A stretch of DNA of 64,000 nt from an uncultured Alphaproteobacteria bacterium (GTDB taxonomy: Bacteria > Pseudomonadota > Alphaproteobacteria > Rs-D84), in assembly GCA_944389265.1 (NCBI GenBank), contig CALXLS010000005.1, forward strand, positions 22,076 through 86,075, written 5' to 3'. Below, one piece after another: positions 1-64,000 of the stretch (positions are counted from its first letter, which is position 1; each line of letters begins with the position of its first letter). The notes under the pieces were generated by a model that saw only the letters and a program-made list of their open reading frames with translations, was not told the origin of the DNA and ran no database searches. The position numbers were made by a program, and so were the translations under genes.

Positions 1-509
1 CGCTAACTCGTCAAAGAAAACGCTTGGTTGTTTTATATAATGGAGATGTAAATTCTTTAAGAGCATTAAAAAACGACTCAAAATCAGATTTGTTAAACAG
101 GTATTCTAATTTATTTACAGAAGTCTGTGTTATAAATCGGTTAGGATATGACAAAGATGATGGGCGTAAACATAAAACAAAGTCTGGAATAATGGTTAGA
201 TCAAAATCAGAGGTTATAGTAGCAAATTTGTTAACAGATAATGGTATAGAATATGAATACGAAAAACCTTTAAAATTGATTGGACGTGAAACACCAATAA
301 AACCAGATTTTACGTTTAAGCATAAAGGGAAAACATATTATTGGGAACATTTAGGAATGATGGTATTGCGCGAATATCGGGATAAGTGGGAGAAAAAATT
401 AAAATTGTATCGTAGTAATGAAATAGAACCTATTGTAAGTGAAGACGGCGACAATGGTGATATTGATAGTAAAAAAATAGAAGAAACGATAAAACGTATA
501 TTGGCGTAA
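1..509 (+). CDS. PD-(D/E)XK (restriction-endonuclease-like) domain protein, probably 3' part of a gene running off the window start
   Basis: Reading frame is open from position 3, and the track ORF starts at TTG 24. The motif block RSKSEVIVANLL...IEYEYEKP...PDFTF...YYWEHLG resembles Vsr/DUF559-type nuclease cores. The gene is convergent with the Pif1 helicase gene. Confidence 0.4.
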   Translation, partial: LTRQRKRLVVLYNGDVNSLRALKNDSKSDLLNRYSNLFTEVCVINRLGYDKDDGRKHKTKSGIMVRSKSEVIVANLLTDNGIEYEYEKPLKLIGRETPIKPDFTFKHKGKTYYWEHLGMMVLREYRDKWEKKLKLYRSNEIEPIVSEDGDNGDIDSKKIEETIKRILA

Positions 510-513
510 GGTT

Positions 514-542
514 AAATGAATTCCTAAACTAGGAATTCATTT
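514..542. terminator. bidirectional stem-loop terminator between convergent genes
   Basis: Perfect 12-bp inverted repeat aaatgaattcct/aggaattcattt with 5-nt loop, and T-run on the + side. Confidence 0.5.
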
Positions 543-617
543 GATTCATTCATAACACTTATTTTCTACATCTCGGGAAATGGAATTAAGTGTTTCAAGG
601 TGCATACTTTATATTTT

Positions 618-1961
618 TTATTCGTTTCTTTTTTGTAGTTCTTCTAAGTAGATTTTTTCTTGGGATCCCAAAAAATTTTTAATATTTTCGTCTATATAAA
701 GATTATTGATTCCAAGCTTTTCTACTAAACATATATCTTTTACTTTATTAGTTCTACTTAATGCGACATACATTTGACCATGATACATTAACCCTGATGG
801 GTTTATTGTGACTTTAGATAAAGTTTGCCCCTGAGATTTGTTTACGGTTAGTGCATAAGCAAGTTTAAGAGGAATTTGTTTGTATAATGCATTAGGCGCG
901 GATTCTGTGACAAGGTTCCCATCTTTTTCTGTTATATCATAGCGTTCCCATTTAACAGGTTCGACTATATATATACCTCCTTTTGTTTTTACTTTAACAA
1001 ATTTCCCTTTCGGGCCTTGACCGAAACCTACCACCGTTCCCATAGTACCATTTTTCCAAGCACCACCACCAACATCGTTTTGAGTAAAAACAACTTTTGC
1101 ATTTATTTTTAGTTCCAAGAACATCGGTGAAGGATATTCTTCGGATTCTTGAGTGTTTTTTTTATTGGCAATTCGCCAGCCACAGTCAGTACCTATAAAA
1201 ACTTCTTTTTCTCCAGGTAAACTGCTTAAGCCTTGTTCATTTTTTTCGTCCACGATACTTCTTGTGCCAGCTATAAATATACCTTCTTTTTCATCTCCAT
1301 TTTTATAACAATTTTCATTAAAATAATCTACGGTTTCTTCTAAATCGAATTGGTATCTAATATGATTCAAATGAGTCCAGAAACTTCGTGCTTCTTTATC
1401 TCCTTTTTCGTCAAATTGTTGTCTATGTGGCATAAGTAATTCAACAAATTGAAATTTACCTTTTTTATATGCATTTGAATTGAAGAATAACGGCCATCTA
1501 TTTTTCCCGAATTCATCACCGTATCGCCTTTTTATATCATTGATTATATCATCTAATTTATCGTTATCGTTATAAAAAGACAAAACTTGATAAACATCAC
1601 CCGTTAACAAAACTTTGACGCCTCCGAACGGTTTCCAAGGAGTCTTCTTCGCCTTTTTTAATAAAGCGTCTATCGCGTCTAATATATCTGGTCTGACGTT
1701 CGATATTTCATCTATGATTAATAACTCGACACTTTTTAATTTTGAGGAAACAGGTATGCTTTCTAGATCTTTTTCTGTGATATATGGTGATGGAACCAAT
1801 TTAAAAAATGAGTGTATGGTGACACCTTTTACATTTAAAGCCGCCAATGCAGTAAATGCAACAACAACCGTGTTTGGGTGATTTCGTTCTATTGCCTCGA
1901 TTAAATAAGATTTCCCGGTTCCGGCTGCACCTTGTAAAAATAAATTTGTTTTTCCGGACAT
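618..1961 (-). CDS. Pif1/RecD-family (SF1B) DNA helicase
   Basis: Walker [10 protein letters not shown] near the N-terminus, Walker B LLIIDEIS, and C-terminal TVNKSQGQT motif typical of Pif1/RecD helicases. Length is 447 aa. Confidence 0.7.
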
Positions 1962-1968
1962 AACTTTA

Positions 1969-2616
1969 TCAAAAACATCCTTTTGAAAAAAAGTCTAGAT
2001 AAAATGGTTCGTTTGGGTTCTGTGGGTTGGGGACTTCATATATCAAGTCTTTTTTTTCTTTTATCAAATTAAGAACGGTTTTAAAAGTTTGTTCACCGTC
2101 AAACTCATTTTCTGTCTCGAATATATGGGCGGTTTGTTTTTTCTCTATGATGCCGTTCACCAAATCAAATTGATCACATACACTATCTAACGCCTCAAAA
2201 AAAGAATCTTTATCTAAATCTTCTATTTTCCACGCTTGTTTTACTAAATTACCTTCATATGAAGATTTAGATTTTGATGCCGATTGAATCCCCCATTTTT
2301 TTAAAAAGAACCCCATATTTTTAAAAGATACACCGTAACAAACCTCCAGCCATTGTTGGCCATTGAAATCTTTGTATAAATACACCGCAGGATACATTCC
2401 GTTTTTTAAAGTATTTTCGAAAGAGTCTACAGATTTTATAAAAGTAATATATGCTGTTTTTGGTGTGTTCTTATAGGGTTTCAGATTAAATACTAAATCA
2501 AAATCCCTGTACGTAGAACCTTCCCATATAGAAGAATTTACATTTCGACAAAAATTTCCTATAAAAAAACGCAAAAATAACCATAGTTGATCTTTATTCA
2601 TATTTTTACCTTGCAT
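1969..2616 (-). CDS. hypothetical protein co-transcribed upstream of Pif1-like helicase
   Basis: 215-aa ORF with 7-bp gap to the helicase start on the same strand. No recognisable motifs. Confidence 0.5.
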
Positions 2617-2980
2617 TTTTGAACATAAATAACGTGTGCTTAAATTGTCTCATACCCAATTGTTTTTTGCAACAATTAAAACGATAATTAGGTCGCGTCC
2701 AAATTTGGGGTATAGGTAGATTATAAATTAAGTGGATATATAACCAATACAAGAAAGGTAACTTTTCTTAAATATGATTTACTTTTTTTTATGTGTTTGG
2801 TATATATCTATTGTGGTTATATGAAGAAGGGTGACAACCATCTATAACTACTTAAATTTGTATAAGTGGTGCAGCTTTATCTGCATTGGGGTGCATACAG
2901 CCCAAGCTGATTGCCGTATTGACTCGTCATCAATCATAAAGGGTACGTTAAGCCCCTGCGCTATTTAAAAGGAGATTTTT

Positions 2981-3697
2981 ATGCCGAAAAAATATACTCG
3001 TCAGGAAACCCTAAACATTTTAGAGACAATGAAAAAAGAAGGTAAGGGATTTTCTTCTTTGTATAAAAAGGGTTTTATCAATTGGTCTGGTAAATCCATG
3101 GATAGAAGCAATTCAGAATACTATTCAGAAATTATATCAGATTGGTTATTAAATAATATGGATATATTAACTGGTAATCATATAAAGCAAGTAAACAGGG
3201 AGAATTATAAAGAATTTCATCCAGAACTAGATGAAAATACGCCGGCAACCAATCGTGAAGAAGAAAGAATCGCAAAAGAAATACATAAAGAAAAGGTTTA
3301 TAAAGAACTTGGTGAAGTTTTTGATTATCAGGTGCCTTTAAAAAAGACGAACAAAGATACTGGCGTAGGTAAGATAGACCTGGTTGCATTCAATAAAAAT
3401 GAAAACAATGTGTATTTGTTAGAGTTAAAAAGACGTGATAATTCTGAAACTTTATTGCGCTGCGTTTTGGAAATATATACATATTGGAAGCAACTTAATA
3501 AGGATAACTTTAAAAAGAGTTTCGACTTCCTACCATTAGATGCAAATATAATTCCTGCGGTATTAATTTTTAAAGATAGTGTACAATATAAGCAATATGA
3601 ATCAGAACATCCAAAGACAAGAAAACTTATGAAAGTATTAGGAATACAAACATTTGTTGTGACACAAGCAAAGTACACAATAGTTAAAGAGGATTAA
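2981..3697 (+). CDS. PD-(D/E)XK nuclease-like protein
   Basis: Motif GKIDLVAF-x10-VYLLELKRRD is a D...(D/E)xK signature. SD aaaaggag lies upstream. First gene of a 5-gene operon. Confidence 0.55.
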   Translation: MPKKYTRQETLNILETMKKEGKGFSSLYKKGFINWSGKSMDRSNSEYYSEIISDWLLNNMDILTGNHIKQVNRENYKEFHPELDENTPATNREEERIAKEIHKEKVYKELGEVFDYQVPLKKTNKDTGVGKIDLVAFNKNENNVYLLELKRRDNSETLLRCVLEIYTYWKQLNKDNFKKSFDFLPLDANIIPAVLIFKDSVQYKQYESEHPKTRKLMKVLGIQTFVVTQAKYTIVKED

Positions 3698-3698
3698 T

Positions 3699-3995
3699 AT
3701 GCGTATAAACAAGATAATTGTTGATAATATGGGCAATGTTTTTGCGCCTGTTGGTCGTGTTTCTGGCGGCTATGTGTATGACGACAGGGAAAGACTTATC
3801 GGAAGATATGTTGACGACAGGGTTGAATCTGTGAACAGACATATAATAGGTTTTGCCGCAGGTGGGGCGATTATGAACCCCGCAGGAAAGCAAGTTGCAA
3901 GATTAAATAATCGTTCTGAAATAGAAAGCAGCAAAACATTACGACCAGGGGAATATGCAGCAGTTTATAATTTTTTCTTCAAGGAGATAAAATAA
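3699..3995 (+). CDS. small protein with YD-like beta-hairpin repeats (GGYVYDDRERLIGRYVDD)
   Basis: 98-aa ORF, start 1 nt after the previous stop. Its repeat motif is shared with ORF 8515-8700. Confidence 0.45.
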   Translation: MRINKIIVDNMGNVFAPVGRVSGGYVYDDRERLIGRYVDDRVESVNRHIIGFAAGGAIMNPAGKQVARLNNRSEIESSKTLRPGEYAAVYNFFFKEIK

Positions 3996-4237
3996 TGGGG
4001 CGCAAAGTAAAATTACCAAATGGTGGCACCGTAGAGTGTGAAAGTTATCTTGGACCGACAGTTCATTGTTGTGCAACATGTCGTTTTTGGAATGGGTGTA
4101 GAATAATAGAAACCAACGGCAGTCATGTACTAGGTGTAGGGTTTGATAAAAGACAAAATCTTGGTGCATGTGGTGCAAAAAACAATGCCAGGGTTCCTGC
4201 GCGTTCGTCTTGTCCAAAATGGGTTGGTTTAAGGTAA
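3995..4237 (+). CDS. small Cys-rich protein (7 Cys, CCATCRFWNGC)
   Basis: 80-aa ORF. ATG overlaps the upstream stop (ataATGg), indicating translational coupling. Confidence 0.4.
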   Translation: MGRKVKLPNGGTVECESYLGPTVHCCATCRFWNGCRIIETNGSHVLGVGFDKRQNLGACGAKNNARVPARSSCPKWVGLR

Positions 4238-4250
4238 ATCAGGTGCGGCA

Positions 4251-5498
4251 ATGAAAATCTGTATATATCGTGGAACAAATGAAATCGGTGGAAACTGTGT
4301 AGAAATTGCAACAGACGCAACTCGTGTTTTATTCGATTTTGGGTTGCCTTTATCTTCGATGGAAGAAGAAGGGAAAAGTCTAACTGATTATAAAGTAAAT
4401 TGTTCGGGTATATATGCAGATGAAGAACCTTCTGTAAATGCTATTTTTATAACGCATAATCATCCAGACCATTACGGAATGCTTCCTTTAATTAATCCCA
4501 AAATTCCTGTATACATGTCGAAAACTTTACATGAAATACTGATAAAAATACAACCTTTGTTGCCAGGAAATTTTGATATATCGCATTTGGATATTCGTGA
4601 TGTTGATTCAGGCGAAAGTATAAAAATAGGGGATTTAACTATAACTGTACATCCAGTAGACCATGCACCAGCTGCGTGTGCTTATGAAATTTCTGACGGA
4701 AAGAAAAGAGTATTGTATACGGGAGATATCAGGTTTCATTCAAATCAAAGTTGGAAGTCATGGAAATTGGCGGACAAGGTCAAGAAGCCAGACTATCTGA
4801 TTATGGAAGGTACGCGCTTATCACGTACTGAGGCAAAAGAAAAATACCCGACCGAAGACGCAGTGTATAAACATCTGGTGCAAATTTTGCGTAATTCTGG
4901 GAAAGCAATATTTATAAGTTTGTCTTCTCAAAATTTAGACAGGTTGGTTTCTATGATTAAAGCATGCTTAGCAACTGGAAGGATTTTTGTAATTGACCCA
5001 TATACAGCGGCATTATTTGATATATTTCATGAATTGTCAGAAAGGGTGCCAACAGTAGAAATGGTTGATTGTGTAAAAATTTATTACGGTGGAAATCAAA
5101 AGATAGCAGAAAAAATGATTGCCAAAGGAATATTTAAGACACATAGCGCAAAAAAAATAACGATTGAAGAAATTGCAGAGTCCCCAGAAAAATATGTTAT
5201 AAAATATAATCGAACATTGATAAATTTGTTATTAAAGAACCAGATTAAAGATTACGATTTTATTTATTCTATGTGGCACGGTTATTTAGAAAGGAAGAAG
5301 ATTTGGGAACCATATAAAGAGCATTTAATAGAGGTACACACATCAGGTCATGCACAAGTTTCTGATTTGCAAGAATTTGTTAAGAAGATTTCTCCTGCCA
5401 AGATAATACCCATTCATACAGAATGTAAAGATAGTTATGCAGATGTTTTTTCTGCACCGATATTAAGTTTAAATGATAATGAACCAACAGAGGTATAA
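4251..5498 (+). CDS. metallo-beta-lactamase fold beta-CASP hydrolase, RNase J-like but lacking the RNase J C-terminal domain
   Basis: N-terminal EIGGNCVEI...VLFDFGLP...ITHNHPDHYG (HxHxDH) matches the RNase J pattern. C-terminal HTSGHAQ...IIPIHTE is beta-CASP motif C. Length 415 aa. Confidence 0.65.
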   Translation: MKICIYRGTNEIGGNCVEIATDATRVLFDFGLPLSSMEEEGKSLTDYKVNCSGIYADEEPSVNAIFITHNHPDHYGMLPLINPKIPVYMSKTLHEILIKIQPLLPGNFDISHLDIRDVDSGESIKIGDLTITVHPVDHAPAACAYEISDGKKRVLYTGDIRFHSNQSWKSWKLADKVKKPDYLIMEGTRLSRTEAKEKYPTEDAVYKHLVQILRNSGKAIFISLSSQNLDRLVSMIKACLATGRIFVIDPYTAALFDIFHELSERVPTVEMVDCVKIYYGGNQKIAEKMIAKGIFKTHSAKKITIEEIAESPEKYVIKYNRTLINLLLKNQIKDYDFIYSMWHGYLERKKIWEPYKEHLIEVHTSGHAQVSDLQEFVKKISPAKIIPIHTECKDSYADVFSAPILSLNDNEPTEV

Positions 5499-5500
5499 AG

Positions 5501-6907
5501 ATGAAAAAAGAAAAGACTAATCCAAGACTGCGTACAGGCGAATTTTCAAAAATAATAAAAAAGGGCAATCTGCAAGAAGTAAAAGATTTTATCGCAAATA
5601 GGGATTGTCTGGATATATTGGCACTAGATGAATATGGGCGAGATTCTTTATATGATGCAATTTTTACAGGAAATTTAGATATAGTAAAAGAGTTAATCGA
5701 CTATGGTTTGGACCCGAGTTTAGTTGATACTTCTACGGGAGTTGGTGCGTTGCATCTTGCTTCATCCGAAGGTCATTATAATATAGTGGAACATTTAATA
5801 AAAGTACATGGACTAAAAGTTAATCAGTTGGATAAAAAATATCGTTCTCCGCTGTACTATGCTTTATTGTTTATGGTTGAAAAAGGAAAAAATGGTAGAA
5901 TATATGTAAATCAAGAGAATCTAAAAATAGCAAAATTCTTGGTTGTCAACGGTGTAAAATTCCAAAAGAACCTACATACATTTCCTGTCGAAATGGGCGT
6001 TTTAGAAGAAGAATTAGTTCGTTATTTTCATCGTGGTAAAATTGAAGAAAATGCTAGGTGGAATTGTATCAACTTTTTAAAAGAAGATATAGCGGCTTAT
6101 GCTAGCGGAGAATATAAATATATAGAAGGATTTAAAAAAAATATATATAAGACACCAGAATTTCAAGATAAAAAGAATGTTTTGCCAATAGCACTTGGGT
6201 GGAAAATTAAAGAATGGGATTATAAAGCAGTTCGAGATAAATTTAATAAAGGCGAGCCAGAATTATTAAAAAAATCAGAAATTAGACCAATTGTTGCAGA
6301 TTTAGCAAAAATATCACCGCTTTTAATAAATTTAGGAGATACAGTAGAAGAAGAATATATGATTATGGATAATATATTTAATTCTATTATGCCAAAATAC
6401 GATGAAGATGCTTGCCAAGTGGTGTTTATAGACCCAATAGATAGGTGCTTTTTGCCAGTTTATAAAAGAGACGGCAGATTTCTGATGAATTCTGTTGACG
6501 ATATGAATACAGCAGTAGGCGCAATAAAAGCGCTTGTCGCGGAATCAGAATTTCGTGAAGGGTTATCCGAACAAAAATTGGCAGACAAAGCACCAATGGT
6601 TTGTGTAATAAATGATTTAACAGATATTATTGAATACGATAATAGCATAGAAGCAGATATGCAATATTTGATGATGCACGGGCAACACACAAAAATATAT
6701 TTAATTGTGCTTGTTAGGGACGGTACAAAAAAAGGTTTGTCTTCTTTATTGAAAGCGAATTTTTTGGCAAATATGCTATTTCATGCAAAAGCAACCAAAG
6801 AGCATAGAAATAATTTTAGAACAAGTTGTATGGAAAAACTTGGAAAGGGCGAGGCGCTTATCACCGTTTATTCGGAAATAGGATTAGGATATATAAAAAT
6901 CAAATAG
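5501..6907 (+). CDS. ankyrin-repeat protein with ~300-aa C-terminal domain of unknown function
   Basis: At least three ANK repeats at residues ~40-140 (GRDSLYDAIFTGNLDIVKELIDYG, GALHLASSEGHYNIVEHLI). Start is 2 nt after the previous stop. Confidence 0.6.
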   Translation: MKKEKTNPRLRTGEFSKIIKKGNLQEVKDFIANRDCLDILALDEYGRDSLYDAIFTGNLDIVKELIDYGLDPSLVDTSTGVGALHLASSEGHYNIVEHLIKVHGLKVNQLDKKYRSPLYYALLFMVEKGKNGRIYVNQENLKIAKFLVVNGVKFQKNLHTFPVEMGVLEEELVRYFHRGKIEENARWNCINFLKEDIAAYASGEYKYIEGFKKNIYKTPEFQDKKNVLPIALGWKIKEWDYKAVRDKFNKGEPELLKKSEIRPIVADLAKISPLLINLGDTVEEEYMIMDNIFNSIMPKYDEDACQVVFIDPIDRCFLPVYKRDGRFLMNSVDDMNTAVGAIKALVAESEFREGLSEQKLADKAPMVCVINDLTDIIEYDNSIEADMQYLMMHGQHTKIYLIVLVRDGTKKGLSSLLKANFLANMLFHAKATKEHRNNFRTSCMEKLGKGEALITVYSEIGLGYIKIK

Positions 6908-6909
6908 TA

Positions 6910-6942
6910 AAAATGTCGGATTTTTTATTCCGACATTTTTTG
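6910..6942. terminator. bidirectional rho-independent terminator
   Basis: Stem aatgtcgga/tccgacatt with T-rich loop, followed by T-run. Lies between convergent gene ends. Confidence 0.6.
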
Positions 6943-7245
6943 TTATATTTTATATCCAAATGCATTTAATTTATCACGCGCGATTTTCTTTTCGGTTTCG
7001 GTAAAAAGATCAGAGAATGCTTCTTCTAGAATAATATTTTCTATTGTTAAATCTAAACGTTTTAAAGACCATAGTTTATTAAAACCGGTAGATATGTTCT
7101 TGTTGTTTATAAGTGATTTACAGGTTGCTATTGCACCCTGGGTGTTTAACATTTGTGTCAAGTATGTCGGATTATATCCGATTTCTTTGGAATCAAATAT
7201 CATTTTTTGAATGCGTTGCATCAATTGTTCTTCTGTTGCTTTCAT
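6943..7245 (-). CDS. hypothetical 100-aa protein
   Basis: ORF only, convergent to the ankyrin-protein gene. No motif recognised. Confidence 0.35.
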   Translation of the reverse strand: MKATEEQLMQRIQKMIFDSKEIGYNPTYLTQMLNTQGAIATCKSLINNKNISTGFNKLWSLKRLDLTIENIILEEAFSDLFTETEKKIARDKLNAFGYKI

Positions 7246-7430
7246 ATCGTATTCCTCTAAACGTCAGATTTATATCATAAATAAAAAGTACGTAGTGTAA
7301 AGAATTTTCTGAAATAAAAATTTATAACAAGACCAAAAATGTCGTATTGGTTTAATAACATGAAAAAGTGAAATATTGCCAAAAAATTTAATATATGGTA
7401 AATTAACTATAAATAAGGGGTTAATACATC

Positions 7431-8408
7431 ATGCGGGATAATTATAATCGATTATATGAATTATACGATTTTATCAATGAATTACGCAGTCGTACTTTTT
7501 CTGGTATGTCATACGAAGAAATAATGGTTCATTTTGGGTGGTCCAGAAAGACCACTGAAAGAATGCTGAATGTTCTAAAAACGCTTTTTGGTGACGGGTT
7601 AACATATGATTATATTGATGATGGCAGCCGCAGAAAATCTTATAAATTGGTTATAAAAGACCTTAATAAATTACCTTTAAATTTTATATCCGAAGAAGAT
7701 TTGATAAATTTAAAAACTGCAGCAAAGATTTTAACAAATGATTCAAATGTATCTGGTGGGTTATCTCGGCTTGCGTCTAAATTAGGTACAATAAATTTAA
7801 AAACGGAAAATAATGCAGAAGATGTTGCAGGGGCGACAAGTGCAGTTGCTATACCAGGTCCAAGGTTGAATATCGATAATGGTATTATCGGTGCTTTACA
7901 AGAATCTGTCCAGAGTTTTAAGCAGGCAGAAATTGAATATAATGGTAGAAAGCGCGTTGTGTGTCCATTAGGGTTTTTATATGGTATAAGAAATAATTAT
8001 TTAATCGCGGCCAATAAAAGATACATTTCTAGTCCGGTAAAGTATAAATTGTGTGATATAACGTCCGTAAAAGTTTTAGACAACTTTTTTGATGCGGAAG
8101 GTTTTGATATACATAAATATTCTATAAGGTCTTTCGGAGTTTATTCTGGGAAAGAAGACGGTTATGATATAGAATGGCTTGTAAAGAAAGAAGCAGCGCA
8201 GGATGCTAAAAAATATATATTTCATTCTACACAACAAATGATTGAAAACGAAGATGGTACTTTAACGATAAAATTTCATGCGGATGGCTTAAGAGAAATG
8301 GCATGGCATTTGTTTACTTGGGGTGGAATGATTGTGCCCATAGCACCTGCAGAACTGGTTACAGAATATAAAAATTATATAAAATTAGCGCAAGAATCAT
8401 TAAAATAA
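7431..8408 (+). CDS. WYL-domain transcriptional regulator (BrxR/CapW-like, wHTH-WYL-WCX)
   Basis: N-terminal wHTH (SYEEIMVHFGWSRKTTERMLNVL). Central WYL-like core (YLIAANKRYISSPVKYKLCDITSVKVL). 325 aa is typical for this family. SD aaggggt upstream. Confidence 0.6.
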   Translation: MRDNYNRLYELYDFINELRSRTFSGMSYEEIMVHFGWSRKTTERMLNVLKTLFGDGLTYDYIDDGSRRKSYKLVIKDLNKLPLNFISEEDLINLKTAAKILTNDSNVSGGLSRLASKLGTINLKTENNAEDVAGATSAVAIPGPRLNIDNGIIGALQESVQSFKQAEIEYNGRKRVVCPLGFLYGIRNNYLIAANKRYISSPVKYKLCDITSVKVLDNFFDAEGFDIHKYSIRSFGVYSGKEDGYDIEWLVKKEAAQDAKKYIFHSTQQMIENEDGTLTIKFHADGLREMAWHLFTWGGMIVPIAPAELVTEYKNYIKLAQESLK

Positions 8409-8423
8409 GCATCAGAAAAATAA

Positions 8424-8452
8424 AAAGCACCTGTTTTTACAGGTGCTTTTTT
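8424..8452 (+). terminator. rho-independent terminator after WYL regulator gene
   Basis: agcacctg-tttttac-caggtgct hairpin followed by TTTTTT. Confidence 0.65.
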
Positions 8453-8514
8453 GTACGTCCAAAACTGTCGCATATACTACCTAGATTATGATTGTAGATA
8501 AAAAGGAGACTTAA

Positions 8515-8700
8515 ATGGCGATTTCTACGGCAGTACAAAGGGGTAGTTGGGTTTACGTATATAATGAAAAAGGAGCATATCTTACAAGCCTAAGCGGTCA
8601 GTTGTATGGTTTTACTTCTTCAACTGTATCGGTAAAGCGAAACAATTGGGTTTATGTTTATGACGAACACGGAGGTTATGTTTCTTCTTTTTCTTGTTAA
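8515..8700 (+). CDS. 61-aa protein made of two WVYVY(D/N)E-G-Y repeats
   Basis: Good SD aaaaggag 8 nt upstream. Internal duplication RGSWVYVYNEKGAYLTS / NNWVYVYDEHGGYVSS. Confidence 0.45.
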   Translation: MAISTAVQRGSWVYVYNEKGAYLTSLSGQLYGFTSSTVSVKRNNWVYVYDEHGGYVSSFSC

Positions 8701-8724
8701 TTTATAAAAACTAAGGGCGCGCAC

Positions 8725-9009
8725 ATGAAACTAGATTTTGAAAAATATTTATCGGATGTAAAACTTAATAAAAAACGTAATTTCTCAAAGAGAAGCATAG
8801 AATCATATTCTAGGAATGTTCCAGAGTATTTAAGAGATAAGTTTAGTGTCAATCTTTATAGCATTTCAGAGCCAAAAGAAGCACAAGACTTGTTAGATAG
8901 ATTGAATAAGAACTCGAATTTTTTAAGGGATGACACAGTTGGTAAGCATATGTATTCGTGTGGAATAAAACGATACATCGAGTTTTTAACGTGGTTGCAA
9001 ATGCAGTAA
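8725..9009 (+). CDS. hypothetical 94-aa protein
   Basis: ORF in operon position between the repeat protein and the AAA+ gene. No confident motif. Confidence 0.4.
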   Translation: MKLDFEKYLSDVKLNKKRNFSKRSIESYSRNVPEYLRDKFSVNLYSISEPKEAQDLLDRLNKNSNFLRDDTVGKHMYSCGIKRYIEFLTWLQMQ

Positions 9010-9056
9010 TAGAAAAACATTATCGCACGAAAAACTTGTAAAACCGGGAGATATAT

Positions 9057-11051
9057 ATGAAGCAACAAGATGTCATATTATTTTATTTAAACAACATATC
9101 CAAAAGAGAAATAACAAAACGATCGGCATCAGAAATACTAGAGTTTGCCGAGCAAGAATCTGAATTTTTATGGGGACATCCTTTTGATGACATGTGGTTT
9201 CCTAGTAATGAACGGGAAGCCAAAACAAAAGATTTAAAAATCTTGCGTTCGATATTAAAAAATACAGAAATCAAAGATATTTATCTGCCTGGTCAAGATA
9301 AGGTTATTGATTTGATATTAGAAGCATTTTCATTAGAAGAAAAATATCGTCCAATATTAACGCTTGTTGTTCATATGATAAGATATGTCAAACTTCGTCG
9401 TCTTGTGGGCGAGGTTTCTGGCAGTCGCAGACCTGTGTTGAACACAAATTATATGGAATATATTTCTAAGTTTTGTGGAGTTCGTGAAAGTGAGCTAAAT
9501 AAAACATTGGATTGTAATTCGGCATTATTGCGTTGCGGAATAATTAATGTTGATTTAGATGGGGACTTAGATTTGTCCAATGTCGTGCAAAAAGTTCTTA
9601 GTGCAGGGAATATTAAAAATAAGAACGATGTAAAAAAATATATATTACGCGAATCCAGGAAAACGAAACTTACCGCAAAAGATTTTTCTCATATCCAAGA
9701 TGAATTTTCTTATATAGGAAAAATCTTATCGAGTGCCACAAATAATAAGGTACCAGGTATAAACATTTTAATATATGGTGACATTGGAACAGGTAAAACA
9801 GAATTTTCTAGGGCATTAGCCAAAAGTTTAGGTTTAACTTTATATGAAATGGGAGGTGAGCCTGGTAAACAGAGAAGGGAGTCCAGTCTACAAGACCTAT
9901 GTGTTGCGCAATCTTTATTGATGAAAGATAGAAGTTCTTTATTGCTTATGGATGAAGCAGAGGATGCATTAACAAAATCGGGACCATTTGATAATAGTTC
10001 TTCTAAATTATCAATTAATCGTACGCTAGAATTAAATCCAGTTCCTGTGATATGGATTGTAAACAGTATATCTGGGATAGACAAATGTTATCTGCGCAGA
10101 TTTACATATTGTTTAGAATTTCATAAACCAGAAACAGAGCAACGAAAAAAAATATGGAAAAGAGTTTGCGCAAAACACTCTGTTTGCATATCAAAAGAAG
10201 AAATATCCGAACTTGCTAATAAATATGATGTTGCACCAAGTATAATTAATGCAGCGATTTTAAATAAGTCATTGTCTGGGCAAGAAGATGCAGTCAGCAG
10301 AACAATAAAATCACTTAGTGCAGTAATTTCTGGTGATGTAAAAGCAGACAAAAAATCTGAAGAATTAAATGATTTTAATTCTCAGATATTGAATACGGAT
10401 ACAGATTTAATTTTGCTTGCTGAAAAGTTATCAAAAGGCATAGAAAAGAATTTTTCTTTATGTCTTTATGGTGTTGCGGGAACGGGTAAGTCTTTATATG
10501 CCAGATATTTAGCAGAAAAGTTAGGTATGAAAGTTATACAAAAACGAGCCAGCGATTTAAGCAGTAAATATATCGGTGAAACGGAAAAGAATATAGCGAA
10601 CGCCTTTCGCGAAGCAAAGACGGAAAATGCCATATTAGTTTTCGATGAAGCGGATAGTTTTTTAGGTTCGCGTGAAAATGCAAACAAGCCTTATGAAATA
10701 TCGTCAGTCAATGAAATGTTAACTCATATGGAAAGTGCAGAAACGCCATTTATTTGTACAACAAATTTGATGACGAATATAGATAAAGCAGCGTTGCGAA
10801 GATTTACATTTAAAGTAAAATATGATTACCTAACAACGCGGCAAGTCAAACTGGCATATCGACATTTCTTTGGTGCAGATATATCAGCAGGCAGCGCAGA
10901 AAATCTGTTATATTTAACACCAGGTGATTTTTCTGTGGTACGAAAAAAGTCGAAAATATTGGGTATTACTGACAGTACAGAAATAATAAAGATGTTGAAA
11001 GATGAAATGGCTGCCAAGGGTAAAATTATAAAACCTAAAATAGGCTTTTAG
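9057..11051 (+). CDS. tandem AAA+ ATPase (two classical AAA modules) with ~230-aa N-terminal domain
   Basis: Module 1 has Walker A GDIGTGKT, Walker B LLLMDEAED, and second region of homology ending CYLRRF. Module 2 has Walker A GVAGTGKS, Walker B ILVFDEADS, and TTNLMTNIDKAALRRF. Confidence 0.7.
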   Translation: MKQQDVILFYLNNISKREITKRSASEILEFAEQESEFLWGHPFDDMWFPSNEREAKTKDLKILRSILKNTEIKDIYLPGQDKVIDLILEAFSLEEKYRPILTLVVHMIRYVKLRRLVGEVSGSRRPVLNTNYMEYISKFCGVRESELNKTLDCNSALLRCGIINVDLDGDLDLSNVVQKVLSAGNIKNKNDVKKYILRESRKTKLTAKDFSHIQDEFSYIGKILSSATNNKVPGINILIYGDIGTGKTEFSRALAKSLGLTLYEMGGEPGKQRRESSLQDLCVAQSLLMKDRSSLLLMDEAEDALTKSGPFDNSSSKLSINRTLELNPVPVIWIVNSISGIDKCYLRRFTYCLEFHKPETEQRKKIWKRVCAKHSVCISKEEISELANKYDVAPSIINAAILNKSLSGQEDAVSRTIKSLSAVISGDVKADKKSEELNDFNSQILNTDTDLILLAEKLSKGIEKNFSLCLYGVAGTGKSLYARYLAEKLGMKVIQKRASDLSSKYIGETEKNIANAFREAKTENAILVFDEADSFLGSRENANKPYEISSVNEMLTHMESAETPFICTTNLMTNIDKAALRRFTFKVKYDYLTTRQVKLAYRHFFGADISAGSAENLLYLTPGDFSVVRKKSKILGITDSTEIIKMLKDEMAAKGKIIKPKIGF

Positions 11052-11054
11052 ATA

Positions 11055-11090
11055 AAAAACGGTAATAAATTTATTACCGTTTTTTATTTT
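11055..11090. terminator. bidirectional terminator (12-bp palindrome acggtaataaat/atttattaccgt)
   Basis: Perfect palindrome flanked by A-run and T-run, between convergent genes. Confidence 0.6.
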
Positions 11091-11773
11091 AACCCGGAAA
11101 TTTCTTGTTGCATATCGTCAAAGAATTGTTGCATTCTTTTTGCGCGTTGCGTAGCAATTTCTTTCCCGGTTTGTGTAAACATTCTGTCTGGTACATTTAA
11201 ACTTTTTATCATGAATTCCAAGTTAGGCGCATGCTTTTTCATATCTTTTATTTTACCAGAAGATACACCACCAGATAGGTTGGTTTTTATATAATCATTT
11301 ATATCACAATCACAGTACATGCACATATTATGCTCGCCAGCAAACATATACGCTCGGGCTATTCCTATATTCCCCAAAGTGTCTATTTTATCTGCATCAA
11401 AAAGAATTTTTGCTTCTAATGATTTAGGTTCCATGCCACTGCGAAATCTGTGAGTTTTTATTGCTTCGGATACTTTGTCTGCAAAATCTTCAGAAACGCC
11501 GAGATTTAATAAAATTTCTTTTGCCTGACGTGCACCTAAAATAGCGTGGTCACCTTTATCGCCAAGTGCGACATTTTCTTTCGGACGTGCGATGTCATGT
11601 AAAATTGCTGCCGCACGCAGAATATCCATATTTGCTGTATCTGCAAACTCTGTTTCGGCAATTTTTATACAGTTATTGTATACTCTTAAGGTATGTGCAA
11701 AGTCATGAGAAGATGTATTTAATTCTGACTTAACAATTTCTATTAATTTATCAAACATATCTTGTTCCTTCAA
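11084..11773 (-). CDS. HD-domain phosphohydrolase
   Basis: H...HD motif (FAHTLRV ... AAILHDIARP) and a later D. Confidence 0.6.
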   Translation of the reverse strand: MKEQDMFDKLIEIVKSELNTSSHDFAHTLRVYNNCIKIAETEFADTANMDILRAAAILHDIARPKENVALGDKGDHAILGARQAKEILLNLGVSEDFADKVSEAIKTHRFRSGMEPKSLEAKILFDADKIDTLGNIGIARAYMFAGEHNMCMYCDCDINDYIKTNLSGGVSSGKIKDMKKHAPNLEFMIKSLNVPDRMFTQTGKEIATQRAKRMQQFFDDMQQEISGLK

Positions 11774-11828
11774 TATAGGAACGAATAATAAAATAATAAT
11801 AAATTTTTTCTATAAAAAAATGAATGAC

Positions 11829-12716
11829 TTAATTTAAATATTTTATAAAGAAATTTAATATATCTGCTTGAACTTCTTTATAATTTAACTCATTTAATAA
11901 TTCATGTTTGTCTTTTGGGTATATTTTTATAAATATGTTTTTTACACCGATTTTTTTATAAGTATTGTATAAATGCTTAGCCAAAAATCCGTCCCAACTA
12001 ACTGCATCTTCGCCACCACTTATTATAAACATAGGAATAGTTTTGGATAATCTTCCTCGGTGCAAATGCAAAAGATTATTAAACAATGAATAATAAAAAC
12101 CATAAGAAAACTTCTTTTTAAAATATTTATTGTGCTCGAATTCTTGCGCTTGTTTTTTATCATTTGTTAATCGGCTTTCGCCATTTCTTTTATTACGAGT
12201 AGGGGACATTAGTTCGATAATATCCGCATCAGAATCTTTGCCAGAAATTTTTTCGCCAAGCCAGGCAATATATTTTCCCAAAAACAAATAAATTTGCCAG
12301 AATTTTGCAGAACCACATAAACAGACTGCTTTATGCTTTTTGGTTTTTTCTATTAATGCTTGAGTAATGAAACTACCGTAGCTATGCCCGAAAAGCATAA
12401 CAGGTAAATTGTATTTTTGATTTAGATAACTAAGAATTTCTAGTTCATCAGAAAGAATTGCTTTAAATAAGTCTTTATTTCCATCTGTTGTGCCGATTTT
12501 ATCGATGCTTGATGCTGTTCGTCCGTGCGCTCTATGGTCATCGCCAAACACTATAAAACCGTTTTTGTTTAAGAATTCAGCAAATTTATCGTATCTAATT
12601 ATGTACTCATTCATTCCATGAATGATTTGAACGACACCAACGGGCTTTTTTACGTTATCCCAAAGAGTACAAAATATTTTAGTTTTGTCTTTTGCTATAA
12701 AAATAACTTCTTTCAT
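11829..12716 (-). CDS. alpha/beta hydrolase (lysophospholipase/monoacylglycerol lipase-like)
   Basis: IIHGMNEY (HG oxyanion) and GHSYGS nucleophile elbow. Confidence 0.6.
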   Translation of the reverse strand: MKEVIFIAKDKTKIFCTLWDNVKKPVGVVQIIHGMNEYIIRYDKFAEFLNKNGFIVFGDDHRAHGRTASSIDKIGTTDGNKDLFKAILSDELEILSYLNQKYNLPVMLFGHSYGSFITQALIEKTKKHKAVCLCGSAKFWQIYLFLGKYIAWLGEKISGKDSDADIIELMSPTRNKRNGESRLTNDKKQAQEFEHNKYFKKKFSYGFYYSLFNNLLHLHRGRLSKTIPMFIISGGEDAVSWDGFLAKHLYNTYKKIGVKNIFIKIYPKDKHELLNELNYKEVQADILNFFIKYLN

Positions 12717-12759
12717 ATTAATAATATTAATATTAGTTTGTTATAGATAAAATAGGTTT

Positions 12760-13920
12760 TTATGCGTTTTCTCCGGCAATTCTTCCGCTTGCAAAAGCCC
12801 AATGCAGATTGAAACCGCCCAGGTCACCGGCAATGTCAAGGACTTCGCCAGCAAAGAATAGGCCAGGGCATAATTTAGATTCCATTGTTTTTGATGATAT
12901 TTCTGCTGTTGAAACTCCACCACGGACGACTTCGGCACTTTGCAAATTATAAAGTTTAAAAGAATCTTTTGGAACGACCAAGTTTGATATTTTTTCTGCA
13001 ATAACTTTTAATTCTGAATCTTTGAAATCTGCGATGTTTTTTGAAGCGTCTTGTGCAATATATCGTGCTAGTCGTGCGGGAAGTTTAGAAGACAAAACTG
13101 TTGCTAAATTTCTCTTGCCCTCAGTTGTTTTTACTACTTTTAACCAATCAAAAACATTTATATCAGGCAATAAGTTTATGTGTATATCGTCTATAAGATT
13201 TCTAACAGTTGCTCGGTATATAGCGGGACCACCTAGACCAAAATGTGTTATTAAAATAGAGTCTTTAATTTTTTCTTTACCGATTGACGCTTCTGCTTCA
13301 AAAGAAATTCCTGATAATTCTGGTGGAAACATTTTCGTAGAAATTGCACAAAGAGCAGGGCGAACAGGTACAATTTTATGACCAAATTTCTTTGCAATTT
13401 TATAACCGAAATCTGAAACCCCGAGTACGGGATAGGATATTCCACCGGTTGCTATTACAATAGATTTTGATTTGAAAATATTTTTGTCGGTTTTTATAAC
13501 GAAGGTTTCCTCGTCAGATTTAGTTATATCTGTGGTAAGATTATTTAAAAACAAGTCCGCACTTTTTATGTCTTGTAAAAGAGCGTTAACAACGTCTTGT
13601 GCACCTGTCGCGCAGAAATATTGCCCTGCTGTTTTTTCAATCCATTTTAAATGATGGCTTTTTACCCAATTTAAAATATCTTGTGAAGAAACTTTGCTTA
13701 TTGCGCTACGGACAAAGTCGGCATTCTCGCCAAAATATCGATTTGGTGCTATTGCGTCATTTGTAAAATTGCAACGTCCTCCGCCAGAAATAGCGACCTT
13801 ACGCGCAGGTTTATCACCTAAGTCTATTATGGCTACTTTTTTTGATAGTTCCAAAGCAGTTTTAGCCGCGCTTAACCCAGCAGCTCCAGCTCCAACAATA
13901 ATAACATCGTATGTTTTCAT
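12760..13920 (-). CDS. HI0933/YhiN-family FAD-dependent flavoprotein
   Basis: N-terminal YDVIIVGAGAAGLSAA dinucleotide-binding motif. 386 aa. Confidence 0.65.
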   Translation of the reverse strand: MKTYDVIIVGAGAAGLSAAKTALELSKKVAIIDLGDKPARKVAISGGGRCNFTNDAIAPNRYFGENADFVRSAISKVSSQDILNWVKSHHLKWIEKTAGQYFCATGAQDVVNALLQDIKSADLFLNNLTTDITKSDEETFVIKTDKNIFKSKSIVIATGGISYPVLGVSDFGYKIAKKFGHKIVPVRPALCAISTKMFPPELSGISFEAEASIGKEKIKDSILITHFGLGGPAIYRATVRNLIDDIHINLLPDINVFDWLKVVKTTEGKRNLATVLSSKLPARLARYIAQDASKNIADFKDSELKVIAEKISNLVVPKDSFKLYNLQSAEVVRGGVSTAEISSKTMESKLCPGLFFAGEVLDIAGDLGGFNLHWAFASGRIAGENA

Positions 13921-13965
13921 AATATTTTATTAATACTAAAATGAAAAAAGAAAATCCATTGTAAT

Positions 13966-13997
13966 ATTTAAACGCCCCTTTTGGGGGCGTTTTTTTT
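13966..13997. terminator. GC hairpin terminator downstream of giant gene
   Basis: aaacgcccctttt gggggcgttt followed by an 8-T run. Confidence 0.5.
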
Positions 13998-16900
13998 ACC
14001 ACATTGTGTATCCTTCTTTACATGTACGGACGCACTTCTTTTTCGCTTGATCCCAAACCATTGTACCAGTTTCGTCTTCGTATTCTTCTTGAGGACAGAT
14101 AGGTACACATTCGTTGTTATCTAGGTTATAAAGTTCTCCTTGATACAAGCATGCGGCAATTTCACAACCTTGAACATAACTGCTTGCAGCTAATTGTCCA
14201 AGAACACTGTATTTATTTTTGCACTCGCCGCATTGTTTTGTGCGTTCATTTGTTTCTGATGGATCATTTGTATATCCTGGGTCACAAGATGTTGCGATAC
14301 ATTTACCCCAGTTCTTGGACGCATGATTCCATTCTTTGAACCCTATACCGTTCTCAACTGTGCAAGGTTGAATATCCGATACGCATGCGTTAGAAGCCAA
14401 ATGATATTCAGATTCACACTCTTTTATCATGCAAGGTCCGAACGCATTCAGGTTATAATCCCACTTTTGTTCAGCATATATTGCATTAGGAGCAGAGCAT
14501 TCTGTTATATCTTTTTCACATGCTCTTCCGTTTGGATGATAACCCAGTACGCATGTTGCTACCTGGCAAACACCTGTTTCCTTATAAGATAGAGCAAACT
14601 CTACATCACAAGGTTCGCACTTGCCGTTAATCATTTCATAGCCCCCGTTGCAAGATATTTCTACGCAAACATCGTCTACGATTTCGCAAGGGTTACCTGT
14701 ATCAGATACACCTTTAAATTCGCATTCATTAGGATAGAAGGCTTTATCATTTACAGGTACAGCCGTACCATTTTCTACCTTATATTCTTCGCACTTTTGA
14801 TAGCATCCACTTTCATCTTTTGCACCTGGCAGCGAGAATTCCCAAGAACCGTCACCTAGGTCTGCGCAAGATTTAACATCGCTACCTGGTTCATCTGGAT
14901 CTGTTTCACCGTCACAGAAACTTCCTTCTGGGCATTCTGTGCAGATTCCGTTCTCTAATGTATATCCTGCCAAGCATCTTGCAATTTTACATGTGTCAGG
15001 TGCTTGATAATAGTCACGACCAGACATTGCCGCAGCATTTTCTGCTATTGCACAATCTTTATAGCACATTGCTACATCTGTTGTGCCTGCGTCTGATTCT
15101 GGGTATTGACCACCAGTTAAAGAAGAACATGTTTTTTGTTCGCCTTCTTCGCAGACGCTTCCTGCAGGGCAATTGATGCAAGTATTGTCTACCTGAGAGT
15201 ACCCTTCATCGCAAGATACGACAGTACATGTTTGACAGCTTGCTGTATAATCAGAATCTGACTCATTGTAATGACATGTTTTCTCACCAGAACCGTTTGC
15301 AATTGGGCAAACGATATCTTCTCTGAAACATTCTGTTATTGCAGAACTTGTTTTTGTTGCTGTTATACCGTTCTGAGGGCACTGGAATCTGGATGTGTTA
15401 ACCGCAGGGCTATAATATCCGATACCAGCTTCTATACAGTCATCTACCTTTTTAATCTTGTCATAGTAGTAGCCTGCATCGCAACTTGTCATGGTTGGTG
15501 TTTCACAACTTGATGCATAGATTGCAGATGTGCCTTCACCACTTGTATAGTAGCATAGATATTCGCCAGTACCATGTAATGCTTCTGTATATGGCAGACC
15601 GTCTTTATAGCACAGACTGATACTATCTGCGATATCACTTTCTGTCTTACCGTTATTTGGGCATTCATGACGTTCTATATCGTCTGGGTCGCTATAGAAA
15701 TTCTGAGTGACCGGTGAACAGTCTGTATCAGAACTTTCTTCTAGCCAGTATCCACCACGACAACTATTTATAACTTTAGTATCGCAATCGCGTTGGTATA
15801 TAGCATCTGCACCAGTACCACTAGAGTAGAAACATCTCTGAGTACCTGTTCCATAAATTGCCGTGTAAGGTAAGTTTTCTTTATAGCAATTCTGAACCAT
15901 TGTAGAAGTATCTGTTTCTGTTAACCCGCTGCTTGGGCACTGTGTACGGCTTGTACCTGAACCGTCACTGTAGTATCCCTTGCCGACGACTTCACAGTCA
16001 GGTGTTTCTGCACCTGCGTCTGCTAGGTAATAACCTGCGTCACAGATGTTTATGACTTTATCAGTACACTGTGCAGAATAATCACTTGATGTCTGATTAT
16101 ATTGACATGTCTGAGTACCACTACCATGAGTCGCTGTATAAGGCAACTTAGTCTTATAGCACTTTGTCACAGAATCAGTACCACTAGGTGATGAACCTTG
16201 TTCTGGACAAACGTTCATACCTTCTGCGTGACCGCTATCTGTTGCGAACGAACCACCAGGGCAGTAATTATTTGCTGGACATTGTGTGCACTGAGTACCA
16301 GTTCCTGGATAATATGTACCTGGTTGGCATGTTGTTTTACCTGCCGCCCATCTTACATATATTGTTGCAGGTGACTTTGTTGTCATAGTTAACGCTTCTT
16401 CTGAGGTCTGGAATTCACCGTTTGCATTAATAATCTGTGTTCCGCCAGTTGAAGCAGAGTAGTATCCTGCCAGTTCGTAACTAGATTTGGTTGGCAACTT
16501 AGTCATTTTTGATATAGATGTTGTTGCACCAGAGTTGCTAAACCAACCTGTTGCATATTTCAGATAAACTGTGCTTGGTTCACCTGGAACATCCGAACCT
16601 GTATTATCTAAGTTTACAGTATAAACATTAGGTGTCCATACTGCATACAATGTTGTGTCAACACCTGTCGCAGATATATTAGTTGCTATAGATGTACCCG
16701 CATCATAGCATGGTGAACCACCATTTTTATCGGAACACCATTTTGCGACAACTGTATATCCGGCACGTGTCAAACCAGTTGTTGCAGGTAATTGACAACT
16801 GCCACTATTAAATGTGCATTTTACACTTGCAGCGACAGAACCTGCACCACCATTCTTATCCAGAGTAATTGTATACTCATTTGCTTTACATGATGGTTTT

Positions 16901-19900
16901 TCTGTATTGTTGGATTGTACTGTATAACCCGTTTCACAAGTCACAGCGAATGAGCATGCCGCATATGCGCTTGCGCTTATACCATAAACAGTATTTTCTT
17001 TCGCTGCAATAGAAGTAGAATTCGGTATTTCTATTTTACATTCTTTATAGCAGTCTGTGAAATTATCTGCGTATTCAGAAGATTCTACTTTTGAACCATT
17101 TGGGTCTACAGGACACGCAGTTTGGTCTGTGTCGTTTTCTGGGCTGTAATATCCGCTTGTAACGCCACTGCACAAGAATGCATTTGGTGTACTGTACCAA
17201 TAACCAGCCTTACAACTTTTTACTTCCAGTATGCTGCATCTTTCATATTTTTTGCTGCCTTCTATATAGAAGCACTTTGCTGATGCCACACCATTTTGGA
17301 AGCCTGAATAAGGGTCAAATACCTTATAGCATTCTGTTACATAAGTTGCACCACGTTCAGAAGTACCACCGTCTGGGCAGGTAATAGGACCAGAACCATC
17401 TTCTGGACAGTAAGAACCTGCTGGACACTCATTTGGATCGCCCCATACACAAGACGGATTTGTACTTGGGCTGTTTTCAGGAACATAATTTTCGTTACAT
17501 TCAGCACGATATTGACATTCTGGATACTTAGAACCGTCGTAATACTGATTTCCTGTTGACACGCCTTGACCGTTTTCAATGTCTAATGTTGGTGGGCATG
17601 TTTTATAACAGTCAGTAATATCACCAGAACCTGCTTCAGAAGTACCGCCTGCTGGGCATTCGTGTTCAATACCTTCTTCACAGTAAGAGCCTTCTGGACA
17701 TTCTTCTGGTTCTGTCTCTTCAGAGCCACCAGGGCAGTTAACACCGTCTTGGCACTTATTACATGTTGCATTTGCAGTACCGTTACCAGATGCAACATAT
17801 CCAGGATTACAATTTACATTATATGTACATGCTGGGTATGAAGAACCGTTATAGTAAACTTTTGCACTTACAACAGTTGCTGTACCGCCTGTAATGGTTT
17901 TGCCACCACAAGTTTTATAGCATCCTGTAGCCGCTGTTGAACCTGTGTCAGAACCATTATATCCAGATGGACACGTTGTTGAGCATCCTGCTTGCCCGAT
18001 ATTTGCAAAACCTGTACCTGGGCAGAAAGAACCAGAAGGGCAATCTACATGACTTGTGCCATTATAATATTTCCCTGCTTGACATTGTGTCGTCTGTTGT
18101 GACCAACAAGCATACATAGTTTTTGCAGATGTGAATGTTGTCTGGTATACGCCACTTGTGCAGCCAGAAGATTCACCCCAACCAGTAAATGAATAGCCTG
18201 TTTTTGTTAGACCGCTTGAAGGCAAATCACACAAAACGCCATGCTTGCACTTTTGTGTTGCATTTGCAGTACCAGACGAACCATTTATAGAGCCTGTACC
18301 ACCATTTTTGTTAAGGGTTATGGTATATTCGTCAGGTTCACAACTTCTTCCATCTGTTGATAGATGATAGCCTGGGTTACATTCAAATGTTTCACCACCA
18401 CCAGGGCATGTCGCATTAGGTACGCACGCAGCACATCCACTACCAGAGATGTAGTAGTCTTCTTTACATTGTGTCGCTGCACAAGTTTTTGTTCCACCTT
18501 TTGTTACTGTACCTGTAACTGCGGATGCATTTGGAACATCACTTGTCGTACAATCTCTATAGCAGATGCTATTTGTCTGAGATTTACATACATCATAAGT
18601 ACCTTTTGTAAATCCTGATACACTGCTACAAGAAACACTACAGTTTGAACATCCTGAACCATTTGGGTATTGTGTTGCACTACATCCGCAAGTGCCGGCA
18701 CCATCAGTATTCATGGAACATGCTGTCCATTGTGCAGTAAATGTAATATCTTTTGTATAAGTCCAAGTTATTTGTCCAGGTTGTTTAATTGTGGAGCCAT
18801 CATTCCAACCAGCAAAAGTATAACCTGGTTTTGAACATGTGTTAGATGCAATTACATAAGAACCACCATATTGCTGTGATGTACCACCTGGTGCATTACC
18901 GCTGCCAGTACCGCAAGAGTATGATACTTCATAAGTGTTTGGAATACATGTATCACCACTCTTCTGATAACCTGTTTCGCAAGTAAAGGTCATAGAGCAG
19001 GTAGGTGCAGTTGCACTACATGTTGTCGTTACCTGGTTCATAGTACCACTTGCTGTTTCTGAACCGAAATTACATGTTGCGGAATGTTCTGGGCAAGTAG
19101 GCTTCTTACAAGCAACTGTACAAGATTTGGTACATTGTGTTGCCGATGTTGCGCCTGCTGGTGACGAATATCCTGATTCACAAGCAGGGCAGGTTATACC
19201 ACTACTATAGTGATTAGCAGAAGCGGTCACCCCAGTAATAGGTTTATTACAATTATTAGGTGTACAATCTGACACAATAGTACCACTATATTTCTTTGTG
19301 TACGTACAACTACCAGGAGAACAAGTTCCTGTTGTTATACTGCTGCACCCAGAAGGAGTGGCTGGCGGTTGCTGTGTACCAGTTTTAGTAAATTCACCAA
19401 CGCATTCATTTATAGAACTAGCACCAGTTCCGTCACGATAACCTGATGGACATTGAGGGCAAGCAGCTCCATTTACGTAATATCCAGAATTTGCGGTTAC
19501 ACTTTTTATAGTTTGTTGGCAAGATGCATTATTTGTACTACATCCACTTTTTATAGTGCCGTCACCGGTTCCAGCAGAGTTAGAATATGCAACATATTCA
19601 CATGATGGATTTGAACACGTATTACACTGTACTGACGCGCAGTTAGATGGTTTTGTGCAAGAAGTTTGACTGCCTGTCCATGCACGTTGCTTTGTATTAC
19701 TATAACAGTCAGTTATTGCATCAGAACTAGTTGCAGAATTTGGATAACTACTTGGACAAGTGTTTATGCCTTGGTCACTTGAACTTGGGGTAAAAGTTCC
19801 ACCTTTACAGTAAGAACCAGCGGGACATGCTGTACATGATGTTGCGTTCGCTTTTAAATATGTTCCCGCAGAACATGTCACAGATGCTAGAACACATGTT

Positions 19901-20208
19901 TCACCGGAAACGACTTCATAGTCGTCCTGAGCGTGCCAGTACCCATCGGGACATCTACATGCCAGAGAAGTATTGTTTGCAGATGTTGTTGATTGCCAAC
20001 CACTGCCACTAGGACATTGTACACAGGCGTTCCCTACGTCTGTTCCGTTTAGGTAATAATTGGCATTACACGACGTGTATTTCTTTAAACTAGGACATGT
20101 ATATCCCGCAGCAAACGCATTGCCGACAAAAAATACCATGAATAAAGATGCCAAAAAACCAAGGAAATTGTGTCTTTTTCCCATATCTTCCCCTCTTTTG
20201 TATATCAT
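13996..20208 (-). CDS. giant secreted cysteine-rich repeat surface protein (ephrin-receptor-like/furin-like Cys modules plus Listeria-Bacteroides-type repeats)
   Basis: 2070-aa ORF. N-terminal signal/TM FLGFLASLFMVFFVGNAFA. Dozens of C-x2-C-P-x-G-x-Y-C modules. At least four ~75-aa repeats of the form YT(I/V)xL(D/N)KNGG...GY(T/S)FxGW...(L/M)YAxW. Confidence 0.8.
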   Translation of the reverse strand: MIYKRGEDMGKRHNFLGFLASLFMVFFVGNAFAAGYTCPSLKKYTSCNANYYLNGTDVGNACVQCPSGSGWQSTTSANNTSLACRCPDGYWHAQDDYEVVSGETCVLASVTCSAGTYLKANATSCTACPAGSYCKGGTFTPSSSDQGINTCPSSYPNSATSSDAITDCYSNTKQRAWTGSQTSCTKPSNCASVQCNTCSNPSCEYVAYSNSAGTGDGTIKSGCSTNNASCQQTIKSVTANSGYYVNGAACPQCPSGYRDGTGASSINECVGEFTKTGTQQPPATPSGCSSITTGTCSPGSCTYTKKYSGTIVSDCTPNNCNKPITGVTASANHYSSGITCPACESGYSSPAGATSATQCTKSCTVACKKPTCPEHSATCNFGSETASGTMNQVTTTCSATAPTCSMTFTCETGYQKSGDTCIPNTYEVSYSCGTGSGNAPGGTSQQYGGSYVIASNTCSKPGYTFAGWNDGSTIKQPGQITWTYTKDITFTAQWTACSMNTDGAGTCGCSATQYPNGSGCSNCSVSCSSVSGFTKGTYDVCKSQTNSICYRDCTTSDVPNASAVTGTVTKGGTKTCAATQCKEDYYISGSGCAACVPNATCPGGGETFECNPGYHLSTDGRSCEPDEYTITLNKNGGTGSINGSSGTANATQKCKHGVLCDLPSSGLTKTGYSFTGWGESSGCTSGVYQTTFTSAKTMYACWSQQTTQCQAGKYYNGTSHVDCPSGSFCPGTGFANIGQAGCSTTCPSGYNGSDTGSTAATGCYKTCGGKTITGGTATVVSAKVYYNGSSYPACTYNVNCNPGYVASGNGTANATCNKCQDGVNCPGGSEETEPEECPEGSYCEEGIEHECPAGGTSEAGSGDITDCYKTCPPTLDIENGQGVSTGNQYYDGSKYPECQYRAECNENYVPENSPSTNPSCVWGDPNECPAGSYCPEDGSGPITCPDGGTSERGATYVTECYKVFDPYSGFQNGVASAKCFYIEGSKKYERCSILEVKSCKAGYWYSTPNAFLCSGVTSGYYSPENDTDQTACPVDPNGSKVESSEYADNFTDCYKECKIEIPNSTSIAAKENTVYGISASAYAACSFAVTCETGYTVQSNNTEKPSCKANEYTITLDKNGGAGSVAASVKCTFNSGSCQLPATTGLTRAGYTVVAKWCSDKNGGSPCYDAGTSIATNISATGVDTTLYAVWTPNVYTVNLDNTGSDVPGEPSTVYLKYATGWFSNSGATTSISKMTKLPTKSSYELAGYYSASTGGTQIINANGEFQTSEEALTMTTKSPATIYVRWAAGKTTCQPGTYYPGTGTQCTQCPANNYCPGGSFATDSGHAEGMNVCPEQGSSPSGTDSVTKCYKTKLPYTATHGSGTQTCQYNQTSSDYSAQCTDKVINICDAGYYLADAGAETPDCEVVGKGYYSDGSGTSRTQCPSSGLTETDTSTMVQNCYKENLPYTAIYGTGTQRCFYSSGTGADAIYQRDCDTKVINSCRGGYWLEESSDTDCSPVTQNFYSDPDDIERHECPNNGKTESDIADSISLCYKDGLPYTEALHGTGEYLCYYTSGEGTSAIYASSCETPTMTSCDAGYYYDKIKKVDDCIEAGIGYYSPAVNTSRFQCPQNGITATKTSSAITECFREDIVCPIANGSGEKTCHYNESDSDYTASCQTCTVVSCDEGYSQVDNTCINCPAGSVCEEGEQKTCSSLTGGQYPESDAGTTDVAMCYKDCAIAENAAAMSGRDYYQAPDTCKIARCLAGYTLENGICTECPEGSFCDGETDPDEPGSDVKSCADLGDGSWEFSLPGAKDESGCYQKCEEYKVENGTAVPVNDKAFYPNECEFKGVSDTGNPCEIVDDVCVEISCNGGYEMINGKCEPCDVEFALSYKETGVCQVATCVLGYHPNGRACEKDITECSAPNAIYAEQKWDYNLNAFGPCMIKECESEYHLASNACVSDIQPCTVENGIGFKEWNHASKNWGKCIATSCDPGYTNDPSETNERTKQCGECKNKYSVLGQLAASSYVQGCEIAACLYQGELYNLDNNECVPICPQEEYEDETGTMVWDQAKKKCVRTCKEGYTMW

Positions 20209-20309
20209 CTTAGAAAAAATAGTATATATCGTGCAAGAGAAAAAATAAAATTAAAGCAATAAAATAAAAAAATAATAAAAAAATACACGCAAATGCGTGC
20301 ATATTTTGT

Positions 20310-20387
20310 GGTGGGTTAGGTAGGACTTGAACCCACGACCAAAGCGTTATGAGCGCTCCGCTCTAACCAACTGAGCTACTAACCCAC
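20310..20387 (-). tRNA. tRNA with CAU anticodon (Met or lysidine-type Ile2)
   Basis: Cloverleaf derived by hand: acceptor GUGGGUU/AACCCAC, anticodon loop CUCAUAA, T-loop GGUUCAAGUCC. Anticodon stem and T-arm resemble tRNA-Ile2 more than elongator Met. No encoded CCA. Confidence 0.75.
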
Positions 20388-20417
20388 GGCGAGCATTATA
20401 TATGTATTTTAAAATAT

Positions 20418-21752
20418 ATGCAAGTGATTTTTATTATATGCTTTATTTTTATTTTTAACTATGACAATATTATTTTTATGACAGTAAATATATCTATCTT
20501 AAACGATGTACAGATGTCTGCGTTTAATACAATAGAACGCACTAATTCAAATGTTTTAATTTTGGGGCAGGCAGGAACAGGAAAGTCTACTTTTATAAAT
20601 TATATGAAATCTGCATCAAAAAAACGAATAATATGTGCTTGTCCGACGGCTGTATCTGCATTAAATGTTGGTGGGCAGACGATTCATTCTTTATTTCAAA
20701 TTCAACCACGTGATTTTATAATGCCAGAACTTTTGAAATTAAAAGCAAAACCACGGAATATATTAAATGCTGCGGACGTATTAGTAATAGACGAAATATC
20801 TATGGTTGCCCCGGATTTGTTGGACGCTATAGATATTCTGGCGCGAAGTGCGCGACATAATAATGCACCTTTTGGTGGATTGCAAGTTGTTGCAATTGGG
20901 GATTTGTTTCAACTGCCACCCGTTATTACTCGTGAAGCGATGGAGTATTATCAACAAGCATATGAACATACTAACGCATATTTTTTTGATAGTAATGTAT
21001 ATAAACGGGCTAATTTTTTAAGATATGATTTTGATTTAGTATATCGTCAATCTGATACTGGGTTGTTAGAGAATTTAAAAAGATTACGTGGTAATGATTT
21101 ATCTGCATTAGATTTTTTTAATTGCTGCAAAATAGAAGATGAATATAAAAGAGAAAATGCTGTTATAATTACACCATTTCGTGCAGTTGCAGAGCGCATA
21201 AATTCAGATAGATTAGCACAAATTAATGCGCCAGAAGTTGCTTATAATGGTGAATTGACCGGTACATTTCAAGAACGTGATACGCCTGCACCAATGAGTT
21301 TGATATTAAAGGTTGGTGCTTTGGTAGTTTTTGTAAAAAACGGAGATAAATGGCATAATGGCTCTATGGGTATTGTTAGAAATTTAGGTAGTAAAGAAAT
21401 ACAAGTTGAATTACTAAATTTATCTCATGATGTTGTTTCTGTAAAACCAGAAAAGTGGGCTAAGATAGAATATGTGCGTGACGAAAATGATAGATTAATT
21501 GAAAATGAAGTGGGCAGTTTTAAACAGTTCCCGTTAAATCTTGGTTATGCTATGACGATACATAAAGCACAAGGCAAAACATTGGATGCGGTAATTGTTG
21601 ATATATCACGTGGGGCATTTGCGCATGGGCAAACTTATGTTGCTTTATCGCGTACTAGAAACGCATCAGATATGCATATATCTGTTCCTCTAAGACCAAA
21701 AGATATTATTTTTGATAATCGTGTTTTGGATTTTGTTGGCGAAGTTCTTTAA
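20418..21752 (+). CDS. Pif1/RecD-family (SF1B) DNA helicase, second copy. Likely true start at ATG 20478.
   Basis: Walker A GQAGTGKST, Walker B VLVIDEISM, TIHKAQGKTLD motif. The first 20 codons are a hydrophobic low-complexity read-through. Confidence 0.7.
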   Translation: MQVIFIICFIFIFNYDNIIFMTVNISILNDVQMSAFNTIERTNSNVLILGQAGTGKSTFINYMKSASKKRIICACPTAVSALNVGGQTIHSLFQIQPRDFIMPELLKLKAKPRNILNAADVLVIDEISMVAPDLLDAIDILARSARHNNAPFGGLQVVAIGDLFQLPPVITREAMEYYQQAYEHTNAYFFDSNVYKRANFLRYDFDLVYRQSDTGLLENLKRLRGNDLSALDFFNCCKIEDEYKRENAVIITPFRAVAERINSDRLAQINAPEVAYNGELTGTFQERDTPAPMSLILKVGALVVFVKNGDKWHNGSMGIVRNLGSKEIQVELLNLSHDVVSVKPEKWAKIEYVRDENDRLIENEVGSFKQFPLNLGYAMTIHKAQGKTLDAVIVDISRGAFAHGQTYVALSRTRNASDMHISVPLRPKDIIFDNRVLDFVGEVL

Positions 21753-22791
21753 GCATAATTTTATAAAAAGCATCGCCATTTGCTTTTAGTTCTTCAAAGT
21801 TTACACCGTTACCAGATGTTAGTTCTGATATGTTCGGCATTTTACCACCTTGTAAAGAATGTTTCGCACCGTTTATTAGCGCATTTCTTTCTGCAGTAAA
21901 AATAATTTTACCGTCTTCTGTTAAAAATTCATCTGTGCCTTCGTCTTTTAATAGTCCTCTATGATCATGTTCTTGAAACTTTTGTACTTTCAAATGTCCC
22001 CCGACAAAGATGTTTCCATAAGGTCTTTTAAAGAAACAAGGTATAACATCAGCAGAATTATCATAAATATATTCTGACATTTTATTATGATGATCCATCA
22101 TAGTGTCTTCCGCAGAAGCAAAAGATAGTGTCAGAAAATTATTTTTATCTAATGGTGCAATAGGGCTATGTTGTACAACTAGCAGATTTTGTTCGACATC
22201 TTTTACTTCTTGAATAGAGTAGCCTAATTTTAGCATTTTTTCGTGCATCAAATGCCCAATTTGCCAAATTGTTGCAGCACCGTGACAGTGTGCATAAAAT
22301 TTTATTTTACCTATACGAAATTTTGCTTCTTTTGCTGACAACTTTTTCCCATTTGAATCAGAAATTCTAGGTAATAACAAAATATCAAATAGTTTTTTTA
22401 CATAATTTGGTACAGGTTCTTTATCTTGCATTAATTTAAGCATACGTTCATTTTGAACCTTTATATATGCATTATCAAAAGAGTTTATTTTTCTGCCTGC
22501 TTTTTTAAATAGGTTTATTCTTTCCAGTTTAGAATCAGAAGTACCAAAATCATATATTACAGAATAAATGTTAATACCAGAAATACCATTCTCTTCAAAT
22601 ACTATTTCTAACATCTTTGCATAAGAGTTCGCACCTCTATCAGAATCTGTTAATTCACCGCCAAAAGCAACGACAACTGGTATATCTACCGGCACAGAAT
22701 CTACACGTTCACAAGAAAATTCTGCATAATTGCTTGCGGGGATTCGTTTAATCAAGTGCGCATCAGTTGGCAGGTATGCATATTCAATCAT
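21706..22791 (-). CDS. hypothetical 361-aa protein, convergent with and overlapping the 3' end of the Pif1-like gene
   Basis: ORF only. Possible hydrolase-like AHCHGAA segment. Cannot assign. Confidence 0.4.
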   Translation of the reverse strand: MIEYAYLPTDAHLIKRIPASNYAEFSCERVDSVPVDIPVVVAFGGELTDSDRGANSYAKMLEIVFEENGISGINIYSVIYDFGTSDSKLERINLFKKAGRKINSFDNAYIKVQNERMLKLMQDKEPVPNYVKKLFDILLLPRISDSNGKKLSAKEAKFRIGKIKFYAHCHGAATIWQIGHLMHEKMLKLGYSIQEVKDVEQNLLVVQHSPIAPLDKNNFLTLSFASAEDTMMDHHNKMSEYIYDNSADVIPCFFKRPYGNIFVGGHLKVQKFQEHDHRGLLKDEGTDEFLTEDGKIIFTAERNALINGAKHSLQGGKMPNISELTSGNGVNFEELKANGDAFYKIMLKELRQQNPKHDYQK

Positions 22792-23174
22792 AAAACTTTC
22801 TCCATCATAATAGCATCTATACCGTCATAATATTTAGGGCGAATACCTATTTGCGAATACCCATTTGTTTCATATAGCCTGCGTGCAGGTATATTATTTT
22901 CTGCAACCTCTAAAAAGATTTTTTTACCACCGCGCTTTTTAACATCACTTTCAACCAAGGTCAGCATAGCACATGCTATACCGTTTTTTCTAGCGTCTGG
23001 GTGGACCCCGATTGTAATTATTTCTGCTTCGTCTGCAACAACGCGCCAAACGATGAAACCGTTTTGACTTGCTATAATGTCACAACCAGATTTTTTTAAG
23101 TCTGCAAAATCAGAAGCAGACCATGGCTTATTAGGGAAACAAGATTTATGAAGATTTTCTAGTTCTGTGTACAT
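22788..23174 (-). CDS. rimI: GNAT N-acetyltransferase, RimI-like
   Basis: GVHPDARKNGIACAML...RRLYETNGY acetyl-CoA binding motifs. Classic tsaB-rimI arrangement. Confidence 0.65.
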   Translation of the reverse strand: MYTELENLHKSCFPNKPWSASDFADLKKSGCDIIASQNGFIVWRVVADEAEIITIGVHPDARKNGIACAMLTLVESDVKKRGGKKIFLEVAENNIPARRLYETNGYSQIGIRPKYYDGIDAIMMEKVL

Positions 23175-23710
23175 TTAGAGTTTTGTTCCGCATAACTTGG
23201 TCTTAGATACATAGGTACAGCAGGTTGAAAATCTTTGTTTTCTATTTTTGTTTTTACAACAGATAAAGCGTTGCGCAAATCAAAAGGTTTATGCCCGACA
23301 GTTCTTGCCCATTCCATTTGTTTTGTTTCGATTTCGTCAATATTCATAGTGCAGGGGGCTAAACCATTTGCAGCAACAAAAAAGTCGCCTTTGCCAGAAT
23401 CAATTGCCACAAAAGCATCTGGTGTCGCAGCAAGATAAATTTCAAACGCATTTACTGGTATGACGGGTATGTTTAGCCCCATACCAAGTCCTTTTGCATA
23501 TGCAATACCAAGTCTAATGCCCGTAAAACTACCTGGACCTACGACAACACCTATTGCAGAAATGCCGGACCATTTTACGCCAGATTCTTTTAAGAAATTT
23601 TCTGTTTCGATAGGTAAGGACAAAGATTGTTTTTCTGTTTCAACTTTTTTATATTTATCATCTAATAAAAATTCTAAATCTTTACTAGATGTATTAATTA
23701 TGAAAATCAT
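23159..23710 (-). CDS. tsaB: tRNA threonylcarbamoyladenosine biosynthesis protein TsaB (YeaZ)
   Basis: SAIGVVVGPGSFTGIRLGIAYAKGLGMGLNIPVIPVNAFE is the YeaZ signature. Confidence 0.75.
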   Translation of the reverse strand: MIFIINTSSKDLEFLLDDKYKKVETEKQSLSLPIETENFLKESGVKWSGISAIGVVVGPGSFTGIRLGIAYAKGLGMGLNIPVIPVNAFEIYLAATPDAFVAIDSGKGDFFVAANGLAPCTMNIDEIETKQMEWARTVGHKPFDLRNALSVVKTKIENKDFQPAVPMYLRPSYAEQNSKCTQN

Positions 23711-23725
23711 CTTTTTACCTTATTT

Positions 23726-25483
23726 TTAAGCACGAACACCAAAGCCTATGCGTTTTGCAATAGAGGCAGATTTTCTTACAGATAAAAGTTCATCTATTTT
23801 TTGTGGTGTAAATTCTGTCTTTACGTCTTCCCCATCATGTTCAAGTAAGGAGCGGCGTAAAATTGCGGTAATTTCGCGTTGTAATTCACGCACACCTTGT
23901 TCAGAAGTATAATTTCTAATCAAATGCCGCAAAGCATCATCGCTTATTATAATATTGTTCATGTCCCAACCTGTGTCATGTGCAGCACGTTCGATTAAAT
24001 GTTCACGAGCAATTTGTACTTTTTCGTCTTCACTATAACCAGGGATTTCTATTATTTCCATACGGTCTTTCAAAGCATTAGACATATTCAAACTATTCGC
24101 AGTTGCAATGAATAGAACGTTAGACAAATCGAAGTCAACTTCCAAATAGTGGTCGCGGAAAGACTTGTTTTGTTCTGGGTCTAATATTTCCAACAGGGCA
24201 GATTCAGGGTCGCCGCGCCAGTCACGTCCCATCTTATCAATTTCGTCTAATACGATAACAGGGTTGTTCGCTTTACAACGTTTCAGTGCATCCATAATAC
24301 GACCTGTTTGTGCACCTATATAAGTTTTTCTGTGCCCCCTGAAATGCGCTTCATCAGAAATTCCACCTAACGAAATTCTGTGATATTTGCGACCAAGTGC
24401 CTCGGCAATAGATTTGCATAAAGAAGTCTTGCCAACACCTGGGGCACCAACAAAACATAATATGCTGCCTTGATTGCCTCCTGTCTTTTTCATTACGGCA
24501 ATATGTTCAAGTATGCGTTCTTTAACACCCTGCATACCAGAATGTTGTGAATCCAAAACTTTTCGTGCAGTTTTCAAATCTATTGATACTTTGTCTGACT
24601 TGTTCCATGGCATGGCAAGCAATTCATCCAAATAAGTTTTCAGTAAGCCGCCTTCATTAGACATTGGTGACATACTGCGCATGCGTTTCCATTCAGAAAG
24701 TGCCTTTTCTTTTGCTTCTGCGGACATGCTGGAACGTTCTATGCGTTTGCGGATGTTTTCTGTATCCATTTCTTCGCTGTCTTCACCCATTTCGCGCTGA
24801 ATAGCACGCATTTTTTCTTGAAGGATTGCTTCACGGCGACCATTTTCCATTTGTTGATGAATACGGCGATTAATAGAATCTTCTATTTTTGCAGTTTCTG
24901 CCATCAAGTTAATTTGTTCTAATAAAATCATTAACTTTTCACGCCAAGATGGAGCCTGTAATATTTTAACTGCATCTTCTGTTTCTATACCAGTAGTTTG
25001 TATAACCGAGTCAATAAAAGCGGGCAGAGGATAATTTTGTATTATTGTACGTAATTTATCAATTTTGAATTTCTTAGCGATTGATAAAACCTGTACATTT
25101 TCTGCAATTTTATCACGTAATGCCAATGTTTGTTCAAGAGTAGCGTCATCAAGCATTTCTATTGGTGCCACATTCGCAGTAAACAATCCGTCTTCTACGC
25201 TAACATCTGTCAATTTTACAGCGTCTGTTGTGCGAATTATTGCATGTAAAGCCCCGTCCGGCATACGCAGAACTTGCGCGATATCACCGATTGTGCCGAT
25301 GTCATATATATCATCAGGTTCGCAAGGATAGCCCCAACTGTGCTGAGCAGTTATAACAATTTTCTGACCTGCATTAGTTGCTGCTTCTATACAAGCAACT
25401 GACATAGGATTGTCTATATAAACAGGTACTGTTAAACCTGGATGAACTACTAAATCTCTAAAGGGTAAAATATATTGTTTCAT
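23726..25483 (-). CDS. lon: Lon-like ATPase (Lon N-domain + AAA+ module) lacking the C-terminal serine-protease domain
   Basis: N-terminal LON domain. AAA+ module ILCFVGAPGVGKTS...VLDEIDKM...GDPESALLEILDPEQN is near-identical to E. coli Lon. The ORF stops at the point where the protease domain would begin, 15 nt before tsaB. Confidence 0.7.
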   Translation of the reverse strand: MKQYILPFRDLVVHPGLTVPVYIDNPMSVACIEAATNAGQKIVITAQHSWGYPCEPDDIYDIGTIGDIAQVLRMPDGALHAIIRTTDAVKLTDVSVEDGLFTANVAPIEMLDDATLEQTLALRDKIAENVQVLSIAKKFKIDKLRTIIQNYPLPAFIDSVIQTTGIETEDAVKILQAPSWREKLMILLEQINLMAETAKIEDSINRRIHQQMENGRREAILQEKMRAIQREMGEDSEEMDTENIRKRIERSSMSAEAKEKALSEWKRMRSMSPMSNEGGLLKTYLDELLAMPWNKSDKVSIDLKTARKVLDSQHSGMQGVKERILEHIAVMKKTGGNQGSILCFVGAPGVGKTSLCKSIAEALGRKYHRISLGGISDEAHFRGHRKTYIGAQTGRIMDALKRCKANNPVIVLDEIDKMGRDWRGDPESALLEILDPEQNKSFRDHYLEVDFDLSNVLFIATANSLNMSNALKDRMEIIEIPGYSEDEKVQIAREHLIERAAHDTGWDMNNIIISDDALRHLIRNYTSEQGVRELQREITAILRRSLLEHDGEDVKTEFTPQKIDELLSVRKSASIAKRIGFGVRA

Positions 25484-25576
25484 AGTGATTTAAATATAAG
25501 ATATTTTTATAACTTTTCAAGGACTATAAAAAAATCCCCAATATTGGGGACTTTTAAAGGATTTTTCCCAATACCA

Positions 25577-25807
25577 TTAACGACGACGAGAACTAAAACC
25601 ATTGTATTGAGCGTTATTGCTGGAGCGTTTTGATAAATAACGTGCAGAAATCAAAACCAACCATTCAAAAGACAATAACCCCAAATACATTAGTTTATTT
25701 TCGATACCTGGAACCCAACCCAAAATATAAACCAATTGAGCGATGAAAGAAAGGTATAGAATTCCGAAAATACCTGTAAAGAATATCTTTTTTATTTTTC
25801 CAAACAT
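25577..25807 (-). CDS. small membrane protein (2 TM), hypothetical
   Basis: 76-aa ORF with two hydrophobic helices and a basic tail. Confidence 0.3.
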   Translation of the reverse strand: MFGKIKKIFFTGIFGILYLSFIAQLVYILGWVPGIENKLMYLGLLSFEWLVLISARYLSKRSSNNAQYNGFSSRRR

Positions 25808-25834
25808 ATTTTATTCCCTTTTTCTTAAAATTAT

Positions 25835-26165
25835 AAAAGCTGGGTTTCTGTTGCCGGGCACCCAGCAGCCCCGCAATAGGCTAAAGTGGATATAATTAAC
25901 AATTGCCAACTATATCCTGTGCCGTATTAGGCAGCCATTGCAAGGCGAACATTGTCGTTCGCAGCGATTCTATCGCCATTCAGTTTTTAGTTGGTCTTTT
26001 ACGACACCACGTCGGATTCAGCCAGTTTGCCTTTACTGCGCCTGTCGAAACTATGTCAGCCCCGTATGTATTATTGGTGGAGCTGTGGGGTACCGCCCCC
26101 CAGTCCAAAACGACTATTCCGCAACGGTTTCAGAATCATCATCGCTTATGCGACAGGAATTATTA
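25835..26165 (-). ncRNA. ssrA: tmRNA (ssrA), circularly permuted two-piece form
   Basis: Minus-strand RNA contains GGACUGGGGGGCGGUACCCCACAGCUCCACCA (T-arm, 3' acceptor strand, CCA). After 11 nt comes GGGGCUGACAUAGUUUCGACAGG, which is the tmRNA 5' acceptor strand. The tag ORF GCU GCG AAC GAC AAU GUU CGC CUU GCA AUG GCU GCC UAA encodes AANDNVRLAMAA-stop. 3' terminator hairpin at 25839-25866. Confidence 0.75.
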
Positions 26166-26199
26166 TATAATATTTACGGTGGAAATTGCAAGTTTTTAA

Positions 26200-27715
<1,516 letters not shown>

Positions 27716-27798
27716 GTAGTCAAAGATTTGCTTTTTACAGTTTTATCTGTTAAGATTTTTGGCATAATCACAAAATAACCCATAAAGGAGAATAAAAA

Positions 27799-28425
27799 AT
27801 GGCATTGTCATTAAAGGGCACTCAGACAGAAAAGAACCTGTTAATTGCATTTGCAGGTGAATCTCAGGCTCGTAATCGTTATAGTTTCTTTGCTTCCAAA
27901 GCAAAAGACGAAGGTTATCAAGCAATTTCAAAAATCTTTTTGGAAACTGCTGAACAAGAACGTGAACATGCTTCTCGTTTGTTTAAGTTTTTAGAAGGTG
28001 GTGATTTGGAAATTACCGCTTCATATCCAGCAGGTAAAATCGGTACAACTTTGGAAAATTTGCAGGCAGCGGCATTCGGTGAACATGAAGAAAACACAGT
28101 AATGTACCCAAAGTTTGCACAAATTGCGGCGCAAGAAGGTTTCGATTCAATCGCGGAAGTTTTGAAAAATATCGGTTATGCAGAACGCTATCACGAATCA
28201 CGTTATCGTGCTTTGATTGATGCAATTGAATCTGGTACATTATTCAAACAGGACAAGATTGTTATGTGGCGTTGCACAAATTGCGGTATGTGGCACATTG
28301 GAACAGAAGCCCCAAAAGTATGCCCTGCATGCTTGCATCCACAGGGATATTTCATCAGTGAAGGTACAATATCTCGCTGTGATACAAATGAAGGTTTCTG
28401 CGAATATGCAAAAATCGATGACTAA
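27799..28425 (+). CDS. rbr: rubrerythrin (diiron domain + C-terminal rubredoxin-like CxxC-x12-CxxC)
   Basis: ExxH ferritin-like motifs (EQEREHASR, ERYHESRYR) and CTNCGM...CPAC tail. SD ggag 8 nt upstream. Confidence 0.75.
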   Translation: MALSLKGTQTEKNLLIAFAGESQARNRYSFFASKAKDEGYQAISKIFLETAEQEREHASRLFKFLEGGDLEITASYPAGKIGTTLENLQAAAFGEHEENTVMYPKFAQIAAQEGFDSIAEVLKNIGYAERYHESRYRALIDAIESGTLFKQDKIVMWRCTNCGMWHIGTEAPKVCPACLHPQGYFISEGTISRCDTNEGFCEYAKIDD

Positions 28426-28444
28426 TATAATTTAGTTGATAAAA

Positions 28445-28471
28445 ACGGGGACAGGGTCCTCGTTTTTTTTG
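28445..28471 (+). terminator. rho-independent terminator
   Basis: acggggac-agg-gtcctcgt followed by 8 T. Confidence 0.6.
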
Positions 28472-28574
28472 TTGTTGAAATAGGATTAATTTGCTAGGTT
28501 GAAATAGAACCCTTATTTATTGTTAGTTATTTTGCGAATAAGATTTATTTATAAATAAAAAGAAAGGAAAAGAA

Positions 28575-29258
28575 ATGAAGAAAATAATTCTTACAAGTAT
28601 TGTTGGGTTGTCATTTGCCGCATCTGCAAATGCAGGTGTTATCGGTTGGGATAATCAATATGTGACAGCTGGAATATCTGGGGGCTTAGGTTCTGGAAGT
28701 TTTATGGTTGGTTCTGAAGAATATGGTTGGAGTATGGCCACTGATTTGGATAAGAACTTTTTTGGTGCCAACATTGGTTATGGTGCATATTTGCAGGATA
28801 ATATACGTGCAGAATTTGATTTTGAATATAAAGGGATAGAATCAAAAGTAAACGATAATCTTAATAAATTTATTGAGGAAAATGGAGATGAAAGTAATCC
28901 AAATCGTGATTCTTTATTCTTAGTATCTGCGAACTTATTTGCTGATATTGACATGGGGTATAAAATTGTACCTTACTTTGGTTTTGGTATTGGTGCAGGA
29001 TATTTGTCATCTACAGTAGATAAAACATTTATGATAGAAAAAGATTTAGATTTGTCTAATTTTGCTTATACAACCAGTTTTATGTTGGGGTTGTCTTATA
29101 AGATATCTGATTCATGGATAGCAGGTTTAGAATACAAAAATACAAATTTATATGGAAAGTTTGAAGAAAGTATTGGCGATGAAGACGGAGCCATGGAGTT
29201 TAAGTATAAAGATTCTATGTTGCACGAATTTAAGTTGTCAGTACGATATGCTTTCTAA
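28575..29258 (+). CDS. outer-membrane beta-barrel protein (OmpA-like/Opa-like small porin family)
   Basis: Signal peptide MKKIILTSIVGLSFAASANA. Alternating amphipathic beta-strands. Terminal aromatic (...SVRYAF). Confidence 0.55.
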   Translation: MKKIILTSIVGLSFAASANAGVIGWDNQYVTAGISGGLGSGSFMVGSEEYGWSMATDLDKNFFGANIGYGAYLQDNIRAEFDFEYKGIESKVNDNLNKFIEENGDESNPNRDSLFLVSANLFADIDMGYKIVPYFGFGIGAGYLSSTVDKTFMIEKDLDLSNFAYTTSFMLGLSYKISDSWIAGLEYKNTNLYGKFEESIGDEDGAMEFKYKDSMLHEFKLSVRYAF

Positions 29259-29270
29259 AGCAAAATGTTA

Positions 29271-29300
29271 AAAAAAGCGGGATAAAATCCCGCTTTTTTA
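29271..29300. terminator. bidirectional terminator
   Basis: gcgggat-aaa-atcccgc flanked by A-run and T-run. Confidence 0.6.
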
Positions 29301-29756
29301 TTGTTCTATTTTACCAGTATATAATTCTTCACCAATATAAAATTTATAAGATTCTGGTATAAAGTGGAGTAGGGCAAAATTAGGGTCTGCGGCACTAGAA
29401 AAACCGAAATGAGCATATTTGTCTTGCCAATATTTATTTTTTTCATTTTGGTTGTCTATATTTTCCATTTTTCCGAATAGGCGTACCGCATATCTGGTCG
29501 TAGGGTTGAAATAATATAAGCAACAGCGATTGTTTTTTTCTAGTTGCTTAAATTTTGGTGAAGATTTCATGGTCAAGAAATGCAAGTCAATAGATTGTAT
29601 ATTCTGATTCATACCGTTCATAACATGACGTGTTTCTGGGTATTCGTCTAAACCAAAAGTACACAACTGTAAATCATCACAAGACTTTATAATATCGATA
29701 ATAGATTTAATTGTTTTGTCCATTTCCTTTGACCTCCATTTCATCAAGAATATCAT
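29298..29756 (-). CDS. hypothetical protein, possibly PNPOx-like FMN-binding split-barrel
   Basis: Weak pattern match only (CTFGLDEYPETRHV...YWQDKYAHFG). Confidence 0.3.
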   Translation of the reverse strand: MIFLMKWRSKEMDKTIKSIIDIIKSCDDLQLCTFGLDEYPETRHVMNGMNQNIQSIDLHFLTMKSSPKFKQLEKNNRCCLYYFNPTTRYAVRLFGKMENIDNQNEKNKYWQDKYAHFGFSSAADPNFALLHFIPESYKFYIGEELYTGKIEQ

Positions 29757-30183
29757 CCAACATACGTAAAGAACTGTTTTGACAACCGCGTCCCCGCCAA
29801 GACATTAATTCTTCGCCAGTTTGTTGGTCGGCGATAGACATATTAAAATTCCACCACCAGAAACCGTTAAAAGGACACCAGAACGGATTAAACTTTTCTC
29901 TGCGTTCACTTACTTTAACAATATAACGCGTGTCTTTGGGAATGGAAGAGGAATCTATTTCGATATTAATATCGTCTGTAATAAAATCTCTACTGGCTGT
30001 GGCTTTACCAACAAGTACTTTTAGCCCGCGCTTTTCCAAGTGTTCTTTAACGCTTCGTTGCATACCGTATCCACCGCGTGGTGCATAGAATGTCTGCGAT
30101 GTGTCAATAGAATCAGGTTTAACATATACGCTATTGCATGCAGATAAAGAAAATGAGATTAGTAAAAATATAAGTTTTTTCAT
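29707..30183 (-). CDS. lipoprotein, hypothetical
   Basis: Lipobox MKKLIFLLISFSLSAC. Confidence 0.45.
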   Translation of the reverse strand: MKKLIFLLISFSLSACNSVYVKPDSIDTSQTFYAPRGGYGMQRSVKEHLEKRGLKVLVGKATASRDFITDDINIEIDSSSIPKDTRYIVKVSERREKFNPFWCPFNGFWWWNFNMSIADQQTGEELMSWRGRGCQNSSLRMLDDILDEMEVKGNGQNN

Positions 30184-30287
30184 TTTATTCCTACTTTGTT
30201 ATACAAGAATTTTATACATCAAACATATATAAAAACAAGTTTATTTATATCTTGATAAACAGAATTTGTTCCTATAAAATCAGACTT

Positions 30288-30530
30288 GAACTTTGTGGGA
30301 ATAAAGTTCGGGGACGTAAGAATCCTTAATACACCACGGCACAGCATGTGTCGTAATCCACAGCATTGTGTATACGATACGCTGTGCCATATGTGTATAT
30401 TTCTCGGCTTTTAAAGGTCGGGAAGCTGTACGTCATAAAAAAGATTATATCGAAAGCGTACAGGGTCATATGGTGTATGATTTTCTTAACTTCCCGACCA
30501 CCTAGTTCAGGTGGTTTTTATTTTTCTGCA
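30288..30530 (+). ncRNA. candidate structured small RNA with own promoter and terminator
   Basis: Promoter-like TTGATA-17-TATAAA at 30251-30279. Nested inverted repeats ggcacagc/gctgtgcc, ggtcgggaag/cttcccgacc, ctgtacg/cgtacag. Terminal hairpin ccacct-agttc-aggtgg plus UUUUUAUUUUU. Confidence 0.35.
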
Positions 30531-30616
30531 TAGTTTTTGTTGTTTGGTTTTATGGGTAATGCTGGCGGAGTTTAACTGTTTAAACGGGACCATAAGTAAG
30601 TGGTAGAGGTTATAAA

Positions 30617-31510
30617 ATGATACCTAAAAGAATATTTTACGTCTGGGGTGCGGGTGAGAAAAAACCGCGTGATGTGCAAGTTTGTATTCAAACTTGGCGA
30701 CAGGTTATGCCTGATTATGAAATCATAGAGATAAACGAAGACAGTAAAGAATATTTTAATTTTCAAGAAAATCTTCAGAAAAGCAAATTTTTTAGGACTG
30801 TTTACAACAATAAAATGTGGGCATATGTTGCCGATTATATACGTATAAAAACTTTATATGAGCATGGTGGAATATATTTTGACACAGATGTTTCTGCAGT
30901 GAAGACATTAGATGCTTTTTTAAATGAACCCGCTTTTGTTGGTATGCAGAATACAGAATATGTAGAACCTGCGATTTTAGGGGCAGAACGACATAATCCT
31001 TTATTAAAAAAGATATTAGAATTTTATGAAAAGGAATTTTGGGAATTGCCTATATTTACTATGCCGCAAATATTTCAGTATTTTTTAGAAAAATGTTATT
31101 CAATAACAGGTTTCCCAGAAAAGGGAAATCAGAAAATAGTACACACAAATGATATAACTATTTATCCTGAGAGATATTTTATACCATTCCGCTATCAAAG
31201 TGAATTTACACCAGAATGTGTTGAAAAAGATACTTGTACGATACATTGGTTCGGTGGTTCATGGACAAGACCTTCTGTAATAAACTGGTTAATGAATAAA
31301 CATTTAGTTAAAAATTTAAAGTTTGACCCAAGTCAAGACATATTAAAAACCACAAGATTGTCCATAGGAAGAATAACTATTGTCAAAGTAATTTCTTATT
31401 CAAATCATCATACATCAGTTCGTTTCTTAAAAATAATACCTTTAATGAAACTAACTGATAAATATTTATATTTATTCAATATATTACCTATTTTGAAATT
31501 AAAAAAATAA
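30617..31510 (+). CDS. glycosyltransferase family 32-like (DXD sugar-binding region)
   Basis: YVADYIRIKTLYEHGGIYFDTDV motif. C-terminal IPLxKLK-type repeats. Confidence 0.6.
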   Translation: MIPKRIFYVWGAGEKKPRDVQVCIQTWRQVMPDYEIIEINEDSKEYFNFQENLQKSKFFRTVYNNKMWAYVADYIRIKTLYEHGGIYFDTDVSAVKTLDAFLNEPAFVGMQNTEYVEPAILGAERHNPLLKKILEFYEKEFWELPIFTMPQIFQYFLEKCYSITGFPEKGNQKIVHTNDITIYPERYFIPFRYQSEFTPECVEKDTCTIHWFGGSWTRPSVINWLMNKHLVKNLKFDPSQDILKTTRLSIGRITIVKVISYSNHHTSVRFLKIIPLMKLTDKYLYLFNILPILKLKK

Positions 31511-31523
31511 AGAGAGTGAAAAG

Positions 31524-33365
31524 ATGTCTAATAAGCCCAAAATTTCCGTATTAATGCCGGCATATAATTCCGAAGCATATATTGCAGAGGCCATAGACAG
31601 TATATTGAATCAAACGTTTTCTGACTTTGAATTTATCATTATAAATGACGGCAGCAAAGATGATACTAGTTCTATTGTGCGTAAATATAAAGATAAACGT
31701 ATAAAATTTATAGACAACAAAGAAAACAAGGGGTTGGTTGCAGTCTTAAATCAGGGATTGGATTTGTGCTCTGGTGAATACATAGCCAGAATGGATAGTG
31801 ATGATATATCTTTTCCCACAAGATTTGAAAAGCAAATACAATACATGGATTCGCATCCAGATGTGGGGATTTTAGGCACTGCAGGCCAAAATTTTGGTGC
31901 GAACAACGATGTGTGTTATTCGCCTGAAATAGTTGATTCTGTAGAATTGTTAAAGAATGTTGGTTTTTATCACCCTAGTGTAATGATGAGGAAGTCCGTT
32001 TTAGACAAGTATAATTTACGTTATGATCCTAATTATTATTTAGTTGAAGATCACGATTTATGGGCCAGGGCATTAAAAGTTACAAAACTAAGAAATTTAC
32101 CAGAAGGTTTAATAAAATATCGTGTTCATTCATCTAGTGTTTCTGTTTCTAATTCTGTGATACAAGAAAACAACAAAGGTATTGTTCGGCAGAATATTTT
32201 AGATTTTATTACACAAGATGTAAGCATAAGAAAATTGTTATTAAGTGCCGCAGGTGTTCCTTATTATAAAGCACCAAATAAAACATTTAAATTATTTGGG
32301 ATAATCCCTTTGTTTTCTATTAAGTATAAATCGTTAAGTAATATAAATGTATGGTTGTTTAATATAATACCTTTGGTAAAAATAAAATATGGCAAGGTAA
32401 AATTATTTCATATAATCCCTGTCGGAAAACTAAAAGAAGAAAAAAGAAAAGTTTTATATGCGAATAAAATTACCCCGCTTGAAACAAATAACGAGAATTT
32501 ATTAAAAGAATTAAAGGCGTTACCTGAATTTACATATATTCCCAATTCTGGGAATATGGGCGATATGGTAATAGCAAAAGCAACTTTAGATTTCTTTAAT
32601 TCAAATAATATAAAATACCACATGTTTGACGGAAGTGCATCAGATGTTATTGTTTATGGTGGTGGCGGTCAGTGGACTGCAGACTACAAACAGCATTGGT
32701 TAAAGTGGTTGGATGTTTTTAAAAATGCAAGGAAAGTGATAATACTGCCCAGTTCGTTTAATAATTGTCCTGAATTATTGGATAGTTTTGATGAAAGATT
32801 TGTTGTTTTTTGCAGAGAGCCCAAAAGTTATGAATATGTAAAATCGGCAAAAACAAAAGCAAAAATAATATTAGATCATGATATGGCATTACGTTTAACA
32901 AATCATGCCTTGTCCGGATGCTTGAATATAAAAGATAGAGAAGATTTGAATTCAATAAACGCTATAAGAAGCGCGATAGAATTTCCTAGGTCTGTTGTAA
33001 AGTTTAATCGCAAAGATTGTGAATCTTTAGGTAATTGGGATACAGACTTAGATTTATCTGCAGTTAGATACGGTGATTCAAAGTCCTCGCCAGAGCATAT
33101 AGACTTTTGTACGAAGTTGATGTTTATGGCGGTTGATGGGGCAGATGCAATTATTACTGATAGATTGCATGTTGGTATCGTTGCTGCATTAGATGGGAAA
33201 GAGGTATATTTATTAGACAATACATACGGAAAATTGTCTAATGTATACAATCACTCATTAAAGGGTATGTTAAAGGTTCACTTTTGTGAAACTATGCCGG
33301 ATATAACAAAAATAAAACCAGAGAATACAGATAAGGGTAATTTTAAAATTTTAACGGATTTATAA
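31524..33365 (+). CDS. fusion protein: GT2 glycosyltransferase (N) + repeat linker + polysaccharide pyruvyl-transferase-like domain (C)
   Basis: ISVLMPAYNSEAYI...FEFIIINDGSKDDT (GT-A). Four copies of LFxIIPLxxIKYK linker motif. C-terminal NSGNMGDMVI motif of pyruvyl transferases. Confidence 0.55.
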   Translation: MSNKPKISVLMPAYNSEAYIAEAIDSILNQTFSDFEFIIINDGSKDDTSSIVRKYKDKRIKFIDNKENKGLVAVLNQGLDLCSGEYIARMDSDDISFPTRFEKQIQYMDSHPDVGILGTAGQNFGANNDVCYSPEIVDSVELLKNVGFYHPSVMMRKSVLDKYNLRYDPNYYLVEDHDLWARALKVTKLRNLPEGLIKYRVHSSSVSVSNSVIQENNKGIVRQNILDFITQDVSIRKLLLSAAGVPYYKAPNKTFKLFGIIPLFSIKYKSLSNINVWLFNIIPLVKIKYGKVKLFHIIPVGKLKEEKRKVLYANKITPLETNNENLLKELKALPEFTYIPNSGNMGDMVIAKATLDFFNSNNIKYHMFDGSASDVIVYGGGGQWTADYKQHWLKWLDVFKNARKVIILPSSFNNCPELLDSFDERFVVFCREPKSYEYVKSAKTKAKIILDHDMALRLTNHALSGCLNIKDREDLNSINAIRSAIEFPRSVVKFNRKDCESLGNWDTDLDLSAVRYGDSKSSPEHIDFCTKLMFMAVDGADAIITDRLHVGIVAALDGKEVYLLDNTYGKLSNVYNHSLKGMLKVHFCETMPDITKIKPENTDKGNFKILTDL

Positions 33366-33366
33366 A

Positions 33367-34530
33367 ATGGAACACGTTGTAAATATAAATACCTTTGAAG
33401 AAAATAAATGGATAACAAAAAGCGCGTCATTTTTATCTGATAGCGGGGGGAAGTTAAATTATTGGTTCAAGGTTCCTAGTGAATATAAAGACTGGTTAAC
33501 AGACAGGGCAGATCCTTTGATATACGCACTTATTTTTCCTATGATGCGAAAGGGTGGAATTTTTAAAATAGAAGGTGCAAAAGCCAGTAAATCAGTAATT
33601 GATAATCTTACCGTTTTTTCGCGCATTTGGAACAAATGGCGTCCAGAGGTTTATAAGAATATAAAAATACTAGCAGAAGAAATTTCGGACGATTACAGGC
33701 CTAATGATAATGAAACGATTATGTCTTTTTCTGGGGGGCTTGATGCATCTTATTCTTTATATAAGTACAAAACGGGAAGGGATGACAGGTTTAAATATAA
33801 TATAACGCATGCAGTAATGTTTTTGGGGGCGGATATCCCATTAAATGAACTCCAACAATATGACATAGCGTTTAATTCGGCAAAAATTATGACGGAAGAT
33901 GTTGGGGTAACATTAATTCCGATAAAGACAAATGTCAGAGAATTTGAGCATGATTGGTCGTTTGAGTTTATGCCTGCCATGGTAGGCGGGATGTGTTTAT
34001 TCAGTAAAAAATTTTCTAAGTGTATAATTGCTAATGGGGATAGTGCGCTTAGATATAATAAAATCGCGGGTTCACATATTGCCGTAGACCCATGGTTATC
34101 TAATGATACAATGAAGGTTATATCAGATGGTATAGAGCATGACCGTACACAAAGGGCGGAGTTTGTGAAAGATTGGGATGCGTGTTTAGAAAATTTACGT
34201 GTGTGTTGGCGTAATGAGGACAAATCTAAAAATTGCGGTAAATGTGAAAAGTGTATCAGAACTAAACTAAATTTTCTTGTAAATGGTTGTGCACATTTAC
34301 CAAGTATGCCGAGTGATTTAACATATGAGGAATTATCAAAATTAGAAATATTTAGTGATGTCCAATTATTTTATTTTAAAGAAATTTACAAATATGCAGA
34401 AGAAAACGGTTCTTTATCTAAGAAATATTTAAAATTATTAGGAAAGAAAATAAAAAACTGCGATAAAACTTTAAAAATGAAACATAAGCATCATTCTATA
34501 TGGTGGCATATTAAGAATATAAAATTTTAG
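33367..34530 (+). CDS. PP-loop ATPase family protein, possibly N-acetyl-sugar amidotransferase (WbuX/WbpG-like)
   Basis: SFSGGLDASYSL PP-loop motif. C-terminal CGKCEKC. Located in a glycan locus. Confidence 0.4.
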   Translation: MEHVVNINTFEENKWITKSASFLSDSGGKLNYWFKVPSEYKDWLTDRADPLIYALIFPMMRKGGIFKIEGAKASKSVIDNLTVFSRIWNKWRPEVYKNIKILAEEISDDYRPNDNETIMSFSGGLDASYSLYKYKTGRDDRFKYNITHAVMFLGADIPLNELQQYDIAFNSAKIMTEDVGVTLIPIKTNVREFEHDWSFEFMPAMVGGMCLFSKKFSKCIIANGDSALRYNKIAGSHIAVDPWLSNDTMKVISDGIEHDRTQRAEFVKDWDACLENLRVCWRNEDKSKNCGKCEKCIRTKLNFLVNGCAHLPSMPSDLTYEELSKLEIFSDVQLFYFKEIYKYAEENGSLSKKYLKLLGKKIKNCDKTLKMKHKHHSIWWHIKNIKF

Positions 34531-34560
34531 AACAACTGGGGACATAGCCCCAGTTGTTTA
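34531..34560. terminator. bidirectional hairpin
   Basis: aacaactgggg-acatag-ccccagttgtt. Confidence 0.5.
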
Positions 34561-35067
34561 TTCTGCGGCGAAACCGCATATATACCAATTAACTTCAGCA
34601 CTAATCCAGTCTCCGGAATTACCCTTCAAAGTTATTATAGAACAATCAGTTGTGTTTTTTGTTGTGTAATGACATCCATGTGGTGTTGTGCTGCTTGTAG
34701 CAGAAGGACTTTTTGATATAGCAACAAGTGTATATTGTGTGTTTTGCATTTCTATTGGGAATTCTGCTTTATATGTAGATGCTGCACTAGGTGTACCAAG
34801 ACCTCCTTGTTCTACCCAACCGCTTTTATATTTTCTATACCAGGTATAATTATTTACTGAAGTAGGTATTTGGTAATCAATTACATAATCTATTGTGGTT
34901 AAATCTGGTATCTCGCTTTTTTTGGCCAAAGATATACCGCCTGAGGTATGACCATCATGTACACGAATAGTGTTGTTTGTTGTATCCACTGTGATTTCGC
35001 CTGCGGCCCCGATGAAAGAAGAATGTTCTGTCGCTGTACCACGACGTAATTGTACTTGTTTAGACAT
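34558..35067 (-). CDS. phage tail-fibre-like protein (conserved N-terminal RRGT...GE...DT...IRVHDGxTxGG motif)
   Basis: N-terminal QLRRGTATEHSSFIGAAGEITVDTTNNTIRVHDGHTSGGI matches the motif of alphaproteobacterial phage tail-fibre/DUF2793-type proteins. Confidence 0.45.
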   Translation of the reverse strand: MSKQVQLRRGTATEHSSFIGAAGEITVDTTNNTIRVHDGHTSGGISLAKKSEIPDLTTIDYVIDYQIPTSVNNYTWYRKYKSGWVEQGGLGTPSAASTYKAEFPIEMQNTQYTLVAISKSPSATSSTTPHGCHYTTKNTTDCSIITLKGNSGDWISAEVNWYICGFAAE

Positions 35068-35094
35068 GTTTCCTCCGAAGTTAGTTAATTTTTA

Positions 35095-35126
35095 GAAAAA
35101 AAAAAGAACCGCAAAAACTGCGGTTA
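35095..35126 (-). terminator. terminator for tRNA-Arg
   Basis: aaccgcag-ctgcggtt hairpin, then a 12-U run on the minus strand. Confidence 0.6.
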
Positions 35127-35175
35127 TGTTATGTTTCATATTATATCACAAATAAAAGAATTTATCAAGTCAAAC

Positions 35176-35252
35176 TGGCGCACCCAGCAGGATTCGAACC
35201 TGCAACCTTGTCCTTCGGAGGGACACGCCATATCCAGTTAGGCCATGGGTGC
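35176..35252 (-). tRNA. tRNA-Arg (CCG)
   Basis: Hand-folded cloverleaf: acceptor GCACCCA/UGGGUGC, anticodon loop CUCCGAA, T-loop GGUUCGAAUCC, encoded CCA. Confidence 0.85.
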
Positions 35253-35304
35253 TGCAAATAATATTATTAAGCAATCCCATATGAAAAGCAAGAATAACAA
35301 AATT

Positions 35305-36117
35305 TTACTTACTATGTCCAGAATGTGCTTGTTTCCATAACAGACGTTTGCCCACATTGTTTAAGTCGGCCATAAAACGTACCCGTTTGTGGTCAAGCGA
35401 TTGATTGGTCGTTTTTTCATATAAATCAATCAATTCTGTGATATCAAAACCTAATTGTTGATATTTTGTAGCCATAGCCCCGAAAGCATAACTTTTGTCT
35501 GCAATTGCGATTTCATCTAAATCTAAAAGCGACAAAAAATTTCCGTTGTTATCAAGAATAATGTTTTTTGGTGTTATGCCACAATGGTATAAACCGTGTT
35601 GTTCTTTAGAAGTTGTATTCATCAGTCTGACTGCGCCACTAAAAACAAGACCCAACATACGGTTGTTAACATCAGAAATATTTGTTTTTGCTACTTGATA
35701 AGTATGTTTATATTTTTTGCTAAAGACTATATTAGGGGTTATTTCAGACATTTTTGCAAATTGATTAAGCAGTTCTCTAAATACTGCTTTGATTTTTTCT
35801 TCTGACAACCCATAACCTATATGCTCGAATAAAGTTTTTCCAGGAATTATTTTGTATGCCTCAAAACATTGATTGTTATAAGAATATACTTTGATTTCTG
35901 GAACCTTTATACCTTTTTCATTAAATATACGGCTGACTTCCATGTTCTTTATTGCTAAATCGCGGTGGTTAAATTTACAAACATATTCACCGTCATTGGT
36001 ATTGGCAATAATTACACTGTTTAAAGCACCGCGCACATTTGGGAAACGAACGCCATATACCTCTGCGAAGGCCTTTTTAATTACAGGTAAATAATATTCA
36101 AATTGTAAATCTTTCAT
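35305..36117 (-). CDS. phosphotransferase/kinase-fold protein (APH/choline-kinase-like)
   Basis: HCGITPKNIILD...LLDLDEIAIAD corresponds to the HGDxxxxN...IDFE catalytic and DFG-like motifs. Confidence 0.5.
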   Translation of the reverse strand: MKDLQFEYYLPVIKKAFAEVYGVRFPNVRGALNSVIIANTNDGEYVCKFNHRDLAIKNMEVSRIFNEKGIKVPEIKVYSYNNQCFEAYKIIPGKTLFEHIGYGLSEEKIKAVFRELLNQFAKMSEITPNIVFSKKYKHTYQVAKTNISDVNNRMLGLVFSGAVRLMNTTSKEQHGLYHCGITPKNIILDNNGNFLSLLDLDEIAIADKSYAFGAMATKYQQLGFDITELIDLYEKTTNQSLDHKRVRFMADLNNVGKRLLWKQAHSGHSK

Positions 36118-36188
36118 AACTTTCTTCTTTAATTAGTTGTCAAATATATTTTAAGTCAACTTTTTTATTTGTCAAGAAGAAAGCATTT

Positions 36189-37260
36189 TTAATTTCTTTG
36201 TAATAGTGCCAGCATAAAATCGTCTAAATCACCATCAAGAACAGCGTTTGCGTCAGTCTTTTCAACGCCAGTACGGACATCTTTTACAAGTTGATAGGGG
36301 TAGAGCACATAGTTTCGTATTTGACTGCCCCATTCAATCTTTTTCTGTGCTGCAAGTGCTGCATTTTCTTCTTCCGCACGTTTTTGCAGTTCCAGTTCGT
36401 ATAACTTACTGCGCAGCATTTTCATAGCCATTTCTTTGTTTTGAATCTGGCTGCGTTCATTTTGGCAGGTTACCACAGTGTTAGTAGGCAAGTGAGTTAT
36501 ACGAACCGCACTGTCTGTTTTATTTACATGTTGACCACCTGCGCCAGAAGAACGATAAGTATCTATGCGTAAATCTTTTTCGTTTATTTCTATTTCAATT
36601 GAGTCATCTACGTCAGGCCAAACATCAACAGATGCGAAACTTGTTTGTCTTTTACCGTTTGCATTAAAAGGAGAGATTCTAACCAAACGGTGAACGCCTA
36701 TTTCGTTTTTTAACCAACCATAAGCACGATCTCCAGAAATTCTGTATGTTATGTTTTTTATGCCTGCAGTATCACCTTCATGTTCTTCGATTACTTCACA
36801 AGAAAAACCGTGTCTTTCAGCCCATCTTGCATACATTCTGGATAGCATTTGTGCCCAATCTTGCGCTTCTGTACCACCGGCGCCCGCCTGAATAAACAAA
36901 AACGCCCCATTATTATCAGCAGGGTCACTAAATAAAGTTATAAATTTTGCTTTATGAGCATCTTCGTTAAGTTTTTCTATGGCTTTTATAACGTCCGGGT
37001 CTTCTGGTGCTATTTCATATAATTCAGATAGATTTTTATATTCTGATTCTAGATTGCGCAATTCGTTTAAAGACTTTTCTAAATTAGACTTCTTTTGCAA
37101 TAATGCGCGTGCATTATCTGGATTATTCCATAAATCTGGATTGTTGGTTTGTTCTGTAAGAGAAATTATTTCTTTTTCAAGTTTTTCCGGGTCAAAGAAA
37201 CCCCCTGACGGCAGAAATGTCGTCTAAAATCTGTGTTAAAATTTCATTTATCATAATCAT
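36189..37260 (-). CDS. prfB: peptide chain release factor 2 with programmed +1 frameshift
   Basis: Minus strand reads ATG ATT ATG ... AGG GGG TTT CTT TGA C. This is the canonical internal SD + CUU UGA C shift site, at 37191-37197. Downstream frame carries the GGQ motif and the SPF tripeptide. Confidence 0.9.
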
Positions 37261-37377
37261 GGCAGATATGTTATCAATTTATCTTGTTAAATCAACTTTT
37301 TTGTAATCAAGATTTCAAATGAACGATTGCCTTTTTTTTTGCAATATGTTAAAATTTCGTTAACGAGAGGGATTTTT

Positions 37378-38625
37378 ATGAAAAAAGCATTATTAATAGG
37401 TGGGTTGTTTGCTACTGTTTTATGTGTATCAGACTGTCTTGCTGTATCTGCAGGAACTGTTGGTGCTTCTGATATTTCGCGTGGTGTATCCATAAATACT
37501 GTGACAACTACAACAGGTCGTGGTTATCAAGGATTAGCAAATGCATATAACCAAAATCAAAGAAATACTTATTATATGGTGACACAACCTGATGTTGATT
37601 CTGCTTGTCGTGAAAAGATTTATAATTGTTTGGCTGAATATTGCGGTGATGTGACTGTTGTTCCTGGGCAAAGAACTGGGCGCTGTCAATATGCAACCGA
37701 AAGCGAATTATATAATTATGCCTTATTGTGCTTGCAGAAAGACACATCTGTGTTATTACCACAATATAATACTAATACCAGAACAGGTACAGGTGGTTTG
37801 AATACTGCTGCTCGGTTATGCCCACCGTATGTACAACAAGAGGTTATGTCATATCTATCTATGGCTAACATGGCAGACCAATTATCAAAATCTCACTCTG
37901 ACTTATGCTTACAACGTCGTCAAGAATTAGAGGCCGCTATGGCATGTCATTCTGTTGCGTTAGCATACGGTAATGAAACAACAAGTATGTTGACTACACA
38001 ATTAACTGATGCTTGTGGTGCAGGGGTGCCAGGTGGTTCTGCTGAAATGGTGACTCGTTTTGCAAATGCAGGTAACGTTGGCGCAAACATTTGGGGTTGG
38101 GCCGAAAAGATTATCAATTTAGATTTAAATCAAAAGGGTGAAGATTGGCAGGCGGCAGTAGATGCAGTTTTGGCAAGTTATACAAATAGAATGAATCTGG
38201 CTTGTGGGGACGATTTACAGTTAAATACAGTTTCTCATGGTTCATCAAGTTCTTCATCGCAACCGACAACTTTGCAGACTGTTGCTGCATTGGCAACAGG
38301 AGTCGCTTTCCCTTCAGCTACACCAAATGTAGAAAACCCATATGAAAATTGGAGTGTTTATATGGAAGTTCAATCTATGTCGGATTTGAACGATTATAAT
38401 ACTGCATATCAAGTAATTCAGGCTGCACTATCTAATCCATCTACAACACAGAACGCGTTTTTAACCAGTGCACAGATGGACAATATGCAAACGGCATATA
38501 CGCGTGGTACGAAAGTATTTATTATTCGTGACAGTGCAAGATGCTTTATTATCCCTGTTGCAACGATGACATCACAAGAAACCTCGTTAGTTGCGCAAAG
38601 TTTTGCAAATTGTATCAGCAAATAA
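37378..38625 (+). CDS. secreted protein, hypothetical (signal peptide; Cys- and Thr/Gln-rich)
   Basis: MKKALLIGGLFATVLCVSDCLAVSA signal. SD gagagg. The track ORF starts earlier at 37327, but the start at 37378 has the RBS. Confidence 0.5.
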   Translation: MKKALLIGGLFATVLCVSDCLAVSAGTVGASDISRGVSINTVTTTTGRGYQGLANAYNQNQRNTYYMVTQPDVDSACREKIYNCLAEYCGDVTVVPGQRTGRCQYATESELYNYALLCLQKDTSVLLPQYNTNTRTGTGGLNTAARLCPPYVQQEVMSYLSMANMADQLSKSHSDLCLQRRQELEAAMACHSVALAYGNETTSMLTTQLTDACGAGVPGGSAEMVTRFANAGNVGANIWGWAEKIINLDLNQKGEDWQAAVDAVLASYTNRMNLACGDDLQLNTVSHGSSSSSSQPTTLQTVAALATGVAFPSATPNVENPYENWSVYMEVQSMSDLNDYNTAYQVIQAALSNPSTTQNAFLTSAQMDNMQTAYTRGTKVFIIRDSARCFIIPVATMTSQETSLVAQSFANCISK

Positions 38626-38646
38626 TTTAATAAACATCATAAACAA

Positions 38647-38672
38647 AAACGCCCAAAAGGGCGTTTTTTTAT
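38647..38672. terminator. bidirectional terminator
   Basis: aacgccc-aaaa-gggcgtt followed by a 7-T run. Confidence 0.65.
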
Positions 38673-39553
38673 TTCTTTAAAATATGCCTTGTCCCGATGT
38701 TTATTCCGAACAAATAATATCTTATTTTATTTGGGAAAATATGTTTGCGTGAAATGCATACATTAAACATTTTAAATTCTTCAATTGCAAAAGGAAGTTC
38801 TGGTGTGTTCATTAATTCCAATGCATTATGTTTGACTAATAAATCGTGCAGATTTTTCTGTGCTTTCATTATATCTTCAGAAGAATTTCTTTGTTTTAGT
38901 TTTGTCTTAGATTTTCCTAGTGCGGTTTCTGTATCAACGACATTGTATATGGCACCCGGGACAGTTGCTACGCTACCTGCTAAAACAATTGCAGGTTTTG
39001 TAAAGAACAGGTCTTGTGCACCAAATAATTTAGGGTCGAACCTCAAATTATTTTTTATAAGGAAATCTTTTTTATATAAATATCTCCATGCAGGATTAAA
39101 TTTGTTAGCACGAGTTTTTAGAATTTTGTCTTTCATAGAAGTGCAGACTTCGATTGCAGAAAACTTTGGAAAATTATATTCAGGCTGATTAACTTCACTA
39201 CATAAAATATCGGCTTCGGTTAGTATTGCAGCGTTTGCCATTTTCTCAAAATAATCTAAGTTTACAAAATCGTCATGGTCATGAAAATGTATATACTCAC
39301 CGTTTGCCTTTTCTAGACCTGTATTTGATGCAACTGCTGGTCCAGCATTCTTTTGTTGAATGATTTTAATGCGTTTATCTGCCTTTGCGTATTTTTTACA
39401 TTCTGAGACTGAATTATCTGTGCTTCCATCGTCCACAATAATAATTTCTAAATTAGAATAAGTTTGATGAACTAAGTGTTCCAAGCATTTTGAAATAAAT
39501 TTTTCTGCGTTATACATAGGAACGACAACAGAAACTAGTGGTTTGTTTTGCAT
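38669..39553 (-). CDS. GT2 family glycosyltransferase
   Basis: VSVVVPMYNAEKFI...EIIIVDDGSTDNS. DxD (HDHDD). Confidence 0.65.
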   Translation of the reverse strand: MQNKPLVSVVVPMYNAEKFISKCLEHLVHQTYSNLEIIIVDDGSTDNSVSECKKYAKADKRIKIIQQKNAGPAVASNTGLEKANGEYIHFHDHDDFVNLDYFEKMANAAILTEADILCSEVNQPEYNFPKFSAIEVCTSMKDKILKTRANKFNPAWRYLYKKDFLIKNNLRFDPKLFGAQDLFFTKPAIVLAGSVATVPGAIYNVVDTETALGKSKTKLKQRNSSEDIMKAQKNLHDLLVKHNALELMNTPELPFAIEEFKMFNVCISRKHIFPNKIRYYLFGINIGTRHILKK

Positions 39554-39667
39554 AAAAATCCCCTTTTGTTCGAAGGTTACAAGATAAATATAAAATCTTC
39601 AAGTTAAAAGGTTTTTATTCTTGTTCTAACTTGAATGAAAATTCATTTTTTGATATAATTAATCAAA

Positions 39668-40822
39668 ATGAAAATATCCAGAAGAACGCTTTTACAAATA
39701 ACCGGTGTCGGTACTGCTATTGTCGCTTTTTTGCCAAGAATGGCATTTGCGTCACCTAATTCTTTGCGTACTGTAAGGACTGGTGTTCAGCCAGGTAATA
39801 AGACTAGGTTAGTAATAGAAACATCGCAGCGCCCTAGTTATTCTTTATCTTATCCCACTAATCAGATAATAATAACTTTGTCAAATACGTCTGCAAATGC
39901 GAATTTAGTGCCAGCATTAGCCTCTGGAACGATTGTAAGGTCAATCACGCAGGCACAGGTTGGTGATAAATTACAAATTATCGCAAATTTATCAAAACCT
40001 GTAAGTGGCATCCCAAAAGACCAGATAATGGTTCTGTCGCCTAATGGTGATAACGATTATCGGTTGGTCTTGGATTTTGTTGCAGGTCAATCTGCACCGG
40101 CAGTTGCAGAAACAAACAAACAAACGCAAAAAACGGCACCCGCAAAGAAGTACATTGTTGTAATTGATGCTGGACATGGTGGTAAAGACCCTGGGTGTAT
40201 CGGCAAAAATGGCACAAAAGAAAAGAATGTTGTTTTATCGGTTGCCAAGAAACTTAAAACAAAACTAGATGCAGCTGGTTTCCAAACTTATTTGACGCGT
40301 AGTAATGATACTTATTTAAAATTAGCACAACGCGCATCTATCGGTGAAAAGAAGCACGCTGATTTATTCTTATCTTTACACGCAAATGCGAACCCCAGTC
40401 GTGCTATGAAGGGATTTTCTATTTACACATTATCTGAAAAAGCATCGGACGAAGAGGCGCAAAAGTTGGCAGATTCTGAAAATGCTGCAGATAAGATAGA
40501 GGTCGATGGTTTTGAACAATTTTCAAAAGATATTAGAATTGCTTTGTCCGCTTTGCAGCAACATGCAGTTGCCGAAATGTCTGTTGAATATGCAAATGGG
40601 TGTGCGAAACAGTTTAAAACAATGAAGATTACGCAACAACCGGGTCCAGATGTAAGACACGCTCCGTTTGCAGTATTGCGTTCTACTGTTCCAGGTGCAT
40701 TGTTAGAATTGGGGCATTTATCTAATGCAGAAGAAGAAAAGTTGCTAAATAGTTCTGCACATCAAGACAAATTAGTAAATGCGATTGTAAAATCTGTTAA
40801 GTCATATAATTTTGATGTATAA
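39668..40822 (+). CDS. amiC: N-acetylmuramoyl-L-alanine amidase (AmiC-like, Tat signal + AMIN domain + amidase_3)
   Basis: Twin-arginine SRRTLLQITGVGTAIVAF. Catalytic IDAGHGGKDPG ... LSLHANA ... GALLELGHLSN. Confidence 0.75.
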   Translation: MKISRRTLLQITGVGTAIVAFLPRMAFASPNSLRTVRTGVQPGNKTRLVIETSQRPSYSLSYPTNQIIITLSNTSANANLVPALASGTIVRSITQAQVGDKLQIIANLSKPVSGIPKDQIMVLSPNGDNDYRLVLDFVAGQSAPAVAETNKQTQKTAPAKKYIVVIDAGHGGKDPGCIGKNGTKEKNVVLSVAKKLKTKLDAAGFQTYLTRSNDTYLKLAQRASIGEKKHADLFLSLHANANPSRAMKGFSIYTLSEKASDEEAQKLADSENAADKIEVDGFEQFSKDIRIALSALQQHAVAEMSVEYANGCAKQFKTMKITQQPGPDVRHAPFAVLRSTVPGALLELGHLSNAEEEKLLNSSAHQDKLVNAIVKSVKSYNFDV

Positions 40823-40829
40823 AACATTC

Positions 40830-40857
40830 TTGCAAAATCAGACGCTTTATGTATAAT
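40830..40857 (+). promoter_or_regulatory. sigma70-type promoter for tRNA-Ser(CGA)
   Basis: TTGCAA-16 bp-TATAAT, ending 10 nt before the tRNA 5' end. Confidence 0.5.
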
Positions 40858-40867
40858 GGCTCTCGCC

Positions 40868-40957
40868 GGAGACGTGGCAGAGTGGTTGAATGCGCGCGAC
40901 TCGAAATCGTGTATACAGGCAACTGTATCAAGGGTTCAAATCCCTTCGTCTCCGCCA
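40868..40957 (+). tRNA. tRNA-Ser (CGA)
   Basis: Class II tRNA with long variable arm. Acceptor GGAGACG/CGUCUCC, anticodon loop CUCGAAA, encoded CCA. Confidence 0.85.
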
Positions 40958-40978
40958 GATTTCTAAGATATATTTACA

Positions 40979-41320
40979 ATGAAAACCTTTAACGAACAAG
41001 TTTATGATATTGTCGCAAAAATTCCATCTGGTCGCGTTGCGACATTTGGTCAGATTGCTAATATGATAGGTCGCCCACGCATGGCGCGGTTTGTTGGTTA
41101 TGCTTCAAATAATAAGAATAGTTGGCATTTGCCGTGGCATCGCGTTGTTTTTAAAGATGGTAGTTTATGTTCCGGTTTCTTTGATGAACAATATAAACAA
41201 TTAAAATCAGAAGGCGTAAAGTTTGATAAAGATAAAAAAGTTAAAATGGAACAATATCAATGGAATCCAGACAGGGATGGTGTACCACTGGACATTAAGG
41301 ATTTTCCATTAGTCTTTTAA
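40979..41320 (+). CDS. atl: alkyltransferase-like protein (ATL; MGMT DNA-binding fold with Trp replacing the acceptor Cys)
   Basis: PWHRVV in place of PCHRV. 113 aa. Confidence 0.7.
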   Translation: MKTFNEQVYDIVAKIPSGRVATFGQIANMIGRPRMARFVGYASNNKNSWHLPWHRVVFKDGSLCSGFFDEQYKQLKSEGVKFDKDKKVKMEQYQWNPDRDGVPLDIKDFPLVF

Positions 41321-41347
41321 TAAAAAACAGCGGTTTCCCGCCGTTTT

Positions 41348-42094
41348 TTATTTGGCTTTTTTTGTACTCTTTGTTGTATTATTAAACACATCTTCTTTGC
41401 TTAACTTTTTAAATGTCAAATACCAGGTTTTCACATCTAAGGAGTTATCTTTATTTTCAATGCGCTTATTCATATCGCTTGTAGTAGATGGTGCAGGCAC
41501 AACAACATCATCTCCTGGCTGCCAATCTGCTGGTGTTGCTACATGGAAATTATCAGCTGTTTGCAATGCAATCAAAACGCGCTTTATTTCATCAAAATTG
41601 CGTCCCGTTGTCAGCGGATAATACAAAATTGTTCTTATTATACCTTGGGGGTCTATAATAAATACTGCACGTACAGTTTTACCATCCGCTGCATTATGAT
41701 GCAACATACCGTATTTCTTAGCAACTTCCATGTTCATATCATCAATTATAGGGAAGGTGATATTCATTCCTTTCCAGCCATGATAATCTATGTCTTTAAT
41801 TGATTTTATCCACGCAAGATGCCCCGTCAAAGTACCGATAGACAATCCTATTATTTCTGTGTTTAACTTTTGAAATTCGGTCAGCATAGATTGAAAAGTC
41901 ATAAACTCTGTTGTACAAACTGGGGTAAAATCGGCAGGATGAGAAAACAGAATTACCCATTTACCTGCATAATCTGACGGAAAATTAACTTTGCCATTAG
42001 TAGTATTTGCAATAAAATCTGGTGCAGGATCGCCAATTAAGGGCAACTGTATAGTTTCAGCCAAGAAAGAGTCATCATTACAAAAATCACACAT
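41348..42094 (-). CDS. peroxiredoxin (thioredoxin-fold, peroxidatic Cys in FTPVCTTE)
   Basis: FSHPADFTPVCTTEF motif. 248 aa with a C-terminal extension. Confidence 0.75.
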   Translation of the reverse strand: MCDFCNDDSFLAETIQLPLIGDPAPDFIANTTNGKVNFPSDYAGKWVILFSHPADFTPVCTTEFMTFQSMLTEFQKLNTEIIGLSIGTLTGHLAWIKSIKDIDYHGWKGMNITFPIIDDMNMEVAKKYGMLHHNAADGKTVRAVFIIDPQGIIRTILYYPLTTGRNFDEIKRVLIALQTADNFHVATPADWQPGDDVVVPAPSTTSDMNKRIENKDNSLDVKTWYLTFKKLSKEDVFNNTTKSTKKAK

Positions 42095-42260
42095 ATTTTT
42101 CTCCTTTTTATATAGTGCTTCAGAATAGATTATATGCGTCGACCATAGATTTTATAAACAGGTAAGCATTCTTATATGATGATGAGATAATAAAAAACTT
42201 TATTCTTGATAAAATGTGCTAAGATATAAATAATAGGGGTTAAAGAAAAAGGAATAAAAG

Positions 42261-42539
42261 ATGAAACGTTCAGACATAGTAAGATCTATTCAAGTACAAT
42301 TTAAGCATATGCGTGTTTCAGATGCGGCAGCAATACTAGATACTGTTGCAGACCAAATGATAGAATCTGTAGCAGCAGGGGACAGAATAGAAATTCGTGG
42401 TTTCGGGACGTTTCAACCACGCGCAAGGGCTACAAAAGTTGGCTATAACCCGTGTACTGGTCAACCAATGCATTTGGATGCAAGTACAACTATTTTGTTT
42501 AAACCCAGTCGCGAATTAACAAAAGAAATGAACGAGTAA
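42261..42539 (+). CDS. ihfB: integration host factor beta-like (HU/IHF family)
   Basis: RIEIRGFGTF...GYNPCTGQ...FKPSRELT arm motifs. Confidence 0.75.
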   Translation: MKRSDIVRSIQVQFKHMRVSDAAAILDTVADQMIESVAAGDRIEIRGFGTFQPRARATKVGYNPCTGQPMHLDASTTILFKPSRELTKEMNE

Positions 42540-42542
42540 AAA

Positions 42543-44285
42543 ATGTTGTTTGGGAAGAAATCTGGTATTAAGAATCGTAACCGTGAACGCTATGAGCGCA
42601 TTCGTCGCTTAATGTGGATTAAGTGCGAGGCGTGTGGGAGATTGGTATATTACAAAGATTATAAAAGTAATCATTATATCTGTCCACGTTGTGGTCGTGC
42701 TTTTATAATGACACCGAAACAAAGATTTGATTTGTTGTTTGATAATAATGAGTGGACAAAGATAAAGCTACCGACAGTATCGGACGACCCACTAAATTTT
42801 GTAGACCGTATGCCGTACAAAGAAAGATTATCTGAAGCGCGTGCGGAAACAGGTTATAAAGATGCAATAACGACTGCAGATGGTATAATTGGTGGAATCC
42901 CAACTACTATTTGTATTTTAAACGGTGATTTTATGTTGGGTTCAATGGGGCGCGCGGCTGGTGACGGTATTGTTGCTAGTATGGAGCACGCAATTGAATT
43001 AAAACAGCCGTTTATAATGGTGACTTGCAGTGGTGGTGCGCGTATGCAAGAGAACATTTTATCATTAATGCAAATGGCGCGTACAACAGTTGCGGTAAAC
43101 AAATTGCATGCAAATGGAATTCCTTATATAGTATTGTTAACAGACCCAACTTTTGGTGGTGTAACAGCGTCTTTTGCTATGCTCGGGGATATTCATATTG
43201 CAGAAAAGGGTGCTCGTATTGGTTTTGCGGGCAGGCGAGTAATCGAACAAAATATTCGTGAAAAACTACCTGCAAACTTCCAAACAGCAGACTATTTATA
43301 TGAACATGGTATGGTTGATATGGTTGTTCCTCGTGACGAGTTAAAAGGTAAATTAGAAAAGATACTTGCTGTATTAACCAAGCAATCAAGAGAACCAAAG
43401 AATATAAACGTTATTACCCCGGCGGCAGATTCTAAAAAAGTTCGTGGTATGGGTGAAAATGACGCTTATGATAAAGTTTTACTAGCAAGAAATGAAAATC
43501 GTCCGCATTTCTTAGATTATATAAATGGAATTGTAGACGATTGGACATATCTTGCAGGAGACAGATTATTTGGTGAAGACCCCGCCATGTGTGGTGGAAT
43601 AGGTTTTTGGCGTGGAATACCTGCTGTTATAATAGGACAAGAAAAGGGCAGAACAATTGAAACGCGTCAATTCCACAGATTTGGTATGCCTAATCCAGAA
43701 GGTTATCGCAAAGCACAACGTTTAATGAGATTAGCAGAAAAATTCAAATTACCTCTGATTTCATTATTTGATACAGCCGGTGCATTTGCTGGTGGTGCAG
43801 CGGAAGAACGTGGTCAATCACAAGCTGTTGCTTCTTCAATTGCTACTGGCTTAGACATAAAAACACCTTACGTCGCAGTTAACGTCGGTGAAGGTGGCAG
43901 CGGGGGGGCAATTGCCATAGGTACAGGGGATAGGGTATTGATGTTAGAGAACTCTATTTATTCTGTTATTGCTCCCGAATCTTGTGCAAGTATTTTATGG
44001 AAAGATAACAAATATAAGGCAGTCGCAGCAAAAGCAATGAAACTTACAGCACGCGACATGTCAAACTTAAATGTTATCGACCAGATAATAGATGAGCCTG
44101 CTGGTGGTGCACATACAGATTGGCAAACAACAATGGAATTATTATCTACTGCAGTTGCGGAACACATCCAAGATCTACAGAAAATACCTGCGGAAGAAAT
44201 GGCACAACGACGTGCAGAAAAATTTATTGCTATGACGCGTGATGTAGAAATATATCAGCCAGAGCATAAAACTGAAGAGCACTAA
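42543..44285 (+). CDS. accD-accA: acetyl-CoA carboxylase carboxyltransferase, fused beta (AccD) + alpha (AccA) subunits in one 580-aa ORF
   Basis: N-terminal Zn finger CEACGR...CPRCGR and GGARMQE (AccD). C-terminal half GDRLFGEDPAMCGGIG...FGMPNPEGYRKAQRLMRLAEKF...GEGGSGGA (AccA). Confidence 0.7.
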   Translation: MLFGKKSGIKNRNRERYERIRRLMWIKCEACGRLVYYKDYKSNHYICPRCGRAFIMTPKQRFDLLFDNNEWTKIKLPTVSDDPLNFVDRMPYKERLSEARAETGYKDAITTADGIIGGIPTTICILNGDFMLGSMGRAAGDGIVASMEHAIELKQPFIMVTCSGGARMQENILSLMQMARTTVAVNKLHANGIPYIVLLTDPTFGGVTASFAMLGDIHIAEKGARIGFAGRRVIEQNIREKLPANFQTADYLYEHGMVDMVVPRDELKGKLEKILAVLTKQSREPKNINVITPAADSKKVRGMGENDAYDKVLLARNENRPHFLDYINGIVDDWTYLAGDRLFGEDPAMCGGIGFWRGIPAVIIGQEKGRTIETRQFHRFGMPNPEGYRKAQRLMRLAEKFKLPLISLFDTAGAFAGGAAEERGQSQAVASSIATGLDIKTPYVAVNVGEGGSGGAIAIGTGDRVLMLENSIYSVIAPESCASILWKDNKYKAVAAKAMKLTARDMSNLNVIDQIIDEPAGGAHTDWQTTMELLSTAVAEHIQDLQKIPAEEMAQRRAEKFIAMTRDVEIYQPEHKTEEH

Positions 44286-44379
44286 AAAGAAAAATCCCCA
44301 CAAAACCGGGGATTTTTTTATTATTTTCAGGCTTGCATTTATTAAACAGTTTCTATATAATGACAGTCGCAACCACAGC

Positions 44380-44468
44380 GGAGCGTTGGCAGAGTGGTAA
44401 TGCAGCGGATTGCTAATCCGTGACCGTGTTATAGCGGTCCATAGGTTCGAGTCCTATACGCTCCGCCA
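44380..44468 (+). tRNA. tRNA-Ser (GCU)
   Basis: Class II tRNA with long variable arm. Acceptor GGAGCGU/ACGCUCC, anticodon loop UUGCUAA, CCA encoded. Promoter TTGCAT-17-TATAAT upstream. Confidence 0.85.
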
Positions 44469-44498
44469 GACTTTATTCAAATATCACTTTTTATCTGT

Positions 44499-44527
44499 TT
44501 GACACAATAATCTTTTTTTAATATAAT
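44499..44527 (+). promoter_or_regulatory. consensus sigma70 promoter (TTGACA-17 bp-TATAAT) upstream of cysS
   Basis: Both hexamers perfect, 17-bp spacer. Confidence 0.55.
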
Positions 44528-44653
44528 CATTACTATGATTTTATATAATTTTAATATTTATTGTTGTTGCTGTTGTCGCTAAAAATATTCCTTAGCCATC
44601 TATGGCTTAATTTATAAAATTCCATAAAGATTAACCAAAAAAATAAAATCACA

Positions 44654-46096
44654 TTGAAGGGGAAAATTATGACCGTAAAACTTTTTAATACAATGTCCAG
44701 AAAAATCGAAGAATTTAAACCATTAGTAGAAGGTAAGGTGGGGTTTTATGGTTGTGGTCCGACAGTTTATCATTATGCACATATTGGCAATTTAAGAACT
44801 ATGACACATAATGATATCTTAAAAAGAATGCTTTTAGAAAATGGTTATGAAGTCACACATGTTATGAACATAACAGACGTTGGGCATCTGACTAGTGACG
44901 ATGCAGATAGCGGTGAAGATAAAATGGAGAAGGGTGCAAGCCGGGATAACAAATCTGTATGGGATATTGCAAAATTTTATACAGATGAATTTTTGCGTGA
45001 TTTTGATGATTTAAATTTGATGCGTCCGACATACATGCCGCATGCAACAGATTATATAAAAGAACAAATTGAATTGGTAAAAAAACTGGAAGATTTAGGG
45101 TTTACCTATAAAATTGAAGACGACGGCATTTATTATGACACAAGTAAATTTCCTGCATATGGTCAATTAACTGGCGGCAGTGTTTCTGGTAATCGTGCAG
45201 GTGCGCGCGTAGAATTTAACGACAAAAAACGTAATCCAACAGACTTTGCGTTATGGAAGTTCTCGCCGAAAGACGCAAAACGCCAAATGGAATGGGATAG
45301 TCCTTGGGGCATAGGTTTCCCTGGTTGGCATGCAGAATGCAGTGCTATGAGCATGAAATTATTAGGCGACCATTTTGATATACATACAGGTGGGGAAGAC
45401 TTGTCTCGAATTCATCACACTAATGAAATTGCACAATCAGAGCCTATAACAGGCGCACCTTGGGTTAGTTATTGGGTACATTTCAGTTTCTTGGTGGATA
45501 AAAGCGGCGAAAAAATGAGTAAGTCAAATGGTGAGTTTTTAGGCTTAGATGCATTAAGGAAACGTGGTTATGACCCCATGGCTTATAGATATTTAATTTC
45601 GCTTGGGCACTTTCAAACACAACTTGCTTTTTCATGGGAAGCATTAGACGCCGCGGCGGCAGGGTATAAAAACATCGTAAGACGCGTTGCTACATTACTA
45701 CAAGAAAAAGCACCTGGGAATGTAGATGAAAAACAGTTTAAAGAATGGCACGATAAGATTCTTGAAGCTGTTTCAGATAACATGAAAACTGCTGAAGCCT
45801 TGGTTTACGTTCAAGAATTATTAAAAACTTCGGAAGTAAATGTTGCAACCAAGATAAAGTTATTTGAATTTATTGATAGATTGTTAGGTTTACAATTTAT
45901 TGATAGGGCCAAAAAGCAAATTGAAACAGAGGCAGAAACGGCACCAGCAGAATTACAAGCATTGGCAGAAGCCCGTACAAAAGCAAAAACCGAAAAGAAT
46001 TGGGCTTTGGCAGATGAAATTCGTGCTAAGATAGAATCAGCAGGTTGGTCCGTAGTTGACACCAAAGAAGGTGCAAAATTAGTAAAAAAAGCATAA
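44654..46096 (+). CDS. cysS: cysteine--tRNA ligase (likely start at MTVKLFNT, 44669)
   Basis: CGPTVYHYAHIGN (HIGH region with Zn Cys), KMSKS, WHAECS. Overall collinear with E. coli CysS. Confidence 0.85.
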   Translation: MKGKIMTVKLFNTMSRKIEEFKPLVEGKVGFYGCGPTVYHYAHIGNLRTMTHNDILKRMLLENGYEVTHVMNITDVGHLTSDDADSGEDKMEKGASRDNKSVWDIAKFYTDEFLRDFDDLNLMRPTYMPHATDYIKEQIELVKKLEDLGFTYKIEDDGIYYDTSKFPAYGQLTGGSVSGNRAGARVEFNDKKRNPTDFALWKFSPKDAKRQMEWDSPWGIGFPGWHAECSAMSMKLLGDHFDIHTGGEDLSRIHHTNEIAQSEPITGAPWVSYWVHFSFLVDKSGEKMSKSNGEFLGLDALRKRGYDPMAYRYLISLGHFQTQLAFSWEALDAAAAGYKNIVRRVATLLQEKAPGNVDEKQFKEWHDKILEAVSDNMKTAEALVYVQELLKTSEVNVATKIKLFEFIDRLLGLQFIDRAKKQIETEAETAPAELQALAEARTKAKTEKNWALADEIRAKIESAGWSVVDTKEGAKLVKKA

Positions 46097-46111
46097 AAAA
46101 GGTTATATAAT

Positions 46112-46726
46112 TTGTGTTTGAATATATCAAGCGCAAATTTATATAAAAAAGTCTTGAATCTAGGGCGATTTTGGTGTATATTGCCCCCAGCAACAAGAGG
46201 AATGTTCATGAACTATCCATATATGCCAAAATCCACGGCACTTTGGCTGATTGAAAATACAGCCTTAACATTTGAACAAATTGCAGATTTCTGTGGTTTG
46301 CATGAATTAGAAGTAAAAAATATTGCCGATGCAGAAACATATAAAATCCAGGGTTTAAATCCGATTTTGAATGGGCAATTAACTCGTGAAGATATTGAAA
46401 AATGCGAAGCTGACCCTAATGCGCGTTTGACTTTGCGTGAAGAAATTGTTGTTGCACAGAAAGCACAAAACAAAAAAGGGGTGGGGTATACACCAAAATT
46501 GCATCGTCAAAATCGTCTGGGTGGTATTTTATGGATTTTGAAGAATTATCCAGAATTGTCTGACGGGCAGGTGGCGCGTTTAATGCGTAGTACAAATCCA
46601 ACCGTTGCTTCTGTTCGCAATAAAACGCACAAGTCTTATTCATTGATTCAAATTCAAAGTCCTATTGTTTTAGGTTTAGTATCTGAATCTGCTTTGCATG
46701 ATGCAGTTGCTAAGGCAAAAAAATAA
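46112..46726 (+). CDS. conserved hypothetical protein (possibly alphaproteobacterial DUF1013-like). Probable start at 46202 (MFMNYPYMPKS).
   Basis: ORF. PKSTALWLIENTALTFEQIADFCGLHELEV block resembles a conserved alphaproteobacterial family. Low confidence. Confidence 0.4.
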   Translation: MCLNISSANLYKKVLNLGRFWCILPPATRGMFMNYPYMPKSTALWLIENTALTFEQIADFCGLHELEVKNIADAETYKIQGLNPILNGQLTREDIEKCEADPNARLTLREEIVVAQKAQNKKGVGYTPKLHRQNRLGGILWILKNYPELSDGQVARLMRSTNPTVASVRNKTHKSYSLIQIQSPIVLGLVSESALHDAVAKAKK

Positions 46727-46759
46727 ACTTCTATATAATAACTTAATAAATTCAAAGGT

Positions 46760-48847
46760 TTGTTTATGGCTAAGAAATTGGACGAAGCAACCAAGTTATT
46801 GATTGATTCATTGCCGGAAAATTTACAGAAACTTGCAACCTCTGCTATAGAGGTTGGTTATCTGTCTCAGATGGATTTTAATAACGCCACCGAAGCGGAC
46901 GAAGTTCCTGCAGAAGAACAAGATGAAGTTCTAGATTTCTTTCAACAAGATTTAGGTCTGGAAATTCTGGAAACGGATAGTTTCTCGCAGGACATGGAAA
47001 AATATTATGACGATGATTCTGATGAACCTCACGATAAAACACGCAACTTATTAAATGCGGATGCAGAGCAGGTTGATGTTAACGAAGATGACTATGAACA
47101 CTATGCTAAACAGCTGGAACGCAGTCAGACTGGTAATTTAGTTCTTGGTGTTCAAGATTCTGTTCAATCTTACTTGAAACAAATAGGTACTGTACAATTA
47201 TTAACCGCAGCTGGTGAAGTTGCAATTGCTCAGCGAATTGAGGCCGCATCAAGATTAATGGTTTACGGTCTATGTGAAAGTCCTATGACTATAAAAGCTA
47301 TGTTGGACTGGTATCAGCAACTGTTGAATGAAGATATAAGACTTCGATATATCGTCAACCTGGAAGTAATGTATTCCAGTGATTCCGAGCAAAAATCTTT
47401 GGCCGCATTGTCTGAAGCATTAAAATCTAAAGGTGTCGAACACGTAGACGAATTAGATGATGACGATTTAGACGACTTGGAAGAATCCACCGCAACAGAT
47501 GACGACGATGAAGACGAAGATGACGAGGATGAAGACGGTATCAAGAAAGAAGACACTCCTCGTGGTACATCTGGCGTTCCTATTCCAGTAATGGAAGAAG
47601 CGTTAATGCCTATGGTTATGGATTTGTTTAGTAAAATTAAACGCATATTTAATAATATGCAGAAATTGCAAGCCAAACGATTAGAAAATCTTTTAACCTC
47701 TTCAAAACCGGACGAAGCATTAGAAAAGAAGTATACAAAAATGCGTTTGGAATTGTTTGAACATGTTAGCAAGATACGTTTAAATGACGACCGTATTGCA
47801 GAAATCTTAGAGCAATTAACAAAGCGCGACCAGTTGCTTATGGGGCTAGAGGGTAAGTTATTACGTTTAGCAATGGCAAACAAAATAAAACGCGAAGATT
47901 TCTTGGAAGAATACACGGGCAACGAATTGAACCGTAATTGGGTTAAGAAGTTGGCTAAGCACAAAAATCCTGCATGGGTAGCATTTGCAAAGAAGCATGA
48001 AAAAGATATATTAAAGATTCAAGAAGATATTACTGCAATTGCGCAGGAAACCGGTCAACCAACTGCCGAATACAAAAAGGTGGTTGAGTTAGTTCGTCGT
48101 GGTCAAACCGAGGCAGCACGTGCGAAACGTGAAATGATAGAAGCAAACTTGCGCTTGGTTATAAAATTTGCAAAGAAGTCTAGCAATCGTGGTCTTGGCT
48201 TAGACTTCTCTGATTTGGTTCAAGATGGCAACATTGGATTAATGAAAGCCGTTGATAAATTCGACTATCGTTTAGGCAACAAGTTTTCAACTTATGCAAC
48301 AAACTGGATTCAGCAAGGTATTTCACGTAGTATTGCGGATCAAGCACGTACAATACGTATCCCAGTTCATATGATTGACAACATACACAAGATACAACGT
48401 GCAACAAGACAGTTTATGCACAAATATGGTCGTCAACCTACTGCAGAAGAATTATCAAAGATAATTTATTTACCAGTAGACAAGATTCATAAAGCAATGA
48501 AAGTAAACCTTAAACCTATATCATTAGAAGCACCTGTTGGTACAGAAGATGATAGCAGCCGTATTGAAATAATTGCTGATGAAACCGCAAAGAATCCATT
48601 TGTATCTGCTGCACAAAAGAATTTAAGAAAGATTGTCACACAGATACTATCGGAATTAGACCCAAAAGAAGAAACTGTTTTGCGTCAACGTTTCGGTATG
48701 AGCACCAACAAAACAAGTACTTTGGAAGAGGTTGGGGAATATATCGGGGTTACACGTGAACGTATACGCCAGATTGAACAAAAGGCTTTAAACAAATTAA
48801 AGCATCCAACGCGTGCACGTAAATTACGTAGTTTCTTAGAAGATTAA
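46760..48847 (+). CDS. rpoD: RNA polymerase sigma-70 factor RpoD with long acidic non-conserved region
   Basis: Regions 2-4 ([35 protein letters not shown], ...[19 protein letters not shown]). Asp/Glu tract at ~47450-47540. Confidence 0.9.
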
Positions 48848-48856
48848 TAGAAAAAT

Positions 48857-48886
48857 AAGCCCGCTTAATTGCGGGTTTTTATTTTA
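48857..48886 (+). terminator. rho-independent terminator after rpoD
   Basis: aagcccgc-ttaatt-gcgggttt followed by TTTTATTTT. Confidence 0.65.
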
Positions 48887-48905
48887 ACAACACAGGATTA
48901 TTAAT

Positions 48906-49505
48906 ATGAAAAATATTGTTCTTTTTTGTACGGGACTTTCTGGTAGCGGGAAGAGCTATTTTATCAAGCACTATTTGCCATCCAATTTGTTTTATAGTTT
49001 AAAATCTGCAACCACCAGACCGATGCGAGAGGGCGAAAAAGACGGGCACGATTATTATTTCCGAGACGAACAATATTTTTCCACAGAAAAACTAGCAACA
49101 TTATTATGGGTAAACGAAGAATTTTGGGTACCTGGTCAGCCGAAATGGTTGTATGGAGTTCCTGAATTTGAAATATATAATAATTTAAGCAAAAATTTAG
49201 TATACGACGTAATTCAACCTAAATACATACGCCAAATGATTGATTGGTTCAAAGCAAACAAATTAAGTAAGTACTATGATTTTAAAACGATTTATTTTAT
49301 TCCGACAGGGAACAACATACAAACCATACAGAAACGTGCAAATATGCCTGACGATAAATTAGTAAGGCAAAAAAACACGTGTAATCCTGAAGATTTTTTG
49401 CGTGCTGACGTGGATATTGATTTTTTAGCAAAATGTAGCGCGTCAGAAACTATAATTAGCCCAAAATTATTAAAGTTCTTATCGAAACGAATAAAAATAA
49501 AATAA
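48906..49505 (+). CDS. divergent guanylate-kinase-like P-loop protein
   Basis: Walker A GLSGSGKSY and ATTRPMREGEKDGHDYYF (compare Gmk TTRxPRxGExDGxDYxF). The rest is not collinear with Gmk. Confidence 0.45.
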   Translation: MKNIVLFCTGLSGSGKSYFIKHYLPSNLFYSLKSATTRPMREGEKDGHDYYFRDEQYFSTEKLATLLWVNEEFWVPGQPKWLYGVPEFEIYNNLSKNLVYDVIQPKYIRQMIDWFKANKLSKYYDFKTIYFIPTGNNIQTIQKRANMPDDKLVRQKNTCNPEDFLRADVDIDFLAKCSASETIISPKLLKFLSKRIKIK

Positions 49506-49540
49506 AAAAGGCTTTCTTTTTTAGAAAGCCCTCTTTATTA
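49506..49540. terminator. bidirectional terminator
   Basis: ggctttct-ttttta-gaaagcc with A/T runs both sides. Confidence 0.55.
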
Positions 49541-51490
49541 AACATGACCTTTAAGCGCAACATATATTTGACCTAAATCAGTTTTAATTAAGGTTGCTGA
49601 TAATTTTTCGGAATTATCTGCCTGTTGTGCTCCGGCTAGAACTTTATCAAAACTGCGCACGAATTGAGTTGCCTGAGAACGAAATACAGCGTCAGACTTC
49701 AACATATCACGAACTTGTTTTTTATCTGCTGCAGCCATCATTTTAGCCAGCCATTTAGAAAATATAGTTTTGTCTCCGGCATGATATTTCTTCCAGACCA
49801 CATCAGGAATTTCTGCACCAATTGCGCGAGTTAAATCCAAAGATTGCTCGTGCATTTTTTCAAACATACGTTCGCTTTGTTTTAAGAAATCTTGACTGCT
49901 AACACGTCCGAAAGACGCAGCAGGTGCAGTATTTATTGCTTCCATAGGTGCAGTAGCACGCGCAACCATCATCTGTTTATTTAAAGTTTGCATAGTATTT
50001 ACTGCCTTTGCATAGTCAGACATTAAATCAATCATTTGTTGACGCGATTGTCCTGCTAAATCTTCTAACTTACCTGCAGAATCAGCAATGGTCGTTGTAG
50101 ATTCTGACACAGTAGTTTTCATTAGCCCTATTTTTTCGTTCAAAGAAGCAACTATTTTTTCTAAGTTTTCGCCAGTTGCCATAGAAGTCTGTGACAAATC
50201 AGGCAGTGCAGAATAATATTTTTCTATAAGTTCTGATAACGGTTGTAATTGAGCGGTTGTTTCCGCGGACATCTTTATAAGATTTGCAGATTGACCCGAT
50301 AATTGTGTATGCGCTGTATTCATTTCTATCAAAGTTTCGCGTACACCCGTTGCCATGGCCTTTACTGATTCAGAGAAAGCACCTGCTGCATTTCTTGTGT
50401 TTTCTAATGTTGTATTTGCAACACCGGATACTGTTTTAAGTTCTGTCACAACACCTGTTGCGAATTCTTTTATTTCATTGTTAAAGCGGTTCGTAAGAGT
50501 CGCTAGTTCTGTAGAAATATTTCTAACAGACGACTCTGTAGCGGTTGCGGTACTCATCAATTTTTCTACAACATCAGCAAGTTTTCTGATTTGTTTTTCT
50601 ATGGACGATTCAGCCAAACGTACTTGCCCGCCGACAACATTTGCAGTATTTGTTAATGTGTTCATTTGCGTTGTAAGTTGTTTTTTGGATTGTTTGCTGA
50701 AAGAATCCATTTTAGTCAAATGACTATCTAGCAACTTATCATTTTGGTTCATTAGACCTTCATAATCTGTTGCTGCAGTTTTTACATTTTCAAATCCGTC
50801 TGCAGTTGTTTTCGCCAAATCGGTTAACCGTTGTTGCATTGTTTCATATTCTGCGTTTACCGTTTTCATTTGTTCTTCATTCGCATTAAATTGAGACTGT
50901 AATTCTTGCGATAATTTTTCACCAGAAGCGACCCATGTATCTACACGTTCTTGTATTTGACTGATTCTATCTGTTGTATCTTGTGTGGTAGTATCAATTC
51001 TGGTCATCAAATCATTAACCGTTGCCAAGAATCTATCGGTTGCCATTTCAACATCTTGCCAACTACTTGAATCTACTATACCTCGCAAATCCGACACAGT
51101 ATTATCAAGTCTTTGTGACATTATAGCCATTTTCTTTGTTGCATCATCTGCAGAAGCAAGTAATTTTTCGTTTTGTTCACTCAGCGCAAGTTTTAACTCG
51201 TTTGCTGACGCTATCTGAGAATTTAATGTGGAACTAATATTCTGAAAACTTGATTCTATTTTAGATATTTCATCTGCCAATATTGTTTGCAAAACACGCA
51301 CTGCATCATGAATTTTTGCGCGTTCTGGTTTTGTCATCAACAACAACAAAGATTCCATTACTTTCTGAGAGCGCCTAGACACAAAAAATAACACTATTAA
51401 CGAAACAATCAACAGACCACCCAATATACTACTGCCGATTATAAATATTTGCATGATATCCATATAAATCCCCCCGTATTTTCTAAACAA
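49538..51490 (-). CDS. membrane-anchored long coiled-coil protein, hypothetical
   Basis: N-terminal TM helix IFIIGSSILGGLLIVSLIVLFFV, then ~500 aa of heptad-like Thr/Gln/Glu-rich helix. Confidence 0.5.
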   Translation of the reverse strand: MFRKYGGIYMDIMQIFIIGSSILGGLLIVSLIVLFFVSRRSQKVMESLLLLMTKPERAKIHDAVRVLQTILADEISKIESSFQNISSTLNSQIASANELKLALSEQNEKLLASADDATKKMAIMSQRLDNTVSDLRGIVDSSSWQDVEMATDRFLATVNDLMTRIDTTTQDTTDRISQIQERVDTWVASGEKLSQELQSQFNANEEQMKTVNAEYETMQQRLTDLAKTTADGFENVKTAATDYEGLMNQNDKLLDSHLTKMDSFSKQSKKQLTTQMNTLTNTANVVGGQVRLAESSIEKQIRKLADVVEKLMSTATATESSVRNISTELATLTNRFNNEIKEFATGVVTELKTVSGVANTTLENTRNAAGAFSESVKAMATGVRETLIEMNTAHTQLSGQSANLIKMSAETTAQLQPLSELIEKYYSALPDLSQTSMATGENLEKIVASLNEKIGLMKTTVSESTTTIADSAGKLEDLAGQSRQQMIDLMSDYAKAVNTMQTLNKQMMVARATAPMEAINTAPAASFGRVSSQDFLKQSERMFEKMHEQSLDLTRAIGAEIPDVVWKKYHAGDKTIFSKWLAKMMAAADKKQVRDMLKSDAVFRSQATQFVRSFDKVLAGAQQADNSEKLSATLIKTDLGQIYVALKGHV

Positions 51491-51604
51491 ACATTAGAAC
51501 AATAAAATGGTTATAGCAACAAAAGTTATGCTTTACATTCCTTATATACTCTTGCAGTTCAGAGAAATTTATACTAAAATCCCAAAAATAAAGCAAGGGC
51601 ATAA

Positions 51605-54262
51605 ATGAAAAAAGACCACTCTCTTTCACCTGAACAAAACGAGGCTGCCAATCCGGCAGTAAATGTCTGGGTACAGGCTAATGCAGGTACTGGCAAAACG
51701 AGTGTGTTGGTGCAAAGACTTCTAAGAACTTTATTTCGAACACAAGATTTATATAATTCCGGTATATTGTGTCTTACTTATACAAATGCTGGGGCAGGTG
51801 AAATGCGCAATCGTATATTAAAAGAATTGCGTAATTGGGCAATGGCTCCTGATGAAGAACTAAAAAAACTTTTAAAAGATATTTCTTTAAATAATCCTCC
51901 AAAAGATGAAGATGTTGCTCATGCCAGAGAAATCTTTTTTAAATACATAGACAATCCAGAAATATTAAAAATAAAAACTCTTCATGGTTTTTGTGAAGAA
52001 ATTTTACATCGTTTTCCTTTAGAAGCGGGTATTTCACCTTCGTGGTCACTAGTATCCGACGCGAACCAACGTGTTTTGCAACAGGATGCATTTACGAAAC
52101 TAATAAATACATCAAATGATAAATATGTAATAGATGCATTTGCGCATATTGTGACCAGAATATCTGACTCATATATAAACGACCTGCTACAAATATTAAG
52201 CGAACAATATAAGTACTTCTTTAACCTAAACGACATTAGTAAATACCGTAAATACTTTATTGATACAACTGAATATTTTTTAGGTTTAAACAATCCTGCC
52301 CAGACAGAATTTTCGGAAGAAAAACTGAAAAACATCGTACGTATGGCCTCTGAAGAAGTAAACAGTTCAAAAAAACCGGCAAAATACCTTATACAAATTA
52401 TAAACTTAACTCAAAAATACATTGATAAAACTATAGATTTTGAAGAATATAAAGAAGCATATTTAAATGACGACGGCAGCAAAACTCAAAACGTATCAAA
52501 AAAAGAATACTTAGCCGACGAACAAGATCGCGTTTTTAGACAAAACCAGTTTTACATTGCTCAACAAATCGCAAAAGATTCTTTATCTTTGTTCGACTTA
52601 TCTGCTGCTTTTGCAAAAAAATACCAAGAACTAAAAAAGCAAAAGAATCTTTTGGACTTTGAAGATTTAATACTTTATACAAAAAAACTGTTTTCTTCTC
52701 CGGAAAACATGGGTTGGATTTTGTCACAATTAAACATTTCTTTGAATCAAATTTTAATAGACGAAGCCCAAGACACAAGCCCAACACAATGGGACATCGT
52801 TCGCATGTTGTCTGGTGATTTTTTTGCGGAAGGCGACACAACAAATTTACCAAAATCTATATTTGTTGTAGGAGACACAAAACAGTCTATTTATGGTTTT
52901 CAAGGCGCAGACCCGAAAGCATTTGCGTCAAGTCGTGAAGAAATCTCTGAACAAATACAGCAGAATATGAGGGTTATAAAAGAAATTCCTTTGGAACAAA
53001 GTTTCAGGTCGCTTGAGCCAATATTACGTACCGTCGACTTCTTCTTTGGGAACACAGAATTAGCCACACAGACCGGTTTCTCTAATAATGAACATAAAGT
53101 ATACAGAACCGACAAAGGCGGTTTAGTAGAAATAAACAAACTAATATCAAAGAAAGAAAGCGACCAAACAGTTGCTGATTACGTGCTTCAAATCGCCGAC
53201 AATATAGAAACATTAATTAAAACAAAACAGTTTTTGCCGAAAGAAATTATGGTTTTGGTTCAAAGAAGGAAACCGATGGTCCCCCCGTTGGTAAAAGAAC
53301 TAAAAAAACGCGGCATTGAAGTTGCGGGCAGTGACAGAATTATATTACCAGACTTTCCTGCCATAAGAGATTTGCTAAACCTTGTGCGGTTTTGTTTAAA
53401 TATGAACGACGACTATAGTTTATGTTGTGTGTTAAAAAGTCCGATTTTCAGATTGAAAGAAGAAGATATTTTCAAAATATGCAAAATAAAAAACGATGAA
53501 AATATTGCGCGAAAAAGCCGGAACGAAAAAGAAAATTTAATAACCGTATTTGAGGTTTTAAAAGATACATTTCCGGAAATTTATTCCACTCTGTCGGCTA
53601 TTGTAGAAAATGCGAAAATTGCCGGGCCATATTCTTTCTTTTCCAACCTATTGAACAAATACGGCGTTCGGACAAGTATGATAGAAGCCTTAGGCAGTCA
53701 AATAATAGACCCATTAGAAGAGTTTACGACAATATGTTTATCTTACGAAAGAACACAACCAGGAACTCTGAAAGATTTTTTAAAATGGTTTATTACCGGC
53801 GGCAGTGAAATAAAACGTGATATGAACGCCGCTTCTGGGGTAAGGGTTGTGACAATTCACGGCAGCAAAGGGCTAGAAGCACCTGTAATATTTTTAATAG
53901 ACACCGTACGTATGCCAGAAACAGAAACAATATTTCCTATTCCAAAAAAAATGCTAACAAATTCACAGCAACAGACTGGCAAAGGTATGCCAGAGCCATG
54001 GCTTTGGACTCCAAGGAAAACAGAAGGTTGCGAAACGCAACAAGTTGCATCTGAATTATTTATGAAAACAAAACTTGCAGAATATTACAGACTTTTATAC
54101 GTTGCGATGACTCGCGCGCGTGACAGACTGTACATTTATGGATATACTCCTTACAAAAATCCGCCCGAAATGGCATGGCATACAACACTATGGAATACAC
54201 TATCTTCGGTTCCAGGGGCTTACACAGAAGACGACAAAATCAGGATTACAGATGACAAATAA
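51605..54262 (+). CDS. addA: AddA-type (UvrD-like) double-strand-break repair helicase, helicase portion. Nuclease domain continues in another frame.
   Basis: WVQANAGTGKTSVL Walker A, ILIDEAQDTSP Walker B, VVGDTKQSIYGFQGA, VTIHGSKGLEAPVIFL, YVAMTRARDRLYIYG. Confidence 0.75.
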   Translation: MKKDHSLSPEQNEAANPAVNVWVQANAGTGKTSVLVQRLLRTLFRTQDLYNSGILCLTYTNAGAGEMRNRILKELRNWAMAPDEELKKLLKDISLNNPPKDEDVAHAREIFFKYIDNPEILKIKTLHGFCEEILHRFPLEAGISPSWSLVSDANQRVLQQDAFTKLINTSNDKYVIDAFAHIVTRISDSYINDLLQILSEQYKYFFNLNDISKYRKYFIDTTEYFLGLNNPAQTEFSEEKLKNIVRMASEEVNSSKKPAKYLIQIINLTQKYIDKTIDFEEYKEAYLNDDGSKTQNVSKKEYLADEQDRVFRQNQFYIAQQIAKDSLSLFDLSAAFAKKYQELKKQKNLLDFEDLILYTKKLFSSPENMGWILSQLNISLNQILIDEAQDTSPTQWDIVRMLSGDFFAEGDTTNLPKSIFVVGDTKQSIYGFQGADPKAFASSREEISEQIQQNMRVIKEIPLEQSFRSLEPILRTVDFFFGNTELATQTGFSNNEHKVYRTDKGGLVEINKLISKKESDQTVADYVLQIADNIETLIKTKQFLPKEIMVLVQRRKPMVPPLVKELKKRGIEVAGSDRIILPDFPAIRDLLNLVRFCLNMNDDYSLCCVLKSPIFRLKEEDIFKICKIKNDENIARKSRNEKENLITVFEVLKDTFPEIYSTLSAIVENAKIAGPYSFFSNLLNKYGVRTSMIEALGSQIIDPLEEFTTICLSYERTQPGTLKDFLKWFITGGSEIKRDMNAASGVRVVTIHGSKGLEAPVIFLIDTVRMPETETIFPIPKKMLTNSQQQTGKGMPEPWLWTPRKTEGCETQQVASELFMKTKLAEYYRLLYVAMTRARDRLYIYGYTPYKNPPEMAWHTTLWNTLSSVPGAYTEDDKIRITDDK

Positions 54263-54695
54263 TCTATATAAACTATTACTTGAACAAGAACAGAAAAAAT
54301 ACGCCATAGAAACAGGCGCACAAATTCATAAAAAATTACAACAGATAACCATTGATAGCACTGAAAAGGGCGACCCCGAATTAATAAAAAAGATTAAAAA
54401 ACACAATGAGTTATTGCCGTTTTTTAATAAGAATTCTAAAACAGAAGTCCCAATAGCAGGTTATATTGACGGCAATTTCGTAAGCAGACGAATTGACCGG
54501 TTAACCATTGATAAAGAATCAAAAACGATTATTGTCTTAGACTATAAAACGGATACTAACAAACAAATTAATCACGATAAGTATATTTCGCAGGTTCTTG
54601 AATATAAAATTTTGTTAGAAGACGCATATCCGGCATACAAAATCCAATGCTATATTTTATGGCTGCATGATTTTTGTTTAGAAAAATGTGATTAA
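54249..54695 (+). pseudogene. addA: AddA C-terminal PD-(D/E)XK nuclease domain, displaced +1 relative to the helicase ORF (split or frameshifted addA)
   Basis: AGYIDGNFVSRRIDRLTIDK...IIVLDYKTD is the RecB-type nuclease motif. It overlaps the end of the 885-aa ORF in a different frame (track ORF 54120-54695). Confidence 0.55.
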
Positions 54696-56388
54696 AAACT
54701 TGAAAAAGCAACAACAACCCGGATATAATTCACGCATGTTAACCAGTTTAAATATTTCGAACATAGTATTAATAGAAAAACTGAATTTAAGTTTCGGTTC
54801 GGGTTTAAACATTTTAACTGGTGAAACAGGCGCAGGAAAAAGTATTTTATTAGACGCATTGGCATTGGCGCTTGGCGCACGTTCCGACGCAGGTTTGGTT
54901 CGTCATGGGTGCGATACCGCATCCGTTATTGCAGAATTTGATACAATTAATGAAAACTTGCATGAAATTTTAGACGCGAACGGAATTGATTATGACGATG
55001 TTTTAATTATGCGCAGGACATTGAACTCAGACGGCAAAAGTCGCGCTTGGGTAAACGATATACCTGTATCTATAAAAACGCTTAAACAAATAGGCGATGA
55101 ACTTGTAGAAATACACGGCCAATTTACAAATCATACATTATTAAATCCTGCCACACATCGTAATGCATTGGACAATTTTGCGACAGCATATGATTCTAGC
55201 AATATAAAATTATTAGAAGATGTAAAAAAATCTTATGAAAAATATCACAATGCTGAAAAACGATTAAAAGAACTAAATGAAATGTTAGAAAAATCTGCAT
55301 CAGAACGTGATTTCCTTCAACATAATGTATCTGAATTACAGTCTTTAAATGTGCGAATTGGCGAAGAAGAAGAATTATCTAACAAGCGCACAATGATGAT
55401 GAATGCAGAAAAAGATGCAGCGATTCTAACAGACGCTATAAACGCATTAAATCCGCGCGGTGAAAGTCTGGATGGGCAAATATTTTCCGTGGCTCATATA
55501 TTGCAAAAAATAAAAACAGAACCGAATCCTTATCAAGAACAAATAGATTTGCTTTATGAAACGGCACAAACTATATCAGACATCATAAGCGAACTAAAAC
55601 CGAATGAAGTTGATGTAGATAATTTAGATGCAATAGAAGAACGCCTATTTGCAATACGCGCAGCGGCGCGCAAACATAGGGTTTCTGCGGACGAATTACC
55701 ACAAAAACTGGAACTAATGACAGCACAACTAAATGCGATAGACAATTCTGATGCAGAATTAAAAAAATTAAAAACAGACGTTGTACAGAAAGAATCTATT
55801 TTTAAAGGAAACGCCAAGAAACTGACGCTTTCCCGTCAAAAAGCAGCGGAAGAATTGCGTAATCGTATACTATCTGAATTGCCGGACTTAAAATTGGGGC
55901 AGGCAGATTTCAAAATAGAAATAACACCGTCAACTCCAAGTTCTGCAGGCTGTGACGATGTTCTTTTTATGATTAAGACAAATCCCGGCATGCCATTTGC
56001 ACCATTACACAAAGCGGCATCTGGTGGCGAATTAGCACGATTAATGTTAGCAATGCGCGTAGTTCTGACAAGCAGCGATTCTTCTCATACATTTATATTT
56101 GATGAAGTCGACACAGGAATTAGTGGTGCAACCGCTAGTGCGGTTGGTTTACGCCTTAACAAACTGGCAAAGAATTCTCAGGCATTGGTAATAACGCACT
56201 CTGCACAAGTTGCTGGTTTTGCTGACAGGCATTTCAAAATAGAAAAATCTGTTGTGTCCGACAAAACTGTCACCCGCATATCTGAAATAACAGGTGAAAA
56301 TAGATTAAATGAAATCGCAAGGATCATTAGCGGCGCAGAAATTACACCGGAAGCACTTGCAACAGCAAGAACGCTAATCAAGGTTTAA
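54688..56388 (+). CDS. recN: DNA repair protein RecN
   Basis: N-terminal Walker A GETGAGKSILLDAL, coiled-coil middle, C-terminal GGELARLMLAMRVVL signature and FDEVDTGISG. Confidence 0.85.
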   Translation: MIKNLKKQQQPGYNSRMLTSLNISNIVLIEKLNLSFGSGLNILTGETGAGKSILLDALALALGARSDAGLVRHGCDTASVIAEFDTINENLHEILDANGIDYDDVLIMRRTLNSDGKSRAWVNDIPVSIKTLKQIGDELVEIHGQFTNHTLLNPATHRNALDNFATAYDSSNIKLLEDVKKSYEKYHNAEKRLKELNEMLEKSASERDFLQHNVSELQSLNVRIGEEEELSNKRTMMMNAEKDAAILTDAINALNPRGESLDGQIFSVAHILQKIKTEPNPYQEQIDLLYETAQTISDIISELKPNEVDVDNLDAIEERLFAIRAAARKHRVSADELPQKLELMTAQLNAIDNSDAELKKLKTDVVQKESIFKGNAKKLTLSRQKAAEELRNRILSELPDLKLGQADFKIEITPSTPSSAGCDDVLFMIKTNPGMPFAPLHKAASGGELARLMLAMRVVLTSSDSSHTFIFDEVDTGISGATASAVGLRLNKLAKNSQALVITHSAQVAGFADRHFKIEKSVVSDKTVTRISEITGENRLNEIARIISGAEITPEALATARTLIKV

Positions 56389-57612
56389 AACACCATCTGC
56401 AAATTCAATTGCCACAGGTTTCAGATTTTCAGATTTTCGACTAATTATTTGATTGTTTTTATCGCGAACTATTGCATAACCACGTTGCAAGACACTTTTA
56501 TAACTAAGCGAATTTAACATTTGCCCCAGATGAGTTATAGATTGATTGGACAACGAGATTCTGGTCTGCAAAATATTTTGAAAGTTTCCGACAACTTCCA
56601 TTTTTTGTTTTGCTGTCATTAATTTACTGTTTATTATCAAATTCATTGTTCTAGACACGTCATCCAAACGCTGAGTTTGTTCCATAACTAATTGTTTAGG
56701 GCTTTTTATGGTTATGGATTCTAATCTCGATTTCGCGTTTGTCAGTCTTGTTGTAAAATTGTTAGACAATCTATGCCATAAATTATCTAATTCTTGAATC
56801 AAAGAAAGTTTTGTTGGTACGACCATTTCTGCAGCACCAGTTGGGGTAGGTGCCCGAATGTCTGCAGCAAAATCAATCAACATCCAATCAGGTTCATGTC
56901 CGACACCAGAAATTAGTGGAATCTCACTTGCGGCCGCCGCCCGGACAACAATTTCTTCAGAAAAAGGCAAAAGGTCTTCTAGTGCACCGCCACCGCGAGC
57001 AACGATTATTACATCAACGTTTTTTGCACGATTAAAATATTCTATACCTGCTGCGACTTCTGCTGCGGCTGTTGCGCCTTGTACAGTTGCTGGATACAAA
57101 AGTATTTTTACTGGGAACCTTTCGCGCAATCTATTCTGAATATCTTGAAACGCCGCACCTGTAGGGCTTGTCACGATACCAATTGTCTCGGGGAAACGTG
57201 GCAAAGGCTTCTTTTTAGAAGAATCAAACAAACCTTCTGCCGCAAGTTTGCGTTTCCTTTCTTCAAGCATTTTTAATATTGCGCCAACTCCTGCCATTTC
57301 TATTTCACTCGCAATAATTTGATAATTGCTACGCGCTGGATAAGTAGTAAATCGACCTGTTATAATAACCTCTAAACCATCTTCAAGTTTAAACGGGACA
57401 GGAGTTCCACGCCAAATAATTACAGATATAGCAGCATTTGCATCTTTTATTGTCATATACATATGACCAGAAGTAGCGCGCGTTATCTGGGATAGTTCCC
57501 CACGAATTTTGATACGCGGGAATGCAGTTTCAACAACGTTTTTTAATAAAGCAGACGCGTCAGAAACGCTGAAAATCATATCTGGTTGTACAAAAGGTTC
57601 TGGTTTTTGCAT
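56374..57612 (-). CDS. xseA: exodeoxyribonuclease VII large subunit
   Basis: OB-fold N-terminus and catalytic core (GIVTSPTGAAFQD...VARGGGALEDL...SGVGHEPDWMLIDFAAD). Confidence 0.85.
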   Translation of the reverse strand: MQKPEPFVQPDMIFSVSDASALLKNVVETAFPRIKIRGELSQITRATSGHMYMTIKDANAAISVIIWRGTPVPFKLEDGLEVIITGRFTTYPARSNYQIIASEIEMAGVGAILKMLEERKRKLAAEGLFDSSKKKPLPRFPETIGIVTSPTGAAFQDIQNRLRERFPVKILLYPATVQGATAAAEVAAGIEYFNRAKNVDVIIVARGGGALEDLLPFSEEIVVRAAAASEIPLISGVGHEPDWMLIDFAADIRAPTPTGAAEMVVPTKLSLIQELDNLWHRLSNNFTTRLTNAKSRLESITIKSPKQLVMEQTQRLDDVSRTMNLIINSKLMTAKQKMEVVGNFQNILQTRISLSNQSITHLGQMLNSLSYKSVLQRGYAIVRDKNNQIISRKSENLKPVAIEFADGVLNLD

Positions 57613-57661
57613 GGCTTTATGATATAATATTTATTATTAGTTTAAATATGGAGTTTATATT

Positions 57662-58669
57662 ATGAGTAAACTAGATAATTTGCAACAAATAAATACAAAT
57701 GCCCCCAGGGAAACACTTGTATATCTTGCAGATGGTTTGGTCATAAAACGCCCTGTAGACACCTCTAATTCAAAGATACTAAATACATGGCTAGGTAAAC
57801 AGATTCAGGCAAAAGATACGTCTGATAAAGTTCTTGCCGCAAACAACAAGAATTATTTTGTACCACGCACATTAGAGATTTCTTCAAAAGAATATTTTGT
57901 TGTTGAAGAGCGCGCGACAGGCACACCCTTATCATCATCTTTTTTTGAAACTCTTACAAAAAAAGAAGCAGATATTATTTATAAAGGGATTGCACATTTT
58001 ATAAATGATATAAATCAATCAAAACAAGTTCTTACGCAGAAAGAAACTTTTGATAGTTTTACCAGCGTTGAATATCTAGGTGAAATATCAATACCATCCC
58101 TTATTGAAAAGTTATCAAAATACATCCCTAAAAAAGATATGCAAATTGTACAAGACGCAAAAGACTGGTTTGATGTCGCGTCTGATAATGATGCAAGTAT
58201 AGTTTTTGCTCATGGTGACATGAATGAACATAACATATTCTTTAACAGAGAAACAAAAACTTTATCGATTATAGATTTTGCGGATTCAAAATATCAGAAC
58301 GCAGATTATATGTTCAACGTAGATTTCGCACGCCTTGGTTGGCTAGACATAGAAAGACTTATAAAAGAATATGAGGCATTACCTAAAAAACAACCTATAA
58401 ACGTAAAGAACAAACCAGAAGTTAAAAATATGCGAAATGCGTTATATAACTTTAAAAATTCGGCAAGTGAATTTCTACACAACCCTAAATTAGCGACTAA
58501 AATTCGTATCGAAATAATAAAACAAGAAATAGAAAAAATAAAGAAATTATATAACTCCATTAATGACAGCAATAAATTTCAAAAGGGCATACAGATTTTA
58601 GAATTGCAAACAAAAGAAAAAGAACTGCGCACAGCAGTAACCATGAAAAACAAAACAAAAAAACGCTAG
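57662..58669 (+). CDS. phosphotransferase/kinase-fold protein (APH-like), hypothetical
   Basis: FAHGDMNEHNIFF...IIDFADS matches HGDxxxxN / IDFxD motifs. Confidence 0.45.
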   Translation: MSKLDNLQQINTNAPRETLVYLADGLVIKRPVDTSNSKILNTWLGKQIQAKDTSDKVLAANNKNYFVPRTLEISSKEYFVVEERATGTPLSSSFFETLTKKEADIIYKGIAHFINDINQSKQVLTQKETFDSFTSVEYLGEISIPSLIEKLSKYIPKKDMQIVQDAKDWFDVASDNDASIVFAHGDMNEHNIFFNRETKTLSIIDFADSKYQNADYMFNVDFARLGWLDIERLIKEYEALPKKQPINVKNKPEVKNMRNALYNFKNSASEFLHNPKLATKIRIEIIKQEIEKIKKLYNSINDSNKFQKGIQILELQTKEKELRTAVTMKNKTKKR

Positions 58670-58672
58670 TTC

Positions 58673-59224
58673 TTACATTCTGTGATTAGAGAATAACATA
58701 TTAATAAATACGGTATCTTCTAAATCCAAGCCTATATAGTTTGCAAATTTGTATGCGCGTTGAAATTCAAAATTGCTATTAACATATTTTCCAAGTTCGT
58801 ACGGTATTTCTATGAACACTCCATTTTCATCGACAGATTGATCAAACGAAAGATCTAAAATGGAACCATCGAATTTATTTTCTAGCCATACATGATCCGT
58901 CAATCCTGGGATAAAACTATTTTTAGAAAATTGTTTTAGCCGCCAAATTTCCGACTTGTCCGGCATACGGAACAGATGATTCCACGTATAACTAGCTATT
59001 CCACAAAAACCGGCTGAAAACCTGTGTTGTTGGATTCGTTCGTTCTCATACTTAGGACTCAGAACTTGTTTTCTTAACTCGGTTTGTTTAAAGGCTTCAC
59101 GAAATACTTTTACAGTATCTGCCATATCATATTTTGTAGAAAATTTCACGGGCAAAGAAAGATTCTTTACTTGTTCTACTAATTTTTTTGTTGCCAAATC
59201 GTATTCTAACTTTTTATCAGTCAT
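58673..59224 (-). CDS. hypothetical 183-aa protein
   Basis: ORF only. Confidence 0.35.
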   Translation of the reverse strand: MTDKKLEYDLATKKLVEQVKNLSLPVKFSTKYDMADTVKVFREAFKQTELRKQVLSPKYENERIQQHRFSAGFCGIASYTWNHLFRMPDKSEIWRLKQFSKNSFIPGLTDHVWLENKFDGSILDLSFDQSVDENGVFIEIPYELGKYVNSNFEFQRAYKFANYIGLDLEDTVFINMLFSNHRM

Positions 59225-59236
59225 AACGAATTCTTT

Positions 59237-60364
59237 TTATAACTCTGTTAACGGCCAACGCGGACGCGGCGCAATAGGTCCGTGAACAATGCGACCTAAT
59301 TTATAATTTTCAATGCCAGCCCAAGCAATCATCGCACCATTATCCGTACACAAATTCATCGGAGGGGCAGCAAATAACATCGCATTTTCTGCCGCTAACT
59401 TTTCCATAGCCGCACGAATAGCACTATTTTTAGCAACTCCACCTGCTACAACCAATGTTTTTGGTGCGGTGTTTTTTACGCGTTCGTCATTCAAAGCATT
59501 AGTTAACCGATTAATTATACAATCCACAACAGCCGCCTGAAAAGACGCGCAAAAATCATTTATAAAATCTTCTGAATATGGAGCAGTTTGCTTGTCTAAG
59601 AATGTTCTTGCTGCGGTTTTTATGCCACTAAATGAAAAATCACATCCTGGTTTATCACATAAAGGACGTGGGAAATTGAATGCTTTGGAATTGCCCATAC
59701 CTGCGCGTTTATCAACAACTGGTCCCCCAGGATAACCCAGCCCTAACATTTTTGCAACTTTATCAAAAGCCTCACCAGCACTATCGTCCAAAGTTTGACC
59801 AATTAATTCATATTCACCAACCCCACGAACTAATAATATTTGACAATGCCCACCAGAAGCCAACATTAACAAATATGGAAATTCCACAGACATTGAACCA
59901 TCTTTACCATTAGCCGCAGATGCATGTAACCGTGGAACCAGGGCATGACCTTCTAAATGATTAACAGCGACTAGTGGCTTATTTGTTGATTGTGCGATAC
60001 CTGTCGCAGCCATCCAGCCAACCAAAACCCCACCGATTAAACCTGGTCCTGCAGTTGCAGCAATAACATCTATATCAGAAATATTTTTTCCGGCTTTTTC
60101 TAATGTTTGTTTTATAACTTCGTCAATTGCTAATATGTGTGCACGCGCCGCTAATTCTGGTACAACGCCACCATATTTTTGATGTTCCGGTATTTGTGAA
60201 TAAATTATATGTGAAAGAATATTTCTATCAGAATCAACTATTGCGGCACTAGTTTCATCACAAGAAGATTCTATACCCAAACACAATATTGCACGATTAG
60301 AATCTTTATGTGTATCGCCATCTAAGTGTCCCATATCTAAACGAATAATTTTTTCTTCACTCAT
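59237..60364 (-). CDS. tsaD: tRNA N6-adenosine threonylcarbamoyltransferase TsaD (Kae1/YgjD), with ~25-aa N-terminal extension in the longest ORF
   Basis: ILCLGIESSCDETSAAIV, HLEGHAL, and LMLASGGHCQ metal-binding motifs. Confidence 0.85.
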   Translation of the reverse strand: MSEEKIIRLDMGHLDGDTHKDSNRAILCLGIESSCDETSAAIVDSDRNILSHIIYSQIPEHQKYGGVVPELAARAHILAIDEVIKQTLEKAGKNISDIDVIAATAGPGLIGGVLVGWMAATGIAQSTNKPLVAVNHLEGHALVPRLHASAANGKDGSMSVEFPYLLMLASGGHCQILLVRGVGEYELIGQTLDDSAGEAFDKVAKMLGLGYPGGPVVDKRAGMGNSKAFNFPRPLCDKPGCDFSFSGIKTAARTFLDKQTAPYSEDFINDFCASFQAAVVDCIINRLTNALNDERVKNTAPKTLVVAGGVAKNSAIRAAMEKLAAENAMLFAAPPMNLCTDNGAMIAWAGIENYKLGRIVHGPIAPRPRWPLTEL

Positions 60365-61053
60365 TTTATTTTCACCAATGTTATACCCAAGTTATTGTTA
60401 TTCTTTTCCTGCTTAGCAACATAATCCATAAAATCAACATCTACAACCTTGCCAGCAGCAGAAGACGCGTGTCTTAATCTACCGTCAGGCAATAAAAACC
60501 CCATATGTGTGACCGCTAAGTCAGTACCTATTTTATCACTTTTTCCTGAATTTCCAGCAATAAATAAAACTATTAAAACTTCATCCGTTTTTAAATTTTT
60601 TAAGTTTTTATATGGGATATATTCTATATTTACTATTTCAACGGGGCAATCATAATCCATGTCATGAACTGTTTTTAGCCACTTTTGCTTATCAATAACC
60701 ACTGTGCGTATACTTGTTTTACCGTATGCGCCACTAATATTTTCAACTATATCGGCATTGTTTTTTAGCCAATCAGATTCTATGAAGTGATTTCTGTTAA
60801 AGAATGAAACCTGACCGTTTTTATATCTTATTTTTGTAAGTTTCTCTTCATCTTCGTCGGCCAAAACTGTTTCTACAAAAGTCACACAATCAAAACCATC
60901 ATATCTAATCAATGGGTCTGTATCTGTTTCTTGTTCTTCACCCAATGGGTCAATTAAATACGGTGTGCCAAGATATTTTTCTCCAACAGATTCATAATCC
61001 GCGCCAAAAGAACACGCAGATAAAAATAATACTAACACCAAAAACAAACGCAT
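60361..61053 (-). CDS. lipoprotein, hypothetical
   Basis: Lipobox LVLFLSACSF. Overlaps tsaD start by 4 nt. Confidence 0.45.
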   Translation of the reverse strand: MRLFLVLVLFLSACSFGADYESVGEKYLGTPYLIDPLGEEQETDTDPLIRYDGFDCVTFVETVLADEDEEKLTKIRYKNGQVSFFNRNHFIESDWLKNNADIVENISGAYGKTSIRTVVIDKQKWLKTVHDMDYDCPVEIVNIEYIPYKNLKNLKTDEVLIVLFIAGNSGKSDKIGTDLAVTHMGFLLPDGRLRHASSAAGKVVDVDFMDYVAKQEKNNNNLGITLVKIK

Positions 61054-61054
61054 A

Positions 61055-61375
61055 TTAGTTATTTTCTTTCAATTGTATACCTGTATAGCATAAGGAAACT
61101 GCATCTTTTACGGCCATCTCACCAGATTCTGGCAAAGAAGCAATCTTATCAACACATTGTACAAGTAATTCAGAATGTTCATCCGATGCAACCAAAATTT
61201 TTACTGCGGCAGTACGTCTTTCGATATCCGCGCTGCGCCATTTCTTTAAATTAGCCCCTTCTAAATCCCCAGAGCGCTGAACTAAAAAGAAAACAACAAC
61301 GACAAAAATCAAAACAGCAATGCCGATAAAAAATTTAAGATACTTTTTTAAAAAATTCATATTTTCACCTCCCAC
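61055..61375 (-). CDS. small membrane-anchored protein, hypothetical
   Basis: N-terminal TM IGIAVLIFVVVVFFLV. Confidence 0.4.
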   Translation of the reverse strand: MGGENMNFLKKYLKFFIGIAVLIFVVVVFFLVQRSGDLEGANLKKWRSADIERRTAAVKILVASDEHSELLVQCVDKIASLPESGEMAVKDAVSLCYTGIQLKENN

Positions 61376-61385
61376 ATATTAAAAT

Positions 61386-61781
61386 TTATTCGCACTTAAC
61401 TAACCACACGTCATAATCTGCGTTTTGCACAGGGTTTTCACCAGGCTCATTGGCGTTCATCCAACCGCTAAAAATTTTACCTTCGGATTTTTTTGACATC
61501 TCAACAAAAGCAAAAAAGTTTTCTGCCTGGAAAGGGTCTGTTTGCTTACAGGTTCTTATCATAATAGATAATTTTTCAAATTCTGCTTCTTTTCCGACGG
61601 GCAGGGTGACAGTCTGCACTTTTCCTGCCGCTTTATTCATAATGCGAATGACAGCACTATTTTTTTCCACATAAGCATTTGCATCTAACACAAAACCACT
61701 GACAAACAAAGATGAAAACACCAAAAATTTAAGAACTTTTTTCATGCTAACCATATTACAATCGCAATAAACTAATGTCAA
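61386..61781 (-). CDS. secreted small protein, hypothetical (possibly DUF2155-like)
   Basis: Signal peptide MKKVLKFLVFSSLFVSGFVLDANA. Confidence 0.4.
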   Translation of the reverse strand: MTLVYCDCNMVSMKKVLKFLVFSSLFVSGFVLDANAYVEKNSAVIRIMNKAAGKVQTVTLPVGKEAEFEKLSIMIRTCKQTDPFQAENFFAFVEMSKKSEGKIFSGWMNANEPGENPVQNADYDVWLVKCE

Positions 61782-61827
61782 ATTATTAAATAATAGTTGT
61801 TGACAAAATTATTGACAAATTAGTTTT

Positions 61828-62775
61828 GTGTGCAATAATATAATCACTATGATAAAGATAAGCACAGATACATATAAAGCATTTCAGCGAACAAGTAACC
61901 CCAGAATGGCGGAGAAAGACTATATAGAATGCGCTATTTTGGAAGAATTGTTCAATGATCCATATATCAGCAAACAATTTGTTTTTGCTGGTGGTGGCTC
62001 TATAACTAAATCATATAATTTTTCACAACGTATTGGTCAAGACATTGATTTGGCATGTGCAGATTTTGAAGACTTGCCAGACGAACATTCAAAAAAACAA
62101 TTAACAAACTTCAAGAAACAATTTAAAACATTTGTTTTTGATGTATTAAAACCAAAAGTAAATTACATCATAAATCAAGACCAGCAATTTATGATTGCCA
62201 CAGACCGTGATTGGCGTGCATTAGAAAACAAAGAACAATTTTTGTCTTCTCCGACATTACACTTGTTATATAAATCTGCATTTGGGCCAGAAATGGGGCA
62301 TTTGTGTCTTGAAATTATTCCTCGTAAATATGAAAAGAACAAGATACAGCATCGTTCCGTTGTTCCATATTCTATAAAACAAGAAATGGGGGAAATTCCA
62401 ACCGTACGATACGAGCAAACATTCTGGGATAAAGTATTTGCATTACATTCAACAGCAAAAACAGAGATGCCAAGATTAAGAGAAACATTTTCACGTCATT
62501 ATTATGATGTTGCCAGAATTGCGGACTATGTAAATTTAAACGAAACAAAAGAATTTTTATTTGACATCTCAAATTATCAAGCCAAATACACAACAAAAGG
62601 CATACCACCGTTGACATCTACTGCAGAAGTAGAACTGATTCCAGAAGAATCGACATTAACGCGACTAGGTGAAGATTATGCCAAAATATCAGAACTATTT
62701 TTGGCTAATCCTGAAAGTTGGCAGAGCATTATTCGCAATTTAGTACAATTAAATAACAATTTAAAAACGCTATAA
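61828..62775 (+). CDS. AbiEii/DUF1814-like nucleotidyltransferase (type IV TA toxin family)
   Basis: EKDYIECAILEELF...FVFAGGGSITKSYNFSQRIGQDIDLAC resembles the AbiEii N-terminal GGTAL...R(F)S.DIDF core. Confidence 0.5.
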   Translation: MCNNIITMIKISTDTYKAFQRTSNPRMAEKDYIECAILEELFNDPYISKQFVFAGGGSITKSYNFSQRIGQDIDLACADFEDLPDEHSKKQLTNFKKQFKTFVFDVLKPKVNYIINQDQQFMIATDRDWRALENKEQFLSSPTLHLLYKSAFGPEMGHLCLEIIPRKYEKNKIQHRSVVPYSIKQEMGEIPTVRYEQTFWDKVFALHSTAKTEMPRLRETFSRHYYDVARIADYVNLNETKEFLFDISNYQAKYTTKGIPPLTSTAEVELIPEESTLTRLGEDYAKISELFLANPESWQSIIRNLVQLNNNLKTL

Positions 62776-62787
62776 AGGAGTTAAAAC

Positions 62788-63312
62788 ATGGCAAAGTTTA
62801 TATATTCCGACCCTCATTTTGACTCTGAAAAAATAATTATAAACGGCAAAAGGCCATTCAACAGCGTGCAAGAAATGAACAAAGCATTAATTGAACGATA
62901 TAATGCAACTGTTGGTAAACAAGATGTCTGCTATTGGTTAGGCGACATAATGTACGGTGCGACAAAAGAAAAAGTTGCAAAGATTCTAAGTCAAATGCAT
63001 GGTCGTAAGTTTCTTATCATGGGCAACCATGACAGGGGACATTCGGAAACATGGTGGGCATCATGTGGTTTTGAAAAAGTATTTTCTCATCCAATATATG
63101 ATGCGGAACATTTTATTATATTGTCACACGAACCCTTAGAAGAATTTGGTAATATGCCACCGATAATAAATTATCATGGACATATTCATATCCAGGATTA
63201 CGATTTTGAAAATCATCAACAGTGTATAAACGTATGCGTAGAAAAAACGGACTATAAACCTGTTCCATTGGTAAATCCATTTATTACAAAAGCACGTGAA
63301 TTTTCACGTTAA
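62788..63312 (+). CDS. calcineurin-like metallophosphoesterase
   Basis: DPHFD ... GDIMYG ... GNHDRGH ... SHEPL ... HGHIH motifs in canonical order. Confidence 0.65.
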   Translation: MAKFIYSDPHFDSEKIIINGKRPFNSVQEMNKALIERYNATVGKQDVCYWLGDIMYGATKEKVAKILSQMHGRKFLIMGNHDRGHSETWWASCGFEKVFSHPIYDAEHFIILSHEPLEEFGNMPPIINYHGHIHIQDYDFENHQQCINVCVEKTDYKPVPLVNPFITKAREFSR

Positions 63313-63341
63313 AAAAACCGCAGAAACTGCGGTTTTTTTTA
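63311..63341. terminator. bidirectional terminator
   Basis: aaccgcag-aaa-ctgcggtt with A7 and T8 flanks. Confidence 0.65.
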
Positions 63342-63358
63342 CACAAATAATACAATAA

Positions 63359-63751
63359 TTATTTGGTTTCTTTCTTTTCTGCGGTATTAGCGGACAAATC
63401 TTCAACGATACGAGCTTTTTTGCCTGACAATCCGCGCAAGAAGAACAATTTTGCACGACGAACCTTACCTGTACGAACCTTTTCAATTTTTTCAATTGCA
63501 GGGCTGTACAATGGGAACTTACGTTCTACACCAACACCATAAGATTCACGACGTACAGTAAAGGATGCATTATTTCCTTCGCCGCCATCACGCGCGATAA
63601 CAACGCCTTCAAAAACCTGAATACGGAATTTATCACCATCTTTAATCTTTACGTGTACTTTTATTGTATCACCAGATTTAAATGCTGGGATTTTTTTATC
63701 ACCTTTCAGTTTTGCAACCTGCGCTGCTTCAATTTTTTTAATAATGCTCAT
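63359..63751 (-). CDS. rplS: 50S ribosomal protein L19
   Basis: [32 protein letters not shown] and [12 protein letters not shown]. trmD-rplS order. Confidence 0.9.
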
Positions 63752-63752
63752 T

Positions 63753-64000
63753 TTACTTTTCCTTTATTAAATCCGGACGACGTTGTTTAGTTAATTCGTC
63801 CGATTGTTGTTTCCGCCATCTTTCTATATTGCCGTGATGACCGGACAGCAGGACTTCTGGGACATTTCGTCCACGCCATGCCGACGGGCGGGTATATAAC
63901 GGCCATTCCAGCCCCCCGATTTCGAAACTTTCATTAGCGGTCGCCTCAATGCCACCGCCCAAGACATTATCCATCACGCGAACCACGCTGTCAACAAAAA
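63753..64000 (-). CDS. trmD: tRNA (guanine37-N1)-methyltransferase TrmD, C-terminal part (gene continues beyond window end)
   Basis: [22 protein letters not shown] is the TrmD C-terminus. The frame is open to the window edge. Confidence 0.75.

Follow-up and report, generated by a model that had tools for sequence, protein, structure and literature searches.

A candidate mobile, WYL-regulated nuclease module in an uncultured alphaproteobacterium

The window, a 64,000-nucleotide stretch of DNA from an uncultured Alphaproteobacteria bacterium, contains five open reading frames, here called A to E, which are all on the plus strand and tightly packed. The gaps between them are +1 (A/B), -1 (B/C), +13 (C/D) and +2 nt (D/E), a Shine-Dalgarno-like sequence precedes every start, and a bidirectional terminator closes the series, which supports the reading of A to E as one co-oriented, tightly coupled operon. 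An earlier note on this DNA had described such an operon with spacing of -1 to +13 nt, and its open reading frames, gaps and catalytic motifs were all confirmed. Locus L007 carries all five genes again, at 97-100% protein identity, and L043-L046 carry A-B-C-D at 78-96% protein identity, so the arrangement is not a product of chance. The five-gene boundary drawn earlier, however, is too narrow. In distant relatives A and D are also accompanied by counterparts of three genes from the downstream region 7431-11051, which code for a WYL-WCX regulator, a 61-aa protein and an AAA+ ATPase, and the module is therefore probably larger than five genes. The features are as follows.

2695..2714, plus strand: promoter-proximal box GCGTCCAAATTTGGGGTATA, invariant, containing the perfect palindrome CCAAATTTGG at 2699-2708
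2807..2962, plus strand: non-coding leader of ~150 nt, a candidate structured RNA, recognised by conservation
2981..3697, plus strand: A, PD-(D/E)XK nuclease of an unnamed family, 238 aa, by motif and fold
3699..3995, plus strand: B, beta-hairpin-repeat protein, 98 aa, Pfam Bflower_2
3995..4237, plus strand: C, cysteine-rich protein with 7 Cys, 80 aa
4251..5498, plus strand: D, short beta-CASP metallo-beta-lactamase (MBL) nuclease, RNase J-like/EF2904-like, 415 aa, by Pfam and motifs
5501..6907, plus strand: E, ankyrin repeats fused to an FtsK-like P-loop domain, 468 aa
6909..6940, both strands: intrinsic terminator, 12-bp stem with U-tracts on both strands
7431..8408, plus strand: wHTH-WYL-WCX transcription regulator of the BrxR/CapW type, by Pfam WCX and PADLOC WYL
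8515..8700, plus strand: d3, beta-hairpin-repeat protein, a recurrent small partner, 61 aa
8725..9009, plus strand: d4, 94-aa protein, 99% conserved with L007
9057..11051, plus strand: double AAA+ ATPase, Cdc48/IetA-like, 664 aa, by PHROG, PADLOC and Pfam

No Pfam model covers A, but the PD-(D/E)XK assignment made from its motif (IDLVAF...LLELK) holds: all 48 homologues compared keep D133, E148 and K150, and the predicted fold (AF2 model, pLDDT 91.6) agrees. Foldseek matches of this model are weak, and the best in the PDB are all PD-(D/E)XK proteins (Upx, XisH, Can2, SduA), as are the MmcB-like and RecB-family proteins that lead the BFVD matches. The 331 homologues of A, every one annotated as hypothetical, span at least five phyla.

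Profile and motifs likewise bear out the description of D as an RNase J-like beta-CASP MBL protein with HNHPDH and without the RNase J C-terminal domain. It matches Pfam Lactamase_B_2 (6.7e-18) and RMMBL (3.1e-8), carries HNHPDH, HTSGHA and IPIHTE, and retains MBL motifs 1-4 and beta-CASP motifs A-C, which are invariant in 37 homologues; these motifs support a catalytically intact enzyme. The absence of the C-terminal domain follows from the alignment, which covers only positions 3-388 of the 546 in the RNase J profile. The closest PDB entry is 2az4, the uncharacterised protein EF2904 (E = 2e-39), ahead of RNase J (E = 3e-22). Its RMMBL domain, its motif C histidine (an RNA-type signature) and RNase J/CPSF scores far above those for SNM1 place D among the RNA-type beta-CASP enzymes. 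It has more than 1000 homologues and is the sole beta-CASP protein within the 64-kb window.

E combines ankyrin repeats (residues ~20-125) with a C-terminal domain (~215-468). The repeats had been recognised correctly in the earlier note, but what was there taken for an unknown domain of 300 aa is an FtsK-like motor domain: its profile matches the FtsK motor 2ius (E = 4.4e-12), next to weak FtsK matches to phrog_3551 and NF007615. The Walker A (GDTVEEEY) and Walker B (VINDLT) motifs are degenerate and the site is dead, whereas FtsK-like proteins aligned from the same position in sister loci have active GQTGSGKS and VIDEFA. Because the degenerate P-loop is kept across five homologues of 29-70% identity, we regard E as a stable pseudo-ATPase rather than a case of recent decay. 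Within this clade ankyrin repeats are found fused to dead FtsK, to active FtsK or to a nuclease of the related family N2.

The two small proteins are genuine, as the earlier note had assumed: they are conserved, and since most codon differences between the window and L043 are synonymous (31 synonymous and 15 non-synonymous in B, which is 85% identical; 26 and 3 in C), both are real genes. B probably adopts a beta-flower fold, with a match to Bflower_2 (28.1 bits, E = 1.9e-6) that does not reach the gathering score (38). In the L004 clade, A-D are preceded by the gene for an analogous repeat protein of 97 aa (Bflower_3, E = 0.005). C probably binds zinc. No other protein of the operon is as well conserved: C is 96% identical in loci whose D is 78% identical, and its 90%-identity cluster is found on hundreds of contigs. 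A search of 1.84 billion representatives returned only four real homologue clusters, which share the motif C...CxxC...W.G.R...C...CxKW; a Pfam search gave no match for C, and a single-sequence AF2 model (pLDDT 40) was unusable. Both proteins are missing from most A-D loci.

The regulator encoded downstream (Pfam WCX, 33.7 bits against a gathering score of 23.9; PADLOC WYL model, 59.8 bits) lies directly 3' of E in L007, upstream of the operon in L043-L046 (61% identity), and next to D in L012, L013, L086, L094, L088, L140 and L142; it is probably the regulator of the module. The adjoining d3 is 98% identical in L007, and on the Prevotella plasmid pE2-28 a 55-aa protein 46% identical to it is encoded immediately upstream of a D homologue and opposite a WYL gene. 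The membership of d4 is uncertain, as family searches gave nothing above noise and it was not found in distant loci. The AAA+ ATPase (PHROG 10401, E = 2e-97; Pfam AAA) has homologues next to A-D in L086, L094, L134 (order AAA-A-D-WYL) and L142, and within 5-7 kb of A-D in L012, L045 and L046. Its link to A-D consists of adjacency in some clades only, and it is a probable ATP-dependent component.

Upstream of A, the 364-bp intergenic region (2617-2980) had been described as separating the operon from a divergently transcribed gene pair, a hypothetical gene and a Pif1 helicase gene. That pair is not linked to the operon: in L007, which is 98% identical, homology begins at window position 2695 and the upstream genes differ. 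The palindrome AATTGTT-TTTTGC-AACAATT, once suggested as an operator, is indeed present at 2658-2677, but it falls outside the conserved block and is incidental. The start of homology to L007 coincides with the box GCGTCCAAATTTGGGGTATA, which is identical in all eight aligned loci despite their diverging flanks and is present as a single copy in each locus of the window clade. We infer that this box is a candidate operator or promoter element.

The GC-richer leader noticed earlier is also real (GC 0.43 versus ~0.33). Its 5' motif is AGGGUGRCAACC, its core is UGCAUYGGGG-N-ACAGCCCAAGCUG...CGURUUG..UCG..UCAAYC, and it has a terminal hairpin. The window and L043 share 88.5% identity across the leader as a whole (2807-2962) and 94% across the core (2860-2962), compared with 78-81% nucleotide identity in the coding sequences, and despite the deletion of gene A in L042 and L047 the leader still stands directly upstream of B there. 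It is not a conserved open reading frame, because two 1-nt indels shift the frame of the core between the window and L043. The only divergent copies that a covariance model (R1) located lie upstream of A, in L061, L062 and L144, where two stand in tandem and the distal one ends in an intrinsic terminator; the leader was found in two clades only. An Rfam search found no matching family, the fold z-score is only -1.4 and covariation is too thin to establish a structure.

Genome and metagenome scans, in which the counts are of loci among the matches listed, reveal what is constant in this variable setting. D lies within 3 kb of A in 17 of the 21 dereplicated A-anchored metagenome loci listed, often with an overlap of 4 nt, and A or the related family N2 was found by HMM in 18 of 25 D-anchored loci and by motif in 4 more. 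Comparison across genomes shows the core to be a PD-(D/E)XK endonuclease of family A or N2 translationally coupled to D. Its carriers belong to the Alphaproteobacteria, Bacillota, Bacteroidota, Spirochaetota, Nitrospirota and Verrucomicrobiota, and it is also present on plasmids and IMG/VR viral contigs. Among the relatives listed are sequences from metagenomes of gut, rumen, sediment and soil as well as from free-living genera such as Rhizobium, Prevotella, Butyrivibrio and Sphingomonas. Chromosomal neighbours of A-D differ in every clade. Defence-island genes beside the core include a CBASS with SMODS and patatin, Eco57I-like restriction-modification genes with GIY-YIG, two DUF262 genes, and HNH, restriction endonuclease, methyltransferase and Vsr genes; a PDC-S68 remnant lies inside the window. 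Loci L001, L010, L061 and L144 are in apparently ordinary chromosomal settings of small genomes. Accessory genes turn over between lineages, and in most of these the core is without ankyrin repeats. PADLOC 2.0 lacks models for A to D, as expected of a new system, and we found no description of the combination in the searchable literature, in agreement with the earlier statement that this is not a known operon.

Because the module moves between unrelated bacteria, carried by plasmids, prophages and defence islands, we propose as its likeliest role that of a new system against phages or plasmids, ahead of a housekeeping RNase and of a symbiont effector. We hold it somewhat better than an even chance that the operon is a version of a mobile, WYL-regulated, nucleic-acid-degrading defence module, and call it a candidate. 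The co-occurrence of A and D, their intact catalytic residues, the PD-(D/E)XK fold of A, mobility, patchy taxonomy, defence-island neighbours, the recurrent WYL-WCX regulator and the resemblance of the FtsK-like partner to the FtsK-type domains of the defence proteins SspH and mad8 all count in favour. Regulators of this family control defence islands (PMC9122601, PMC9122588, PMC11662680), and MBL nuclease effectors have precedents in immunity in the trypsin-MBL proteins with Avs2 (bioRxiv 10.64898/2026.08.25.746987) and in Cas14 of type VII CRISPR, a beta-CASP effector. Counted against this are the apparently ordinary chromosomal settings of several loci and the fact that WYL regulators also control DNA-damage responses.

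Hypothetically, the wHTH-WYL-WCX repressor, probably with the 5' leader RNA, would hold expression low in the uninfected cell, and infection or DNA damage would lift this repression, by analogy with the ssDNA sensors CapW and DriD. A would then make endonucleolytic cuts, and D would degrade the products from their 5' ends; the target may be DNA, RNA or both, the motif C histidine being an RNA-type signature. Lineage-specific accessories (ankyrin repeats fused or adjacent to an FtsK-like hexameric module, the AAA+ ATPase, and the beta-flower, zinc-type 80-aa and 61-aa repeat proteins) may tune targeting or assembly. The FtsK-like module, active in sister loci, is ATPase-dead in the window, where its role would be limited to that of a scaffold or nucleic-acid binder, leaving ATP-dependent work to the AAA+ protein. 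For B, C, d3, E and the AAA+ protein, the roles named here are conjectural.

An unlikely alternative is a DNA-damage or repair module in which a WYL regulator of the DriD or PafBC type would induce a PD-(D/E)XK endonuclease, a beta-CASP exonuclease like those of the SNM1/Artemis or ligase-associated exonuclease systems, and an FtsK-like DNA-binding factor, which together would process damaged DNA. WYL regulators are reported to sense ssDNA and to control non-SOS damage responses (PMC10853764, PMC12041258), some loci sit among housekeeping genes, one BFVD fold match of A is annotated "MmcB-like DNA repair protein", and beta-CASP enzymes include the DNA repair nucleases Apollo, SNM1A and Artemis, which D matches in the PDB (E = 1e-8 to 1e-4). 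However, D groups with the RNA-type enzymes, the module is patchy, horizontally transferred and without synteny, lying on plasmids and viral contigs beside restriction-modification, CBASS and DUF262 genes, and such turnover of accessory genes is rare in repair genes. A shade less probable is an addiction module resembling toxin-antitoxin or abortive-infection systems, in which B, C, d3 or the leader RNA would check nuclease toxins and the module would mainly stabilise its carrier element. Small, strongly conserved proteins coupled in translation to nucleases, carriage on plasmids and prophage-like elements, and a structured-looking upstream RNA, whose tandem copy with terminator in L061 loosely recalls type III RNA antitoxins, are consistent with this. 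Yet most A-D loci lack B and C, which rules these two out as antitoxins that the core requires, and the leader, found in two clades only, is a single or double element of ~150 nt, unlike the short arrays of multiple repeats in type III systems. Such a mechanism also overlaps with defence and does not exclude it.

We give very little credence to either of the two readings raised in the earlier note. D as the organism's housekeeping RNase J (rnj), with unrelated passengers as neighbours, would fit the "ribonuclease J" annotations that JGI gives several homologues, the best named family matches (RNase J and aCPSF1), the motif C histidine and the RMMBL domain. It is contradicted by family score (61 bits against a cut-off of 400 for the NCBIfam RNase J subfamily, 60 against 820 for RnjA), by architecture (the missing C-terminal domain and a closest structure that is EF2904, not RNase J) and by synteny. 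A sole, syntenically conserved rnj had been envisaged; on both counts that could be checked D behaves otherwise, as its loci lack synteny and, while neighbours vary by clade and D turns up on plasmids and viral contigs, its nuclease partner is co-conserved. Just as improbable is a symbiont effector/immunity or host-interaction module with E as a secreted protein. The ankyrin protein does recall the Legionella Dot/Icm Ank effectors, though no further than in the repeats themselves (NCBIfam 21-30 bits, cut-offs of at least 500), but in this clade the repeats are fused to cytoplasmic enzymatic domains, most lineages of the core lack them, and the module contains no secretion-system genes. The spread of the core over unrelated bacterial lineages, free-living genera, diverse habitats and mobile elements with defence genes beside it speaks against that suggestion.

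Among known systems, the BrxR/CapW defence islands share the regulator architecture adjoining an effector operon, a palindromic promoter box and the defence-island context (PMC9122601, PMC9122588, PMC11662680). However, the genes regulated here belong neither to BREX or CBASS nor to any other catalogued system, and the candidate palindrome is 10 bp, whereas two repeats of 10-11 bp are described for BrxR. As in the systems with MBL effectors (trypsin-MBL with Avs2, HamAB or Ago; Cas14), an MBL-fold nuclease would be the destructive effector of a multi-gene immune system, but the module has no trypsin, STAND or Cas partner, D scores 22 bits against a Cas14 cut-off of 800, and it matched none of the PADLOC AVAST models. 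A hexameric P-loop partner next to nucleases recalls SspH (SspFGH), mad8 (MADS) and Sir2-HerA, and the sister-locus protein FtsK332 scores 144 bits to SspH and 82 bits to mad8; the window copy differs in having lost Walker A and B and in its fusion to ankyrin repeats, and the other Ssp and MADS genes are absent. One domain only of the 664-aa AAA+ ATPase resembles IetA of IetAS (Gao_Iet), with 120 bits in PADLOC and 105 bits in NCBIfam, where the cut-off is 510; the window ATPase has a second AAA+ domain, and no IetS protease is present. The nearest relatives of D itself are the RNase J/EF2904-like nucleases (PDB 3zq4, 2az4), with which it shares the MBL and beta-CASP core, the catalytic motifs, RMMBL and the motif C histidine. 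It differs from RNase J in lacking the C-terminal dimerisation domain and in scoring far below the family cut-offs, and from both in being mobile and paired with a PD-(D/E)XK nuclease, EF2904-type genes being found in ABC-transporter operons. By analogy with these enzymes, D would likely act as a 5'-end-dependent exo- and endonuclease.

Five genes, A to E, follow one another on the forward strand and lie where the earlier note had placed them:

2981-3697, + strand: A, 238 aa, PD-(D/E)XK nuclease
3699-3995, + strand: B, 98 aa, repeat protein
3995-4237, + strand: C, 80 aa, with seven cysteines
4251-5498, + strand: D, 415 aa, short beta-CASP metallo-beta-lactamase (MBL)
5501-6907, + strand: E, 468 aa, ankyrin and FtsK-like protein
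6909-6940: bidirectional terminator with a 12-bp stem, 3' of E

The genes are closely linked, with gaps of +1, -1, +13 and +2 nt and a Shine-Dalgarno-like sequence before all five starts. DNA homology between the window and L007, the closest relative among the loci compared (D 98% identical), is restricted to 2695-6917 and 7423-11371. The Pif1-like helicase and 215-aa gene (618-2616), previously taken as the divergent partner of the operon, fall outside these blocks, do not accompany the operon in L007 and are therefore not linked to it. The palindrome AATTGTT-N6-AACAATT is indeed present at 2658-2677, but it too lies beyond the conserved block, unmatched in L007, so that it is not linked to the operon and its proposed role as operator is rejected. 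The interval 6918-7422 (a 100-aa reverse-strand gene and its surroundings) is likewise unmatched and thus represents an indel. A WYL-WCX regulator, proteins of 61 and 94 aa and an AAA+ ATPase (7431-11051) lie inside the homology and so travel with the operon.

Several other features of the region deserve mention. The 100-aa reverse-strand ORF (6943-7245), for which a family search gave no match, is missing from L007, yet found after E in L048. An apparent remnant lies at 24-509 (+), where an ORF of 161 aa resembles the C-terminal part of PDC-S68, a PADLOC candidate (E = 9e-46). Within 13996-21752, a Listeria-Bacteroides-repeat protein of 2070 aa sits in a block whose GC content is 0.42 versus about 0.33 elsewhere; after it come tRNA-Met (20309-20385) and another Pif1-like helicase (20418-21752), and the site may be an island boundary.

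The catalytic sites of both nucleases are intact, and the motifs originally quoted for them are present and conserved (48 homologues of A, 37 of D). Residues D133, E148 and K150 of A do not vary among the 48 homologues and sit on strands E131-138 and E143-150 of an AF2 model (pLDDT 91.6). Foldseek matches to this model are weak (best E = 4e-3 in PDB and 4e-4 in BFVD) and consistently PD-(D/E)XK proteins: Upx, XisH, Can2 and SduA in PDB, MmcB-like and RecB-family proteins in BFVD. As modelled, A has the defining features of the superfamily: its core is alpha-beta-beta-beta-alpha-beta, and the central beta-sheet carries the catalytic D...(D/E)xK. It belongs to no family in Pfam, NCBIfam or PADLOC, and its 331 homologues, found in MAGs of Alphaproteobacteria, Bacillota, Spirochaetota and Nitrospirota, are all annotated "hypothetical". 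In D, 37 sequences share invariant D29, H69-x-H71-x-D73-H74, H138, D159, D181/E186, H363 and H389, and the Pfam models Lactamase_B_2 and RMMBL both exceed their gathering scores. These residues make up MBL motifs 1-4 (D, HxHxDH, H, D) and the beta-CASP motifs A (D/E), B (H) and C (H or V), and D is a beta-CASP MBL with its catalytic motifs intact.

An 11-sequence alignment of A alone retrieved at least 80 metagenome loci (32-44% identity to the A of the window), forming 42 groups at 90% identity. Downstream sequence of at least 2.5 kb was available for 21 groups; among the matches listed, 17 of these have D within 3 kb of A, often with a 4-nt overlap. Searches anchored on D gave the reciprocal picture: HMMs found A or N2, a second PD-(D/E)XK family, in 18 of 25 loci, and the same D...ExK motif occurs in an adjacent protein in four more. 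A scan of genome contigs with the MBL alignment yielded at least two true family members, L012 and L013, among the matches listed. Named MAG homologues, an RpoD with a non-essential region, and GcrA beside a 63% homologue point to Alphaproteobacteria as the lineage. Because the pair co-occurs whichever nuclease is used as anchor, we regard it as the invariant core.

Several accessories recur with the pair. L043-L046, whose D is 78% identical, are arranged as WYL - Ank219 - leader - A - B - C - D - active FtsK332, and every locus with D at 58-98% identity has ankyrin and FtsK modules. The WYL-WCX regulator recurs in L012, L013, L086, L088, L094, L140 and L142, and the AAA+ ATPase in L142 and L012 and, arranged as AAA-A-D-WYL, in L086, L094 and L134. 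Small beta-flower-like proteins occur in two clades, those of the window and of L004, and a homologue of the window's 61-aa protein immediately precedes D on a Prevotella plasmid. On that plasmid (pE2-28 of Prevotella sp., L140, 3219-9733) the WYL gene is divergent from a 55-aa protein, 46% identical to the 61-aa protein, that is followed by the MBL and a metallophosphatase; two DUF262 genes adjoin them, and a gene annotated as '5-fold beta-flower protein' is found at a distance of 3 kb. L064, L065, L068, L074 and L081 have a variant architecture in which two opposite-strand MBL genes flank A, with FtsK-gamma-like winged-helix proteins and DnaE-like fragments after A.

The C-terminal domain of E, at first described as unknown, is FtsK-like. 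A full-length homologue search returned mostly ankyrin proteins and three true homologues, and was replaced by locus-derived sequences and a profile search of PDB. The domain profile matches the FtsK motor (2ius, E = 4.4e-12; 2iuu, E = 5e-10) and can be aligned with FtsK_SpoIIIE proteins at the same position in sister loci. The active FtsK of those loci resembles two defence proteins, SspH and mad8, in their FtsK-type domains. Neither Walker motif is present in E: GDTVEEEY replaces GQTGSGKS (pattern GxxGxGK[ST]) and VINDLT replaces VIDEFA (pattern hhhhDE). All five E homologues, at 29-70% identity, are degenerate in the same way, which argues for a stable pseudo-ATPase. Ankyrin fusions of three different kinds occur in this one clade, E included. 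In L042/L047, ankyrin repeats are fused to active FtsK (1818-3239, 473 aa) and to an N2-type PD-(D/E)XK nuclease (4682-6406, 574 aa); the N2 domain of this upstream 574-aa protein was identified by HMM (E = 2e-117), and A is deleted there.

B matches Bflower_2, a 5-fold beta-flower family, weakly (28.1 bits, E = 1.9e-6, gathering score 38), where assignment to the fold was defined by the gathering score of PF21784, PF21785 or PF21786 (Pfam CL0395). The beta-flower fold was described in 2023, without known function (PMC10584680). C, for which no family match was found, has just four real homologue clusters (67-78 aa) among 1.84 billion representatives, with the common motif C...CxxC...W.G.R...C...CxKW. 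It is the best-conserved protein of the operon, with 96% identity where D has 78%, and its codons differ between the window and L043 at 26 synonymous and 3 non-synonymous positions. A single-sequence AF2 model of C was unusable (pLDDT 40).

A leader of about 150 nt (2807-2962) separates A from the promoter region. Its identity to L043 is 88.5%, and 94% in the core 2860-2962, versus 78-81% for the coding sequences at the nucleotide level, and it is kept in loci where A is deleted. Two 1-nt indels change the reading frame between clades, so that the leader is non-coding and a small ORF within it was rejected. A covariance model found divergent copies upstream of A in L061, L062 and L144 only. 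There the leader consists of two tandem copies (5400-5591 and 5689-5910 in L061), of which the distal one ends with a strong terminator. The shared core reads UGCAUYGGGG-N-ACAGCCCAAGCUG...CGURUUG..UCG..UCAAYC, with the 5' motif AGGGUGRCAACC. Rfam 15 gave no relevant match in the window or L061 at E <= 10, scanning viral contigs for the exact pattern yielded 0 matches, and nhmmer and cmsearch across all 144 loci found just three leader sequence types. With three types covariation is insufficient, RNAalifold giving unstable structures and at most two covarying pairs in the core, and the leader thus stays a candidate structured RNA and a candidate new RNA motif. Upstream of it, the box GCGTCCAAATTTGGGGTATA (2695-2714) is invariant and palindromic, making it a better operator candidate, as judged from its conservation, than the palindrome at 2658-2677.

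In the regulator (7431-8408), WCX scores 33.7 bits (Pfam gathering score 23.9) while WYL, at 16.3 bits, falls short of its own threshold (21.8); the PADLOC WYL model reaches 59.8 bits over residues 150-317, and the homologues in L013 and L086 exceed both Pfam thresholds. The protein has the wHTH-WYL-WCX architecture of the BrxR/CapW family (N-terminal HTH, central WYL, C-terminal WCX). For the operator binding and the response to ssDNA or another ligand that mark this family, the window offers the conserved palindromic box at 2695-2714 as candidate site. Autoregulation through the CCAAATTTGG box was rejected, as the box was not found again upstream of the WYL gene. The downstream genes are not IetAS: IetA scores 105 bits (NCBIfam cut-off 510), and the IetS serine protease is absent from 7431-11051.

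The pair is mobile, and its chromosomal neighbours differ in each clade. It adjoins CBASS within a recombinase- and terminase-bearing element, Eco57I-like restriction-modification genes and a GIY-YIG nuclease on a Rhizobium plasmid, two DUF262 genes on a Prevotella plasmid, and HNH, restriction endonuclease, methyltransferase and Vsr genes on viral contigs; the window operon adjoins the PDC-S68 remnant. This is a defence-island context. PADLOC-DB 2.0 (E <= 0.1) gave no meaningful match for any of A to D, that of A being at chance level (12 bits, E = 0.0085); E matches on its ankyrin repeats only, and neither the N2 family nor the small proteins match.

Among solved structures, the uncharacterised EF2904 (2az4, E = 2e-39) is nearest to D, with RNase J next (3e-22). 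No second beta-CASP protein occurs in the 64-kb window, the part of the genome covered. D falls far short of the RNase J models (61.3 bits against a cut-off of 400 for TIGR00649, 59.8 against 820 for RnjA NF047419). It lacks the C-terminal dimerisation domain (415 aa, aligned to profile positions 3-388 of 546), and its family measures 400-440 aa versus about 550 aa for RNase J. Vertical inheritance with synteny was not borne out either, as the neighbours change in every clade, and D is also carried by plasmids and viral contigs. A housekeeping, syntenic rnj, the possibility raised beforehand, is therefore hardly credible. The same family scores, architecture, missing synteny and taxonomic spread contradict the suggestion of the earlier note that the operon is a symbiont effector module, to which we give next to no weight. 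EF2904 was rejected as a guide to the function of D because its subfamily sits in ABC-transporter operons. One such operon, in L141 (plasmid record OL539428.1, with Enterococcus-like gene content despite its E. coli label), holds an EF2904-type MBL (4977-6266) and a 2',3'-cyclic-nucleotide phosphodiesterase.

On balance, we lean towards a mobile, WYL-regulated defence module whose effectors would be a PD-(D/E)XK endonuclease and an RNase J-like beta-CASP nuclease, to which each lineage adds ATPase, ankyrin and small-protein accessories of its own. A module for the repair of DNA damage seems unlikely, and a toxin-antitoxin-like addiction module less probable still. A further option is that the leader represents a new structured-RNA class, acting as a riboswitch-like sensor or as a trans-acting RNA subunit, that gates or partners the nuclease pair in an RNA-controlled immune system of an as yet undescribed kind, with the dead-FtsK/ankyrin protein as nucleic-acid-binding scaffold. 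The free-standing leader copy of L061 with its own terminator suggests the trans-acting alternative, and we consider this option as a whole improbable. For the WYL-regulated defence module, we hypothesize that repression by the WYL protein would be lifted, by analogy with CapW and BrxR (PMC9122588, PMC11662680, PMC9122601). A might then cut as an endonuclease and D follow as an exonuclease, while the dead FtsK domain of E would act as a scaffold and B, C and the leader may play regulatory roles.

Judged from its genes, the operon is a solid candidate for a defence system and worth testing. If confirmed, it would add a widespread system, with over 1000 members of the MBL family and over 300 of the partner nuclease family in several phyla, and with a beta-CASP/RNase J-type nuclease acting with a PD-(D/E)XK enzyme as effector. 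It would also provide functions for the orphan families A and N2, the 80-aa cysteine protein and the beta-flower proteins, a natural FtsK-type pseudo-ATPase fused to ankyrin repeats, and, in the leader, a candidate new regulatory RNA motif. In annotated genomes, the label "ribonuclease J" on D-type proteins of about 410 aa is misleading.

Literature searches gave papers on CRISPR type VII, CoCoNuT, Apyc1 and Avs2-trypsin-MBL, and none on this module. To our knowledge, the nuclease chemistry proposed here is not known from immunity outside type VII CRISPR and trypsin-MBL modules. As far as searched, no description exists of the A-E combination, the two orphan nuclease-partner families, the cysteine-rich and beta-flower proteins, the pseudo-ATPase in which FtsK is fused to ankyrin repeats, or the leader. 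The parts of the module all come from known superfamilies, and a regulator, nucleases and an ATPase together in a defence island follow a familiar logic.

Follow-up and report, generated by a model that had tools for sequence, protein, structure and literature searches.

A WYL-type transcriptional regulator encoded directly upstream of an operon that ends in a tandem AAA+ ATPase raises the question of what this regulator controls, in which direction and in response to which signal. An earlier note on the locus had read it as a BrxR/CapW-type repressor placed before a three-gene cassette that may be an undescribed immunity or stress module. The window, the whole 64-kb stretch of DNA that was analysed, contains the following features at this locus.

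7327–7347, + strand: candidate DriD-type box ACAAGAC-N7-GTCGTAT upstream of the regulator gene, with 2/14 mismatches to ATACGAC-N7-GTCGTAT
7356–7361, + strand: candidate -10 hexamer TAACAT of the regulator promoter, 8 nt past the box, proposed from the spacing in ~40 promoters of related loci
7431–8408, + strand: predicted DriD-family regulator, 325 aa, with wHTH, three-helix linker, WYL and WCX regions (PDB DriD, profile, Pfam WCX, PADLOC WYL)
8422–8451, no strand assigned: intrinsic terminator hairpin with a 13-bp stem that closes the regulator transcript (terminator scan; kept in locus L006)
8453–8473, + strand: predicted DriD-type operator GTACGTC-CAAAACT-GTCGCAT in the cassette promoter (didA-derived pattern, PWM, conservation)
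8482–8487, + strand: candidate -10 hexamer TAGATT, 8 nt past the box, with the -35 consensus absent (TAnnnT recurs across loci)
8515–8700, + strand: 61-aa protein with YD/RHS-like beta-hairpin repeats, of an uncharacterised family (97 homologues)
8725–9009, + strand: 94-aa lineage-specific protein (two homologue clusters)
9057–11051, + strand: 664-aa tandem AAA+ ATPase (Pfam AAA twice)
9057–9740, + strand: family-specific N-domain of the ATPase, aa 1–228, a helical bundle with a winged-helix-like subdomain
9741–10346, + strand: AAA module D1, with Walker A, Walker B, sensor-1 and Arg fingers kept and the canonical pore-loop motif absent
10404–11051, + strand: AAA module D2, a classical-clade motor with the pore loop KYIGE (Pfam AAA, invariant residues)

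The open reading frames of 325, 61, 94 and 664 aa are exactly as previously described, all on the + strand and closely spaced, with gaps of 24 nt (61-aa/94-aa) and 47 nt (94-aa/ATPase) in the downstream operon. All four are real genes, since the ATPase has more than 1400 homologues and the 61-aa protein 97 (60–70 aa long), and the 94-aa frame is kept at 85–99% identity in relatives. The regulator's own terminator, which had been located at 8426–8452, is likewise real, and we place the hairpin at 8422–8451. Within the same lineage, the locus keeps its chromosomal position adjoining a flavoprotein and a giant repeat protein.

Identity of the regulator

The 325-aa regulator matches Pfam WCX above the cut-off (4.7e-8), Pfam WYL below it (0.0099) and PADLOC WYL at 9e-17. 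Its N-terminal part aligns to the wHTH of DriD, and the wHTH-WYL-WCX architecture claimed for it is borne out. Membership in the BrxR/CapW subfamily, claimed at the same time, is not. The single sequence aligns to the PDB structures of DriD (9pfq, 8tp8) at 8e-30 over aa 20–309 and gives no match to BrxR/CapW structures at E ≤ 1. A profile of the protein and 33 relatives, 34 ATPase-linked regulators in all, matches DriD at 4.9e-86 in one continuous stretch (5–331 against 4–324), compared with 1e-10 for PafBC. Against BrxR/CapW structures the same profile reaches 9e-4 (7qfz), 0.4 (7t8k) and 0.5 (7tb5), confined to the WYL core. Judged by sequence, the regulator is a homologue and close relative of Caulobacter DriD of the wHTH-WYL-WCX type.

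Caulobacter crescentus DriD is a WYL activator of an SOS-independent DNA-damage response (PDB 8TP8, 7TZV, 9PFQ). Its known targets, none of them reported to be an AAA+ ATPase, are didA, recA, recJ, dnaG, bapE and a small-ORF/TonB-receptor operon. The residues with which DriD contacts ssDNA include Tyr168, Arg178, Tyr192, Trp206, Lys202, Arg204 and Ser172 (PMC9186387). In our alignment, Tyr168, Arg178 and Tyr192 correspond to identical residues, Trp206 is replaced by Tyr, Lys202 and Arg204 are changed, and Ser172 falls in a deleted loop. The regulator resembles DriD in full-length homology, operator consensus, AT-rich spacer and the position of the box relative to a -10 without a -35. It differs in the two changed ssDNA-contact residues and in being wired to a tandem AAA+ ATPase, a wiring that extends far beyond Alphaproteobacteria.

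BrxR/CapW proteins share with it the domain order, a dimeric palindromic operator, a position adjoining the controlled genes and, probably, an ssDNA signal. In contrast, their sequence similarity to the 325-aa regulator is insignificant or marginal, and no known defence system recognised by PADLOC lies downstream of it. Their wHTH-WYL linker consists of a helix and a beta-hairpin, whereas that of DriD is a three-helix bundle (PMC10853764).

Operator and promoter geometry

The published DriD consensus is ATACGAC-N7-GTCGTAT, with CGNC-N7-GNCG as its core, and the didA box reads ATACGTCCGTTTCTGGCGCA. The predicted operator at 8453–8473, GTACGTCCAAAACTGTCGCAT, has zero mismatches to the didA-box-derived pattern TACGTCC-N4-CTGNCGCA and is the sole such site in the 64 kb. 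It is also the top match to a PWM trained on 29 sites from other loci, with a score of 23.6 bits where the null reaches 18.2 at most. Its core is kept in L006 and in L003, a 48%-identity relative, while the flanks diverge, a footprint-like pattern of conservation. The box at 7327–7347 is the second-best match with 17.1 bits, which alone lies within the null range (maximum 18.2), as does the individual score of the third box in the window. Its location in the regulator's own promoter region is a further likeness to Caulobacter DriD; such a box has been reported for 68 of 69 alphaproteobacterial DriD homologues (PMC10853764).

The distance from the cassette operator to the ATG, 42 nt, matches the Caulobacter didA promoter oligo. 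The box spans -41 to -21 of the cassette promoter, and a -35 is absent. Most of the ~40 promoters examined carry a -10-like hexamer (TAnnnT or a close variant) 9–14 nt past the box, and strict TAnnnT occurs at +9 to +14 in 14 of the 29 PWM training sites. With the -10 in this register, the -35 would fall on box positions 7–12, exactly where TTGACA was inserted in an 'optimized -35' DriD promoter construct (PMC13004042). This geometry, kept across loci, is the reason for placing the -10 at TAGATT (8482–8487). Two other candidates, TATGAT (8487–8492) and TAGATA, were dropped because the cross-locus alignment sets the register at +9 to +14. The promoter TTGTAC-16-TATACT proposed earlier is absent from the promoter scan, is not kept in L003 and overlaps the better-fitting DriD operator.

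Because the sequence of the operator and its position, at -41 to -21 without a -35, match DriD-activated promoters, activation by the 325-aa regulator appears more likely than the repression of the downstream genes that had been claimed. The case for activation draws on this analogy and on the missing -35; a box lying over the -35/spacer region would suit a repressor equally well.

Association of the box with particular genes is seen across 82 non-redundant loci searched with the strict Caulobacter consensus. A box lies ≤150 nt upstream of 18/87 ATPase genes (21%) and 15/55 WYL genes (27%), compared with 19/860 other genes (2.2%), which is an approximately 10-fold enrichment (Fisher p 1.7e-10 for ATPase genes and 5e-11 for WYL genes), with this strict consensus placing a box at only about one-fifth to one-quarter of the ATPase and WYL promoters. 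At L084 and L059, a box precedes the ATPase with no WYL gene close by. The Campylobacter locus L086, checked for a DriD-type box, yielded only a CGAC-N9-GTCT variant of doubtful significance.

The ATPase and its linkage to the regulator

The 664-aa protein matches Pfam AAA twice (4.2e-37) and has both modules with the motifs previously pointed out (GDIGTGKT/LLLMDEAED/YLRRF and GVAGTGKS/ILVFDEADS/ALRRF). In the alignment of its homologues, the invariant residues of D1 are G241/G244/G246/K247, N336 and R347/R348, with D299/E300 kept at ≥90%; those of D2 are K478, D530/E531, G507/E510, N570 and R581/R582. Tandem-AAA type II unfoldases are marked by Walker A and B, sensor-1 and Arg-finger motifs and by a pore loop in the motor ring, all of which are present here. 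The best sequence matches of D2 are to Cdc48/VCP (~1e-21). The monomer model has a pLDDT of 84.5 and finds Rix7/NVL/Cdc48 with Foldseek at ~1e-17, as well as p97 and Afg2. With Cdc48/p97, Rix7/NVL and Afg2 the protein shares two stacked AAA modules and, in D2, the KYIGE pore loop and a double Arg finger. The N-domain is found essentially in the ATPase's own family alone, and neither Pfam nor structure matches revealed a nuclease, protease or toxin domain. By its model, the ATPase is a type II unfoldase of the Rix7/Cdc48 kind, and its N-domain is specific to the family.

No PADLOC family covers the ATPase over its full length. Its D2 module resembles IetA/IteA of the IetAS antiphage system (PADLOC 2.5e-35, NCBIfam 4.3e-30), a single-AAA protein by contrast, and the match is limited to aa 454–599 and scores 105 bits where the NCBIfam cut-off is 510. 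The locus contains no protease gene that could be the IetS subtilase/protease partner. With the IteA score below its cut-off and IetS absent, we rejected assignment of the locus to IetAS.

Of 53 non-redundant genome loci, 30 have a WYL gene no more than 3 kb from the ATPase and the other 23 have none that close, which upholds the co-occurrence predicted earlier. The linkage spans Alphaproteobacteria, Melainabacteria, Planctomycetes, Latescibacterota, Deltaproteobacteria and others, and the pairing also occurs in Campylobacter. Three gene orders are found, with the ATPase followed by the WYL gene, often in one operon, at 13 of the 30 loci. A search of 2.9 million viral contigs for the ATPase returned 11 matches, 5 of them paired with a WYL gene. 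The distribution of the ATPase across phyla is patchy, and comparison of the neighbourhoods of its homologues agrees with the earlier expectation that it does not behave as a housekeeping gene with a constant set of neighbours.

The small genes behave differently. The 61-aa protein does contain the two noted copies of WVYVY(N/D)E..G.Y; it belongs to no Pfam family, and its RHS_repeat matches are weak. Its gene was found at 8 of 86 loci. In L086 (Campylobacter magnus) it adjoins a WYL gene and a tandem AAA gene, and it stands near a DUF2779-WYL in L088. A kinship with the beta-flower-like 98-aa protein encoded at 3699–3995 was considered and set aside as not significant (hhalign probability 2.4%). 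The 94-aa protein has homologues in two clusters alone, at 99% and 85% identity, and its Pfam matches, accepted up to E = 1, include nothing meaningful. It has no BLAST match among the middle genes of other loci, and unrelated genes occupy the equivalent position there. With the 94-aa gene confined to near-identical genomes, the middle gene swapped elsewhere and the 61-aa gene at 8/86 loci, the three-gene cassette does not hold as a unit. The conserved unit is the regulator together with the 664-aa ATPase.

Proposed function and alternatives

We regard it as probable that the locus is a DriD-type ssDNA-responsive transcription module with an AAA+ unfoldase as its conserved output. Most likely, the operon is induced by ssDNA, whether from DNA damage or from infection, and delivers a protein unfoldase as the part that is conserved. 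This reading builds on observations: DriD homology, a box that is present, conserved and enriched, promoter geometry, gene linkage and ATPase architecture. By analogy with DriD, the regulator would bind ssDNA from DNA damage or invading replicons in its WYL/WCX pocket. In the ssDNA-bound form it would then bind the 21-bp box at 8453–8473, from which it may activate the 61-aa/94-aa/ATPase operon, and it probably acts on its own promoter too. The ATPase, going by its model, is expected to be a hexameric double-ring protein unfoldase in which D2 would be the threading motor, D1 would be intact without a pore loop, and the helical and winged-helix N-domain would choose the substrate. Our best guess is that it extracts or remodels DNA-bound proteins so that co-regulated nucleases and helicases can act.

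More tentatively, a DriD-family sensor and a Cdc48-like double-ring ATPase may constitute a two-gene module of old origin that moves horizontally and occurs in many phyla, with the unfoldase as effector of an SOS-independent response to DNA damage or invaders. If so, the system would be a bacterial counterpart of p97-type protein extraction from damaged DNA, opening the way for co-regulated nucleases and helicases.

A competing explanation, which we consider unlikely, is that the WYL protein acts as a repressor of the BrxR/CapW kind and guards a new antiphage system, made up of the 61-aa protein, the 94-aa protein and the ATPase, that is derepressed on infection. The architecture of the regulator and the overlap of the box with core promoter positions would suit it. 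CapW-type repressors are reported to sense ssDNA too (PMC11662680), so that the signal would be the same, which also speaks for this explanation. However, the regulator profile favours DriD over BrxR/CapW (4.9e-86 vs 9e-4 to 0.5), and the promoters, lacking a -35, have the geometry of activated DriD promoters. The resemblance of D2 to antiphage IetA (PADLOC 2.5e-35) is countered by its partial extent (aa 454–599, 105 vs 510 bits) and the absence of IetS. When all four proteins were scanned with PADLOC and NCBIfam, the only matches, to IetA, TRIP13 or DolB, were partial and confined to a single domain. No PADLOC model spans any cassette protein in full, and the cassette indeed fits no named defence system. 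Directly 3' of the regulator there is no recognised defence system, and no PADLOC v2 model covers the downstream proteins. Patchy family distribution and some defence or mobile-element neighbours (GmrSD, a PDC-S26-like nuclease, SoFic, AbiEii, Old, retron RT, SIR2, integrases and a relaxase at some loci) count for the antiphage reading. Overall, however, ATPase neighbourhoods are mixed, with nucleases and helicases of a DNA-repair-like kind, a scatter of defence genes, and housekeeping genes, and many neighbourhoods are housekeeping in character; the cassette is not kept as a unit; and the 2.9 million viral contigs hold only the 11 matches. Of the earlier suggestion of an undescribed immunity or stress module, the absence of a named system stands; the evidence for immunity is weak, the neighbours being mixed and many of them housekeeping.

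Less probable still is that the ATPase is the regulator's partner and not an effector, resetting or tuning DriD, for example by stripping ssDNA-bound DriD off promoters. Such a role would explain why the pair is conserved rather than any effector gene: consistent linkage is limited to the ATPase and the WYL gene, often in one operon (ATPase then WYL at 13/30 loci), and boxes occur at both genes. The lack of a nuclease, protease or toxin domain and the winged-helix-like unit in the N-domain would also be in keeping with it. Caulobacter DriD, however, works without such an ATPase, and at L084 and L059 the ATPase gene is preceded by a box but has no WYL gene in its vicinity. That the ATPase is an ordinary proteostasis or housekeeping chaperone adjoining the regulator by chance in this genome is very improbable: its classical AAA clade and its lineage-conserved position beside the flavoprotein and giant repeat protein would allow it, but the family is patchy across phyla, lacks a protease or co-chaperone partner, is strongly and recurrently linked to WYL genes and DriD boxes, and has an N-domain essentially confined to itself.

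Until now, DriD has been Caulobacter-centred, with a handful of known targets. Read as a DriD-type module with an unfoldase output, the locus suggests that DriD-type activators and their operator are used far outside Alphaproteobacteria, and that, at the loci compared here, the target most consistently linked to them is an uncharacterised family of AAA+ unfoldases. Genes of the MBL/beta-CASP, DUF2779, PD-(D/E)XK and DnaB-C-like kinds appear to be tied in by this operator as well. With its operator and promoter defined and just one effector conserved, the locus offers a testable entry to the question that it opens: the role of an unfoldase in a bacterial ssDNA-triggered response, be it repair, defence or both.

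Gene layout and affiliation of the regulator

The regulator and the three cassette genes lie where the earlier note had placed them, all on the + strand, and every motif quoted there is present in the translated ORFs.

Genes of the locus, by ORF reading
7431–8408, + strand: regulator ORF, 325 aa
8515–8700, + strand: 61-aa ORF
8725–9009, + strand: 94-aa ORF
9057–11051, + strand: tandem AAA+ ATPase ORF, 664 aa

The terminator proposed after the regulator gene is borne out by a hairpin at 8422–8451 with a 13-bp stem and A and T runs on either side. No terminator-like site occurs on the + strand between the three cassette genes, which are separated by gaps of 24 and 47 nt, so that a cassette operon is plausible. 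The window is AT-rich (~33% GC), and its closest relatives in a genome scan are uncultured gut and rumen Alphaproteobacteria. It also encodes a two-piece (permuted) alpha-type tmRNA at 25836–26195 on the − strand (Rfam RF01849, 151 bits), which marks the host as an alphaproteobacterium.

The regulator matches Pfam WCX above cut-off, Pfam WYL just under cut-off and PADLOC WYL at 9e-17. Its only significant relatives among solved structures are chains of Caulobacter DriD (9pfq, 8tp8, 9cu3, 7tzv and 7u02; 8e-30, residues 20–309). A profile of the window protein and 33 regulators adjoining ATPase homologues, scored against solved structures, matches DriD over one continuous full-length stretch with an E-value of 4.9e-86, versus 1e-10 for PafBC, 9e-4 and 0.4 for BrxR (7qfz and 7t8k) and 0.5 for CapW (7tb5). 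By sequence comparison, the regulator is thus of the DriD type, and its earlier assignment to the BrxR/CapW subfamily was wrong. DriD is a homodimeric activator that binds the operator ATACGAC-N7-GTCGTAT after single-stranded DNA (ssDNA) has bound between its WYL and WCX domains (PMC9186387, PMC10853764, PMC13004042). In an alignment, the published ssDNA contacts Tyr168, Arg178 and Tyr192 are identical in the regulator, whereas Trp206 is replaced by Tyr, and Lys202 and Arg204 are not conserved.

The conserved regulator–ATPase pair

Database searches yield more than 1400 relatives of the ATPase, with full-length homologues at 36–49% identity in many phyla. A genome scan gave 80 loci from Alphaproteobacteria, Melainabacteria, Elusimicrobia, Planctomycetes, Latescibacterota, Deltaproteobacteria, Binatia, Gemmatimonadota and others. 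When neighbouring genes were clustered, a WYL gene, seen in 61 of 86 loci, was the only common partner. Of 53 non-redundant loci with flanks of 3 kb or more to each side of the ATPase, 30 carry the WYL gene no more than 3 kb away, and in 15 the distance is at most 300 nt. In 13 of these 30 loci the WYL gene follows the ATPase gene on the same strand; in 10 it precedes it divergently, in 6 it precedes it in the same direction, and in 1 it is downstream on the opposite strand. The pair is also found in Campylobacter magnus, next to SIR2 and relaxase genes, and in 5 of 11 viral-contig loci. The conserved unit is the regulator–ATPase pair.

The three-gene cassette, proposed as a unit, is not conserved as such, since a homologue search confines the 94-aa gene to near-identical genomes; elsewhere its place is taken by unrelated 131-aa and 155-aa genes and HNH-type proteins. 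The 61-aa gene was found in 8 of the 86 loci. Its protein is one of a 97-member family of 60–70 aa (consensus MAIGTAVQRGS-VYVYDEKG ... GYTGSTVSV-RG-IY-Y-EKG) with no Pfam family and only weak RHS/YD-repeat matches. In two of three distant contexts the gene adjoins or is near a WYL gene; it accompanies the tandem ATPase in C. magnus (locus L086) and DUF2779 in locus L088. We read the 61-aa protein as an occasional genuine regulon member.

The ATPase was modelled with AF2 (pLDDT 84.5), its N-domain (aa 1–228) also separately (pLDDT 88). Two AAA modules follow. The first conserves Walker A, Walker B, sensor-1 and the arginine fingers and has no aromatic pore loop; in the second every motif is invariant, including the KYIGE pore loop. 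The top Foldseek matches of the model are Rix7, NVL, Cdc48/p97, Afg2 and Pex1/6 (~1e-17), and sequence matches to Cdc48 and VCP reach ~1e-21. No PADLOC or NCBIfam defence HMM covers the full-length protein; IetA matches aa 454–599 only, and the NCBIfam IteA score is 105 bits (cut-off 510). In three deltaproteobacterial MAGs (L048, L066 and L070), one WYL gene is followed by two head-to-tail copies of the ATPase gene, which could possibly encode a heteromeric ring.

Operator and promoter

A DriD operator, GTACGTCCAAAACTGTCGCAT, lies at 8453–8473, immediately 3' of the terminator and in front of the cassette. It agrees with the box of the Caulobacter DriD target didA, ATACGTCCGTTTCTGGCGCA, at all non-spacer positions except two, and is the sole zero-mismatch match to TACGTCC-N4-CTGNCGCA within the 64 kb. 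In related loci whose ATPases are 81% (L006) and 48% (L003) identical, its core persists amid intergenic DNA that has otherwise diverged. With a position weight matrix (PWM) trained on 29 sites from loci other than the window, this box ranks first at 23.6 bits, against 18.2 for the best of 50 shuffles. Taken singly, neither of the next two matches, 7327–7361 (5' of the regulator) and 2693–2727 (5' of a nuclease operon), exceeds the null range. Both fall between genes, on the + strand and in the same island as the cassette. The box at 7327–7347 is 82 nt upstream of a divergent 100-aa ORF, and its −10 spacing fits the + strand only, toward the regulator. The 2693–2727 candidate reads TCGCGTCCAAATTTGGGGTAT, 8 nt, then TATAAA (15.7 bits), and its L006 counterpart, ATACGTCCAAATTTGGGGTAT, is better; it lies ~250 nt 5' of the operon, which would make for a long leader.

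Allowing up to 3 mismatches in 14 positions within 150 nt upstream of the start, boxes precede 18 of 87 ATPase genes (21%, Fisher p 1.7e-10) and 15 of 55 WYL genes (27%, p 5e-11), compared with 19 of 860 other genes (2.2%). The ATPase boxes concentrate 39–47 nt 5' of the start codon; several of the other box-bearing genes come from recurrent neighbour families (DnaB_C-like, MBL/beta-CASP, DUF2779 and DUF1643). Between short divergent genes of locus L064 (14208–16678), several kb from the ATPase, four boxes cluster (ATACGACAACAGCTGTTGTAT and variants), which suggests a larger local regulon. The C. magnus locus carries CGAC-N9-GTCT 5' of the ATPase (3581–3762) in place of the N7-spaced box, which may be a variant operator of a diverged regulator.

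When ~40 box-containing promoters of related loci were aligned on the box, most showed a −10-like hexamer (TATACT, TATAAT, TACAAT, TAGATT) at +9 to +14 after the 21-mer, placing the box at −41 to −21; strict TAnnnT occurs in 14 of the 29 training sites. The −35 position coincides with box positions 7–12, an AT-rich spacer that is never TTGACA-like. DriD sites are likewise reported to cover the −35 position with constant spacing to the −10, and a DriD promoter was 'optimised' by swapping positions 7–12 (CCGTTT) for TTGACA, in the same register as here (PMC13004042).

Proposed reading of the cassette promoter
8453–8473: box
8482–8487: −10 (TAGATT)
8503–8508: ribosome-binding site (AAGGAG)
8515: ATG of the 61-aa gene

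The previously proposed promoter, TTGTAC-16-TATACT, was misassigned; it runs into the box, and its sequence is not kept in L003. Since a good −10 without any −35 would make a promoter dependent on an activator, activation is favoured, and the sign of regulation was probably misassigned when repression was proposed.

Genomic setting and possible function

Among 148 sampled flanking proteins, the commonest families are DnaB_C (6), DUF1643 (5), MBL (5), DUF2779 (4) and PDDEXK_4 (4). Clear housekeeping neighbours (L25, EF-Ts, NrdD) occur, defence matches (PDC-S26, SoFic, AbiEii, Old, retron RT) are sporadic, and representative searches found UvrD–PD-(D/E)XK fusions, ADP-ribosylglycohydrolase and GmrSD. 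The setting fits nucleic-acid repair or conflict and is no clean defence island. The regulator and cassette share the region 618–11051 of the window with a cluster of nuclease and helicase genes. The PIF1-like helicase stands at the left edge of this cluster, and the left boundary of the island lies beyond the window.

Other features of the cluster
618–1961, − strand: PIF1-like SF1 helicase (Pfam PIF1, 5e-22), beside a 215-aa gene
2981–6907: operon with products of 238 aa (putative PD-(D/E)XK-like, by motif reading without Pfam support), 98 aa (beta-flower-like), 80 aa (Cys-rich), 415 aa (MBL/beta-CASP nuclease) and 468 aa (ankyrin protein)
3699–3995, + strand: the 98-aa protein (sub-threshold Pfam Bflower_2, 5-fold beta-flower; 1.9e-6; 28 bits, cut-off 38)
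6909–6940: bidirectional hairpin common to the ankyrin gene and the 100-aa ORF
6943–7245, − strand: 100-aa ORF divergent from the regulator gene, no family match

The GGYVYDD hairpin of the 98-aa protein recalls the 61-aa protein, but hhalign gives the similarity a probability of 2.4%, which is not significant. The gene at 13996–20208 (−), located in a block of higher GC (~42% versus ~33% around it), encodes a Cys-rich repeat protein of 2070 aa, whose relatives weakly match Flg_new. This gene keeps its synteny with the cassette in relatives whose ATPase identity is as low as 48% (L001, L003, L006).

We propose that ssDNA would activate the regulator, which would recruit RNA polymerase to the promoter lacking a −35 and thereby induce the operon; an ATPase hexamer might then unfold or extract a protein substrate picked by the N-domain. 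As a rough estimate, we tentatively lean towards a role in repair; an anti-phage or anti-plasmid role is a somewhat less probable possibility, and some other function seems unlikely. The earlier note correctly flagged an undescribed WYL-regulated module, and the literature searched holds no description of a DriD-type regulator paired with this tandem-AAA ATPase family.

Follow-up and report, generated by a model that had tools for sequence, protein, structure and literature searches.

Within the window, a 64,000-nucleotide stretch of DNA from an uncultured alphaproteobacterium, a single open reading frame spans positions 13996 to 20208 and could encode 2070 residues, as the original prediction had it; the coding strand, which that prediction left unstated, is the minus strand (Table 1). 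Nearly all homologues start at query residue 9 in our alignments, and because a Shine-Dalgarno sequence also lies just upstream of this codon and none was found for the ATG at 20208, the true start is probably Met9 (ATG at 20184), which would give a protein of about 2062 residues and a mature form of about 2037. The gene is real and under purifying selection, since its dN/dS is 0.065 against a 94%-identical orthologue in L001, homologues fall into 363 clusters and the identical protein was found on four further contigs. A terminator-like hairpin sits between it and a downstream HI0933-like gene.

Table 1. Features of the locus and of the encoded protein, in window positions, with residues counted along the 2070-residue frame.
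Feature	Residues	Positions	Strand	Remarks
GC-rich hairpin, terminator-like		13970..13992		10 bp stem; 3 nt past stop codon
Stop codon		13996-13998	minus	
Longest ORF, 2070 aa		13996..20208	minus	ORF listing; takes in 8-codon upstream extension, probably untranslated
Shine-Dalgarno GAGGGG		20190..20195	minus	5 nt 5' of ATG 20184-20182
Terminator-like hairpin of tRNA(CAT) gene		20283-20302		
tRNA, anticodon CAT		20309..20385	minus	same strand as gene, ~100 bp upstream
Sec-type signal peptide	9-33	20110..20184	minus	MGKRHNFLGFLASLFMVFFVGNAFA then AG; rule-based assignment
Variable N-terminal cysteine-rich region	34-424	18937..20109	minus	repeat and homologue alignments
Flg_new (InlB B-repeat) copy 1	426-493	18730..18933	minus	Pfam 33 bits, E 6.4e-8; NCBIfam TIGR02543
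Cysteine-rich linker	497-625	18334..18720	minus	ends in cEGF-like hairpin, residues 609-624
Flg_new copy 2	628-700	18109..18327	minus	Pfam 37.7 bits, E 2.3e-9
Second module array, four composite modules	709-1107	16888..18084	minus	repeat and profile analysis
Flg_new copy 3	1112-1190	16639..16875	minus	Pfam 29.5 bits, E 8.1e-7
Flg_new-like copy 4, divergent, cysteine-free	1195-1288	16345..16626	minus	Pfam 12.9 bits, E 0.13, sub-threshold
Conserved C-terminal block	1290-2070	13999..16341	minus	predicted all-beta, disulfide-stapled rod
Four clean tandem 93-aa modules	1294-1665	15214..16329	minus	copies 35-44% identical mutually
Most conserved part of family	1760-2070	13999..14931	minus	59-79% identity across clusters

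Locus, family and carriers

As originally predicted, the gene is richer in GC than its surroundings (0.41-0.43 against 0.31-0.35 in the flanks) and adjoins a tRNA gene, here tRNA(CAT). The excess is confined to codon position 2 (0.556), which together with a native GC3 of 0.256 (neighbours 0.20-0.32) points to amino-acid composition and not to foreign DNA. Moreover, the order Lon-TsaB-PIF1-tRNA-gene is kept throughout the relatives examined, even where identity is down to 42-47%, so that any transfer would have to be ancient. Recent acquisition, at which the high GC and the tRNA might hint, is not supported, in view of the native GC3 and this synteny. Judged by gene order, the tRNA(CAT) gene does not mark the edge of an island but is a neighbour conserved with the locus, and the cysteine-rich gene, of which the window holds a single copy, is inherited vertically and keeps the same chromosomal position across the clade.

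Family members range from 1164 to 4444 aa, with repeat number differing by species and the N-terminal half varying between species in both length and content, and NCBI names them 'InlB B-repeat-containing protein'. Their carriers are entered in the databases as uncultured gut Alphaproteobacteria and include Candidatus Enterousia of the order Rs-D84, a member from which is 43% identical to the present protein; it is this relatedness within the protein family that ties the window's organism to the order. Genomes of this order are under 1 Mb, and an obligate partner-dependent life has been predicted for it (PMC12306168). The window itself encodes an OMP beta-barrel, which indicates a diderm context, and rubrerythrin, peroxiredoxin, cell-wall amidases and the OMP form a gene set typical of a walled anaerobe; given these genes and the database records, the intracellular symbiont of the original prediction was an assumption. 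A gene for an ankyrin-repeat protein lies 7 kb from the cysteine-rich gene.

Architecture of the protein

The N-terminal signal or anchor that had been predicted corresponds to the sole hydrophobic stretch of the protein (KD19 maximum elsewhere 1.2), and the n-h-c layout and AxA site of this putative signal peptide are kept in about 90 homologues. Its cleavage site has no lipobox cysteine, and beyond this cleavable-type signal the protein shows no membrane segment, lipobox or beta-barrel. Domain searches and the AlphaFold model likewise gave no autotransporter barrel and no sortase-type or T9SS-type C-terminal signal; we found no recognised ligand-binding 'tip' domain in the protein and no secretion genes adjoining the gene.

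Cysteines number 166, an even count, and make up 8.0% of the protein against 1.02% (maximum 3.2%) in the 36 other ORFs of the window, in a composition that is also rich in Thr, Ser and Gly. They are nearly invariant across the family, and in the alignment of the C-terminal block (A1) their conservation is 97%, compared with 53% for the remaining residues. Dozens of C-x2-C-P-x-G-(S/Y)-Y-C units had been claimed; the motif is indeed present but its number was overstated, with 5 exact CxxCPxG, 15 CPxG and 5 CPxG[STYN][YF]C occurrences and some 9-11 modules, as profile searches resolve nine clear and two degenerate ephrin-receptor-like units. The regular element is a composite module of roughly 93 aa with six invariant Cys, in which a 53-aa ephrin-receptor-like half is followed by a 40-aa three-stranded beta-meander that is family-specific and carries two further Cys.

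The assignment of these units to Ephrin_rec_like or GCC2_GCC3, both of which denote the Pfam family PF07699, stands as remote homology but fails with the Pfam model itself, which reaches only 7.3 bits (E 5.6) against a cut-off of 23.1. The module profile retrieves eukaryotic proteins in which as many as 29 bona fide repeats of Ephrin_rec_like occur, HHalign joins the first half of the module to such repeats with a probability of 95.3% (E 2.2e-8), and residues 1-53 of the module align in register with 29/29 repeats of a clam PCSK5/SCUBE-like protein on the common pattern CxxG(Y/F)...C..(C)..G.Y...(C)..CP.G..T......DC. These first 53 residues are a Cys-depleted derivative of the eukaryotic repeat, and in both cases tandem arrays would form disulfide-stapled rods. 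However, most bacterial copies keep 4/6 canonical Cys, the second of the first CxxC and the first of the second CxxC being lost, each is fused to the beta-meander, and the full 89-position module is found solely in the bacterial family; it is rare in bacteria, as had been proposed, with 59 of 1.84 billion cluster representatives matching at E<=1e-30. Known carriers of PF07699 include SCUBE- and PCSK5-like proteins, ELAPOR1 and the cysteine-rich domains of Eph receptors, in which Ephrin_rec_like is a spacer domain and not the ligand-binding part, a point that speaks against mimicry of a host.

Between the Cys-rich arrays, all within the first 60% of the protein, lie four repeats of 70-95 aa with the pattern YTI/VxL(D/N)KNGG ... 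GY(T/S)FxGW ... YAxW, which bears out the prediction of at least four Listeria-Bacteroides repeats. The Pfam search proposed alongside it placed three copies above the Flg_new cut-off of 27 bits, with an NCBIfam match in addition; the sub-threshold fourth reads YTVNL...YELAGYY...IYVRW. Their modelled fold matches the InlB B-repeat 2y5p_D (AlphaFold and Foldseek, probability 0.99, TM 0.65). Unlike in InlB, these repeats (PF09479; TIGR02543) account for only some 15% of the protein, occur alone or, in one case, paired, flanked by Cys-rich arrays, and contain cysteines in two of the copies, and the LRR internalin domain is absent.

Within residues 34-424, an ephrin-receptor-like unit occupies 112-170, and 178-410 comprise some 2.5 copies of another Cys-rich repeat, 95 aa long; this region shows the lowest identity and highest dN/dS (0.09-0.21) against L001, with pLDDT of 28-85. 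The cEGF-like hairpin of the linker scores 23.2 bits, under its 26.6 cut-off, and the ephrin-receptor-like halves of the second array occupy residues 709-766, 819-870, 924-962 and 999-1056. The C-terminal block of about 780 aa recurs in 67 homologue clusters, at the very C-terminus and always terminal; from residue 1760 on, CxxGY hairpin units follow one another in a chain that closes with ...CKEGYTMW-COOH. AlphaFold models are all-beta, with a pLDDT of 87.2 for the C-terminal part and 74 for the N-terminal part and a low pTM, as expected for a rod, and predict small beta-hairpin units strung into a long chain.

Relation to known surface proteins

A profile search of the PDB returned ELAPOR1 (E 0.005) and the Chlamydomonas mastigoneme protein Mst1 (E 0.013), and by fold Mst1 (PDB 8wa2, 8tx1, 9b4h) was again the best Foldseek match of both halves (7.9e-7 and 1.9e-5), with ELAPOR1 at 1e-4. 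TM-scores to Mst1 were very low (0.05-0.12) and sequence identity 12-15%, and the match reflects a shared repeat type, not overall architecture. Mst1 is likewise an extracellular rod, of roughly 1900 residues, whose ephrin-receptor-like tandem forms a regular disulfide ladder that makes the filament robust (PMC10602792), but its nine Ig-like domains, glycosylated polyproline-II helix and defined filament are not seen here. The comparison with Giardia VSP and ciliate surface antigens, which are likewise surface proteins rich in Cys, come from gut or aquatic microbes and have some CxxC and CPxG motifs in common, did not hold: the C-terminal TM/CRGKA tail is missing, the bacterial protein ending in GYTMW without a hydrophobic segment, there is no multigene family within the window, and no VSP Pfam match appeared at E<=1 or E<=10. 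Bacterial fibrillar adhesins, which combine a repeat stalk with an adhesive tip and an anchor, are similarly very long, exported and non-enzymatic, and as in these the number of stalk repeats varies here by species; however, the present stalk consists of disulfide-rich eukaryote-type modules where those have Ig-like or similar domains free of Cys, neither an anchor motif nor a known adhesive domain was found in the protein, and its gene is single-copy, syntenic and strongly constrained. The combination is that of an exported rod of about 2060 residues, made of animal/protist-type Cys-rich modules and Listeria-type repeats, in a gut alphaproteobacterium.

Proposed function and alternatives

On balance we lean towards the product being a non-enzymatic, extracytoplasmic rod exported by Sec, which in this gut alphaproteobacterium with a small genome most likely forms a fibre on the cell surface, comparable to fibrillar adhesins. 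Following Sec export it would fold oxidatively in the periplasm into a disulfide ladder, which by analogy with the Mst1 mastigoneme may render it rigid and protease-resistant, before a putative transit from the periplasm to the cell surface. Disulfide formation requires a Dsb system. The conserved C-terminal stalk would be the cell-proximal structural part, and the variable N-terminal half with its Flg_new domains the exposed part touching a partner cell, host mucus or particles; surface location and ligand contact are what we infer. Flg_new proteins are counted among the adhesion factors enriched in gut-adapted methanogens (PMC7883539), and of the original prediction, involvement in adhesion or in contact at the surface is plausible, while nothing shows mimicry of a host ligand. 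Against a fibre, searches of the protein found no signal for surface anchoring or for translocation across the outer membrane, and fast-evolving adhesins are less typically encoded by single-copy genes under strong constraint; as both termini are conserved, the polarity proposed for the rod is tentative.

The core, single-copy and strongly constrained gene would also suit a structural role, and the Cys-, Thr/Ser/Gly-rich composition, the gut origin and the robustness of the Mst1 ladder (PMC10602792) are consistent with a protective coat, in which many copies form a disulfide-rich, protease- and bile-resistant layer, VSP-like in function without antigenic switching. We consider this unlikely, as a rod of >2000 aa with interspersed Flg_new repeats and a species-variable N-terminal half suggests a projecting fibre rather than a packing lattice, and a membrane anchor like the VSP TM tail is absent. 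Self-assembly into a hair-like appendage, as Mst1 polymerises in mastigonemes, appears improbable: filament-forming Mst1 is the best structural match of both halves and the highly conserved termini could serve as subunit interfaces, but the low TM-scores indicate no common architecture and Mst1's Ig domains and polyproline helix are missing. Such a filament overlaps with the surface fibre. There is likewise little to recommend a structural protein that stays inside the periplasm or envelope; a Sec signal without recognisable outer-membrane export or anchoring feature would fit, but with about 45 small domains the rod, if extended, would from the domain count be far longer than the periplasm is wide, Flg_new domains are typical of surface proteins, and the species-variable N-terminal half suggests external selection. 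Lastly, we give hardly any credence to an effector or adhesin that mimics the host, recently taken by an intracellular symbiont from its eukaryotic host and inserted beside a tRNA gene, for although the repeat family to which the modules are homologous is mostly eukaryotic, an ankyrin-repeat gene is near and relatives are predicted to be partner-dependent (PMC12306168), the recent-transfer part is largely refuted by native GC3 and synteny, the module has diverged (one Cys pair lost, a 40-aa insert gained, the Pfam model failing), and the window genes fit a walled anaerobe.

If the surface-fibre reading is true, the rod would be the attachment device of bacteria whose lineage is predicted to rely on other cells for its metabolites.

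The gene, its product and its locus

The giant protein is encoded by a single ORF which is a real gene, and we found that its dN/dS against the 94%-identical orthologue at the related locus L001 is 0.065, with a peak of 0.09-0.21 within the first 450 residues. Four more contigs from the same project carry the protein unchanged, and a search of 5.8 billion proteins returned 363 related clusters (1164-3617 aa) which, where named, are called 'InlB B-repeat-containing protein' or 'hypothetical protein' from uncultured Alphaproteobacteria. We found no paper on this family in the literature, and its database entries carry an uninformative automatic name. Cysteine is exceptionally frequent (n=166, or 8.0%, compared to a mean of 1.02% and a maximum of 3.2% in the 36 other ORFs of the window), and Thr, Ser, Gly, Tyr and Asn are likewise abundant. 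Residues 14-33 form the sole hydrophobic segment. Because almost all homologues begin at residue 9 of the query (pattern MGKxRxFLGF...GNAFA|AGYTCP), and a GAGGGG Shine-Dalgarno sequence lies 5 nt ahead of the Met9 ATG (20184) with none ahead of the upstream ATG, the true product is most likely about 2062 aa long; in this form it has a classical n-h-c signal peptide with an AxA cleavage site and is without a lipobox. GC-rich hairpins lie 3' of the stop codon and 3' of the upstream tRNA, and the gene appears to be transcribed on its own. A promoter scan performed no better than shuffled sequence (20 found vs 19 expected), so no promoter is claimed.

The original prediction described the gene as GC-richer than its surroundings and abutting a tRNA gene. 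Both facts are correct (GC is 0.41-0.43 vs 0.31-0.35 in the flanks, and the tRNA, with a CAT anticodon, precedes the gene by about 100 bp on the same strand), but the hint of recent acquisition is contradicted by a native GC3 (0.256 vs 0.20-0.32 in the neighbours, codon position 2, at 0.556, holding all of the extra GC) and by synteny. The order Lon - TsaB - (ORF) - PIF1-like helicase - tRNA(CAT) - giant gene - HI0933-like flavoprotein - alpha/beta hydrolase is kept in five related species, and the part running from Obg through Lon and PIF1 to the giant gene is kept even where relatives share no more than 42-47% identity, as in GCA_029060095.1 and in GCA_031266915.1, a record labelled 'Rickettsiales bacterium'. 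The tRNA is thus a conserved neighbour, and the giant gene is old and has been passed on vertically at a single locus in the clade. ARAGORN calls the tRNA Met from its CAT anticodon; its anticodon arm resembles that of tRNA-Ile2 (lysidine) genes. The helicase is oriented divergently from both the tRNA and the giant gene and is their neighbour in every related locus examined.

A check for paralogues, which the original prediction had proposed, gave none within the 64-kb window and one case in a distant relative (locus L010, GCA_029060095.1), where the gene next to the orthologue on its downstream side encodes a second Cys-rich secreted protein (16945-19245; 766 aa, 54 Cys). The motif AGYTCxxLKKYTSC at the mature N-terminus is common to both, and the second protein has a different C-terminus (...TTYSVHDDSM) that is like that of the homologue P0095; it represents a paralogous family with a common N-terminal 'address'. 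The 10-kb contig of locus L006 (CALXAO010000146.1) is labelled Clostridia; since its HI0933-like and alpha/beta-hydrolase neighbours are those of the alphaproteobacterial loci, this label is probably a binning error, as is, judged from the label alone, the Muribaculaceae label of the homologue P0070.

Repeat architecture and predicted fold

We found that the Listeria-Bacteroides (Flg_new) repeats claimed in the original prediction are present, with the whole protein scoring above threshold against both Pfam Flg_new (PF09479; 67.8 bits, cut-off 27) and NCBIfam TIGR02543 (List_Bact_rpt; 38.3 bits vs 20.95), which is the only family that Pfam and NCBIfam recognise in it. The fold agrees, as the AlphaFold2 N-terminal model matched the InlB B-repeat structure 2y5p_D in Foldseek (probability 0.99, TM (target) 0.65, rmsd 3.8 A), along with the InlB structures 7pv9, 9qr4 and 9qr5, and the Flg_new domains may be ligand binders. 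Self-comparison of the protein cut into chunks showed that the sequence outside Flg_new repeats itself roughly every 93 aa. In an alignment of 40 such modules from the family there are six invariant or near-invariant Cys, and the consensus reads CxxGYY..DC..VG..YYSP.....R..CP..G.T...TA.....CYK....Y....G.GTQ.C.Y........Y...C....I. The 'dozens of CxxCPxG(S/Y)YC units' originally proposed are an overestimate, as the motif count is 5 for exact CxxCPxG and 15 for CPxG, and the units amount to about 9-11.

The C-terminal 781 residues are kept in 67 homologue clusters, always at the extreme C-terminus, and the last 311 share 59-79% identity across the family, ending in ...CKEGYTMW. We had considered the terminal Trp as an OMP-type sorting signal and dropped it, CxxGY(x)W being the hairpin that opens every module. 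In the family alignment Cys columns are 97% conserved, compared to 53% for other residues. The N-terminal half varies in length and content between species. The protein is an exported, non-enzymatic, cysteine-stapled repeat rod, with a conserved C-terminal block of 780 residues and a variable N-terminal half that carries the Flg_new domains.

Features of the giant protein (residues, numbered from the upstream ATG) and of the window (nucleotides)
Feature	Coordinates	Strand	Remarks
Giant gene	13996..20208	-	2070 aa
Further module copies	residues 112-198 and 709-1100		
Second repeat type	residues 178-410		95 aa
Flg_new copy 1	residues 426-493		Pfam 33 bits (cut-off 27)
Flg_new copy 2	residues 628-700		Pfam 37.7 bits (cut-off 27)
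Flg_new copy 3	residues 1112-1190		Pfam 29.5 bits (cut-off 27)
Flg_new copy 4, cysteine-free	residues 1195-1288		Pfam 12.9 bits, E 0.13, below cut-off 27
Four clean module copies	residues 1294-1665		35-44% identical among themselves
Degenerate module copies	residues 1666-1852		
TraA-like ORF	618-1961	-	Weak match to Ti-type relaxase TraA (C-terminal part); E 8e-9, well under cut-off
Ankyrin-repeat protein	5501-6907	+	468 aa; Ank_2, E 5.9e-14
tRNA, anticodon CAT	20309-20385	-	
PIF1-like SF1 helicase	20418-21752	+	
Two-piece (permuted) tmRNA	25836-26195	-	Rfam alpha_tmRNA, 151 bits
Rubrerythrin	27799-28425	+	
Small OMP beta-barrel	28575-29258	+	OMP_b-brl, E 2.2e-9
Mtd_N ORF	34558-35067	-	169 aa; strong Pfam Mtd_N match, E 1.1e-15
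tRNA-Arg(CCG)	35176-35252		
Peroxiredoxin	41348-42094	-	
Fused AccD-AccA	42543-44285	+	580 aa
AbiEii-type toxin nucleotidyltransferase	61828-62775	+	E 7e-18

AlphaFold2, run with family alignments on residues 1290-2070 (pLDDT 87.2) and 26-1225 (pLDDT 74.2), gave in both cases all-beta chains of short hairpins, in which each modelled module begins with a half rich in hairpins and ends with a three-stranded meander; pTM was low in both (0.30-0.32), as expected for a flexible rod. In Foldseek searches of the PDB the Chlamydomonas mastigoneme protein Mst1 was the top match of both halves (E 7.9e-7 and 1.9e-5), followed by ELAPOR1 (about 1e-4; 1.2e-4), with the EphA2/EphA4 cysteine-rich domains (E 0.08-0.6) and TNFR-type domains matching the N-terminal model weakly. 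In the viral structure library nothing fell below E 1e-3, the best match being a poxvirus TNFR-like protein at 1.2e-3. Whole-chain TM-scores were very low, so the likeness lies in the type of repeat and not in overall shape.

Relation to ephrin-receptor-like repeats

Against PF07699 (Ephrin_rec_like/GCC2_GCC3) the whole protein gave no Pfam match at E<=1. The canonical pattern of this family has six cysteines (C, CxxC, CxxC, C in about 48-52 residues), of which the module consensus retains four, with V/G and R in the columns of the two that are missing and CxxC kept only at the 5 CxxCPxG sites. Likewise, DUF7631 (PF24634) and cEGF gave only sub-threshold Pfam matches. Since phmmer with the full giant protein returned 0 matches at E<=1 among PDB sequences, a module profile was needed, and this profile found ELAPOR1 (E 0.005) and Mst1 (E 0.013), the latter named an ephrin type A/B receptor-like domain protein by its depositors. 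Run exhaustively with HMMER against 1.84 billion representatives, it matched 860 proteins at E<=1e-3, with full-length module matches only in large members of the giant-protein family and many proteins matching positions 1-52 only, in up to 36 tandem copies. These partial matches come from eukaryotes (clam PCSK5/SCUBE-like, Diphylleia, Cantina, Diplonema, lungfish and the green alga Raphidocelis). Pfam Ephrin_rec_like is present in 4/5 of those tested, with 1-29 verified repeats per protein, and in the one with 29 copies (E 4e-268) the module profile is in register with each. Additional support comes through HHalign, which aligned the 40-module alignment with clam Ephrin_rec_like repeats over 53 columns (95.3% probability, E 2.2e-8).

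Taken together, these four independent lines indicate from sequence comparison that the first half of the module is a divergent member of the Ephrin_rec_like superfamily. In the alignment two of the six canonical Cys, one per CxxC, have disappeared from most bacterial copies, and a 40-residue beta-meander that brings two new Cys has been added to them, which explains why the Pfam model misses these copies. The original assignment to ephrin-receptor-like/GCC2_GCC3 repeats is therefore right as to kind, by HHalign, profile and fold, but fails as to formal membership, both in its cysteines and in the score of the best segment (E 5.6, 7.3 bits, under the gathering cut-off of 23.1). The 'cysteine-rich repeats' proposed as markers of HGT in a preprint (10.64898/2026.06.07.730663) are unrelated, their pattern being Cx6-9Cx5-7Cx8-11Cx7-8CC.

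Mst1 itself combines six ephrin-receptor-like (sushi-like) domains with nine Ig-like domains and a polyproline-II helix and assembles into a filament; the giant protein shares only the Cys-rich repeat type with it (TM-scores 0.05-0.12, identity 12-15%). In Mst1 the ephrin-receptor-like tandem forms a disulfide ladder with a spacing of about 11 A that gives robustness to an extracellular filament (PMC10602792).

The organism and the proposed role of the giant protein

Elsewhere the window has the content of an ordinary chromosome (Obg, RF2, RpoD, CysRS, fused AccD-AccA, cell-wall amidases, glycosyltransferases, rubrerythrin, peroxiredoxin, an OMP beta-barrel protein and a permuted alphaproteobacterial tmRNA), and this content argues for a walled, oxygen-sensitive alphaproteobacterium that is diderm, as the OMP_b-brl gene implies. 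The tmRNA independently confirms the class. The OMP has weak similarity to the Rickettsia Adr adhesin (E 6.6e-7, far below cut-off). Rubrerythrin and peroxiredoxin point to an anaerobic or microaerophilic life, and such a cell would have 83 disulfides to oxidise in one protein. The ankyrin protein is 97% conserved in the sister strain (L001/L007) and is of a eukaryote-like repeat type, here encoded by a gut alphaproteobacterium with a small genome. Mtd_N is the N-terminal domain of the major tropism determinant of diversity-generating retroelements, and the Mtd_N ORF, which adjoins tRNA-Arg(CCG), may be a target gene of such an element or a phage remnant; the AbiEii-type and TraA-like ORFs may be traces of mobile elements. 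One member of the giant-protein family is annotated from Candidatus Enterousia (43% identity over the C-terminal 844 residues), which belongs to order Rs-D84. Genomes of this group are mostly <1 Mb (0.7-1.6 Mb for the order) and without biosynthetic and respiratory pathways, suggesting an obligate partner-dependent life, and these uncultured bacteria and their relatives, which inhabit the guts of animals and humans, are predicted to draw their living from other cells (PMC12306168).

Known surface systems offer only partial parallels. There is no Pfam match to Giardia VSP (PF03302), whose C-terminal TM helix and CRGKA tail are also absent (no hydrophobic segment follows residue 40, and the C-terminus is GYTMW), and unlike the multigene VSP family the giant gene has a single copy in the window. 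A type V autotransporter barrel is likewise missing, the C-terminal 781 aa being modelled as Cys-rich hairpins (pLDDT 87) with no barrel Pfam match. Type I RTX/BAP adhesins have no Sec signal, are Cys-poor and carry a C-terminal RTX/T1SS signal, whereas here we find a Sec-type signal, 8% Cys and no RTX match. The tandem-repeat stalk typical of fibrillar adhesins is present; however, the usual stalks of giant repeat-built bacterial surface proteins are Cys-free Ig-like domains, in place of which we find a remodelled eukaryote-type disulfide module. Pfam, NCBIfam, PDB and fold searches revealed no known adhesive or cell-surface anchor domain.

We are slightly inclined towards a surface-displayed, disulfide-laddered rod with a conserved stalk and a contact-making variable half. 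Such a protein would fold oxidatively in the periplasm and be displayed on the cell surface, with the C-terminal block as its stalk and the N-terminal half as its exposed part, and its disulfide ladder would lend stiffness and protease resistance in the gut. That it is an exported, disulfide-rich structural repeat protein we hold with much higher confidence than that it is an adhesin. An unlikely alternative is that the rod serves as a protective surface coat, and we regard as improbable both a self-assembling filament and, with the protein kept inside the envelope, a periplasmic structural role. Least supported, and very improbable, is the recently acquired host-mimicry effector or adhesin of the original prediction, as native GC3 and conserved gene order mark the gene as old and vertically inherited.

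Returning to the surface-displayed rod, we can only speculate, with considerable doubt, that it is the organelle by which a gut alphaproteobacterium with a reduced genome and an obligate dependence on a partner (Rs-D84/Enterousia-like) attaches to that partner, a mastigoneme-like, disulfide-laddered fibre whose building block was anciently captured from a eukaryote and then remodelled. Considering that it occupies one locus throughout the clade under strong constraint, the giant gene is a prime candidate for the partner interface; it belongs to the fixed core of a gut lineage with reduced genomes, and its 6.2 kb would take up roughly 0.4-0.8% of the genome, assuming that the size range of the order applies. 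More generally, a mostly eukaryotic disulfide-rich repeat (Ephrin_rec_like) has been domesticated in bacteria as a new composite module, which current domain libraries miss, so that family members are labelled only as 'InlB B-repeat-containing' or 'hypothetical'; a dedicated 93-aa module profile would better their annotation, and the variable N-terminal half could help to tell strains apart and be used as bait in a search for the partner. The significance of the giant protein, otherwise moderate, would rise sharply if it were an attachment device to a partner cell, as the fibre would then be the molecular handle for finding that partner and would mark an ancient association of the lineage with a gut eukaryote or other cell.
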